DNA of 37,312 nt from an uncultured Clostridia bacterium (GTDB lineage: Bacteria > Bacillota > Clostridia > Christensenellales > Aristaeellaceae). Numbering within the stretch: position 1 is the stretch's first letter; every line of letters starts with the position of its first letter. The stretch lies in the NCBI GenBank assembly GCA_946615785.1, contig CAMOIA010000001.1, forward strand, positions 1 to 37,312. Reading direction: 5' to 3'. Below the pieces are notes generated by a model, which was given only the letters and a program-made list of their open reading frames with translations, searched no databases and was not told the DNA's origin. Below are positions 1-37,312 of the stretch, one piece after another. Made by a program: the position numbers and the translations under genes.

Positions 1-50
1 CCGCCGCAGCCCTCTCCGCCGCAGCCCTCTCCGCCGCAGCCCTCTCCGCC
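1..50. repeat. 15-bp tandem repeat ccgccgcagccctct (3.3 copies); a duplicate of 37263-37312 (assembly overlap)
   Basis: Direct reading. The unit is 15 bp (5 codons) and encodes (AAERA)n on the minus strand. Confidence 0.95.
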
Positions 51-790
51 GCTGCTTCCTTACTCAGCAGCAGTCCGCCGCCGAAAATGGACTTTTTGCT
101 TTCTTTCTGCGCGTCCAGTTCTGAAATATGCTCGCAGTCCGCCTGGCGGATCCATAGCCGTTGCCCGTATTTCGCCAGCCTGTAATCCTTGCCTGTGAGC
201 ACTTCATACGGATAAACATATTTGGGCAAAGCCTTTTTCCCGCGTTTTTGCAGCATCAAGCTCACCGTGTCCAGCGTTTCTTTTAATTCCGGTTCAATCT
301 TCACCGCGTATTCGTCCATATTGGTCACGAAACTCGTCAGCACGTTCGCGCCGTTCTCGTACCACAAATTCGCACCCACCAGATACACGCAGATTTTTTC
401 CTTTCGCCCCGGCTTTTTCATCAGTCCAACAACGGTCAGCGCGGGCGCGAACAAAAAGAACGGCACATTCTTTGCCAGATACCAGTCCACGATCTGCGCC
501 AGGATGCTGAACGGCGGGTTGTCCACCACGGCGCACCCTTCCGGATAGTCCTCCGCCTGATAGTCTCCGCCCGGCTTGAACGGCCGAAGGAAGTTCCCGC
601 GCCCGATCCTGTATTCCTTCTCCACCCAGTCCGCAACGGCTTCGTAAATCTCCGGCGGCGTGTAGCAGTCGTCCGTTGTCTTTGCTTCCTTGAACTTATC
701 CACAAAGGCCTGATACTGTTCCTCCCGGTGCTTCTCCACCATCGCGGCCATTTCGCCCATCATGATCTGGCCTTCCAGCTCGTCCCGCAT
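1..790 (-). CDS. DNA N6-adenine methyltransferase, 5' part (the CDS crosses the window junction and continues at 37312->37177)
   Basis: ATG at 790 with SD GGAG 7 nt upstream. There are no stops in this frame down to nt 1 (checked triplet by triplet). The translation contains 'TTDDCYTPPEIYEAV' and 'CAVVDNPPFSIL' (motif IV D/N-PP-F/Y of amino-methyltransferases). Confidence 0.7.
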   Translation of the reverse strand, partial: MRDELEGQIMMGEMAAMVEKHREEQYQAFVDKFKEAKTTDDCYTPPEIYEAVADWVEKEYRIGRGNFLRPFKPGGDYQAEDYPEGCAVVDNPPFSILAQIVDWYLAKNVPFFLFAPALTVVGLMKKPGRKEKICVYLVGANLWYENGANVLTSFVTNMDEYAVKIEPELKETLDTVSLMLQKRGKKALPKYVYPYEVLTGKDYRLAKYGQRLWIRQADCEHISELDAQKESKKSIFGGGLLLSKEAAAERAAAERAAAERAAA

Positions 791-1221
791 TCTCCTTCTC
801 CTTTATTGATCTTATCAAGGCAGCCCCTTCGTTTCCTCAGTCCCGGCGCCTTCATCGCGCCCGGAGGATTCCGCGCCGGGGCTGCCCGCCTCGGTGCGCC
901 GTTTTTGAAGGCCTCCCGGGTGCCTACTACAGCCGGCCTGTCGTCACCGGTTCCCCGTCGCCCGTTCGCCTTCTTTTTCTGCCGCGCCGAAATCCGAAAC
1001 GGCGCAGCCCGTCCTTGTCCGCCATCGCACGGGTTGGAAATTGGATCGCTTTGCACGTATCGAACACAACATCCCGCGCAGTTATCATTGGCCTGAAGGC
1101 CCGGCGCACTCCGGCAAAGATTCACGCGGCGCCATATCATGGAAGAATGCTGGCACATCCTCCGCCGCGGAAATCACGCAGAAAAAAGTTTCCGTTTTCC
1201 CGATTTTTTTTGCAAAAACCG
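791..1221 (-). other. About 430-nt GC-rich non-coding leader between divergent operons, with nested inverted repeats
   Basis: The only ORFs here are Arg/Pro-rich, have no SD and look spurious. Inverted repeats: 819-827/878-886 (9 bp), 842-849/873-880 (8 bp), 984-989/1000-1005. A CCTCC anti-SD-like element on the minus strand lies at 863-867. Confidence 0.5.
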
Positions 1222-1250
1222 TTGACAATACTACGCAAAAGTAGTATAAT
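1222..1250 (+). promoter_or_regulatory. Consensus sigma-70-type promoter with an embedded palindrome
   Basis: TTGACA (1222-1227), 17-nt spacer, TATAAT (1245-1250). The inverted repeat ATACTAC-N6-GTAGTAT (1228-1247) fills the spacer and overlaps the -10. Confidence 0.75.
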
Positions 1251-1280
1251 TAAGCCATCCAATGAAGGAGGCAACAAACC

Positions 1281-1646
1281 ATGATGAACGAACTGAAAGC
1301 CGTTTCCGAAAAGCAGCTTACCTACGCCATGAAAGTCCGCGCCGATGCCCTCAACGATCTCGAACAGTTCCGCACCATCTTCGAAGGCGCTTCCAGCTTC
1401 TACGGCCAGAATCTTCTTTCCATCTACAGCGCCGGCCGCGATCTGATCCTCGGCCTCACCGATGCCTCCAGCGTGATCGAAAAGGCCGGCCTCATCGCGA
1501 ACGAAACCAAGGGCTTCGCTGCCAAGTGGGAACAGCATTACAACTTCTGCAAGCAGAACGGCCGCAAGCCCTGCTCCGCCAGGTTCGTTGTTGAGCACGC
1601 CCCCGCCTCCGCTTTCCGTTTCCTCAACGCTTCCGCTTTCAACTGA
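1281..1646 (+). CDS. Hypothetical protein (121 aa)
   Basis: ATG preceded by GAAGGAGG with a 9-nt spacer. First gene after the consensus promoter. Confidence 0.75.
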   Translation: MMNELKAVSEKQLTYAMKVRADALNDLEQFRTIFEGASSFYGQNLLSIYSAGRDLILGLTDASSVIEKAGLIANETKGFAAKWEQHYNFCKQNGRKPCSARFVVEHAPASAFRFLNASAFN

Positions 1647-1665
1647 TAAAAAGGAGGATCTTTCC

Positions 1666-1917
1666 ATGAAAACCATCACCTACAACGGCCATGAAATCCA
1701 GCTCACCGCGATCCGCTTCACCTTTGCCGATGAAACCGCCGTGCAGGACGGCATCCTGATCCACGATACCGCCGACGAATTTTCCGACGGCGACATCATC
1801 TACGGCGTACCCTTTGATTTCATCGATGACGCTTCCGATCTTGCCCAGCTCTTCGGCGATACCGGCTGCACCGTATTCACCCAGGGCGCCGACGGCATCT
1901 ACCATGCCGAAGCGTAA
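1666..1917 (+). CDS. Small highly acidic protein (83 aa; 16 D/E versus 2 K/R)
   Basis: ATG 1666 preceded by AAAGGAGGA. The longer track ORF from 1588 has no SD. The composition was counted by hand. Confidence 0.7.
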   Translation: MKTITYNGHEIQLTAIRFTFADETAVQDGILIHDTADEFSDGDIIYGVPFDFIDDASDLAQLFGDTGCTVFTQGADGIYHAEA

Positions 1918-1931
1918 AGGAGGCCCCCGCC

Positions 1932-2153
1932 GTGAAAATGGAACTTTCAAATCTGCTCCCCCTCTCTGAGTTCGCCGCCCGCATCGGGCGCGATCCCGCC
2001 ACCATCCGGCAGAAAATCCTTCGCGGCAATCTGCCGGGTGCCGTGAAAATCGGCCGCGACTGGTTCGTGCCAGCGGACATCGCCTACAATGATCGCCGGA
2101 TCAAATCCGGCAAATACATCGGCTCCCGCGAATCCTCCGAGCGCCCTGAGTGA
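1932..2153 (+). CDS. Excisionase/MerR-type helix-turn-helix DNA-binding protein (73 aa)
   Basis: GTG start 10 nt after AAGGAGG. 'LSEFAARIGRDPATIRQKILRGNLPGAVKIGRDWFVP' matches the excisionase-family HTH pattern. Confidence 0.7.
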   Translation: MKMELSNLLPLSEFAARIGRDPATIRQKILRGNLPGAVKIGRDWFVPADIAYNDRRIKSGKYIGSRESSERPE

Positions 2154-2167
2154 TCATGGCGTTTTTT
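2141..2167 (+). terminator. Weak candidate terminator of the plus-strand operon
   Basis: gcgcc-N12-ggcgt stem (5 bp including a G-U pair) followed by T6. It converges on the end of the minus-strand operon. Confidence 0.3.
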
Positions 2168-2173
2168 CTGCCC

Positions 2174-2362
2174 TTACTCAATCCATATCCTGTCCGGCAG
2201 ATTGCTTAGCAGCTGATCAAAGGCTGCTGACGCCTTCCCGAAATCGTACTTGAACCCCATCGTTTCCTCCTCGGCGGCCTTGTACGCATCCTCCAGCGCC
2301 CGCATCCGCCTTCGCTCCTCTTCGTGTTCCCGGATGATCCGGTTCTGCTCAGCTTTGTCCAC
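2174..2362 (-). CDS. Hypothetical small charged protein; last gene of the early operon
   Basis: GTG 2362 lies 5 nt after GGAGG. Alternative starts are TTG 2422 or ATG 2305, so the start is uncertain. Confidence 0.35.
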   Translation of the reverse strand: MDKAEQNRIIREHEEERRRMRALEDAYKAAEEETMGFKYDFGKASAAFDQLLSNLPDRIWIE

Positions 2363-2615
2363 CGTCCGCCTCCAGATCCTCGGCCATGGCGTCCTCGTCC
2401 ATTGCGCAGTCAAATCCGGCAAGATAGCTCACGGAAACGCCCAGCGCCTTCGCCACCACCACGATGTCCACGATGTTCGCCCCGAACCGCGTCAGGCCGA
2501 AGATTCTTTCCCGGCTCATGCCAAGGCGCTTTTCAAGCTCGCTCACCTTCACGCTCCTGGCGTCGATGGCCTTTCCCACCCGGTCGGCGTAGATCAGTTT
2601 AAAGTTATCTTTCAT
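2349..2615 (-). CDS. XRE-family HTH protein (88 aa)
   Basis: ATG 2615 overlaps the upstream stop as ATGA. 'VKVSELEKRLGMSRERIFGLTRFGANIVDIVVVAKALGVSVSYL' is HTH_3-like. The 209-aa track ORF (to 2978) has an implausible N-terminus. Confidence 0.7.
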   Translation of the reverse strand: MKDNFKLIYADRVGKAIDARSVKVSELEKRLGMSRERIFGLTRFGANIVDIVVVAKALGVSVSYLAGFDCAMDEDAMAEDLEADGGQS

Positions 2616-2935
2616 CGTTTCCACCCGTTTCTGATCAATCCGGCCCGGCTGGTTCTTGCGATTCTCACCCCGCTGGTCAGCCTCTCCCGGTCGCAGTACG
2701 CAAAGGCCTGGCACGTTTTCCGAAGTCTCGCCGTTTCCCTCTCCTGCTCCCGGATCCCGCGCATAACATCCCGGAAAAAAGCCCTCTGCCGTCTCCGCTC
2801 CTCGCGTTCTGATCCCTCTCTCCAGATTGCAAACATTGACTTTCCCTTTCTCCATGGGGTATAATACCCATGGCTTTTCATGTAAGCCTCCGTTACCGGC
2901 CCCGGCGCATTCTCCCTGCGCCTGGGCCTTTTCAT
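2612..2935 (-). CDS. Hypothetical basic protein (107 aa)
   Basis: ATGA stop/start overlaps at both ends (2932-2935 and 2612-2615) link it into the operon. It is Arg-rich and has no recognisable motif. Confidence 0.5.
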   Translation of the reverse strand: MKRPRRRENAPGPVTEAYMKSHGYYTPWRKGKSMFAIWREGSEREERRRQRAFFRDVMRGIREQERETARLRKTCQAFAYCDRERLTSGVRIARTSRAGLIRNGWKR

Positions 2936-3390
2936 TTGCCTTTTTGCTGCTCCGCCTTCTGGCTTTCAAATTCCGCATACAGCTCGTCCGCGCTGCACAA
3001 AAATGCCGATGCGAGCCTTTCCATCGTCGCCGAGCCGATACGCCTCACGTGCCCGCACTCAATCACGGAAATGTACACCCGCGAAACCCCGGACACCTGC
3101 CCCAGCCTTTCCTGTGTCATCCCGGCGTGAAACCGTCTGCGCTTCAGCCAGTTTCCCGGTTCCGGCTTCTTCTTTCTTTCAGGCTTCCCCCATTCCGCTT
3201 CCATCTCTTCTTTCAGTTCCGCAGCCGTGCACCCGAACGCTTCCGCCAGATTCTCTACTGTTTTCCTTTTCAGCGTTTTGAAGCGCCCGTTTTCCACCAG
3301 GCTGATATAGCCCTGCTCCGTCCCGATCAGATCCGCGAGTTTTTGCTGCGACATTCCCGCCGCCGTTCGTCTGTCCCTCAGCCAGCTCAT
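2932..3390 (-). CDS. Tandem double XRE-family HTH protein (152 aa)
   Basis: ATG 3390 follows AAAGGAGGA and overlaps the upstream stop as ATGA. There are two HTH_3-like units: 'GMSQQKLADLIGTEQGYISLVENG' and 'GMTQERLGQVSGVSRVYISVIECG'. Confidence 0.8.
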   Translation of the reverse strand: MSWLRDRRTAAGMSQQKLADLIGTEQGYISLVENGRFKTLKRKTVENLAEAFGCTAAELKEEMEAEWGKPERKKKPEPGNWLKRRRFHAGMTQERLGQVSGVSRVYISVIECGHVRRIGSATMERLASAFLCSADELYAEFESQKAEQQKGK

Positions 3391-3659
3391 ACCGTCCTCC
3401 TTTTGCAGGTTCCGTCCGGGTTTGTCCATTCGTTCAGCAGCACCACCGCCGGCCGTTTCCGGCGTTTCGCCGGTTTCTCGCTGTGCACCCGGGTGTTCTC
3501 CCTCTCCCAGATCGCAAGGTTGCTTTCCGTCACCATCAGAATCCGGCGCTTTCCGGTGCCGATGTTCACGCTGTTCATTTTGCCAAGCATCTCCTTGGCT
3601 TTTTCCCGGCTCACACCGTACCGCGCCATAATGTCCCCGGCTCCGTACAGTTTCTCCAT
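3387..3659 (-). CDS. Small putative DNA-binding protein (90 aa)
   Basis: ATG 3659 follows CAGGAGG. 'AGDIMARYGVSREKAKEML' is HTH-like. Basic C-terminus. Confidence 0.6.
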   Translation of the reverse strand: MEKLYGAGDIMARYGVSREKAKEMLGKMNSVNIGTGKRRILMVTESNLAIWERENTRVHSEKPAKRRKRPAVVLLNEWTNPDGTCKRRTV

Positions 3660-3661
3660 TT

Positions 3662-3928
3662 TCAGCGCCTCCTGAACCGCGCCCCGTATGGGCACGTGGC
3701 GAAGTGGCTGATATACCCGCGGTGCTTGTCCTGGTCTCCAGGCTCCGCCGGCACGCCCGTCACCACGTTCCCGTCCTCAAGCACGTACTTGTTCCGCCCG
3801 TTCAGGTCCGGCACGAACTCCACCGGCTCCAGATCCACGGGCATCCGCTTTCCCTTCACGGTCTCAACAAAAAGCATTCGCGCCCCGCAGGCCTTGCACG
3901 CGGTTTCCCCGCTCACCTTCCCCCTCAT
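3662..3928 (-). CDS. Small Cys-containing (zinc-ribbon-like) protein (88 aa)
   Basis: ATG 3928 overlaps the upstream stop as ATGA. 'CKACGARM...HFATCP' suggests a CxxC...C metal site. Confidence 0.6.
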   Translation of the reverse strand: MRGKVSGETACKACGARMLFVETVKGKRMPVDLEPVEFVPDLNGRNKYVLEDGNVVTGVPAEPGDQDKHRGYISHFATCPYGARFRRR

Positions 3929-4083
3929 GCCGTTTCCTGCTCCTTCTCCTTCTCCTCGTCCGGGTCTTTCTTGGTTTCCAGTGCCGCCGTTCTCCCGGCA
4001 GCATAGCCAAGCACAAACTGCTTCGCGTTCTCCGGCAGCGTTCCAAGCGCCTCCATGATCTCTCCGCGCTCCTTTTCGCTCAT
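3925..4083 (-). CDS. First gene of the early (lytic-side) operon; 52-aa protein with an acidic tail
   Basis: ATG 4083 is 7 nt after TTAGGAGGGA. It lies directly downstream of the consensus minus-strand promoter. Confidence 0.6.
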   Translation of the reverse strand: MSEKERGEIMEALGTLPENAKQFVLGYAAGRTAALETKKDPDEEKEKEQETA

Positions 4084-4119
4084 ACAATCCCTCCTAACTT
4101 TCCTATTGGATACATAAAA

Positions 4120-4200
4120 CTGTCTTCCAAGACTTATTATATTGTCTGCCAAGACACCTGTCAATATATTTTCGACAAAAAAATTGTCTTGCAAGACAAT
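4120..4200. promoter_or_regulatory. Three palindromic operators: O1 4121-4134, O2 4143-4156, O3 4183-4200
   Basis: Consensus TGTCT-NNCA-AGACA. O3 is a perfect 18-bp palindrome (attgtcttgcaagacaat). Centre-to-centre spacing is 22 and 42 bp. Confidence 0.8.
4136..4164 (-). promoter_or_regulatory. Early/lytic promoter (perfect consensus)
   Basis: On the minus strand: TTGACA (4164-4159), 17 nt, TATAAT (4141-4136). O2 fills the spacer and O1 covers the start-site region. Confidence 0.8.
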
Positions 4201-4217
4201 TTTGAATGTGTTATATT
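4189..4217 (+). promoter_or_regulatory. Repressor-gene promoter
   Basis: TTGCAA (4189-4194, inside O3), 17 nt, TATATT (4212-4217), preceded by TG at 4209-4210. The predicted transcript would start only a few nt before the SD. Confidence 0.65.
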
Positions 4218-4237
4218 CTTGTCAAGGAGGTGATACC

Positions 4238-4603
4238 TTGGAAAGCATCGGCGCACGAATGAAAACCATTCGAAAAAAGTTCAATCTTACGCAGGAAGAG
4301 CTCGGCAATTTACTCGGCGTTCAGAACGCTGCCATTTCAAAATTTGAAAATGGAAGGGCAACGCCAACGGACGCATCTATCAAGCTGATTTGCGCCACCT
4401 ATCACGTCAATTATGCCTGGCTTACCCAGGGCGAAGGCCCCATGATGGAAGCGCTGGACACGGACGCCCTGGTCGATCAGTACATGGCCGGCGAATCCGA
4501 ACTTGCCAAATCCGTCATGAAAGCCTTTGCCCGTCTCCCCGACGAAGAATGGCAAAAGCTCCGCGACCTCATCCAGCGCATCAAAGACGAAGGGCACCCG
4601 TAA
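4238..4603 (+). CDS. CI-like XRE-family repressor (121 aa)
   Basis: TTG 4238 is 7 nt after AAGGAGG; ATG 4259 is an alternative. 'NLTQEELGNLLGVQNAAISKFENGRATP' is an HTH_3 motif. It is divergent from the early operon and co-oriented with int. No S24 peptidase motifs were seen. Confidence 0.8.
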   Translation: MESIGARMKTIRKKFNLTQEELGNLLGVQNAAISKFENGRATPTDASIKLICATYHVNYAWLTQGEGPMMEALDTDALVDQYMAGESELAKSVMKAFARLPDEEWQKLRDLIQRIKDEGHP

Positions 4604-4620
4604 CGGGTGTCCCCTTTTTT
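4592..4620 (+). terminator. Rho-independent terminator after the repressor gene
   Basis: gggcacccg-taa-cgggtg(t)ccc stem followed by T6. Confidence 0.7.
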
Positions 4621-4623
4621 CTG

Positions 4624-4652
4624 TTGACATTTTCACACCCGTTTTGTATATT
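4624..4652 (+). promoter_or_regulatory. Near-consensus promoter of the moron gene
   Basis: TTGACA (4624-4629), 17 nt, TATATT (4647-4652). Confidence 0.7.
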
Positions 4653-4670
4653 TTTCTCGGGGTGATCACA

Positions 4671-5264
4671 ATGAAAAAACAATCCGGCAGATTTAATAGA
4701 TTTACGCGGATCATGCTCCTCCTCTGCTGTGTCGCCACCGGCATGATTTTTGTGTATTACCACGGCAAAGCCTACCCATGGCCAAAGGAAACGCCCGTTT
4801 CTTTTTCCACGGAATCGCCCGCACCCGTCTCCCTTCCGCAGCCACGCGCGACGGCTGCCCCGGCCTATGCGTATGCCCAGCCAATTACCTTTACAACATC
4901 CACGCCGCGCCCCTTTAAGACCTTCCGTCCCCTTACGCCTGTTCCTGAAAGCTTCCGGTCATCATCCGAAAACAGCGCGACGGCCCCTCCGTCATCGTCC
5001 TCGCGCATCGGTGCAAAGCCCGCCCCGCAGTATTATGCTTCCGTCAGCACCGCCGCCCCGCAGCGCTTCGCTTCCGTTCGCACCGCCGCGCCCGCCCAGA
5101 ATCTTGGGCGCTACACCCTGAACCTTGAATCAAAGGTCATTCACGATCCTGAATGCCACACCATCGAACGCACCTCAGATTACAAACTCCAGACCGGTTA
5201 TTTCGATCTGGATGCTCTTCTCCGGCAGGGCTACCGCCGCTGCCACACCTGCTGGCCACGCTAA
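4671..5264 (+). CDS. Membrane-anchored Pro/Ser/Thr/Ala-rich protein with a C-terminal Cys/His metal-binding-like domain (197 aa)
   Basis: ATG 4671. N-terminal 'RIMLLLCCVATGMIFVYY' is a TM anchor, followed by a low-complexity linker. C-terminal 'VIHDPECHTIERTS...GYRRCHTCWP'. Confidence 0.7.
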   Translation: MKKQSGRFNRFTRIMLLLCCVATGMIFVYYHGKAYPWPKETPVSFSTESPAPVSLPQPRATAAPAYAYAQPITFTTSTPRPFKTFRPLTPVPESFRSSSENSATAPPSSSSRIGAKPAPQYYASVSTAAPQRFASVRTAAPAQNLGRYTLNLESKVIHDPECHTIERTSDYKLQTGYFDLDALLRQGYRRCHTCWPR

Positions 5265-5287
5265 GGAGGTTCCCACCAAAAACAAAA

Positions 5288-5313
5288 AGCGCCCCTTCTG
5301 GCGCTCTCTTTTT
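5288..5313. terminator. Terminator after the moron gene (A-run upstream and T-run downstream, so possibly bidirectional)
   Basis: agcgcc-ccttct-ggcgct stem followed by ctcttttt. Confidence 0.7.
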
Positions 5314-5314
5314 C

Positions 5315-5334
5315 AGGGTCAAAAATAGGGTCAA
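5315..5334 (+). repeat. Two direct AGGGTCAA repeats 12 bp apart (candidate integrase arm-type sites, left arm)
   Basis: agggtcaa at 5315-5322 and 5327-5334. Confidence 0.6.
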
Positions 5335-5373
5335 TTCTTCTCTATCCCTTTATTTTATTATGCCTCATTCCCC

Positions 5374-5415
5374 CTCCGACTCTGAAGGCCGTGGGTTCGA
5401 ATCCCGCCGGGCGCA
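5374..5415 (+). other. attP core: 3' half of a tRNA-Arg(CCG), from the anticodon loop to the discriminator base; not a complete tRNA gene
   Basis: Anticodon loop ctCCGac (U33, CCG, A37). T-arm gtggg-TTCGAAT-cccgc. Acceptor 3' strand cgggcgc plus a. No matching 5' acceptor (gcgcccg) or anticodon-stem partner lies upstream. Confidence 0.75.
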
Positions 5416-5424
5416 TACCAAAAA

Positions 5425-5465
5425 CCCCTTGAAATTCCTCACTTTTCAGGATTTCAGGGGGTTTT
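5425..5465 (+). terminator. Rho-independent terminator immediately 3' of the tRNA fragment
   Basis: ccccttgaaat / atttcaggggg form an 11-bp stem (one G-U pair) followed by TTTT. Confidence 0.65.
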
Positions 5466-5533
5466 CTTGTGCCAAAGAAAAGAAGGAAAAAGAGAAAAAA
5501 AGCCGGTTTTTTCTTGATTAAAACAAAAAAAAG

Positions 5534-5553
5534 AGGGTCAAAACGAGGGTCAG
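5534..5553 (+). repeat. Two direct AGGGTCA(A/G) repeats 12 bp apart (candidate arm-type sites, right arm)
   Basis: agggtcaa at 5534-5541 and agggtcag at 5546-5553. Unit, orientation and 12-bp phasing match 5315-5334. Confidence 0.6.
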
Positions 5554-5617
5554 CCCCTTGCGCTTTTTCGTCTATTCGTTTACACTTGTCTTAAATCTTT
5601 TATTTTTTGGAGGAAAC

Positions 5618-6775
5618 ATGGAAAGAAAGCTGCGCCGCGATGGTCGAAAGCACCTCACGCGGCGACCCGACGGGCGTTTCAGACTTCGATACAAAGACCA
5701 ATACTTCTACGGCTACACCGAAGACGATGCCTACGCCCGCCTTGATGAATACAAGGCCCTTGAAGCTGCCCAGGCATCCGCCCGCCGGGATCCCACCGTG
5801 CAGGAATACGCCACCGCCTGGCTGCCGCGGAACAAAGTCGGCATCGGTCTCAAAACCTATAATGATTACGCCCTGAAAATTGACCAGGTGAACGAGACCA
5901 TTGGAAGCATGAAAATAAAGGACGTCACACCCAGCGACGTCAAGCGGTGCTATCTTCGGTATGAAGGCCTCAGCGAGAGCACCATCCGCCGCACCCGGAT
6001 GCTGTGGGTGTCCATTTTTGAAAGCGCCGTTGCGGACGGCCTGATCCGCTACAACGTTTTCAAGGATAAAACCGCCCGCCCGCATAAAGGCACCCAGGGC
6101 ACGCACCGTGTGCTCACGCAGGAAGAAAAAGAACTGATTGATCGGGTTGACCACAAGCTGCGCCCGCTGGTGATGGTCATGCTGTACGCCGGCCTGCGCC
6201 GCGGTGAGGCGCTCGCCCTGGTTGTTGATCGTGATGTGGATTTTACCCGCAATATCATCCGGGTGCGGGAATCCGTTTCTTATAACGGCAATGAGCCCGT
6301 TCTGCATTCCGGCGGGAAAACAAAAAACGCGGCCCGGGAGATCCCGTTGCCCGCCCGCCTTCGCGCTGAACTCATCGGCAGAACCGGCAGGCTCTTTACC
6401 GGTGAGCACGCTGAAATTGCCACGGAGACCGCCTTCCGCCGTGCTTGGGATAGCTATCTGACCGCCCTGGAACGCGCAGCCAACAACGGCATTGCAAAGC
6501 GCTGGTGGGGCAAAACGAAGGCCCAGCGCGCCGGCGGGCCTCCTGGTGAATGGAAAAGCATTTCCATCCGCCCGCACGATCTGCGCCACACCTATTGCAC
6601 CATGCTCCGCGATGCCGGCATAGAAATGAAGGTTGCCATGCGCTGGATGGGGCATAGCGATGAACGCATGATCCTGAAAATTTACGATCATGAAGAAGGC
6701 CGGCTGCAGGCCAATTCAGCAAAGCTCGATGCATTTCTATCCGGCGCGCCCGAACAAAAGGCGGCAGGCATTTAA
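5618..6775 (+). CDS. int: Tyrosine recombinase / phage integrase (385 aa)
   Basis: ATG 5618 follows TTGGAGGAAAC. Catalytic signature 'GLRRGEALAL', 'HDLRHTY', 'GHSDERMILKIYDH'. Adjacent to the tRNA-derived attP. Confidence 0.92.
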   Translation: MERKLRRDGRKHLTRRPDGRFRLRYKDQYFYGYTEDDAYARLDEYKALEAAQASARRDPTVQEYATAWLPRNKVGIGLKTYNDYALKIDQVNETIGSMKIKDVTPSDVKRCYLRYEGLSESTIRRTRMLWVSIFESAVADGLIRYNVFKDKTARPHKGTQGTHRVLTQEEKELIDRVDHKLRPLVMVMLYAGLRRGEALALVVDRDVDFTRNIIRVRESVSYNGNEPVLHSGGKTKNAAREIPLPARLRAELIGRTGRLFTGEHAEIATETAFRRAWDSYLTALERAANNGIAKRWWGKTKAQRAGGPPGEWKSISIRPHDLRHTYCTMLRDAGIEMKVAMRWMGHSDERMILKIYDHEEGRLQANSAKLDAFLSGAPEQKAAGI

Positions 6776-6794
6776 GCCCGCCGCCCTTTCTTTT
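6760..6794. terminator. Bidirectional terminator between the convergent int and giant ORF
   Basis: ggcggcaggc-atttaa-gcccgccgcc stem. It is followed by T-rich runs on both strands. Confidence 0.6.
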
Positions 6795-9700
6795 ACTGTA
6801 CACGCTTGAGCGCTGCTTTTTTCAGGGTTTCAATCTTGTCGGATGTGTACCCGTGATTGATCAGCATATTTACAATGCCGTTCGCTCTCGCGCTGTCGCC
6901 CGCGTTGTATGCCGCGGCCCATGCGTCCATCACCTCGGTCTGTGCCTTGTTCAGGGCTGTGATTTCGATCCCGTACCGGTTCGCCGTCAGATACAACGCC
7001 TGATTTTTCTGCACGTCCTCGGTGCTGCTCCTCAGGCCCTGGATGCTGGTTTCCATCTGCCTCGCCCGTTCAGTGTCGCCCGCGGCCTCCCACGCTGCCC
7101 AGCTCTGGTAATAGCCGTGCTTCGTGTTCGCTGCGCCTTCCACAAGCGCGCCGCCCGCGTTCACCTTGTTCATGCGCTCTTCAATCGCGTCCCGGCTCCA
7201 TCCGCCGTCCTCGATCAGATCGCCGATTACGGCCTCCGCAAGGGCCTCGTTCCCGATGGCCCGCGCCTGCATCGCAAGGTCAACATAATCGTTGAAGTTG
7301 GCTTTTGTCTTTCCGTACCCGATATTTTCTTCGTACCGCATCCGCCAGTACTGCACCGTCAGGGTGTCCACACCCATGCCCTGCATAACTTTCGGAATCC
7401 AGTTTGTAAGATACTCGGCTTCTTTCGCAACGTTTCCGACCGGGATGCCCAGCACGTTCGCGATTTTTGCCACAAAGTTCGTGCACGTCGCCGCCACGGT
7501 TTTTTTGCTGTCCTCGAACGTTGCCTTGTAGCAATCCTGAAAGGCCTGGTACAAATCCGCAATCACGCTCAGGTCGCTGCGCTCAACGTCGTACCCTGCC
7601 ATGATTTCATTCACGTCCCGCATAAATGGAATCATGTTCATGGGGTTCAGCTCGCTCCCAAGGTTGCTCCCGAAGACCGCCTCCTGGAATACCTCAAACG
7701 GGTTTTTGTCCGTATAGTCGCCAAGCAGCCTTTTCAGGAAATCCTCCCAAAACTTGTCTGGGTCGTCCATCTTGCGCAAGGCGCTGATAATGCTTGCCAC
7801 AACCGCCTGCAGGGTGTTGGCCGCAACCACCACCGCGCCGGTGCTTAAAAGCGCCCGCCTTGTGCTCCAGCTCTTGTGCATTCTGAATGCGTCCAGTTTG
7901 TCCATGAACGTGTTGAACGTTTTCAGCGGCTCGCCCATAAAGCTTGTGATCATCTTCACGTATTCCGTCCGCCCGCGCATGATCTGCGTCCGGTGCAGGA
8001 TGCTGTCCACCACCTGCGTCCGGTCAATGCAATCATTAAAGCGTTCGGTCACAAGCTCCCAGTACCTTTCGCTGCCCTTCTGAATGTCCCGGTTCTGCGA
8101 TCCCACCATGTTCTTGGCTGCCTGCCAGATGTTCGCCCAAGTCCAGTTATCCATAGCCCCCGGCAGCTTCATGCCCCAGTCCTGCACTTTGCCGCGAACC
8201 ATCTCGAATCCGTGCTTTTTCGTCTCCGGGAAAAGGATGTCCCAGACGCTCTGACCGGCGTCAAGCACAAAATTCCCGCGCTGTTTCCAGGAATAGATCG
8301 GGCTGTGCTCCTTCATTTCCCGAATATTCTGCGCCACGTTCACAAGCCCGCCGGCCCTTGCGGCGACGCCCGCCCAGTATCTCGCCGGGATCACGTCGAA
8401 GGCGCGGACGAATGAAAGCGGCTGCTTGGCTGCCGTGCTCAGGTTCCAGGCCACCGCGGCGCCCTTGTACTTGGCAAGCAGGCTTCCGAACCAGCTGCGC
8501 TCGATCGCGTCCTGGCTCAGTCCGTTAATGTCCTTGATCAGCTGCCGGAAATAGGGCATGGCGTTCTCGCCCATCAGAAGGCCCATATCCTGCGAAAAGC
8601 TCCCGCTTGCCTTCCGGATCTGCCGGGTGCGCCCGTCGCTTTCTCTCACCTCCGTTTCCTCGCTGTGCTTCATGTTCATCAGCCTTGCGATGTCCGCCAT
8701 TTCGCGCCCCCAGGCGTGATACGTAATCATCTCCATGGCGTGCTGGCCCGTCAGCTGGAATATATCATTCAGCATAATCGGCGCCGTCGCGTGCTCCATC
8801 AGGCTCTTTGTAAAGCCCTGGTTCATGATCATGTAAAAGGCGTTCTGCGTGTCGTTGGTCATGGTCTGGCTTGTGTACCCGGGTGCAATCTTAATCGGAA
8901 TGTACGCCTTGTCCTTGTATTTCCGGTACCCGTACATTTCCATGCTTACCTCGTTGCCAAGATCGCTGCACCACCCGTTCATGATTCCGCCCAGCGCGTC
9001 CGCGCATTTTTTCTGCTCGTCCGTCAGCTGGCTTATAATCGCGTTCACCTGCGCCATGGTCACGTGCTGCGGCCTCATGGTCTTGAGCCGCTGGCCGTGC
9101 TCCGCTTCCGTAAGGCCTATATAAATGCCGCCGCCGACCATCTCGCCCTTGGCATTCCGCTCGCCCACAACGTGCCTTGCCGCGTCCGCGCGCTGCATGT
9201 ACTTATACAGCGTCATGGCCTGGCCCACGGTCATCCGGATGCCGGCGCCCTCCAGCACCTGCGCGTTCCTGCCCGTCCACTTCCAATAGTTCTTGAACGG
9301 CTTCAGCGCGTCCGCAAACCGTCTTTCCGCCTCGTCCACGTCCGTAATCTGCCGGTCAAGAGATTTGCGCAGCATCGTCCAAAGGTCTTTGCCGATCTGC
9401 CCGCACTCCCTCTCCATCCGGCTGAAAAAGCGGATTGGATCCATAAGACTTCCCTGAATCTGTCTGTTTACGGCCCGCGCAAGCCTGCCCGCCAGTTTCT
9501 CTGTGTTCACCTGCTCGGCCCGGGTCTTCATCTCGCTTTGCATCCGGCGCAGATCCTCGCCGCGTTTCAGCGCAAGGCTCTTGCTTTCCTCGGAAATCAT
9601 GTGCAGGATGCTCTCCAGCGTTTCCGCCGTCGCTTCCAGATCTTGCGCGTTCATGCTCCGGATGTTCTGCCCGTTCACCCGGTCTGCAAGGTCTTTGATT

Positions 9701-12700
9701 TTGAAATCAAGATCCGGGTCGGGGATGACCATGGCGCCGTCCTCGTTCATGATGTTCTGCACGGCGCTGCGCAGCGCGTTAAATTCCATCGTCCTCCGGC
9801 TGCCTTCAAATCCGCCCGGCTCCAGCATACCCAGCGCCTGCGCCACCTGCATCCGGTGCTGCTCAAGCACGTTCTTGTTATTGGTCGGTCTCAGCAGCCG
9901 GTCGGCCAGCTGTCTGTACACCCGGTCAACGCGCTTTTGCAGCTGTGTGCGCCTCACGGTGTCCCGGTATCTGTCCATATCCCGCTGCAGCGCCTCGCGC
10001 ATTTCCTCGTTGGCGGTTGCCCTCGCGGCTTCCTCGATCTGCTTTTGCCTGTTCTGGAAATTCTCCTCCAGCTTCTTCCGGTCTTCCTGCATCTGCTGGT
10101 CAAGCTTCTTCCGGTATTCCTCCAGCTGCACCGCCGCTTCGGCCTGCTGTCTCTGCAGGGTTCTCGTCTCTCTCCTATCAAGCTGCTTTTTGCGCCTGTC
10201 CAGTTCCTTTGCGCGGTCTTGCAGCTCGATCTCCCTTTGGTTCATCCTGTGCCAACTGTCTCTTGCCGATTCTTCTGTCTGCCTTGCGTTTTCCTCCCGT
10301 TCCGCGTATTCCTGCCGGAGCTCCTCCTTCAGTTCCCGTCTTGCGTTCTTCATTTTCTCCGCGTATTCCTTCGCGGCCTGTTCCCGGTCTTCCGTAAGGC
10401 GCTCCGCGTATTCCGCCTCCAGCTTCTGCTCGGCCTGCTGGTAGTGTTTCACGCCCTCTCGGATCATCTTGGCGTATTCCTTCTGCTGGTCTGTCTGCTG
10501 CCCGTTTCTTATCACCTGGCTCGTCAGGCCGTTCTCAGCGCCGAACCATCCCCAAAGGATCCGCGCGCTCATGTCCTCCACGAACGTGTCACGGTCTACC
10601 CCGTTGTATTCGATCACGGTTTCGCTTTGCCGCAGGCGCTTGGCATGATCCAGCATGGCGTCAAAGCGTTCCAGCAGGTCGCCCTCGTTCAGGTCGCTCG
10701 CAAGCAGCCACGGGCTCTCCGCCTGGATGTCCTCAAGGGTCAGGTTCGACCGCATCTTCTTTTTGTCCACCGTGAACGTCAGCCAGCCCCGGTATTTCCG
10801 GTTCATTTCCGCAACGGATTCATACAGGAGCCGTGCCTCCTGCGCCTGCCCGGTGGTCAGATAGATCGTCGTCCCCCTGTGCTGGCTCAGCCAGTCAAGG
10901 ATCGGGTCGCCCTCCTCAAGCGTTTCATTGTGGTTTGTTGCGTACCCGCTCCTGTCCGCCATTTCCTCCGCAATCGCCCTGGCATAATCAATCGCCTGTT
11001 CAAAGTCGAAATCCTCACCTTCCAGCAGCGCGTTATCAAGTGCCAGATACATCCCGCGGATTCTGTCTGAAAGCGTCTCCGCGCTCATTCTAAGGCCGCC
11101 CATGCCCTTGATGATCGGGTATTCGTTTTTGATCTCCTGTACCAGTGCGGCAATGTTATAGGTGCCCACCTTCGGGCTGTCCTCCGTGTGCCCCATGTTG
11201 TTGAACATGATGCCCTGCTTCAGCATCTGGTAAATTTTCGTCATCATGTTCCGGGCTCTGTCGCCGCTGGCAAATCGCCTTTGCAGGATTTCCCGTGCCG
11301 TTTCCTCGCTCATGGCGTCGCGCATCTTCAGGCTGCTCCGGCTCTCTTCCACGGCCTCCCGGGTGCGGTCTTGGCTTTGCTGCTGATCCTGCTGCGCCTT
11401 CCGCACCCGTTCCAGCTGTCTCGCGGCGAATACCACCTGATCCCGTTTCAGCCCCTCTTCAAGTGCCGGCACGCCGTAGGTGTCCTCCAAAGCTTTATCA
11501 AGGCTTTTTTCGCCGTCCGTGTACTGCTTCAGCACTTCCTCAACCTGGTCAGCGGCCTCGCTCACGGTCATGCCGTTTTTCGCCATCCATTCCGCCATCC
11601 AATTCATGCCATAGGCTTCCACCACGGCCTGAAGGCCCAGCGTCTTTGTCGCGCTGTATTCCTGCCCGACGTGCCGTGTATATTGTATCCGCCTGAAATA
11701 ATCCCCGGCCAGATCGCTCTCCCGCAGAACGGTGCCGTACGCGATCTCATTGCGCCGGTTCGTCGCCTCCTGAACCTCACGGCGCAAAAGGTCGCCGACG
11801 GTTTCCACGTACTCGGCCTGGTTCATCAGTACCTGCGTCTCGCTGCTCTTCCCGGCGATCCGCCTGATGGTGGATTTCATCCATTCGCCAAGCTCTTTGA
11901 TATGATCCGCGAACCGTGAAACGTCGCTTTTCTTCATCTGCTCGCCGGTTTCCCGCTGGTTCTGCCGCAGAACGCCAAGGCCCACGCTTTCAGAATCCGC
12001 CAGCATGTCCAGCATACTGTCCGCCACAAGCTCGCTCACGGCGTCCACGTTCTCGCCGCTCTCGTTGTACCGGCGCCGGATCGTCTCAAGCCGTTCGTTC
12101 ACATCAAAATCCGCGTTGTTGTTCAGCCAGTCCATCACCGCATCGCGGATCCGCTCGGCGCCTTCCTTGTTGAATTGCTCCACATAATGGAACGCTTCAT
12201 GGCTCGCGGCCCGCACCAATGCGCCCTCGTCCGCGTCCAGGGCGATATCGATGCTCGCTGTGTTCCGGTTGTACCTCGCGTTCTGGTCGCCCAGGGTGTC
12301 GTATACGTTAAAGGTTAGCCCGTAGCGGTATGCAAGCTCGTCCAGCACGTTCAGCTGCTGCACCTGCCGCTGCGTCAGCGGATTGATAACGCGGTTGAAA
12401 TAAATCCCGCTGTCCTGCTGCTGCCCTTCCTCGTACACCCTGAAGCCGTACTGCCTCGCGTTTTCCCTCGTCCGCTCATTCCAGGCGCGCACCTCGGCTT
12501 CCCGCTGTTCCCGGCCCATTTCCCACGCCTGCCGGATGATGTCCTCCGAACTGCGCAGAATGAACGGGTTTTGCATGTTCAACTCCTGCCCGTGCCGTCC
12601 GTACCGGTATGCCGCCTCCGCTGCCCGGATGTCGTTTTCCACCTGGTTCTGTGTTTCGCTGTCCGCGTCCATGATCCTGAACACCCGTTCAAACGGTGCG

Positions 12701-15700
12701 CGCCTCGTTTCGTGCACCTCGCCGATGCCGTTCTGCGCGTCCGGAATGGTGTCGCTTTTCATCACCCGCAGCCCGTCGTCGCCTGCCCTGCGCATCATCC
12801 GCTCAAAGCGCTGCCGGTAGCTCTCTCCGTTCATCAGCTGGATAACGGCCGCCGCGTCCTCGTCGTTCTCCACAAGCAAAAGCACCCGGTTGTTCAGCCC
12901 GTCGTCGTCGCTCTTTGCCTCCTCCGCGGGTCTGGTTACGGTTCTGTCCCCGGCCTCGGTCGTCGCCACGGTCGTGTCTCTTACGGTTCTCCCGCCGTCC
13001 GTGTCCTCCGCTTCTTCGGTGCTTTCGGTGCCGTTCAGCTTGGTCACGCGCTCCCGATTGTCCGCGGCCTGATCCCTTGCGGGTGTGCTGGTTTCTGTCT
13101 GTTCCGGCGTCTGCTGCGGCGCGCGCGGTACGGGCTGTTCCATCTGTGTTTCGCTCTGTTCTGGCGCCTGTCTTTCCTGACCCGGCTGCCCCTGCTCGTC
13201 CGTCCGGCCCTCCATGTACTCCTCGGCGGCCGCCCGGGTGTCCTGTCCGGCTTCCTCGGCGGTCAGCTGCCTTGCGGGTGCCTGTGCAGGCTGCTCCGTC
13301 CGCGTCTGCTGCTGCCCTTCCATGTACTCCTCAGCGGCCGCCCGGGTGTCCTGTCCGGCTTCCTCGGCTGTCAGCTGTCTCGCGGGTACTTGTGCCGGCT
13401 GCTCCGTCCGTTCGCCCGTCCGGCCCTCCATGTACTCTTCCGCCGCCGCCCGGGTGTCCTGTCCGGCCTCTTCTGCCGTCAGCTGCCTCGCGGGTGTATT
13501 TTCCGCCGGCTGCTCCGCCTGCGCCTGCTCGTTCGTCCGGCCCTCCATATATTCCTCGGCGGCCATCCGGGTGTCCTGTCCGGCTTCCTCGGCGGTCAGC
13601 GGTTCGCGCTCGCTTTGCGTTTCCGTCTCCGCATCAAAGCCCCAGCTTTCCCGGAATTCCCTCCAGCGGTTCAGGGCCGCGTCGTAGTCCCATTCCCGGT
13701 CAATCTGTTCATTTGTTCCGTACACCATGTCCGCGGCCGCCTGTTCAAATGCGCCCGGTTCTCTTTGCTGTTCCTCCTGCGTTTCCGTCTGGTTGTTCTC
13801 CGCAAATTCATTCCAGCGCGCAACGGCCGCGTCATAGCTCCACGCCGCTTCCGCCTGATTGCTCCGGTGCCTTGCCTGGCTCTGGCTCAGCCTTCTGTCG
13901 CCGCTCTCCCTGGTTCGGTTCTGAAGCTCGGCCTTGGCATCGTTCAGGCCCCGCTGCAGGTATTCCGCAAGGTTCGTCCGCCCGATGGCAATGGTGCCGT
14001 CCGGCGCGATGCCCACGCCAAAACCCTCCCGCGATGCGTTCACGGCCCGGCGCAGCGCTGCCTGATCGTATTGACGGTTCCCGCCTTCCTCGCTCGACGG
14101 CATCACCAGCGTATTCACGTTCCGGCCCGCTTCCTCGATGGCCTGCTGCTGCTCCGCCTGGCGCTGCCTTGCCTGCTCCGCGGTGTTGGCCACCTCCTGC
14201 GCGATGGCCGCTGTGCGCGCGTTTCTCGCGTTCTGCGCCTGCTGTTTCAGATAGCTTGCAAGCTGGTACGAGCCCACCACAATACTGCCGTCCGGCGCCA
14301 TGCCCACCTGATAGCCGTGCCTGGCCGCGTTGTCCGCCTCCACCAGCTGGCTTGCCCTGTACATGGGCCGCCCGCTTTCCCTGTTGGCTGTCGGCGTGAT
14401 CACGGTGTTCACCGCGTTCTGTGCCCGGTTCTCCGGCAGGTTCCTCTGGTATTCCTGCTCCCGCCTCTGTTCCATGGCAATTTCAAACGCCCGTTCTTCG
14501 ATGCCTTCCCGCAACTGCTGCCGGTTCTGCTGCCAGCTTCCGTACGTGCTGCCGCCCAGATCCATCACGCCGCCGGAAATTCCCGAAACAATAAAAGTAT
14601 GCAAAAGCTGGTTTGTATGATCCACGCTCGCCTGATGCCTCGCGGCGGTCAGTGCCTCGTCCGCGTCGGTATACGTTCCGGCCTGCAGGTATTGCCGGTA
14701 GTAGTTCTGCACGTCCCGGTTCCAGGCGCTCTCGTCCTGCATCAGCCAGTTTTGCACCTGGTTCGTTGATATATCGTTCAGCACTTCTGTCGTTGATTCG
14801 GAAAAGGCGCCCACCAAGGTGTTCCAGACCGTTGTCCCCACTTTCTGCCAGGTCTTGCCGTCCTTTGGCAATCCCCGGTTCATCGCGTTCCAGAAATGCG
14901 CGTCGGAAAGCGCCTCGGTCGCAAACTCGCTCATGGCTGAAAGCCCCGCCGTCAGGAACAGGTCTTCCTGGTTGTGCGTTGCGTTGTTCTCCGCCGCTTC
15001 CGTGTAGTAATTGGAAAAGGATCCATAGGCCATCAGGCCCGTGCTCATCCAGCTCGGCATCCCGATTGCGTGATTGGTTACCATGCGGGTTACATTCTCG
15101 CCGATGTTCATGGCCGTGTCGTATACATCATTCCAGATTGTCTGCTTTCCGCCGTTCGCCTTCCTGATGGCCTCGTTCGTCGCGTTTTTAATCTGTTTCT
15201 GACTCTGTGTCGGGTTGTTGTATATTTCGTTCGGATCAATCTCTTTCCCGGTCACATGGCTCAGAATCATCGCGCTTGTGCTGACTATTTTCAGCGGCTC
15301 GGCGCTCAAGTCCGAAACCGTTCCGACAATGCCGCCGACAACCGGATTTTCACCTACAAAGCGGTTCCAGTTGGCCTGTTCTGTGTCCGTTCTCCTTTCA
15401 TTTGCCGTCTGTCTGATGGCATCTAAGAAGTTAAGCCCCTTTTCGCTGTCCTCGCCGTAAAGAATATAAAAGGCGTCTCTTTCGTCCTGCGTCATGAACG
15501 CCAGTTGGTTGTCTATCATCCAAGGCAGATACGGCGCTTCTTCGTTAAGATACCGCGTTGTCTCCGTTCTTCTCGTTTCTCCCGGCTGATCTGTGTCTTT
15601 TTCGTGCATACTTCTCAGGACATAATTGGCGTCCTTTTCCATGTACGCATTTCTTCCGCGCTCGGCTGCTTCCTGCCTCCCGTCGCCGATCTCCTGCAGC

Positions 15701-16962
15701 GTCTGATACCCCTGCAAAAGCGCCTTTTGCCTTTCAAGATCCCACCGCTGCTGCTGGATCCCGGCATCTCCCTGCCAGCTGTCCATCGCCTCCAGCTCGT
15801 CAAGGCGCGCAAGCGCCGCGTCAATTTTCGCAATGCTCCCGGCCGGATCCGCCCGCATACTGTCCTGCAGATCCAGCTGCCGCAGGCCCTCTTCCAGCGC
15901 CGGCTGCCGCCTCTCCCGGTCTGCTTCGCTTGTGTAATTCATCTGCGCCCGGATGGCGTCCCGGTCTTCCGCGGTCTGCGATACGTCAAACGGGTTAAAC
16001 CACGTCTTTGTCAGGCCCTCTGGGGTTCCGTTATAGATTTCTTCATATTCCGCAACCGTCTCCGGGTGCCTCTCTTCAAACTGTGTCTTTTGTTCCGCTG
16101 CTTCCTGCCGGTACATTTTCGCCAGCATTTCGTCCCGAACCTGGCTTTCCGTCACGTTTTCCCCGGCATACAGCCGCCTTCCGTATTCGTCCTCCACCTC
16201 GCGCTGGAAAGCCTCGTATTCTTCGTCTGTCATGTTTTCAAAGGGGTTCACATAGGTCGTGGCTTTCCTCTGCTTCTGCTCGTTTCCCCTTGCGTTTACA
16301 TAAAACTCCGTATCTTCCCTGCTCGTATCGAAGCTCCCGCCCGCGCTGCTCCTGCGGTCAGGTTCCGGCACTTCCTCAGCGGGCCCGAAGCTTCCGCCCG
16401 CGCTGCTTCTGCGCTCAATCTCCGGCAATTCCTCAGCGGGCCCGAAGCTCCCGCCCGCGCTGGATCTTCGGTCGAACGCCGGATCCGGGCCGAAACTCCC
16501 ACCCGCGCTGCTCCTGCGGTCAAGTTCCGCATTCCGGTGCAGGCTCTCCACGGCCCTCTCCCTGGCCCCGTTCCTCAGCCTCTCGATTGCCTGGTCAAGC
16601 ACGCTGGCCGCAGCCGGGTTGCGCGCAATCGGCCCGTATGCCATCTCCTGCGCCTGCGTCCTTTGCTGCCTTGCCGTCCGTTCAAGCGGCGAGACGGGTG
16701 CCATCTGGCTTCCTGTTCTTTCTTCCCTGCTGCCTGCAATGGGCGCAATGGGTTCCAGCGCCGACCGCTGTGCCGTCCTTTGTGCCTGCTGTGCCTGATG
16801 CGCGCTGCGAAGCCTCTCCGCAAGCACGTCCGCGGCAATGGATGCGGTTCTCTGCTGCTGTGCCGCCCGCTGCATTTCCAGCCGATCCTCTTCCCGGCTA
16901 ACGGCGTTGGCGGTCGCGAGTCTGTCCGCGGCCGCCTCCACAATTCTTCTGTCAAGTGGCAT
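6793..16962 (-). CDS. Giant multi-domain virion-associated (polyvalent/ejection-type) protein, 3,389 aa, with a central HExxH zincin-like motif
   Basis: Uninterrupted ORF with ATG 16962 after AAAGGAGGGGG. It is the last gene of the virion operon. 'AASHEAFHYVEQ' (HEAFH at aa 1588-1592, nt 12187-12201). Gly/hydrophobic segments at aa ~535-810. Coiled coil at nt ~9950-10460. Several internal repeat families. Confidence 0.85.
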   Translation of the reverse strand: MPLDRRIVEAAADRLATANAVSREEDRLEMQRAAQQQRTASIAADVLAERLRSAHQAQQAQRTAQRSALEPIAPIAGSREERTGSQMAPVSPLERTARQQRTQAQEMAYGPIARNPAAASVLDQAIERLRNGARERAVESLHRNAELDRRSSAGGSFGPDPAFDRRSSAGGSFGPAEELPEIERRSSAGGSFGPAEEVPEPDRRSSAGGSFDTSREDTEFYVNARGNEQKQRKATTYVNPFENMTDEEYEAFQREVEDEYGRRLYAGENVTESQVRDEMLAKMYRQEAAEQKTQFEERHPETVAEYEEIYNGTPEGLTKTWFNPFDVSQTAEDRDAIRAQMNYTSEADRERRQPALEEGLRQLDLQDSMRADPAGSIAKIDAALARLDELEAMDSWQGDAGIQQQRWDLERQKALLQGYQTLQEIGDGRQEAAERGRNAYMEKDANYVLRSMHEKDTDQPGETRRTETTRYLNEEAPYLPWMIDNQLAFMTQDERDAFYILYGEDSEKGLNFLDAIRQTANERRTDTEQANWNRFVGENPVVGGIVGTVSDLSAEPLKIVSTSAMILSHVTGKEIDPNEIYNNPTQSQKQIKNATNEAIRKANGGKQTIWNDVYDTAMNIGENVTRMVTNHAIGMPSWMSTGLMAYGSFSNYYTEAAENNATHNQEDLFLTAGLSAMSEFATEALSDAHFWNAMNRGLPKDGKTWQKVGTTVWNTLVGAFSESTTEVLNDISTNQVQNWLMQDESAWNRDVQNYYRQYLQAGTYTDADEALTAARHQASVDHTNQLLHTFIVSGISGGVMDLGGSTYGSWQQNRQQLREGIEERAFEIAMEQRREQEYQRNLPENRAQNAVNTVITPTANRESGRPMYRASQLVEADNAARHGYQVGMAPDGSIVVGSYQLASYLKQQAQNARNARTAAIAQEVANTAEQARQRQAEQQQAIEEAGRNVNTLVMPSSEEGGNRQYDQAALRRAVNASREGFGVGIAPDGTIAIGRTNLAEYLQRGLNDAKAELQNRTRESGDRRLSQSQARHRSNQAEAAWSYDAAVARWNEFAENNQTETQEEQQREPGAFEQAAADMVYGTNEQIDREWDYDAALNRWREFRESWGFDAETETQSEREPLTAEEAGQDTRMAAEEYMEGRTNEQAQAEQPAENTPARQLTAEEAGQDTRAAAEEYMEGRTGERTEQPAQVPARQLTAEEAGQDTRAAAEEYMEGQQQTRTEQPAQAPARQLTAEEAGQDTRAAAEEYMEGRTDEQGQPGQERQAPEQSETQMEQPVPRAPQQTPEQTETSTPARDQAADNRERVTKLNGTESTEEAEDTDGGRTVRDTTVATTEAGDRTVTRPAEEAKSDDDGLNNRVLLLVENDEDAAAVIQLMNGESYRQRFERMMRRAGDDGLRVMKSDTIPDAQNGIGEVHETRRAPFERVFRIMDADSETQNQVENDIRAAEAAYRYGRHGQELNMQNPFILRSSEDIIRQAWEMGREQREAEVRAWNERTRENARQYGFRVYEEGQQQDSGIYFNRVINPLTQRQVQQLNVLDELAYRYGLTFNVYDTLGDQNARYNRNTASIDIALDADEGALVRAASHEAFHYVEQFNKEGAERIRDAVMDWLNNNADFDVNERLETIRRRYNESGENVDAVSELVADSMLDMLADSESVGLGVLRQNQRETGEQMKKSDVSRFADHIKELGEWMKSTIRRIAGKSSETQVLMNQAEYVETVGDLLRREVQEATNRRNEIAYGTVLRESDLAGDYFRRIQYTRHVGQEYSATKTLGLQAVVEAYGMNWMAEWMAKNGMTVSEAADQVEEVLKQYTDGEKSLDKALEDTYGVPALEEGLKRDQVVFAARQLERVRKAQQDQQQSQDRTREAVEESRSSLKMRDAMSEETAREILQRRFASGDRARNMMTKIYQMLKQGIMFNNMGHTEDSPKVGTYNIAALVQEIKNEYPIIKGMGGLRMSAETLSDRIRGMYLALDNALLEGEDFDFEQAIDYARAIAEEMADRSGYATNHNETLEEGDPILDWLSQHRGTTIYLTTGQAQEARLLYESVAEMNRKYRGWLTFTVDKKKMRSNLTLEDIQAESPWLLASDLNEGDLLERFDAMLDHAKRLRQSETVIEYNGVDRDTFVEDMSARILWGWFGAENGLTSQVIRNGQQTDQQKEYAKMIREGVKHYQQAEQKLEAEYAERLTEDREQAAKEYAEKMKNARRELKEELRQEYAEREENARQTEESARDSWHRMNQREIELQDRAKELDRRKKQLDRRETRTLQRQQAEAAVQLEEYRKKLDQQMQEDRKKLEENFQNRQKQIEEAARATANEEMREALQRDMDRYRDTVRRTQLQKRVDRVYRQLADRLLRPTNNKNVLEQHRMQVAQALGMLEPGGFEGSRRTMEFNALRSAVQNIMNEDGAMVIPDPDLDFKIKDLADRVNGQNIRSMNAQDLEATAETLESILHMISEESKSLALKRGEDLRRMQSEMKTRAEQVNTEKLAGRLARAVNRQIQGSLMDPIRFFSRMERECGQIGKDLWTMLRKSLDRQITDVDEAERRFADALKPFKNYWKWTGRNAQVLEGAGIRMTVGQAMTLYKYMQRADAARHVVGERNAKGEMVGGGIYIGLTEAEHGQRLKTMRPQHVTMAQVNAIISQLTDEQKKCADALGGIMNGWCSDLGNEVSMEMYGYRKYKDKAYIPIKIAPGYTSQTMTNDTQNAFYMIMNQGFTKSLMEHATAPIMLNDIFQLTGQHAMEMITYHAWGREMADIARLMNMKHSEETEVRESDGRTRQIRKASGSFSQDMGLLMGENAMPYFRQLIKDINGLSQDAIERSWFGSLLAKYKGAAVAWNLSTAAKQPLSFVRAFDVIPARYWAGVAARAGGLVNVAQNIREMKEHSPIYSWKQRGNFVLDAGQSVWDILFPETKKHGFEMVRGKVQDWGMKLPGAMDNWTWANIWQAAKNMVGSQNRDIQKGSERYWELVTERFNDCIDRTQVVDSILHRTQIMRGRTEYVKMITSFMGEPLKTFNTFMDKLDAFRMHKSWSTRRALLSTGAVVVAANTLQAVVASIISALRKMDDPDKFWEDFLKRLLGDYTDKNPFEVFQEAVFGSNLGSELNPMNMIPFMRDVNEIMAGYDVERSDLSVIADLYQAFQDCYKATFEDSKKTVAATCTNFVAKIANVLGIPVGNVAKEAEYLTNWIPKVMQGMGVDTLTVQYWRMRYEENIGYGKTKANFNDYVDLAMQARAIGNEALAEAVIGDLIEDGGWSRDAIEERMNKVNAGGALVEGAANTKHGYYQSWAAWEAAGDTERARQMETSIQGLRSSTEDVQKNQALYLTANRYGIEITALNKAQTEVMDAWAAAYNAGDSARANGIVNMLINHGYTSDKIETLKKAALKRVQ
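13207..13599 (-). repeat. Four in-frame tandem repeats of 108-117 nt encoding 'LTAEEAGQDTR(A/M)AAEEYMEG...PARQ'
   Basis: Read directly; aa 1122-1252 of the giant ORF. Confidence 0.9.
16330..16521 (-). repeat. Four in-frame repeats encoding 'RRSSAGGSFGP' (the last copy is 'RRSSAGGSFD')
   Basis: aa 148-211 of the giant ORF. Copies differ by synonymous codons (CGC/CGA Arg, AGC/TCC Ser, GGA/GGG Gly). Confidence 0.9.
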
Positions 16963-16978
16963 ATTCTTGCCCCCTCCT

Positions 16979-18463
16979 TTAATATGCGATTCCCATTCTC
17001 CTCAGTCTCTCCGCAAGGTCTCTGTCAGCCTGCGCAAGCCGCGCAAGCTCCGCCTCCGTCTGTGCCTGCGTGTTCATGATCATCGGGTTTCCGCCGGTCG
17101 TCGGGGTTGTTCCTTCGGTGGGTGCCGTCGGCGTCTGCGTCCCCGTCGGCGCCTGCGTGCCCGTCGGTTCCGGCATTCCGGTGTAGGTGTGCTGCCACTG
17201 GTTCACCGGCGGCGTTGTGCCTGGCAGCGGCACCCGGTACAGGCTCCCCGTTCCAAGGCTCTCCGTCACCGCGTTTTGCAGTTTCGCGTCCGTGTCCCTC
17301 CGGCTGTGCAGCATCTGCGATTCCCCGTTGTCCCTCCTCGCGGTGCCGCCTCCGCCGCCTCCGCCGCCGCCGGCGCTCGCCGTATCCTGCACAAGCCCGC
17401 CGGCGATCTGCTGCACGGCTGCCGCCACAACGGGGTCGTCCGCCATATGGCTCAGCATGTTGTAATAAAAAGCCCTGTCGTCCTGCCACTGTCCAAGCTC
17501 CGCGCTGTATCTTGCAAGGTCGTTCGCGTTCTCGGTGTCGTATCTGCCCGCATAATAATTCCGGTCGGTCAGATAGTCGCCCACCTGGTCGCGGTATCTC
17601 GCGTAGTCCGTGCTGTCGCGGTTCAAAAGCGCATTCAGACGGTTGTATTCCGCGTCCTGGTCGTCCATGTACCGCTGATACGCCCTGTCATACAGTCCCG
17701 GCATCTGCGCGTTCAGCCCGCTCAGATAGTCCTGATACTGCTGCTGCCCCGCGCCCTGCGCGTAGGTGTTCCCGTATCCGCCTGTAAGCTCCGCGGCGCT
17801 TGCCATGGTGTCCTGCATCGCCCGGTTGCCAAGCCGCAGATACTGATCCCGGTAATTCCGGTACAGCGGATCCTCTTCCGGGTTATAGGTAAAGCCTTCG
17901 CGGTCGCCAAGTCCCTGCAGAATCTGGTCAATCTGCGCGTCGTACCGGCTCTGCCATGGATCCGGCCTGGTGCCTTCCCAGTTCTGCAGCCGCTCAAGCG
18001 CCTGCCGCGTCCGCTCGCTTTCCTCCAGCGTCGGCTCGTTCTTCTGGCTTTCGGAAAACTGCGTCAGCACCGTGCTTGCGCCCCGCGGGTCAAGCCTCTC
18101 GTTCCCGTTCACGTCCGTAAACGTCAGCGGGGTTCTTTCAATGCCCGTCCCGTAGGTTCCCGCGGCCTGCGCGGCCCCGCCGGTCACGTTCACCGGTGTC
18201 CCGCTCCCGGCTGCCGCGGCCCCGATGCCCGTCACGTTCGTTCCCGTCACGCCGGCTGCGCCGTGCGGTATCATCGTCAGGGCGTTGCCTGAATATTTCC
18301 CGTTGGTGTCCATATAAACGCCCTGGCTTCCGCTGTTGATGATCCTCTGCGCGGCCGCCGCGGTCACAGGCGACGCCGCCTGCTGCGTGTTCTCCGCGCC
18401 CGGCGTTTCCTCCTCCCGCCGGATCTCCGTGTCCAAAATCTCGCCCTGCCTGTATCTCGGCAT
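16979..18463 (-). CDS. Virion protein of unknown function (494 aa); low-complexity Gly/Thr/Pro tracts and a Tyr/Asp/Arg-rich core
   Basis: ATG 18463 follows AAAGGAGGAAG. It contains a G11 run and 'PTGTQAPTGTQTPT'. Located between the nozzle-like gene and the giant ORF. Confidence 0.75.
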   Translation of the reverse strand: MPRYRQGEILDTEIRREEETPGAENTQQAASPVTAAAAQRIINSGSQGVYMDTNGKYSGNALTMIPHGAAGVTGTNVTGIGAAAAGSGTPVNVTGGAAQAAGTYGTGIERTPLTFTDVNGNERLDPRGASTVLTQFSESQKNEPTLEESERTRQALERLQNWEGTRPDPWQSRYDAQIDQILQGLGDREGFTYNPEEDPLYRNYRDQYLRLGNRAMQDTMASAAELTGGYGNTYAQGAGQQQYQDYLSGLNAQMPGLYDRAYQRYMDDQDAEYNRLNALLNRDSTDYARYRDQVGDYLTDRNYYAGRYDTENANDLARYSAELGQWQDDRAFYYNMLSHMADDPVVAAAVQQIAGGLVQDTASAGGGGGGGGGTARRDNGESQMLHSRRDTDAKLQNAVTESLGTGSLYRVPLPGTTPPVNQWQHTYTGMPEPTGTQAPTGTQTPTAPTEGTTPTTGGNPMIMNTQAQTEAELARLAQADRDLAERLRRMGIAY

Positions 18464-18476
18464 TGTTCTTCCTCCT

Positions 18477-20060
18477 TTACAGCTCGCTTCCCGCGTCCAC
18501 GGTATAGTACAGATTAAACAGTTTCACTTCCCCCTGCCCGCTCAGGCGGATGCGCATATGGTCGCAGCGCTTGGGGATAATGTTGAACGTTTCCGCCTTC
18601 ACCTGCTTTGCGCCTGTCCGCACAAAATACGTCTTAAAGGGCCCGCCGTCCGTCGATACGCTCACCGTCATCTCCGCGCCTTCTGAAAGCGCGTAGCGCA
18701 CCTGGATCTTCCGAAGGTGCTTTTTAAACATCGCCATCATGTCCAGGTCGCCTGTCTCCGCCTTCCAGGGGATCGTCTCTTCCTCCGCCGCGTCCTCCGC
18801 CGCGTAATTTTCGTCCCCGCCCTTCAGCCGCCAGAGGTTCCCCTGCCCGTCCACGCCGTACAGCGTCCCGTTCGCAAGGTGCAAATCGCTAAGGCCGCTC
18901 TCGTCCTCCCGGTGCCAGATCCCGCCCCGGAACGTGTACAGGCTCCGCTTTCCGCCGCTTTCCATGCTGATGTACAGGCTGTCAAAGCCGCAGCAGCTCA
19001 CCGCGTTTTCAAACTTCTGCCCGTAAAAGGCGCCGTGCGCGCTCGCCGGCAGCCCCCCGTCGTAGGCCATCACCCCGTGCGGGCTCAGGTAAAACAGCAC
19101 CCCGTCCAGCGTCGCAACGCTCTTTTCGCTCCCCGGATCAATCCCCGCGGCCTCCGTGTCCGTCAGCTGGTAATTGCTCGGCCTGGATCCAAACAGCTTC
19201 AGAATCCGGTCGCTTTTGAAGAAAAGCACGTACCCGTTGTGCACCCCGGCCCCGGTGAACGCACCCGGACTGCCCACGGTCACCGCATAGGCGTCATTTG
19301 CAAGCCCCTGATACTTCCGCCAGTTCTTGGGATCCCCCAGCGCGCAGGCGTATACTTCATGGTTTGCGCTCGAACACCCCCAAAGCCGGTTATCACACTC
19401 GGTTACAAAGTCCATGTCCGGCACGTCCCTCGTGATCTGGATGCCCGTCCCCGTCGTCTCGTCTTCGTCCAGCGTCGCAAGAATCACGAAGCTGTCCGCG
19501 GTAACGCTGTATATCTGGTACATGCCCTCGGCTATAATTTCGCTTTGCGCAATCGTCACGACGTCATTTTCCGAAAAGCCCGCCCCGATTCCCTCCGCGC
19601 TCAGCTTTGCGTACACCGCCGATCCCGCCGGGATCGCCTCGCCCATCAGGTCGCAGGCCGTGTACGTCACCGTCCCCGCGATGCTCACCCGGTTTTCAAG
19701 CGTTTCCATTTCGCCCGTCTGCGTGTTAAATGCCTTCTTGTCCGGGAAGATCACGAACCTGGCACCCATCGGGATGATCTGGTGCCGCCCCGCGTTCACC
19801 TCGCCCACCTGCTGCCCGCCGTAATACACTCCCGTCCCGCTGATCCACCCAAGCGCGTCATGCCCGAACAGCTCCGCACCCGGCAAAAGTGTCCGCATTT
19901 TCTTCCGCCGGTCTCTTGTCCTGGTTACCGGCGCGTCCTCGCCCGTCAGGTTCTCCGTGTCAAAGAACGCGCCCGCGTGCCCGAACGGCCCCCGGTTCAG
20001 TCCCTGAAACGCGTACCCCTGCTGCGTGTATCCGCCGATTGCGTTCTGATATGTCAGCAT
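18477..20060 (-). CDS. Putative tail hub/nozzle protein (527 aa, beta-rich)
   Basis: ATG 20060 is 8 nt after GGAGG and overlaps the upstream TGA by 1 nt. The function is guessed from size, position and beta-propeller-like repeated G/W/Y patterns only. Confidence 0.75.
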   Translation of the reverse strand: MLTYQNAIGGYTQQGYAFQGLNRGPFGHAGAFFDTENLTGEDAPVTRTRDRRKKMRTLLPGAELFGHDALGWISGTGVYYGGQQVGEVNAGRHQIIPMGARFVIFPDKKAFNTQTGEMETLENRVSIAGTVTYTACDLMGEAIPAGSAVYAKLSAEGIGAGFSENDVVTIAQSEIIAEGMYQIYSVTADSFVILATLDEDETTGTGIQITRDVPDMDFVTECDNRLWGCSSANHEVYACALGDPKNWRKYQGLANDAYAVTVGSPGAFTGAGVHNGYVLFFKSDRILKLFGSRPSNYQLTDTEAAGIDPGSEKSVATLDGVLFYLSPHGVMAYDGGLPASAHGAFYGQKFENAVSCCGFDSLYISMESGGKRSLYTFRGGIWHREDESGLSDLHLANGTLYGVDGQGNLWRLKGGDENYAAEDAAEEETIPWKAETGDLDMMAMFKKHLRKIQVRYALSEGAEMTVSVSTDGGPFKTYFVRTGAKQVKAETFNIIPKRCDHMRIRLSGQGEVKLFNLYYTVDAGSEL

Positions 20061-20431
20061 CAGACCAGCCTCCATCTTCCACGCACGTTCCCCTTCGGTT
20101 TGTGCTCCCGCCGGTACCAGGCCTTCCATTCCTTCATCATGCTGTTATAAATCGCGGCGTCATTGTTATACCGGTCATATTCGCCCATCTCCCGGTCGCG
20201 CTCCGCCATCAGGCGGTAAACGTAGGCCATTTCAAACCGCTTTGGCAGCCGCATTTCCTTCCCCGCGTTCTCCGCCGTGATCTCCCTCGGCTCCGCGGTG
20301 GCGGGCACATGCCGGTTCATGTGCTCGCCGATCTCGTTCTCCATGTCCGTCAGCGCCTTGTACAGCGCCTCTTCCAGCGCCTCGCCCGGTCTGAGCTCCT
20401 CCGCCATCTCCAGCGCCATCTCCGCCGTCAT
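20060..20431 (-). CDS. Small virion protein, possibly a head-tail connector/adaptor (123 aa)
   Basis: ATG 20431 follows TAAGGAGGGAAC. The function is inferred from position only. Confidence 0.7.
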   Translation of the reverse strand: MTAEMALEMAEELRPGEALEEALYKALTDMENEIGEHMNRHVPATAEPREITAENAGKEMRLPKRFEMAYVYRLMAERDREMGEYDRYNNDAAIYNSMMKEWKAWYRREHKPKGNVRGRWRLV

Positions 20432-20444
20432 TCCCGTTCCCTCC

Positions 20445-21752
20445 TTACAGCGTATACCGGAAAAATTTTTCGATCTTCTCAAACAAAAGTTCCATTCCAG
20501 CCGGGTTCGGGTGGATCCCGTCCGAAAAATAGGTTCCCGTGTTGAACATCGTCACGCCAACCGTCCGCATGTCCGCCCACGGGATCCCGAAATAATCGCA
20601 CTCGGTCTTGATCATTTCCAGATACTCGTCCGCGCTCGTTGGGTCGTAATAGCTCGTGGTGTAGTTCGGCAGCATCACAACGATGCGCGCAAGCGGGTAC
20701 GCCTTCTGCAGCCGGATCAGCATCGCCCGGTACGCGTCCGCAAAATTCCGCACGTTCAGCCCCGCAATGGTCTCGTCCGAATAATCCCGCGGGTCTTCCG
20801 TGTTAAACGTGCCCACGTCGACCCTCCGCCCGATGTCGTTGGTGCCCGCGTTCACAAGGATGATATCCGGCGTCCCGTTCGCACCCAGGTGCCCGATCCT
20901 TGTCGGGCTGCCCATGTAGATGTCCGCGCCGTAGTCCCCGCTTTCGCCGCCGCCCCAGGATACCCGGCTGCCCGCCCAGGATTCATTTACGCCCAGCACC
21001 ATGCCAAGCGATTGTATCAGCTTCATCCAGTACGTCTGTTCTGCGCTTGTGACAGAATCGTTCGGATACCGGCAATGGTTCCCCGCATACGTGTACACCC
21101 CGTCCGCGATCTTGTGCCCGTCCGCCGCATCTTGCGCGTCGTTCCCCGCAAATGTCGAAATGCTGTCCCCCAAAATGGAGATCCGCTTGCCCGCAAAGCG
21201 CCCGTTCACGCTGCCTTCCAGGCTGTCAAGCCGTCCCCGCGCAAACAGGTCTTTGCCCGTGTGCTTCGGTACGTAAATCCCGCTTGTGCCTTCCTCCCGC
21301 AGCATCGGATGCCATGCCAGCGCGTTCTCCGGGTGCTCCACAAACCCGGCCCCGGTCTTCTGAAACCCGATGCGCACAAACACCGCGCCCTCCGGCCTTG
21401 TGCTGCTGTCCTCCGCGTCGTGCTTTTTCAGGCTCGCTGTATATGCCCTGGCAACGCTCGTTTGGTTGTTCCGGCTGATGTACACTTTGTCCGCGTTGTA
21501 CCATGCGAACACCAGCGCCGCAAGGCCGCTCTCCCCGTCAATGGAAAAAATATAATCCTTTGCCGGGTCCACCGGGATGTACCCGGTCGTGATCCGCGCC
21601 GCGTTGGTGCCCGTCTCCGTTCCGTCCTCATTGATATAACAGTTCTTATACCCCTTGATGGTATAAAGGTTGTACGTCGTTTCCGCCGCGCCGGATTCGT
21701 CAAAGACCGCCTTCAGCCCGTCCAGCGTTACCAGCTTGTCACCCTGTGCCAT
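20445..21752 (-). CDS. SGNH/GDSL-family esterase with an N-terminal beta-rich domain (435 aa); likely a tail-associated receptor-modifying enzyme
   Basis: Block I 'ILGDSIS', block III 'NAGTND', block V 'SDGIHPN'. SD GAGGAGGG. Confidence 0.8.
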   Translation of the reverse strand: MAQGDKLVTLDGLKAVFDESGAAETTYNLYTIKGYKNCYINEDGTETGTNAARITTGYIPVDPAKDYIFSIDGESGLAALVFAWYNADKVYISRNNQTSVARAYTASLKKHDAEDSSTRPEGAVFVRIGFQKTGAGFVEHPENALAWHPMLREEGTSGIYVPKHTGKDLFARGRLDSLEGSVNGRFAGKRISILGDSISTFAGNDAQDAADGHKIADGVYTYAGNHCRYPNDSVTSAEQTYWMKLIQSLGMVLGVNESWAGSRVSWGGGESGDYGADIYMGSPTRIGHLGANGTPDIILVNAGTNDIGRRVDVGTFNTEDPRDYSDETIAGLNVRNFADAYRAMLIRLQKAYPLARIVVMLPNYTTSYYDPTSADEYLEMIKTECDYFGIPWADMRTVGVTMFNTGTYFSDGIHPNPAGMELLFEKIEKFFRYTL

Positions 21753-21767
21753 GTTTTCGCCCTCCTC

Positions 21768-22388
21768 TTACAGTCCAAGATAGTCCAGCGTCTCCGCGCT
21801 CGTCGCGCTCGTCACCTGATCCGCCGCATTTTGTGCCGCTTCCGCGCTCTGCGCCGCTGCCGTCATGCTCTGCGACGCCGCCTCCGCGTCCCGCGCAGCC
21901 GCTTCCGCGCTCGCCGATGCCTCTGCCGTCGCAGCCGCCGCTTGATCCGCTGCCGCCTGCGCCGTGTCCGCAACCCTCGCCGCGGTCTCCGCAATCTGCG
22001 CCGCGTTCTCAAAGCCAAGAATCAGCTCCTGCACCCAGCTCGGCACGCCCCGCGGGATCTCTCCCCGGAACGCTGCCGGCAGAATATACGCGTTCTCCTT
22101 CTCGCTCGCGGCCATTCCGCCCGCGTACATCCACCGCGCTTCCACGCACCCGTTCCCAAACCGCGCCGTTTCCGTCCGGCCGATTTTCCCGTACAGCCTG
22201 CCCGCCTCCGCGTCGTATTCCGTCTCAAGCGGCCACGTTTTGCCCTCCGGGCTTGTGAACAGCATCAGCCCGCTGCCCGCCGGATATTCTTCCGCCCACG
22301 AGCTTACGTCCTTATACACCCGGATGCCCGTTTCCGTTCCCTCCCGGCCAAGGCAGATCCCCGCGCCGGTCATTTCTCTGTCCGCCAT
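21768..22388 (-). CDS. Fibre-like virion protein (206 aa) with an Ala/Gln/Glu/Ser-rich helical C-terminus
   Basis: ATG 22388 follows AGGAGGAGAAT. C-terminal 'AETAARVADTAQAAADQAAAATAEASASAEAAARDAEAASQ...'. Confidence 0.7.
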   Translation of the reverse strand: MADREMTGAGICLGREGTETGIRVYKDVSSWAEEYPAGSGLMLFTSPEGKTWPLETEYDAEAGRLYGKIGRTETARFGNGCVEARWMYAGGMAASEKENAYILPAAFRGEIPRGVPSWVQELILGFENAAQIAETAARVADTAQAAADQAAAATAEASASAEAAARDAEAASQSMTAAAQSAEAAQNAADQVTSATSAETLDYLGL

Positions 22389-22399
22389 ATTCTCCTCCT

Positions 22400-22434
22400 A
22401 AAAAACCGGCCTCGGCCTTGCTGGCCAAAGCCGG
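22400..22434 (-). terminator. Rho-independent terminator after the capsid gene pair
   Basis: Minus strand: CCGGCTTTGGCC-AGCAA-GGCCGAGGCCGG followed by T6. Confidence 0.75.
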
Positions 22435-22457
22435 TCAATTTGATGATCGTCTGCTGC

Positions 22458-22724
22458 TTAATTCTTCTGCGCCGCGGTCTTCTGATCGTACTGCGCTTCC
22501 AGATGCTCCATCTGGTTCGCCGTCCGCTCGTCCTGCCGGATGCTGTTCTCCACAACTTCCGCGATATAGTCCGGCACTTCCACCTCGACCCCGCGCGGAA
22601 TCATGTAGCTTTCACCGTTCACCGCGGCGTACACCGCGTCCTTATACCGCCCGTTGTCCCGGAAAAGCTTAATCTTGACCATGTTCTTTCCGTTCTCGGG
22701 TGCCTTCGCTTTCGTTTCCGCCAT
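22458..22724 (-). CDS. Small capsid-adjacent protein (88 aa)
   Basis: ATG 22724 follows CAGGAGGCAGCT. 'VKIKLFRDNGRYKDAVYAAVNGESYMIPRGVEVEVPDYIAEVVENS'. Confidence 0.7.
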   Translation of the reverse strand: MAETKAKAPENGKNMVKIKLFRDNGRYKDAVYAAVNGESYMIPRGVEVEVPDYIAEVVENSIRQDERTANQMEHLEAQYDQKTAAQKN

Positions 22725-22803
22725 AGCTGCCTCCTGTGTATTTTGTCTTAACGCATCGCGCCTTTGCGATCCCAAAGCGCTTTCCTGCGTTCTCAAAGGG
22801 CTT

Positions 22804-22823
22804 GCGGGGCCCGAAGGCCCCGC
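22804..22823 (-). promoter_or_regulatory. Very stable stem-loop (8 GC-rich bp, UUCG tetraloop) 3' of the capsid gene
   Basis: Minus strand: GCGGGGCC-TTCG-GGCCCCGC. Only a weak U-tract follows. Confidence 0.55.
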
Positions 22824-22831
22824 GCATCCCC

Positions 22832-23869
22832 TTAGTTCGGTGCCGCAGAGCTGAAGCTGCCGCTGCTCTCGATGCGGATCATGTTCTGTTCCTTCAGCCG
22901 AAGCGCCGTCTTGGTCGCTTTCCAGCCCACCGTCGCGCGCTGGTTCAACGGGTCATCGCCCGCGCCCAGGGGCTTCACAATGTGCTCAAGGCCAAGGCCG
23001 TTTGCATGGGTCGTCGCGTACGCGCCCTTGCCAAGCACCATGGTCAGGTACACGCTCTTGGCGCCTGTGCCCTCGGTGCCCTTCACGATCTTCGCCTCGG
23101 TGCTCTTCACAAAGCGCACGTTGCCAATCATGCCGATTTCACCATTGTACAGTTCCTCCGGCCTTGCGTACTTGTGCCACTCGATGAACTCCTCGCTGCG
23201 CATCAGGTCGTACGCCGCGTACGGGTGCACAATGGCAACATAGCTGCCGTTAATGGGCTCTGCAAGGTTCGCCTCCAGCATCGCGGCCGCCTTCAGGATC
23301 AGGTCGACCGTCAGCTTGCAGTTCTCGTCCAGATCCTGCCGGCGGGTCACGGGTGTCACCGTACTGCCCACAATGGACGGCGCGTACAGAACGTTTGTGC
23401 CCGCGGTCAGAATGTCGCGGGTGATCGTGTCAAGGCTGCGGCCCGCCTGGCTGCCCATGGCCTTTGTCGCCTGCACCAGAATCGGGTCAATGGTAATCAC
23501 GCTCACAACGTCCGAAATGGCCACGTAATCGCCGTACTGGTAGATGGTCGCGTCCTTCGTGCTCATGCTCAGGCTGTTGCCGTTCGGCGTTACGCCTTCC
23601 GTCAGCGCCGTCGTCTTCTTGTCCAGCACGTCAAAGATTCGCACCTCGACCGTCTTGCCGCCGTGCTCCGGAATGTTGATCTCCTCCGCAAACTGGTCGT
23701 GCACCAGGTACGGCTCCGCATTGTCCACAAGCGTATCATGGTAATACGTCTTGTTCTCGTCCGCCAGTCCCTGCGAACCGGTCGTGTTGGTGTTCAGTTC
23801 GTAATCATGGGTGCCGAAACGGCCAAGGTTCAGCTTTTCCATGCTCTCAAGAAATTCTTTCACGCTCAT
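22832..23869 (-). CDS. Major capsid protein (345 aa from ATG 23869; 353 aa if from ATG 23893)
   Basis: Immediately downstream of the scaffold gene. GAGGAGGG lies 7 nt before ATG 23869, whereas ATG 23893 has no SD but overlaps the scaffold stop as ATGA. The N-terminus carries the L27-like 'KLNLGRFG'. Confidence 0.75.
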   Translation of the reverse strand: MSVKEFLESMEKLNLGRFGTHDYELNTNTTGSQGLADENKTYYHDTLVDNAEPYLVHDQFAEEINIPEHGGKTVEVRIFDVLDKKTTALTEGVTPNGNSLSMSTKDATIYQYGDYVAISDVVSVITIDPILVQATKAMGSQAGRSLDTITRDILTAGTNVLYAPSIVGSTVTPVTRRQDLDENCKLTVDLILKAAAMLEANLAEPINGSYVAIVHPYAAYDLMRSEEFIEWHKYARPEELYNGEIGMIGNVRFVKSTEAKIVKGTEGTGAKSVYLTMVLGKGAYATTHANGLGLEHIVKPLGAGDDPLNQRATVGWKATKTALRLKEQNMIRIESSGSFSSAAPN

Positions 23870-23889
23870 TTGTTTACCCTCCTCATTCG

Positions 23890-24843
23890 TCATGAGAAGG
23901 TGATCGTCTTCCCCCTCATGACCTGTCTTGCAATTTCCTCGCGGTCAGCTTTTGTCAGCTTCTTCACATCGTTTTTCACGATGCTCGCGGGGTTCCCCTG
24001 CGCCGCGCCTTCCACGGGCCGCATGCCCCGCGCCTGAATGTTCTGAATCGTCTGCTTCTGCGCTGCCGTCGCCGCGTACTGCGCCATGCCGCGCATCAGC
24101 TCGTCGTGGTGTATCACCTCATACGCCTGCCGCATCGGGATGCGCTGTTTCACCAGCGCCACAAACTGCGGGTTCTGGAACTCCGCGTCCATATCGAATT
24201 GCGGATACACGCCCCGCACCTGCTCGGCCTCCTGCCGCCAGGCGTCAATCTGCCTGGTGACTTCCGCCTGCTCCTGCTGCGCCTTCTGCATCTGCCGGAA
24301 ACGTTCGTTTTCAGCCCGAAGCGCCTGCATCTGCCGGTACTGGTCTACCGTCATCCCCGCTTTGTCGGCCTGCTCCATCAGGAACTTTTTGTCCCCGTCA
24401 ATGGCCGCGCCGATTGCGTCCAGGTTCTGCGGATCCACCCCGTACCGCGCCGCCACTTTCTCGGCCATCTCGCGGTACTTGCGGTTGCTTTCCTCCAGCC
24501 CCTTGGTCTCGGCAAAGCGTTTGTTGATAATGCCCTGCGTTGCCTTGGTGTACTGTTCTTTGTACTTGCCGTTGATCAGCTCGCGGAACTCCGCGTCCGG
24601 ATCGCTGGCTGCTTCCGTTGGTTCTGCCCCGGCGTCAGGCTTCGTTTCTTTCGCCGCCTCCGGCTGCTTTCCGTAAAGCACCGTCGGCGCCTTCGCCCGC
24701 TGCTGCGCGGCGTCCGCAGCTGTGTTTTCCCCGCCCGTGTTTTCGCCTCCGGCCGCTCCGCCTTCGCCCGCGCCGCCCTCGGCAAATCTCTGTATATTGA
24801 ATTGTCCCAGGCCTTCCAGCCAGCCGTCAGTCATCTGATACAT
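23890..24843 (-). CDS. Scaffolding protein (317 aa)
   Basis: A/E/Q/K-rich helical protein directly upstream of the capsid gene. N-terminal 'GQFNIQRFAEGG' is L27-like. Confidence 0.7.
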   Translation of the reverse strand: MYQMTDGWLEGLGQFNIQRFAEGGAGEGGAAGGENTGGENTAADAAQQRAKAPTVLYGKQPEAAKETKPDAGAEPTEAASDPDAEFRELINGKYKEQYTKATQGIINKRFAETKGLEESNRKYREMAEKVAARYGVDPQNLDAIGAAIDGDKKFLMEQADKAGMTVDQYRQMQALRAENERFRQMQKAQQEQAEVTRQIDAWRQEAEQVRGVYPQFDMDAEFQNPQFVALVKQRIPMRQAYEVIHHDELMRGMAQYAATAAQKQTIQNIQARGMRPVEGAAQGNPASIVKNDVKKLTKADREEIARQVMRGKTITFS

Positions 24844-24845
24844 TG

Positions 24846-24887
24846 ATTATAACCCCTTTCCCGTCCGTTTTTCTACACCTGCGGCCC
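24846..24887 (-). promoter_or_regulatory. Box A: 19-nt conserved box (24869-24887), 18 nt, TATAAT (24846-24851), upstream of the scaffold gene
   Basis: Minus strand: GGGCCGCAGGTGTAGAAAA-N-TATAAT. The geometry is identical to box B at 31991-32032. Confidence 0.5.
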
Positions 24888-25130
24888 GTCGGTTTCTTCG
24901 CTCTCGTCCGTCAGCAGGATCGTCCCGCCGGCAGCGCCCGCCGCGTCCGTCAGGCCCTCGCCGATGATGTAGGCCACCACGCTCGCGCCCGCGATGATCA
25001 GCGCGGCAATCTTCTCCGCCTTCTCCGCCGTGCCTCCGCAGGCGATGATCAGCATGGAAATAAACGAAGTCAGCGCTACCCAGAATTTGCGGCTTGTCAG
25101 CTTGCGCACCCAGTCGATTCCCTGAAACAT
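24873..25130 (-). CDS. Holin (two TM segments; 85 aa from ATG 25130, or 88 aa from GTG 25139)
   Basis: 'LTSRKFWVALTSFISMLIIACGG' and 'IAALIIAGASVVAYIIGEGL', with an acidic C-terminus. Adjacent to the endolysin. Confidence 0.75.
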   Translation of the reverse strand: MFQGIDWVRKLTSRKFWVALTSFISMLIIACGGTAEKAEKIAALIIAGASVVAYIIGEGLTDAAGAAGGTILLTDESEETDGPQV

Positions 25131-25135
25131 TGCTT

Positions 25136-25480
25136 TCACTCCTCTCCTTTTGTGTCCGGTTTCTGTGTTGGCAGGTCAAGAAACTTTTTATGAATGTCGT
25201 TAATTACACCGTTCACGCCCAGCGCCTCATACTGCACCCAGCAATTCTCAAAGTTTTGCCTTGCGTAAATCGGCGCCCAGCCCTTTTCCGAATACCGGTT
25301 ATAGTCCGCAATCATCTGCGCCCGAAGCAGCGCCTGCACGCCCAGCGCAAGCGCGTCCGTCTTCTCCGCAATCTTGCTTTTCGCGTTGTCCTTCCGGATC
25401 GCCCTGCGCTCGATCCAGTTCAAAAGCGCCGTCACAATCCCCGGCACGCCCACAAGTGCAAGAATTTCGTACCACATCAT
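25136..25480 (-). CDS. Membrane-anchored lysis-cassette protein (114 aa); possibly a second holin or regulator
   Basis: ATG 25480 follows GAGGTGGTGG. N-terminal TM 'WYEILALVGVPGIVTALLNWI'. Its stop overlaps the holin start region. Confidence 0.65.
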   Translation of the reverse strand: MMWYEILALVGVPGIVTALLNWIERRAIRKDNAKSKIAEKTDALALGVQALLRAQMIADYNRYSEKGWAPIYARQNFENCWVQYEALGVNGVINDIHKKFLDLPTQKPDTKGEE

Positions 25481-25490
25481 TGCCACCACC

Positions 25491-26357
25491 TCACCCGTGC
25501 AGCCCCGCGTCAATTCTTTCAATCAGGATGGAAAGTGCCTCCCGGATCTCCATCAGGATCTCCGTCTGGCTCCTGCCCGCCTGGCTCTCGGTCAGGCCGC
25601 TGTACACCCTCTCGATTTCGCCCTGCGCGCTGATGGGCTCGGCGTAGGTCTGCGCCGCCTGCGTTTCCGGTGCCTTCAGATATTTTCGCATCACATACCC
25701 TTCAACGCCTCCGGTGTACACCTGCGCCCAGGTTTCGTCCACCTCGTAGCGCACTTCCACCTCGGTGCCCACCTTCAGGCTCTTTACAACGCTGTAATTC
25801 GTCCCGGGCCCGCTGCGCAGGTTCACGTTTCCGCCGTTCTCGCTTGTGATCTCGCGCCCGTAGTCCACCATTTTCCAGCCGTCCCGGCTTATCGGTGCCA
25901 TGGTTCTGTCAACTCCTTTCAGAAATCCGCATTTCTTCCAGTCTCCGACGCTGCTGTCCACCTTCTTCCCGCCCTGCACCGTTGTGCAGTGCAGAATCTG
26001 CAGCGGGTGCACCGTCACAACAACGCCGATATGGTAATAGTCGTTCTGATCCGGATGCCCCCTGTACGTGTCCGGCAGCCTCCACCCAGGATCGCCGGGC
26101 GGGCGCAGCTTATACACCACCATGCCCTCCGCAAGCGTTCCCGCGTTCGCTATCTCAAGGCCCTGCATCATGTACCGCGCAGACGCGTTGCTCCCGGTGC
26201 CAGCGTTCCATCTTCCGCCCGCAAGCGTGTAGGCCTCTTTTATAAGGCCTATGCAGTCGCACCCGCCGTCCGGCGTCAGGCCTCCGCAGTCTTTCAGATA
26301 ATACTTAATCCGGTTCGCGATGATCTGCGCCGCGTTCACAAAGTCGCTCACCGTCAT
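25491..26357 (-). CDS. Endolysin: NlpC/P60-type endopeptidase plus a C-terminal SH3b domain (288 aa)
   Basis: ATG 26357 overlaps the upstream stop as ATGA. 'GGCDCIGLIKEAY' and 'YYHIGVV' (Cys/His). 'GGNVNLRSGPGTNYSVVKSLKVGTEVEV' is SH3b-like. Confidence 0.8.
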   Translation of the reverse strand: MTVSDFVNAAQIIANRIKYYLKDCGGLTPDGGCDCIGLIKEAYTLAGGRWNAGTGSNASARYMMQGLEIANAGTLAEGMVVYKLRPPGDPGWRLPDTYRGHPDQNDYYHIGVVVTVHPLQILHCTTVQGGKKVDSSVGDWKKCGFLKGVDRTMAPISRDGWKMVDYGREITSENGGNVNLRSGPGTNYSVVKSLKVGTEVEVRYEVDETWAQVYTGGVEGYVMRKYLKAPETQAAQTYAEPISAQGEIERVYSGLTESQAGRSQTEILMEIREALSILIERIDAGLHG

Positions 26358-27505
26358 GTTTCTGCCGCCTCCTTCCAGATAAATTTGACCTGGCAATTTG
26401 CTACATGGGTCTCTTCCTGAACCGGCTCCAGCTCCGTGAAAAAGGTTGCCTTCGCGCCCCCGTAGCTCACAAAGCTCGGGTTAATCGAATAGGTTTCCGT
26501 GCCCGTCTGCCTGAAGTCCACGCAGTATTCTATATAGTCGCTGTCTGTCGGATCCGTCTGCAGTTCAATCTCCGTATTGATCGCGACGGCCCCGCCCACG
26601 TACTGCCCGTCTTCCGTCCAGTTCTGCGCATAAACGGCTTTTACAGCCTGCGTTGTTCCCTCGTTGTAGCGCACCATCACAATCAAACTGCAATGGCTTG
26701 CATAGCTTGCGGAAAGCACCAGCGTGCACTCGAACCGAAGGGTGCACCCGTCCTGGCTCCCGATGGCCTGCCCGGTCTTTGCCATTCTGTACCAGGTTCG
26801 CCCGCCGTTTGCCGGGATCATGGGAAAGGATCTTTTCGCCGTGTCGCTGTATTCGCATGTTACCTCGCCGGCCGGCTGCGGCACGTTTTGCTCCGGCTGA
26901 AACCAAAGGATTCTGTCGCCGTCCGGCTGCGTATCGCTTACGATGATCTTATAATCCAGCCCGCTTGCGCTGTTCTTCTGCTGCTCGATCACGTCCGCAA
27001 TCAGGCTTGTGATATTCTGCCCGGCGACGGTCAGCCCCTCGCGAAACTCGCCCGTCCTCGCGTTCACGTCTCCGCCGTTGCCAAGGATCAGGCTCGGGAT
27101 GCCGTCCGCGCCGGATCCGAACTGGATCATGCTGCCCGCGTCGTTGGCGATCAGCTTCAGCAGCCCGCTCAGCATATAGATTTCCCCGGCCGTCAGCTCT
27201 ATGCCGGTGTTGTCTATCCGGATGGTGTTGTTTTCAACGCCCTCCGGCGTCTTCTCGCTCAGCGCCTGCACCTGCAATATCAGCTCTTCCGTCGCCTCCA
27301 GCGTCATCCTTGAACGCTTGATCAATAGCTCGTATTCCTCGTTGGCCTTCTGCGTCAGGTTCTCCGGCTCGATATGGTTCTGAAAATACCGAAGCTGTTC
27401 CGCCAGCTGGTAAAGATAGCTGTGGATCTTCCGAAGCGCGTCCTTGTCTTCCAGGTGCTCTCCGATCTCGCCCAGCTTTTTCAGGTCAATCCGCATGTCC
27501 GCCAA
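26354..27505 (-). CDS. Receptor-binding/fibre-like protein (383 aa): N-terminal coiled coil and a C-terminal beta-rich domain
   Basis: TTG 27505 is 8 nt after GGAGGT; ATG 27496 is an alternative. The function is inferred only from its architecture and its position next to the lysis genes. Confidence 0.65.
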   Translation of the reverse strand: MADMRIDLKKLGEIGEHLEDKDALRKIHSYLYQLAEQLRYFQNHIEPENLTQKANEEYELLIKRSRMTLEATEELILQVQALSEKTPEGVENNTIRIDNTGIELTAGEIYMLSGLLKLIANDAGSMIQFGSGADGIPSLILGNGGDVNARTGEFREGLTVAGQNITSLIADVIEQQKNSASGLDYKIIVSDTQPDGDRILWFQPEQNVPQPAGEVTCEYSDTAKRSFPMIPANGGRTWYRMAKTGQAIGSQDGCTLRFECTLVLSASYASHCSLIVMVRYNEGTTQAVKAVYAQNWTEDGQYVGGAVAINTEIELQTDPTDSDYIEYCVDFRQTGTETYSINPSFVSYGGAKATFFTELEPVQEETHVANCQVKFIWKEAAET

Positions 27506-27785
27506 GGATCATCACCTCCACGTGTTCCGGGTGCGCCTCCGCCAGTCTCTTCAGGCTCGCGCTGCAGGCGGTCAGCACTGCCCGCCACTTCTCCCCGCGT
27601 CCCTCCGCGCGCACCGTCTCCCCGTCGTCCGCCTGGTTCCCGCCAAGCATCGCGCACCCGCACCGAAGTACGTCGCTTGCCATGCTCACCGCCGCGCACA
27701 CAATCTCCCGGCCCGCCTTTTCCTTTTCCGCGTGCCCGGTGATCAGGATCCGGCCCGCCTCCGGCTCTATCTTCACCCGGATCAT
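27486..27785 (-). CDS. prp: Prp-family (ribosomal L27-processing-type) cysteine protease homologue (99 aa)
   Basis: 'ITGHAEKEKAGREIVCAAVS' matches the Prp His...Cys dyad pattern GHA-x(n)-(D/E)IVCAAVS. ATG 27785 overlaps the portal stop as ATGA. Confidence 0.75.
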   Translation of the reverse strand: MIRVKIEPEAGRILITGHAEKEKAGREIVCAAVSMASDVLRCGCAMLGGNQADDGETVRAEGRGEKWRAVLTACSASLKRLAEAHPEHVEVMILGGHAD

Positions 27786-29902
27786 CTCGGGCTCGCCCCC
27801 TCCTGCACCCGCGCCCGCGCGTTCTCAACCAGCTTGGGCTCTTCCTTCAGGTTGCCCATGGTGTCCGTCTGCACCTGCCTGCCCGGCACCATCGGCTGCG
27901 GGCCCGCCGCCTGCTGTGCAAAGCCGCCGTCGATCAGCCTCTCCTGTACCATGCTTTCCAGAATGTGGCTGCCGTGATCCCTGTCCACAATCTGCGCAAG
28001 CTTCGCCGTCTGCTGCTGCAGCGCCATGAACCGGGTGTACATCGTCCCGTTTTTCTCAATGTTCCGCATCACCTCGGCCTTGCCGTCAAAATCCATCATG
28101 CCCAGCGTCGCCAGCGCAATGTCCGCGTTCTGCGGGTTGAAAAAGCCCATGCCGAAAAATTCCTTGGCCAGCTCGTTCTGGCTCATCTTGCTGTACTGGC
28201 TCTGCTTCTGCGCCCGCACCACCACGTCAAACACGGGCTTGCGGCTGCTTTCAATCCCGTACAGGTCGTCCCCCCTCGGCGCAAGCCTGGCGTTTGAAAG
28301 CTCCACAAACTTTTGTTCCCCGTCGTCGCCGATCACCCGGAAGGTTCTCCGCTCGGTGTAAAACTGCCGGATGTTTTCAATGATCAGATAGCAGATTTTC
28401 TGAAACGCCCTGTAGCTCCCTTTAATCACGTCCCGGCTGATCTTGCTTCCGGCCTCCTGCAAGGCCGCGATGGCGCTTGCAGCCGTCACGCCTGCCGCGC
28501 CGCCGCTGTTGGCGTCGCGGTTCCCGCTCACTTCCTTCAGTTCCTGAATGTAGTTGTTCAGGATCGTGATATAGTTCCCGCTGATGGAAGGCGCCTCGAT
28601 CATCTTCACGTTCGCGTCGCTCACCTCGCCCGCAACGTGCACCAGCTTGTTCGAATGGTCTTCAAACTCCTCTTCGTTGATGCTCGCGCTGTCGCGGATG
28701 AACCACCGGGTGTTCACGGCCTCCATGGCGTTTTCCGTAATCGCGTTCTGCAGCCGGTCAATCCTCGTCATGACCCCTTTCATCACGTCCACGTATCCAA
28801 AGCCCGCCGGCGATCCCTCAATCCGGTACATGATGTCCATAACAAACGGGTATTCCCCATGGTCATAAAGCCCGCGGTCGCGGGTGCTTTCATCGTTTTC
28901 CGTGCTCGCCAGCACCGTATCCCCGCAGAACTTGCAGAAATGCAGCACCGTCCGCCCGTTCACGTATTTTTTATAATACCAGTCGATGACCGTGCTTTTC
29001 CCGGTCTCATCCGCCGCGTCCTCGTAGGCGTACTCCACCGTGCTGAAATCCTTTCCCCCTACCTTTCCCTTCAGCTGCGGGTACATCGCCTCCAGCGTCT
29101 CGTCGTCCTCAAGGTAAACATAAAACAGGTTTTTGCTTTCCTGCAGCTTGGATATACGCGGCTCCCAATACAGGTTCAAAACGTCCACCCGCCTGATGTC
29201 CACATCTCCAAGCCCGTTCTGCTTGCGCGTGTCCCAGAAAACGCCGTACACCGCCGTGCCGCTTTTCAGCTTGTACTGCCAGGCCTCGTCGTAGGTGCTC
29301 TCAAAGTCGCATTGCTCCAGAATCACCGGAATCACGCTGCCAAGCGTTTCCGCGTCCTGCCGGTCGCTTGCCTCCCTCGGCAGCACACTCAGCGTCGGGT
29401 AATTGTCCATCGCGTCCGCGTGCTTGTTCGCCAGCGTATTGAAAAGCCACCCGCTCGGCGTGTCCGTCTCTCTCTGGATGTGCTTGCTTGTGTACTGCAG
29501 GTGCCGCATCCGCCACCATTTCTCATTTTCCACGATCCTCTGATCGAATAACGCCTTCCCGGCCCTGTACTTGTTCAGGATCTCCCGCGCCTTATCAAGC
29601 TCTTTTTTCCCGATCGGCAGATCTTCCTCCGCCCTTTCCGGCATTTCCGCCCGGACGTATGCGCCGCGCTCCGCGTCCGCGTTCTCCGCCCGGTTTCCGT
29701 TCAGCGCTGCCGTGCCAAGCCTCTCGGTCATCACGTCGGCGGTGGTCATGCCCTGCAGCTCCGTCATGCTGTTTTCAAGCGGCGGGCGCTTCTGCCCTGC
29801 CTCGTCCATGGCCCGCTCGCGGATCTCTTTTTCCTGCGCAGCCTGCACCGCGTTCCGGTATTTCCTGCGCTCCTCGTCTGTCAGCCTTCCAAACTGGCTC
29901 AT
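27782..29902 (-). CDS. Portal protein (706 aa)
   Basis: ATG 29902 follows GAGGAGGGG and lies 3 nt after the terL stop. The N-terminal 42 aa of the track ORF overlap terL. The call rests on size and position after the terminase. Confidence 0.75.
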   Translation of the reverse strand: MSQFGRLTDEERRKYRNAVQAAQEKEIRERAMDEAGQKRPPLENSMTELQGMTTADVMTERLGTAALNGNRAENADAERGAYVRAEMPERAEEDLPIGKKELDKAREILNKYRAGKALFDQRIVENEKWWRMRHLQYTSKHIQRETDTPSGWLFNTLANKHADAMDNYPTLSVLPREASDRQDAETLGSVIPVILEQCDFESTYDEAWQYKLKSGTAVYGVFWDTRKQNGLGDVDIRRVDVLNLYWEPRISKLQESKNLFYVYLEDDETLEAMYPQLKGKVGGKDFSTVEYAYEDAADETGKSTVIDWYYKKYVNGRTVLHFCKFCGDTVLASTENDESTRDRGLYDHGEYPFVMDIMYRIEGSPAGFGYVDVMKGVMTRIDRLQNAITENAMEAVNTRWFIRDSASINEEEFEDHSNKLVHVAGEVSDANVKMIEAPSISGNYITILNNYIQELKEVSGNRDANSGGAAGVTAASAIAALQEAGSKISRDVIKGSYRAFQKICYLIIENIRQFYTERRTFRVIGDDGEQKFVELSNARLAPRGDDLYGIESSRKPVFDVVVRAQKQSQYSKMSQNELAKEFFGMGFFNPQNADIALATLGMMDFDGKAEVMRNIEKNGTMYTRFMALQQQTAKLAQIVDRDHGSHILESMVQERLIDGGFAQQAAGPQPMVPGRQVQTDTMGNLKEEPKLVENARARVQEGASPR

Positions 29903-29904
29903 AC

Positions 29905-31335
29905 TTAACCCCTCCTCAGCATCCCGTACCGCTTCGCCTCGTACAGGTTCAGCGGATCGTCGCCCGGTATCTCTTCCTTCTCCCGCACCTTCGGGCTGAT
30001 CCTGCGTTTCATCAGCACGTACCGGCACTGGTCGTATAAATGGTCTTCCTGCCTCGTGTCCACGTCCTCCACGTCAATCGAAGAATAGACAAGGCTCGGC
30101 AGCGTCCTTATAAAGTTTGTGCAGGTATTGAACACCTGCAGCATCGGTTCCCCGATCTCGTCAAACTGCAGCCGGTAGTGCATCTGCATTTTCCCGGCGA
30201 TCCGCTCATGGTCGCCCCGTTCAAAGTACACGTGATTCCGCTCGAACAGTTCCGCAATGCTCCCCTCGCTGTTTCCCTGGAAGATCGCGGGGTCGGCAAT
30301 CCGTTCCACCCTGCGCCCCTGCAGGTTTGGGTCTTCGCTCTCAATCCGCCGGATTTCCGCCGCGGTCCTGGCCACGTCCCACTGTACGCCCACGTCCGGG
30401 TCGCCGGTGCACCCGTATAATTCCCGGATCATGTACATTTTCCCGCGCTCGTCCACCGCGTACCACCCGCAGGCGAAAGGCTTTGAATAGCCCCAGTCGT
30501 AGCCCATCAGGATCCGCCAGTGCTTCGGGCATCTGAACGGCTCGATCACGTGCGTCCACTTCTGGTCTTCGTAATGGTCGCTGTCGTTCACCCACTCTGT
30601 GAACACCTGCCCGGAAAAGCTGTCCCAGTTCCCGTCCCTCAGCGCCGACCGCTCCTTTTCCGGCAGCGCGCTCAGGTTCATCACGTATTCAGGGCTGTTT
30701 TTCATCAGGGCCAGATTGTCCTGCAGCTTTGCCGGAATGAATACCCGGTACCGCCAGCCCGTCTGTTTCTCGCCCTTCGCGTCTATCCATTCCAGCTTTC
30801 TTTTCACCGGCACCCCCGGCGGCGCCACGGTGATGAACCGCTGCTTGACCCATCCGTGCCCGATCCCGCCCGGGTTCCCGGTCGCCCGGATGTATGTCCG
30901 CGTCCCCGGCCCGCTCGGTCGGTTCCGGCTGAACATGTAGCTGTATTCGTCAAAGCTGAAATGCGTCAGCTCGTCGAAGGCGATGTAATCAAACTGCCAG
31001 CCCTGCCATTTCTCCCTATCCTTCGTGTACTGCATTCCCGCGAAATAGATCTTGGCCCCGCTCGGAAACTTCCAGCAGTTCTGCTGCGCGTTGTACCGCG
31101 CCCCCGGCACCGCCCGCGGGTAGTACCGGTCAGCCTTGTCCAGCAGCTCGCCCAGCTGCCGGTAGGTCTTGCGGAACAGGATCCCCTTGTACCAGGGTAT
31201 TTCCGTTTGCCTCAGCGCCTCCACCACCAGCACGTCGCTTTTCCCGCCGCCGGCGGCCCCGCCGTAGAATGCCTCCCATTCCGGCCGGCTCATAAAAAGC
31301 GCCTGCCTTGGCTGCGGTGTCCACACAACGTCCAT
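29905..31335 (-). CDS. terL: Terminase large subunit (476 aa)
   Basis: Walker A 'GGAAGGGKS' and Walker B-like 'YIAFDELTHF'. Its start overlaps the terS stop (TGATG). Confidence 0.9.
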   Translation of the reverse strand: MDVVWTPQPRQALFMSRPEWEAFYGGAAGGGKSDVLVVEALRQTEIPWYKGILFRKTYRQLGELLDKADRYYPRAVPGARYNAQQNCWKFPSGAKIYFAGMQYTKDREKWQGWQFDYIAFDELTHFSFDEYSYMFSRNRPSGPGTRTYIRATGNPGGIGHGWVKQRFITVAPPGVPVKRKLEWIDAKGEKQTGWRYRVFIPAKLQDNLALMKNSPEYVMNLSALPEKERSALRDGNWDSFSGQVFTEWVNDSDHYEDQKWTHVIEPFRCPKHWRILMGYDWGYSKPFACGWYAVDERGKMYMIRELYGCTGDPDVGVQWDVARTAAEIRRIESEDPNLQGRRVERIADPAIFQGNSEGSIAELFERNHVYFERGDHERIAGKMQMHYRLQFDEIGEPMLQVFNTCTNFIRTLPSLVYSSIDVEDVDTRQEDHLYDQCRYVLMKRRISPKVREKEEIPGDDPLNLYEAKRYGMLRRG

Positions 31336-31922
31336 CAGGTGTCCACCTCCAGCGCGTTCTCGTCCTGCGCCGTCACCGCCGGAATCTCGATGATGCCGCC
31401 GCCTTCCTGAACGCCCGCGCCCTCGCGCCGCTCCAGCAGCTGCAGCTTGCGCTTCTCGATCTTCTCTTTTTCCCGCGTCTCCCGGTCGGGGATCTCGTAC
31501 AGGTTCCGCGCCGCCTTGGTCAGCTCGTTCAGGGCCTTTGTCGCCTGGTTCAGTTCCCGGATGTCCGCTTTGTTTGTCAGAAATTCCAGCGCCACCGCCT
31601 GCTTTTGCCCTTCCTCGTTTACCGTGATGTCCGTCAGGTACCTGCGGTTGAACTGCTGGCGGTCTCTTGTGATTTCTTCAAGCCGCGTCATCAGGTGCTC
31701 TGTGGTGTCGATCAGCTTTGCCAGCCTGTCCGCGGCCTTCTCGCCCCGCTTGCTGATCGCCTTCTCGGCCACGCTCTTTCGGTATGCGCTGCGCTGGCCC
31801 GTCCATCCTTCTTCCTTGGCCCGCTTGCCCACGGTGCCCTTGCTCACGCCAAAGCGCTCGGCGATCTCGTGATAGGTCGCGCGCCCCGTCACATACTCAG
31901 CCCGCGCCCGCTCCCAATCCAT
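31335..31922 (-). CDS. terS: Terminase small subunit (195 aa)
   Basis: N-terminal HTH 'TYHEIAERFGVSKGTVGKRAKEEGW', a coiled-coil centre, and a position immediately upstream of terL. Confidence 0.7.
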   Translation of the reverse strand: MDWERARAEYVTGRATYHEIAERFGVSKGTVGKRAKEEGWTGQRSAYRKSVAEKAISKRGEKAADRLAKLIDTTEHLMTRLEEITRDRQQFNRRYLTDITVNEEGQKQAVALEFLTNKADIRELNQATKALNELTKAARNLYEIPDRETREKEKIEKRKLQLLERREGAGVQEGGGIIEIPAVTAQDENALEVDT

Positions 31923-31990
31923 ACCCCCTCACGCTCCTGTTTTGGCTCTGGTTTCATTTTTTCCGGCCCCTTCAGCCGGTTCCCGCTTTT

Positions 31991-32032
31991 ATCATACGCA
32001 AAAAAGCCGCCGGTTTTCTACACCTGCGGCCC
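31991..32032 (-). promoter_or_regulatory. Box B: the same 19-nt box (32014-32032), 18 nt, TATGAT (31991-31996). It overlaps a hairpin plus T6 that can terminate rep transcription (32000-32030)
   Basis: Minus strand: GGGCCGCAGGTGTAGAAAA...TATGAT. GCCGCAGG/CCGGCGGC stem followed by TTTTTT. Confidence 0.5.
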
Positions 32033-32110
32033 CTGCCTTCTTCAGAAAAAGCCAACCTTATACCGCGCGCGCGTCACGCGCCCCTTGTCACCCTTTTTTT
32101 ATCCTTTTGT

Positions 32111-32977
32111 TCACTTCACGCACCTCAAGAAAGCCCGCATCGCGGGCCCTTCCGGCTCCTTCCACAGCACCCCGTACAGCATCGCGCCGGGATAGAACTC
32201 GCTCCGTTTCACCTCTGGCCGCTCATGGCACACAAAACCCGGGTACACCTTCTCAAGCGTCTCCCGCGCCGCTTCCTCCAGCGCCCCCGCGATCCGCTCA
32301 AGCCTCCCCTTGGTCATCCGGTGGTCGCTGATGGTTTCCCTGGGCTGCGTCATTCCCTGGCTGATCCTTGTGCGCCGTCTGCGTCTGTCCTCGTCCACCG
32401 TTGAGTTCCACTTGCTCATATACAGCACCAGCCCCTTGAACCCGCCCGGGTTCTCCTGAAAGCGCCGGCTGTTGGAATATCCCCGCTTCCACTTCGCCTC
32501 GGCGGTCTCCCGGTCTACGCCTTCCAGCAGGATATGGTGATGCACCCGGCCCGCGCTGCTCACCTCGATCACCGCGATGTATTTCAGCTTCTGCCCGTTC
32601 TTCTTCGCTGCCGTCCGAAGGCGCACCAGGTACCGCGTCAGCTCCTTTGCGGCCTCTTCCTCGGTCGGGTTCTCGCCCTCGTAGGTCAGTGTCACAAATA
32701 CCGCGTCCCTGGTAAAATTGCACTCCGCAAGCCGGATCAGGTGGCGCCGGCTGTTTCTGCGGTTCACGATCGCCTGCGCCGCGCCTGTTATGTGCGTCTT
32801 TGCCTCGCGCCTGGTTTCCCGGTTCTTCACGATGGGATAGCACACGCATTCCAGCATCGGCCCGCTGCGGATCGTTTTTACCCGGTACAGCAGCACTCCG
32901 TCCCGGATCACTTCCCGGTCTACGCCGTCCGCCTGATCGAAAAGCGGTTCCAGCTCGCTGAAGGCATCCCTGCGCAT
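32111..32977 (-). CDS. HUH-superfamily rolling-circle replication initiator (288 aa)
   Basis: ATG 32977 follows CCGGAGGAAGAAC. Motif I 'FVTLTY', motif II 'RVHHHILLEG' (HUH), motif III 'LYMSKW' (YxxK). Confidence 0.8.
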   Translation of the reverse strand: MRRDAFSELEPLFDQADGVDREVIRDGVLLYRVKTIRSGPMLECVCYPIVKNRETRREAKTHITGAAQAIVNRRNSRRHLIRLAECNFTRDAVFVTLTYEGENPTEEEAAKELTRYLVRLRTAAKKNGQKLKYIAVIEVSSAGRVHHHILLEGVDRETAEAKWKRGYSNSRRFQENPGGFKGLVLYMSKWNSTVDEDRRRRRTRISQGMTQPRETISDHRMTKGRLERIAGALEEAARETLEKVYPGFVCHERPEVKRSEFYPGAMLYGVLWKEPEGPAMRAFLRCVK

Positions 32978-33009
32978 GTTCTTCCTCCGGTCGTTTCGTT
33001 TCGTCCCTG

Positions 33010-33092
33010 CTGCCGGGCACCCCTGCCGGGAGGGCTTGGGGGATACCCCCAAACCCCCTTCAGGCTTCGGCCCTGTGCCCACCCTCCGGCAG
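33010..33092. promoter_or_regulatory. Nested inverted and direct repeats upstream of rep (candidate origin or regulatory region)
   Basis: ttggggg-ata-cccccaa (33036-33052). The outer pair ctgccgggaggg (33023-33034) / ccctccggcag (33082-33092). gggcac/gtgccc. Direct ctgccggg at 33010 and 33023. Confidence 0.45.
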
Positions 33093-33156
33093 CTGCTCCA
33101 TCCCATTCGATTTTATCAAATTAAAACCGCTCAATTATTATGACCCGTATTCAAGT

Positions 33157-33178
33157 ATAAAAGGCCGGATGCCCGGCC
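33157..33178 (-). terminator. Rho-independent terminator
   Basis: Minus strand: GGCCGG-GCAT-CCGGCC followed by TTTTAT. Confidence 0.65.
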
Positions 33179-33194
33179 CATGCGGTCGCCCGCC

Positions 33195-33368
33195 TTAAAT
33201 CTGTTCCTGGTGGTATAGGATCAGCTTTCCGCGCCCGTCCGCCGTCTGGGTGATCTCGCAGGCGTCCGCGCCGGTTTCCCTGATCTTCTCGTCCGCGTCC
33301 GCAGCCGCTTCCAGAATCGTCCGGTACAGGTACTCGCTTTTGATCAGTCCGTTTTTTCTTTCTTCCAT
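33195..33368 (-). CDS. Small protein (57 aa); not in the ORF track
   Basis: ATG 33368 shares 1 nt with the upstream TAA. Translation 'MEERKNGLIKSEYLYRTILEAAADADEKIRETGADACEITQTADGRGKLILYHQEQI'. The 82-aa track ORF in another frame looks like nonsense. Confidence 0.5.
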   Translation of the reverse strand: MEERKNGLIKSEYLYRTILEAAADADEKIRETGADACEITQTADGRGKLILYHQEQI

Positions 33369-33553
33369 TATTCAATCCACCCTTCCGCGCCGGTTTCAAA
33401 GTCCGCGATGCCCATGCGGTGCCGCCGTCCCCGGCGCTCCCGCGCTTCGCTCTGTTCCTCCAGCGCCGTGAAATATTTAAGCAATCCCTCCCGGATCAGC
33501 TTGTACAGCGTCATGCCGCAGCCGATCCCAAGCAAAAACGCGATCCCGATCAC
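33368..33553 (-). CDS. Small membrane protein (61 aa, GTG start)
   Basis: GTG 33553 overlaps the upstream TGA (GTGA), and GAGGA lies 6 nt upstream. TM 'VIGIAFLLGIGCGMTLYKLI'. Confidence 0.45.
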   Translation of the reverse strand: MIGIAFLLGIGCGMTLYKLIREGLLKYFTALEEQSEARERRGRRHRMGIADFETGAEGWIE

Positions 33554-33834
33554 GGCCTGTCCTCGTCTTCCTCGCCGGGCTTGCCTTCTCCCTTGGCCCT
33601 GCGCATCCATCCCGGCAGGCGCAGCGCCTCGCCGTCGCCCTCGATGTCCCCGGCCTCGATGGCCTTATAAACGTCGCTCAGGTTCTGCTCCTGCTCGCCG
33701 ATCAGGATCGCCAGATCACTGTCCTCGCTCTTGTCCACCGCCGGCCCGATCACGGAATCCCGCACGATGCCGTACAGCCCCAGCATCATGCCCTCGGCCC
33801 GCGCGATCTTCACCGCCATTTCCATTTTTGTCAT
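33550..33834 (-). CDS. Hypothetical acidic protein (94 aa)
   Basis: ATG 33834 overlaps the upstream stop as ATGA. Confidence 0.6.
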   Translation of the reverse strand: MTKMEMAVKIARAEGMMLGLYGIVRDSVIGPAVDKSEDSDLAILIGEQEQNLSDVYKAIEAGDIEGDGEALRLPGWMRRAKGEGKPGEEDEDRP

Positions 33835-33986
33835 TTGCTCTGCCTCCTCTTGCTTTTCTTTTCTTCCTTATAATCGTCCAAGGCAATCTTTCCCACCGCG
33901 CAGATGCCGATGAAAATGCCCAGCAGAAAAAGCGCAACGAACACCGCAACCAGAACAAATGCCAGGTTCACGAACCAGTCAGGCAT
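33831..33986 (-). CDS. Small single-pass membrane protein (51 aa); not in the ORF track
   Basis: ATG 33986 follows GAGGTGAAGGGAG. 'MPDWFVNLAFVLVAVFVALFLLGIFIGICAVGKIALDDYKEEKKSKRRQSK'. Its stop overlaps the next ATG. Confidence 0.6.
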   Translation of the reverse strand: MPDWFVNLAFVLVAVFVALFLLGIFIGICAVGKIALDDYKEEKKSKRRQSK

Positions 33987-34449
33987 CTCCCTTCACCTCA
34001 GGCCTTTTCCCGCCGTTCAGGAAATAGGAAAGCGCATCCGCAAAAAGCTCCGCCTCTTCAAGGTTCTGAAAGCGTCCGATTTTCCGCTGCCTTGCGCCTT
34101 CGCAAAGGTACAGCACCGTCTTTTTCCCGCTGCCCTCGCCCTCGGTCAGAATCCTGATAACGATGCCGTTTTTCTCGAAAAGGATGTCCAGCCTGTTTTT
34201 TTTCTTCCAGTCCACCCTCTCCGCCTCCCCTCTGTAGAATCGTTCGTTTTCCCGCGCCATCGGGCAAAGCTCCGCATATTTCCAGCTTTCGCACACCCGC
34301 CCACTGAACCGTGCTTTTTCCGCTGCCGATGCGAAAAGGTTCCCCACGTTCACGCACCCCACCTGCGCATTCTCGCAAAAGATGATTTTTCCCTTGCTCC
34401 ATTTGTAGTATGGGCAAAGTACGTGCGCGTTTTCAAAGTCCCTTTTCAT
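33979..34449 (-). CDS. Hypothetical Cys-rich protein (156 aa)
   Basis: ATG 34449 overlaps the upstream stop as ATGA, with GGGGAGG upstream. Confidence 0.65.
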   Translation of the reverse strand: MKRDFENAHVLCPYYKWSKGKIIFCENAQVGCVNVGNLFASAAEKARFSGRVCESWKYAELCPMARENERFYRGEAERVDWKKKNRLDILFEKNGIVIRILTEGEGSGKKTVLYLCEGARQRKIGRFQNLEEAELFADALSYFLNGGKRPEVKGDA

Positions 34450-34799
34450 TTCTTCGGCCTCCCCGGCAGCGGCATCCAATAGCGAATCATTTTGTTTTCC
34501 GCAAGCCCGTGCAGCCCGATCACCTGATCCGGCCCGGATCTGTACACGCAGGCGCCGTACGCGCCCTCATGGTACGCAAGCACGCATCCGCATTGGTCAA
34601 GTTCTTTCTTTTCCGGCATCCGCTCATTTTTATCCACCCACAATTCGGAAAGCGAAGGCGATGCGCACCCGGCCACAAGCTGCTCAAAGATCTCCCGCAC
34701 CTGTTCCACGTTAAACAATTCCCCGGTGCCCTCGTTCTCCTCCGCCCAGGCCTGCACGGCTGCAAGCGCATCCGCCCTCCGCATCCATTCTGCAATCAT
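34446..34799 (-). CDS. DUF551-like phage protein (117 aa)
   Basis: ATG 34799 follows GGAAAGG. 'WVDKNERMPEKKE' and the C-terminal 'YWMPLPGRP' resemble the DUF551 pattern (recalled from memory). Confidence 0.55.
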   Translation of the reverse strand: MIAEWMRRADALAAVQAWAEENEGTGELFNVEQVREIFEQLVAGCASPSLSELWVDKNERMPEKKELDQCGCVLAYHEGAYGACVYRSGPDQVIGLHGLAENKMIRYWMPLPGRPKK

Positions 34800-34851
34800 G
34801 GCGTTTGCCTTTCCGTAAGCATCTTCACGATCCTCTTCCGATCCTCCGTCG

Positions 34852-35307
34852 TCAGATGCCCCGCCTGCGCTGTTCTTCCTCCCTGCGCTTTTCCAGCAGC
34901 CCGCGCTCCAGTGCAATCGCCTCCCGGATCGCGCCCCGAACCTCTCCATCGCTCTTCAGCTCGCAGAAGATCCGCCGTGCACCCGGCTTGTCCGATTTTG
35001 CGCTCGTCACCCGGATCGGCCATAAATCCCGATTGTGCAGTGCCTCCCGGATCACCCGGAAAGCCAGATCTTCGTCCGCAAGCTTCTCAGCCTTCACCAT
35101 GCGCTCAATGATTTCCCGGTTCATGATGATCGCCGCCTCGCGTACGCTTGAGTACATGCTTTTTTCTTCGTAGATTTCGCCCACGAACTCAAACCGTCTG
35201 ATGCCCTTTGCGATAGCCTCGTTGATGTCCGCCCGCGCCGCGGCTCTCTTGGTGCCCGTGAACCACCGGCTCCGCCCTTCAGGTATCTCCGCCACTTCCC
35301 GGATCAT
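34852..35307 (-). CDS. Hypothetical protein (151 aa)
   Basis: ATG 35307 is 6 nt after GAGGAGG. Confidence 0.65.
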   Translation of the reverse strand: MIREVAEIPEGRSRWFTGTKRAAARADINEAIAKGIRRFEFVGEIYEEKSMYSSVREAAIIMNREIIERMVKAEKLADEDLAFRVIREALHNRDLWPIRVTSAKSDKPGARRIFCELKSDGEVRGAIREAIALERGLLEKRREEEQRRRGI

Positions 35308-35545
35308 CGTCGTCCTCCTCAATCTCCCCGTCCGCGCAGAAGAACCGCGGCCCGGTGCTTTTCATATGCCAGCCGCACCATCCACGGCCCAGGTAGCTTC
35401 CTTCCTCGTCCCATTGCTTGCAGTCCTTGCATCGGACAACCTCTACCATATCTTTTGGATTTCCGTTCGGTTCATATCCAAGCATTGCCATCTGATCGGC
35501 AAAACTGCTCCGTGCTAACTCTCTGCTTTTTTCTTCGTCAGTCAT
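35279..35545 (-). CDS. Hypothetical Cys-rich small protein (88 aa)
   Basis: ATG 35545. 'CKDCKQW...GWCGWH...FFCADGE'. Acidic tail. Confidence 0.65.
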   Translation of the reverse strand: MTDEEKSRELARSSFADQMAMLGYEPNGNPKDMVEVVRCKDCKQWDEEGSYLGRGWCGWHMKSTGPRFFCADGEIEEDDDDPGSGGDT

Positions 35546-35568
35546 CCCACTTCACCGCCTTCCTTTGC

Positions 35569-35694
35569 TCATCTGTCGGCTTTTTCCTTTGGTAGCTCAA
35601 ATTCCGGGTTTCGCGGGCTTCTCTGCCAAGATGACCAGCCGAAGCGTCTGCGCAGCATGTTTTGGATGCTTTGTCTCTTCTTTGTCATCCTCAT
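35569..35694 (-). CDS. Possible 41-aa basic micro-protein
   Basis: ATG 35694 is 6 nt after the upstream stop. 'MRMTKKRQSIQNMLRRRFGWSSWQRSPRNPEFELPKEKADR'. The SD is weak. It fills an otherwise empty 155-nt gap. Confidence 0.3.
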   Translation of the reverse strand: MRMTKKRQSIQNMLRRRFGWSSWQRSPRNPEFELPKEKADR

Positions 35695-35700
35695 TTGCCG

Positions 35701-35868
35701 TCACCATCCTGCTAAATCGCACACGTTCTTAACCGTCAGCACCACCCAGTAGGCCACGATGAAACCCCACATGATGCTGTGATTCCGTTTCCCGTTCACC
35801 CACTGCATGGCGCTCACAATCCCGGCGATCATCGCCAGGATCAGCACCAGCACCGCGCTTATGCTCAT
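35701..35868 (-). CDS. Small two-TM membrane protein (55 aa)
   Basis: ATG 35868 overlaps the upstream stop as ATGA. 'MSISAVLVLILAMIAGIVSAMQWVNGKRNHSIMWGFIVAYWVVLTV'. Confidence 0.65.
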   Translation of the reverse strand: MSISAVLVLILAMIAGIVSAMQWVNGKRNHSIMWGFIVAYWVVLTVKNVCDLAGW

Positions 35869-36152
35869 TTCGTCCTCCCATAAACTGTCCAGATTGCCCG
35901 TGGCCATCCTCTGATCTCCTTCGTGCTTCTCTGGTAATCGGTGCCCCGGTAGGAAAATACCTTCTTTTTCCCGCTCTGGGCTACGATTCCGTCCAGCCAT
36001 TGCACCACGCCGAAGCGGTCAAAGCTGTACAGCCTGGCATCGGTTCCCGCCGGTTTCTTCCGAAGCGCCTCCGGGCTGATCTCCTCATAGCCCGCCCATC
36101 TGGCTGCCGTCTTCAGCTCCAGCAATGCCAGGTCAATTTTTTGGCCTTCCAT
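35865..36152 (-). CDS. Hypothetical protein (95 aa)
   Basis: ATG 36152 follows TAAAGGAGGACGAC. Confidence 0.7.
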   Translation of the reverse strand: MEGQKIDLALLELKTAARWAGYEEISPEALRKKPAGTDARLYSFDRFGVVQWLDGIVAQSGKKKVFSYRGTDYQRSTKEIRGWPRAIWTVYGRTK

Positions 36153-36176
36153 GTCGTCCTCCTTTATATCTTGTTG

Positions 36177-36467
36177 TCACTCCTCCGCTTTGCCTGTGAT
36201 GTTCACGCTTTGCCCGTCGTCCGCAATCTCCGCGTTCATGATATGGATTCCGCACTGATTCGGCCCCGCTGCCTCGATCCGGTTCCGGGCGATCTTCGCC
36301 TGGTTGATCGTCTCAAAGAATAGCAGCGTTCCTTTCGGATAATAGGGCGTTATGGCGATCAGGCCGTCCAGCCCTTTCAGCAGCTCAAGCACCTTGTTCA
36401 ACTTCTTCCGGTTCCAGGGCGTCGGCATCGGAAGGTTCGGCATCGCAAATGCAAAAGCTTTCTTCAT
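36177..36467 (-). CDS. Hypothetical protein (96 aa)
   Basis: ATG 36467 follows CAAGGAGGCGCC. Confidence 0.7.
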   Translation of the reverse strand: MKKAFAFAMPNLPMPTPWNRKKLNKVLELLKGLDGLIAITPYYPKGTLLFFETINQAKIARNRIEAAGPNQCGIHIMNAEIADDGQSVNITGKAEE

Positions 36468-36545
36468 GGCGCCTCCTTGCTTGTTCCCTCAGTTCGCAAT
36501 AGTCGCCCCGCTTCCTTCTCTTCGTTCGGTCGTGGTGCTCGTTTG

Positions 36546-36600
36546 CTCACTGGGCTTCCGGTTCGCTGCTTCCCGCACTGCGGGCGCTCACCTACGCCCC
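36546..36600 (-). repeat. Copy A of an intergenic element; starts at the dut stop codon and contains the hairpin cccgc-act-gcggg (36572-36584)
   Basis: It shares a 17-nt identical core (36570-36586 = 37159-37175) and about 75-80% identity over ~55 nt with copy B. Weaker similarity extends to ~130 nt (hand alignment). Confidence 0.8.
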
Positions 36601-37005
36601 GCTGCTCCCGAATCCCGCGTCCCCGCGTTCCCCGCCGTCGATCCTCAGCACCACCTCAACCGGCGGATACAGGCACGGCTGCACGATCAGCTGCGCCACC
36701 TTGTCCCCGGTCTTGAAAGCGTACCTTTCGTCGCTCAGGTTGTAGAGCTTCACCGCTATCGAACCGGTGTAGCCCTCGTCGATCACGCCCCCGCAGCTCA
36801 CGATCCCGTGCACCACGTTCAGGCCGCTCTTGCTCTCAATCTTCCCGAAGGTACCCCGCGGCAGCTGCACGTGCACCCCGGTGTCGATCACCGCGCCCTC
36901 TCCCGGCCAGATGCCCACGTCCCTCGGCGTGTACAGATCGAGTCCCGCGTCCGTGCTGTGCGCCCTGGTCGGCGCGATGGCCCCCGCGTCAAGCTGAATT
37001 TTCAT
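36592..37005 (-). CDS. dut: dUTP diphosphatase (trimeric dUTPase, 137 aa)
   Basis: Motifs 'DAGLDLY', 'GVIDEGYTG' and 'RGDAGFGSSG'. SD AAAGGAGGATGAAAC. Confidence 0.93.
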   Translation of the reverse strand: MKIQLDAGAIAPTRAHSTDAGLDLYTPRDVGIWPGEGAVIDTGVHVQLPRGTFGKIESKSGLNVVHGIVSCGGVIDEGYTGSIAVKLYNLSDERYAFKTGDKVAQLIVQPCLYPPVEVVLRIDGGERGDAGFGSSGA

Positions 37006-37134
37006 GTTTCATCCTCCTTTATAAAATTCGTTTGTCCTTCTATCTCTTGCCGGATTGGTTTTGCCGCCGCTTGTTGTCGTGTCCTCAATTCGGCATTGTC
37101 GCAGGCCTGCGCTTTCGCTTGTCCTGCTCTGTGC

Positions 37135-37190
37135 CTCATTGGGGCTTCGCCGACCTGTTTCCCGCACTGCGGGCGGTCAGCTTCGCCCCC
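37135..37190 (-). repeat. Copy B of the same element; starts at the methyltransferase stop codon (hairpin 37161-37173)
   Basis: See copy A. Both copies begin with GGGGCG plus a stop codon of the preceding gene. Confidence 0.8.
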
Positions 37191-37312
37191 CCCCATTTCG
37201 CATGTTCTCCACCAGTTCCCGCTCCCGTTCGCTCAGCTGCCACACGATAGTGCTGGTCCTCTCCGCCGCAGCCCTCTCCGCCGCAGCCCTCTCCGCCGCA
37301 GCCCTCTCCGCC
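37177..37312 (-). CDS. 3' part of the methyltransferase CDS (continuation of 790->1 across the junction)
   Basis: The frame is preserved across the junction because the repeat unit is 15 nt. It reads (AAERA)n-TSTIVWQLSERERELVENMRNGGGRS, with stop TGA at 37177-37179. Confidence 0.65.
   Translation of the reverse strand, partial: AERAAAERAAAERAAAERTSTIVWQLSERERELVENMRNGGGRS
37186..37194 (-). repeat. G9 homopolymer (C9 on the plus strand), 2 codons before the methyltransferase stop
   Basis: Counted directly. It encodes GGG in the current frame. Confidence 0.95.
37263..37312. repeat. 15-bp tandem repeat, identical to nt 1-50
   Basis: Direct reading. Confidence 0.95.

Follow-up and report, generated by a model that had tools for sequence, protein, structure and literature searches.

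Genome context of the giant ORF

The window, meaning the whole stretch of DNA analysed (37,312 nt), holds a complete 37.3-kb phage genome. Its virion module lies on one strand and consists of TerS, TerL, a P22-like portal, a capsid protein, a GDSL tail fibre, a phrog_511 protein, a 494-aa protein and, as the last gene, a giant ORF of 10,170 nt (27.3 % of the genome). The features around this ORF are:

6753..6792, minus strand: intrinsic-terminator hairpin and U-tract, directly 3' of the giant-ORF stop
6793..16962, minus strand: giant ORF, candidate polyvalent-type protein (ATG, 3,389 codons plus stop)
16970..16980, minus strand: Shine-Dalgarno sequence AAAGGAGGGGG, which overlaps the upstream 494-aa gene at its stop codon
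16979..18463, minus strand: 494-aa protein, conserved partner directly upstream of the giant ORF
18477..20129, minus strand: 550-aa protein matching phrog_511 'internal virion protein', conserved upstream partner

The AAAGGAGGGGG sequence ends 7 nt before the ATG. Behind the stop codon, a 14-bp G+C-rich hairpin is followed by UUUUGUU (-29 kcal/mol, z = -4.5). Since the convergent integrase ORF (5558-6775, plus strand) has its 3' end inside this hairpin, a bidirectional terminator shared by the two genes is plausible. An earlier note on this DNA had described the length of the ORF, its Shine-Dalgarno sequence, its 27 % share of the genome, its place at the end of the virion operon and a terminator shared with int; start, stop, ribosome-binding signal, gene order and hairpin were all found.

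Two tandem repeat arrays lie within the ORF, and a chimeric ORF created by collapsed repeats or faulty annotation was therefore considered. Mis-assembly, which the earlier note had named as a threat to its reading, was ruled out by an independent contig of 37,426 bp. Its protein (P0158; 3,425 aa, same 90 % cluster) is identical to the giant protein save for a single substitution and an additional 36-aa acidic repeat behind aa 1156. In addition, a relative at 41 % identity is collinear with the giant protein from end to end, and the architecture is common to thousands of proteins. The probability of an artefact is negligible, and the giant ORF is a real gene.

The major capsid protein matches N4 gp56 (phmmer E = 1.3e-9) and, together with the P22-like portal, makes the phage look like a podovirus. 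No tube, sheath, tail-assembly-chaperone, baseplate or tape-measure families were matched among the virion ORFs scanned. With such a portal and capsid protein and no tail-tube genes, no tape measure is expected. Thus, the earlier proposal that the ORF replaces a tape-measure or ejection module was not supported; moreover, a gene for an 'internal virion protein' and the conserved 494-aa gene lie just upstream.

The great length of the protein, its largely helical nature and its Gly/hydrophobic stretches would suit the tape measure of a long-tailed phage. However, by the general scaling of tape measures, 3,389 aa would correspond to a tail some 500 nm long in a phage with a genome of 37 kb, and the protein matched no tape-measure family in Pfam or PHROGs. 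An intact zincin catalytic site, and ART and RNase domains in relatives (see below), also speak against an ordinary tape-measure protein, an identity which was rejected as very improbable.

No family match was obtained for the 494-aa protein. Of 80 related viral loci, 55 have both its gene and the phrog_511 gene in front of the giant one.

Three collinear modules and lineage-specific segments

Relatives of the giant protein share three collinear modules in a fixed order (A, B and C). The segments of the protein are listed below.

15556..16962, minus strand: N-terminal helical and acidic region, aa 1-469; lineage-specific, candidate cargo
16318..16524, minus strand: four (D/E)RRSSAGGSFGP repeats with a 19-aa period, aa 147-215
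14383..15555, minus strand: module A, aa 470-860; E-x-x-T-E / EGxEE-type helices and a Gly-rich hydrophobic end
13933..14412, minus strand: duplicated module of about 60 aa, aa 851-1010; also present in the relative P0159
13147..13629, minus strand: four acidic tandem repeats of 36-39 aa, aa 1112-1272
11263..12675, minus strand: module B, aa 1430-1900; predicted zincin-like metallopeptidase, then helical bundles
12187..12201, minus strand: HEAFH, aa 1588-1592; H1588 and H1592 as predicted zinc ligands, E1589 as predicted catalytic base
12031..12033, minus strand: E1644 in 'SELVADS', invariant Glu and predicted third zinc ligand
10423..11265, minus strand: moderately conserved middle region M, aa 1900-2180
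9943..10425, minus strand: E/R/K/Q-rich stretch lacking Gly and Pro, aa ~2180-2340; predicted coiled-coil spacer
7153..9945, minus strand: module C, aa 2340-3270; hallmark C-terminal module, mostly helical with two short beta regions
7780..7848, minus strand: Ala/Ser/Val-rich hydrophobic helix, aa 3039-3061, followed by an acidic patch

All sequence features that the earlier note had listed (repeats, duplications, HEAFH, the E/R/K/Q stretch and the hydrophobic helix) were found. Its description of the protein as a mosaic of seven parts has to be revised, as the relative at 41 % identity is collinear throughout and three of the 'parts' are family modules in fixed order. A comparison of segments, which the same note had recommended, showed that modules A, B and C are kept, and that aa 1-469 and the repeats are lineage-specific. 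Modules A and B were present in 82 and 121, respectively, of 151 sequences (jackhmmer), and module C is the most conserved part of the protein.

The first 469 residues are kept only in the closest relatives, with 19-37 % identity to P0159. Their RRSSAGGSFGP repeats form a DNA array at 16329-16462 (TRF) and are not present in P0159 when it is aligned with the giant protein. The copies of the duplicated module span aa 851-913 and aa 949-1010. In the case of the acidic array (108-nt period at 13207-13600; TRF), P0158 has five copies as against four here, and P0159 carries a different acidic repeat in the same place. The stretch at aa ~2180-2340 shares 18 % identity with P0159, with 29 % gaps.

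Such variable and repeat regions could be length-setting spacers of a purely structural protein, a Gram-positive podophage counterpart of T7 gp16 or P22 gp20 that forms an ejection conduit across the thick wall and membrane and has no effector role; its peptidase would cleave cross-links in the peptidoglycan or take part in maturing the conduit. The varying copy number and the differing acidic repeats of P0159 are as expected for spacers, and the Gly-rich hydrophobic segments and single conserved hydrophobic helix also fit a conduit. However, the similarity of the N-terminal 470 aa to P0159 exceeds what a pure spacer would need. We regard this alternative as rather unlikely (see below for further evidence).

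HEAFH is the sole HExxH in the giant protein. It is not isolated but part of an HExxH...E zincin signature: neither of two alignments shows any variation at H1588, E1589, H1592 or E1644. The model of module B (pLDDT 81) shows a helix, three strands, the HExxH helix and the Glu helix in this order, with the three-stranded sheet in front of the HExxH helix and the Glu on the next one. This is the zincin topology described by Iyer et al. (PMC5512222). Foldseek against the PDB returned no solved zincin at a significant E-value. On its sequence signature and model, module B is a predicted zincin-like metallopeptidase.

Module C (model pLDDT 74.7, pTM 0.70) found no PDB match by profile search or Foldseek, nor any match by Foldseek to ejection proteins such as T7 gp16, P22 or crAss cargo proteins. 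Solved ejection proteins of T7 (gp16) and P22 likewise lack sequence or fold similarity to the giant protein (PDB sequence, profile and Foldseek searches), which argues against the structural alternative. Invariant columns of the alignments fall in the motifs GNExSM..YGYxKF, NxKAAAV..QQP, WKxxG, DxTQVVDSxxHR and FMxEP. The hydrophobic helix (aa 3037-3061) is the sole window of the giant protein with a Kyte-Doolittle hydropathy above 1.5, and its composition is kept across the family (x-R-T...S...A...S..DA.RDDD).

Family size and distribution

When the whole protein and six segments were searched separately, no match was obtained in Pfam, NCBIfam or PDB sequences. The giant protein matches phrog_22978 (PHROGs, E = 3e-122) and belongs, by its conserved C-terminal module of about 1,000 aa, to the family of module C. 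The earlier statement that this region has no recognisable motif thus stands for Pfam, NCBIfam and PDB sequences and fails for PHROGs.

Module C matches 3,559 protein clusters, mostly proteins of 2,000-4,700 aa in which it lies nearly always at the C-terminal end. The family was found on 480 IMG/VR contigs (22-54 kb) and in genomes or prophages (92 matches, nearly all gut Clostridia, including Enterocloster), and in no cultured phage of INPHARED. The 76 structural matches in BFVD (TM 0.45-0.62) bear the names PolyVal ART, LPD-containing or nuclease. The C-terminal region had been put forward as the best candidate for undescribed biology; with thousands of clusters, and viral models already named as polyvalent, this was not supported. 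The family is very large but little-studied, and its class is already known.

Weak collinear similarity to the N4 virion RNA polymerase

Injection of N4 gp50 requires its N-terminal region, and its encapsidation depends on the C-terminal one (PMC5512222). BLASTP detected no similarity between gp50 and the giant protein. When profiles were compared by hhalign with 12 decoys as the control, module A (aa ~654-808) aligned to gp50 326-443 with a probability of 68 % (E = 5e-5, score 54; decoy maximum 26). Module B aligned to the HExxH region of gp50 with a score of 43 (decoy maximum 21). The alignment of module C to gp50 3115-3253 was weak (probability 2 %, E = 0.03, score 36; decoy maximum 28). 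All three exceed the decoys and run collinear with gp50, the N4 vRNAP, so that its N-terminal part is weakly linked to module A, its metallopeptidase (HExxH) part to module B and its C-terminal part to module C. Region M had no match to the vRNAP profile, and Pfam revealed no T7-like single-subunit RNA polymerase domain in the whole protein or its segments.

These collinear matches also bear on whether the giant protein is a virion protein at all. The gene adjoins the integrase at the prophage end, a frequent site of moron or accessory genes; a multi-domain protein expressed from the prophage or early in the cytoplasm, for example in superinfection exclusion or defence, would fit this position. 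However, the gene lies on the same strand as the virion genes, its Shine-Dalgarno sequence overlaps the upstream stop with no terminator between, and the conserved gene trio includes an 'internal virion protein'. As the protein is moreover homologous to a class found among late genes, and collinear with the N4 vRNAP, we consider a non-virion protein improbable.

A probable delivery chassis of the polyvalent type

Phage-type polyvalent proteins were defined as a class by Iyer, Burroughs, Anand, de Souza and Aravind (2017, J Bacteriol; PMC5512222). Such proteins are predicted to travel in the virion and to enter the host along with the DNA, and a zincin peptidase, proposed to process the polypeptide, is their hub domain (PMC5512222). 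We scanned 12 long relatives of the giant protein and found ART-PolyVal in seven, Peptidase_M23 in three, and PBECR5, PBECR3, GNAT or LPD3 in single members; P0001 carries PBECR5. The family was placed among the phage-type polyvalent proteins on account of the ART-PolyVal, PBECR, GNAT and M23 domains in these relatives. This lends support to the earlier suggestion of a giant, virion-associated and injected class (polyvalent proteins, N4 vRNAP).

No effector domain was recognised in the giant protein itself (Pfam, NCBIfam and PDB sequences; whole and six segments). The Pfam scans also bore out the earlier remark that it has no polymerase, nuclease, ART or lysozyme signature, and the Phage_Mu_F domain of MuF / SPP1 gp7 fusions was not found (Pfam, E <= 1). 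The feature of several disparate activities is therefore absent from the evidence for this copy; at least two such effector activities occur in homologues on the same chassis.

The lack of a detected effector domain favours a purely structural conduit, as does the place of the gene after two conserved internal-protein genes, like gp16 after gp14 and gp15. On the other side, most long relatives scanned carry enzymes that act in the cytoplasm (ART, PBECR RNase, GNAT), so that the chassis evidently delivers cargo. We therefore favour, with moderate confidence, a phage-type polyvalent protein, that is a capsid-packaged and ejected delivery chassis with a self-processing peptidase. By analogy with N4 gp50 and phi24B gp47, the family is probably packed in the capsid and injected into the host with the DNA.

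We infer packaging, ejection, self-cleavage and effector activity in the following form. About a dozen copies or fewer would be loaded into the procapsid via module C, as with the C-terminal part of the N4 vRNAP. When a Gram-positive Clostridia cell is infected, the protein would pass out via the portal and short tail, ahead of the DNA or along with it, and the 494-aa protein and the 'internal virion protein' (phrog_511) would accompany it. Module A, which would correspond to the injection region of N4 gp50 and whose end is Gly-rich and hydrophobic, may help the protein to cross or line the envelope, assisted by the hydrophobic helix in module C. The intact HExxH...E peptidase would then cut the giant polypeptide or a host target, and cleavage could set free aa 1-470, the acidic array and the duplicated 60-aa modules, all of them lineage-specific, as early effectors. 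In relatives, these slots would be occupied by an ADP-ribosyltransferase, a PBECR RNase, a GNAT or an M23 peptidase.

A broader and more tentative possibility is a general chassis for protein injection with swappable cargo, made up of modules A, B (the zincin peptidase) and C and sharing ancestry with the non-polymerase parts of the N4 vRNAP. If so, it would be in use in thousands of temperate podophage-like prophages in gut Clostridia. The unrecognised segments of this copy, namely aa 1-470 with the RRSSAGGSFGP repeats, the duplicated 60-aa modules and the acidic repeats of variable copy number, would be new early effectors, e.g. anti-defence or DNA-mimic modules.

Comparison with known systems

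The ejection proteins of T7 (gp14/gp15/gp16) and P22 (gp7/gp20/gp16) are kept inside the capsid until ejection, when they build a conduit across the envelope. Three consecutive genes, of which the last is the largest, encode them and close the virion module, as at the locus described here. The giant protein differs in being two to three times longer and in containing a peptidase.

Phage phi24B (Traversvirus/933W-like podophages) is a temperate podophage with a giant ORF last in its genome. Its gp47 (vb_24B_48; 2,807 aa; Stx phage) has two HExxH domains which match the module B profile (hhalign), and carries LPD1, LPD5 and LPD38 (bioRxiv 10.64898/2026.04.10.717836). It is abundant in purified virions by proteomics, invisible in the cryo-EM map, and proposed by its authors to be an ejection protein, the same role as in the structural alternative above (bioRxiv 10.64898/2026.04.10.717836). 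Differences are the Gram-negative host and modules A and C, for which no match to gp47 was detectable.

Prophages phi1 and phi4 of Enterocloster (Clostridium) clostridioforme LM41 are predicted podoviruses whose particles are released spontaneously (PMC11318856). Each has an 'unusually large (8 kb) ORF at their 3' ends', about 20 % of the genome, resembling LPD3-containing Podoviridae proteins (PMC11318856). As predicted podovirus prophages of gut Clostridia they resemble the phage by description, and homology to the giant ORF is a possible lead. Members of the giant-protein family were found in Enterocloster genomes.

With N4 (Schitoviridae), the phage shares related capsid proteins and the gene order (portal, capsid protein, gp53-gp51 and vRNAP in N4). 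Both encode, as the last gene after those for capsid and internal proteins, a protein of about 3,400-3,500 aa with an HExxH peptidase domain. In contrast to gp50, the giant protein has no RNA polymerase domain, and its upstream partners have no similarity to gp51-gp55; the phage is temperate, has 37 kb and infects Gram-positive hosts.

From the polyvalent class, the giant protein differs in having no recognisable effector or MuF domain, and its modules A and C lie outside the Pfam LPD and PolyVal families, as no Pfam match was obtained even at E = 1. It resembles the class in being a large multidomain polypeptide encoded among the late (virion) genes, in its zincin-like HExxH hub domain, and in a chassis which its homologues share with ART-PolyVal, PBECR RNase, GNAT, LPD3 and M23 domains.

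Signals and features of the giant gene

The giant ORF takes up 27.3 % of the 37,312-bp genome. A Shine-Dalgarno sequence (AAAGGAGGGGG), which overlaps the stop codon of the preceding gene, ends 7 nt 5' of its ATG, and a 14-bp G+C-rich hairpin followed by a U-tract (-29 kcal/mol, z = -4.5) was found directly 3' of its stop codon. The earlier note's description of a single ORF of 10,170 nt with a Shine-Dalgarno sequence was confirmed, the terminator shared with the integrase gene that it also described is plausible, and all other features that it listed for the giant ORF were found where it had placed them.

Features of the giant ORF, its protein and the adjacent integrase gene
6793-16962, minus strand: giant ORF, ATG start, 3,389 codons, uninterrupted
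5558-6775, convergent to the giant ORF: integrase ORF (phrog_1), ending within the 3' hairpin
giant protein: four RRSSAGGSFGP units
giant protein: duplicated module of ~60 aa
aa 1112-1272 (window 13147-13629): acidic repeats of 36-39 aa, four copies
aa 1588-1592: HEAFH, the single HExxH of the giant protein
near aa 2200-2340: charged stretch without Gly or Pro
aa ~3037-3061: the one strongly hydrophobic helix

When related sequences were compared, the protein P0158 (3,425 aa, from a 37,426-bp contig) fell in the same 90 % cluster and differed from the giant protein by one substitution and one additional 36-aa acidic repeat after aa 1156. A distant relative, P0159 (3,330 aa), is collinear with the giant protein over the whole length. 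Its identity to the giant protein is 41 %, with values of 60-74 % for the C-terminal module, 52-63 % for the core parts of two internal modules and 18-37 % for the rest, and it has another, unrelated acidic repeat array at the position of the acidic array. Together, the near-identity of P0158 and the collinearity of P0159 indicate one conserved architecture with a variable repeat number. Mis-assembly of the giant ORF was rejected, as P0158 lies on a separate contig and P0159 is collinear. The acidic 36-aa array itself has four copies in the giant ORF and five in P0158, the two phages being otherwise identical.

Virion module and neighbouring genes

Nearly all genes in the window lie on the minus strand. 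The genes of the virion module are given below in their order 5' of the giant ORF.

Genes of the virion module upstream of the giant ORF
TerS
29905-31335: TerL
27782-30028: portal, P22-like (PF16510)
major capsid protein, phrog_1357, also matching N4 gp56 (phmmer E = 1.3e-9, against 12 N4 proteins)
20445-21752, minus strand: tail-fibre-like protein with a C-terminal GDSL/SGNH hydrolase domain (PF13472)
18477-20129, minus strand: 550-aa protein, match to phrog_511 'internal virion protein'
16979-18463, minus strand: 494-aa protein without a family match

The virion ORFs scanned had no match to any tube, sheath, chaperone or tape-measure family, and the module is podovirus-type. The missing tape measure is therefore expected and not remarkable, and the proposal that the giant ORF replaces a tape-measure or ejection module was not upheld, since no tape measure is expected here and an internal virion protein gene (phrog_511) lies upstream. 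A reading of the giant protein as a tape measure was rejected, as no such family was matched, the portal is P22-like and the capsid protein N4-like; a tape measure, a non-virion protein and an artefact, even taken together, are very improbable. Homologues of the phrog_511 and 494-aa proteins were both present upstream of a relative of the giant gene in 55 of the 80 IMG/VR loci examined; together with the giant gene, these two genes thus make up a conserved trio.

A 15-nt tandem repeat (CCGCCGCAGCCCTCT, ~3.5 copies) is present at both ends of the window (1-52 and 37258-37312), and the contig thus closes on itself. The sequence is probably the complete genome, circular or terminally redundant, with the break inside the short tandem array. 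Neither tRNA genes nor Rfam families were found in the window.

Several other genes were also recorded. The tail-fibre-like protein may be a receptor-modifying esterase or deacetylase. A 301-aa protein (25491-26396, minus strand), encoded within the head module between the portal and capsid genes, has a bacterial SH3_3 domain and weak matches to amidase/endolysin PHROGs; it is a possible lysin or wall-binding protein associated with the virion. A 331-aa protein (32111-33106, minus strand) has matches to phrog_3584 and phrog_3419, both of them replication-initiation families of the rolling-circle type; such a replication module is uncommon among tailed temperate phages. About 460 nt upstream of the integrase ORF, a 33-nt unit is repeated in tandem (2.3 copies, 5020-5095); these repeats could be arm-type sites bound by the integrase, or could belong to attP. 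The portal and large terminase ORFs overlap by 124 nt in the mechanical ORF calls; because the PHROG portal match begins only at residue 192, the portal gene probably starts downstream of the called position.

Family size and distribution

Pfam, NCBIfam and PDB-sequence searches with the whole giant protein and six segments returned nothing above threshold, in agreement with the earlier view that this copy lacks known enzyme signatures. A MuF fusion was also rejected, as there was no Pfam match. In PHROGs, phrog_22978 ('unknown function') covered aa 2258-3224 (E = 3e-122). When 1.84 billion cluster representatives were searched exhaustively with aa 2250-3389 (HMMER), 3,559 proteins were matched at E <= 1e-3, 2,586 of them at E <= 1e-30. 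The top matches listed are mostly 2,000-4,700 aa long, and among them the median distance from the end of the match to the C-terminus is 163 residues. The C-terminal third, once thought featureless and unprecedented, thus belongs to a large family. The exhaustive search was needed, as word-indexed searching for homologues missed almost all of this family (1, 0 and 6 matches).

Iterative searches among the best 150 of the 3,559 relatives recovered three modules whose order is constant, namely A (aa ~470-860), B (aa ~1430-1900, containing the HExxH motif) and C (aa ~2340-3270), present in 82, 121 and all of the 151 sequences, respectively. A less distinctive middle region was detected in 137 of these 151. 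Given this fixed order and the collinearity of P0159 throughout, the protein is not a recent mosaic, and its description as a mosaic of seven parts was not supported.

A relative of the giant protein is encoded on 480 IMG/VR contigs, typically of 22-54 kb and with the gene near one end. The 92 matches in GTDB genomes are almost all from gut Clostridia, with cultured strains in Oscillospiraceae, Lachnospiraceae, Flavonifractor, Enterocloster, Oscillibacter and Butyrivibrio (among them Flavonifractor sp. An100, Enterocloster lavalensis KCTC 15153, Clostridium sp. AM22-11AC and Butyrivibrio proteoclasticus P6B7); this distribution agrees with the 59 % G+C of the window and its SH3-domain protein. 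In 50,697 deposited phage records (tblastn with both halves and a divergent module C), only a few unannotated faecal or gut fragments were found, and the phrog_511 partner likewise gave unannotated gut fragments only. In one Logan contig (L004, from ERR4561311; 11,545 bp), a 1,099-aa gene lies between the 494-aa-partner homologue and the polyvalent gene, whose 1,908-aa product contains PBECR5 and module C. In this arrangement the chassis may be divided between two genes, or be far shorter.

Polyvalent domains and module B

Domains of the ART-PolyVal and PBECR type were defined in the 'polyvalent proteins' study of Iyer et al. 2017 (PMC5512222). That study deals with giant proteins, from phages and from conjugative elements, in which disparate enzymes are joined. 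They are encoded among late genes, and their predicted route into the host is together with the DNA. Their commonest hub domain is a zincin-like metallopeptidase, whose proposed task is to split the polypeptide into functional units.

When 12 long family members were searched against Pfam, ART-PolyVal was found in seven and Peptidase_M23 in three, with PBECR5, PBECR3, GNAT or LPD3 in single members. The relative P0001 carries PBECR5. Judged by these domains in its relatives, the earlier reading of a giant host-injected protein appears to be right. The giant protein is an effector-poor protein of the known polyvalent class.

By alignment and structure prediction, HEAFH belongs to just such a zincin-like hub domain. 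Residues H1588, E1589, H1592 and E1644 ('SELVADS') are invariant in two independent alignments, one of them made from trimmed segments because full-length homologues misaligned this internal segment (MAFFT). In the AlphaFold model of aa 1430-1900 (pLDDT 81.3, pTM 0.72), a first helix is followed by a sheet of three strands, then by the helix with HExxH and the helix with the Glu, which is the order given in PMC5512222. Foldseek with this model found no PDB match at E <= 0.001; its weak top matches include M61 aminopeptidase and PprI metalloprotease, and these were not counted as support. PDB profile searches with modules B and C gave helical noise only.

Module C

The model of aa 2340-3340, built from a 25-sequence alignment (pLDDT 74.7, pTM 0.70), is almost all helical with two short beta regions. 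No counterpart was found among solved structures (best Foldseek E = 0.47 against PDB; a profile search found none either). Against BFVD, 76 models were matched at E <= 1e-3 (best TM 0.45-0.62), all of them C-terminal pieces of giant viral proteins, with names such as 'PolyVal ADP-ribosyltransferase', 'large polyvalent protein-associated domain-containing', 'nuclease' and 'MuF C-terminal domain-containing'; a 'structural protein' of Tenacibaculum phage Gundel_1 was matched weakly. Module C is thus a common C-terminal end of many diverse phage polyvalent proteins. It has no Pfam family, and no description of it was found in the available sections of Iyer et al. 2017 (PMC5512222).

Proposed role of the giant protein

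Capsid-packaged giant proteins are a route by which some phages bring enzymes into the cell ahead of phage gene expression. To our knowledge, very few have been studied (N4 vRNAP, the P1 Dar proteins, crAss cargo proteins and phi24B gp47), and we know of no characterised member of the present family. We consider it fairly likely that the giant protein is a capsid-packaged, ejected and self-processing delivery protein with early effectors. It would be co-translated with the virion module, loaded into the procapsid via module C, and ejected through the portal and short tail together with both partners. Module A may aid in crossing or lining the Gram-positive envelope, as may the conserved hydrophobic helix. 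The intact zincin domain would then cut the polypeptide or a host target, and cleavage would free lineage-specific segments as early effectors; the same slots in relatives appear to hold ART, RNase, acetyltransferase or wall-degrading M23 domains. The main rival, that this copy serves as a structural conduit only and has no effector role, is compatible with its effector-poor content and seems unlikely beside the enzymatic domains of its relatives. For the delivery protein, the acidic copy-number-variable repeats could be spacers or, as pure speculation, nucleic-acid mimics.

The members of the family, encoded in prophages of the dominant Clostridia of the human gut, number in the thousands. 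With its fixed chassis and exchangeable inserts, the family offers a natural collection of effectors that act early and possibly of anti-defence proteins, and it is a candidate means of carrying proteins into Gram-positive anaerobes. The general idea dates from 2017 (PMC5512222), and a gene of this kind has been noted in Enterocloster prophages (PMC11318856). The remaining interest lies in chassis modules A and C, the tentative common ancestry with N4 vRNAP, and the abundance in gut Clostridia prophages without a cultured model.

Comparison with known phage systems

For gp47, a polyvalent protein of 2,811 aa in the temperate Stx podophage phi24B, a 2026 preprint reports high abundance in the proteome of purified virions but no trace in the cryo-EM map, and its authors propose a capsid-stored ejection protein (10.64898/2026.04.10.717836). 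The gp47 gene is the last in its genome (GenBank record), as the giant ORF is the last virion gene here. Both HExxH domains of gp47 match the module B profile (hmmsearch E = 3e-5); modules A and C gave no match to gp47. Enterocloster clostridioforme LM41 carries two spontaneously released predicted podovirus prophages, both with an 'unusually large (8 kb) ORF' at their 3' ends that is similar to an LPD3 protein (PMC11318856, 2024). These ORFs are probably members of the family.

The gene order of coliphage N4 is like that of the window: portal, capsid protein, internal proteins and, last, the ~3,500-aa virion RNA polymerase (gp50). BLASTP of the giant protein against gp50 found nothing, and hhalign against the single gp50 sequence was not significant. 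Module alignments were compared with an alignment of 12 Schitoviridae vRNAPs (earlier with eight), and a signal above decoys was seen only against these 8-12-sequence alignments. Module A (giant protein aa ~654-808) matched gp50 326-443 (probability 68 %, E = 5e-5, score 54), with an EGxEE-type helix followed by a Gly-rich hydrophobic segment common to both. Module B matched the HExxH region of gp50 (score 43), and module C matched gp50 residues ~3115-3253 (score 36, probability 2 %). The maxima of 12 block-shuffled decoy alignments were 26, 21 and 28 for A, B and C, respectively, and were similar with seven decoys and the eight-sequence alignment.

The three matches are collinear along gp50. 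On sequence grounds, that of module A is probable homology, that of module B is regarded as superfamily-level similarity, and that of module C is a lead only. Region M (aa 1900-2180) matched nothing in the vRNAP alignments, and N4 gp51-gp61 gave no match to profiles of the 550-aa and 494-aa partners or to four further virion proteins, each used as a single sequence. A reading of the giant protein as an RNA polymerase was rejected, as there was no Pfam RNA polymerase match, no BLASTP match to gp50 and no region M match. According to PMC5512222, the N-terminal region of gp50 is needed for injection and the C-terminal region for encapsidation, and a peptidase region is also present. The matches of modules A, B and C coincide with the injection, peptidase and encapsidation regions, respectively. 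If the tentative link between module A and the injection region is true, the N4 paradigm would reach beyond Schitoviridae.
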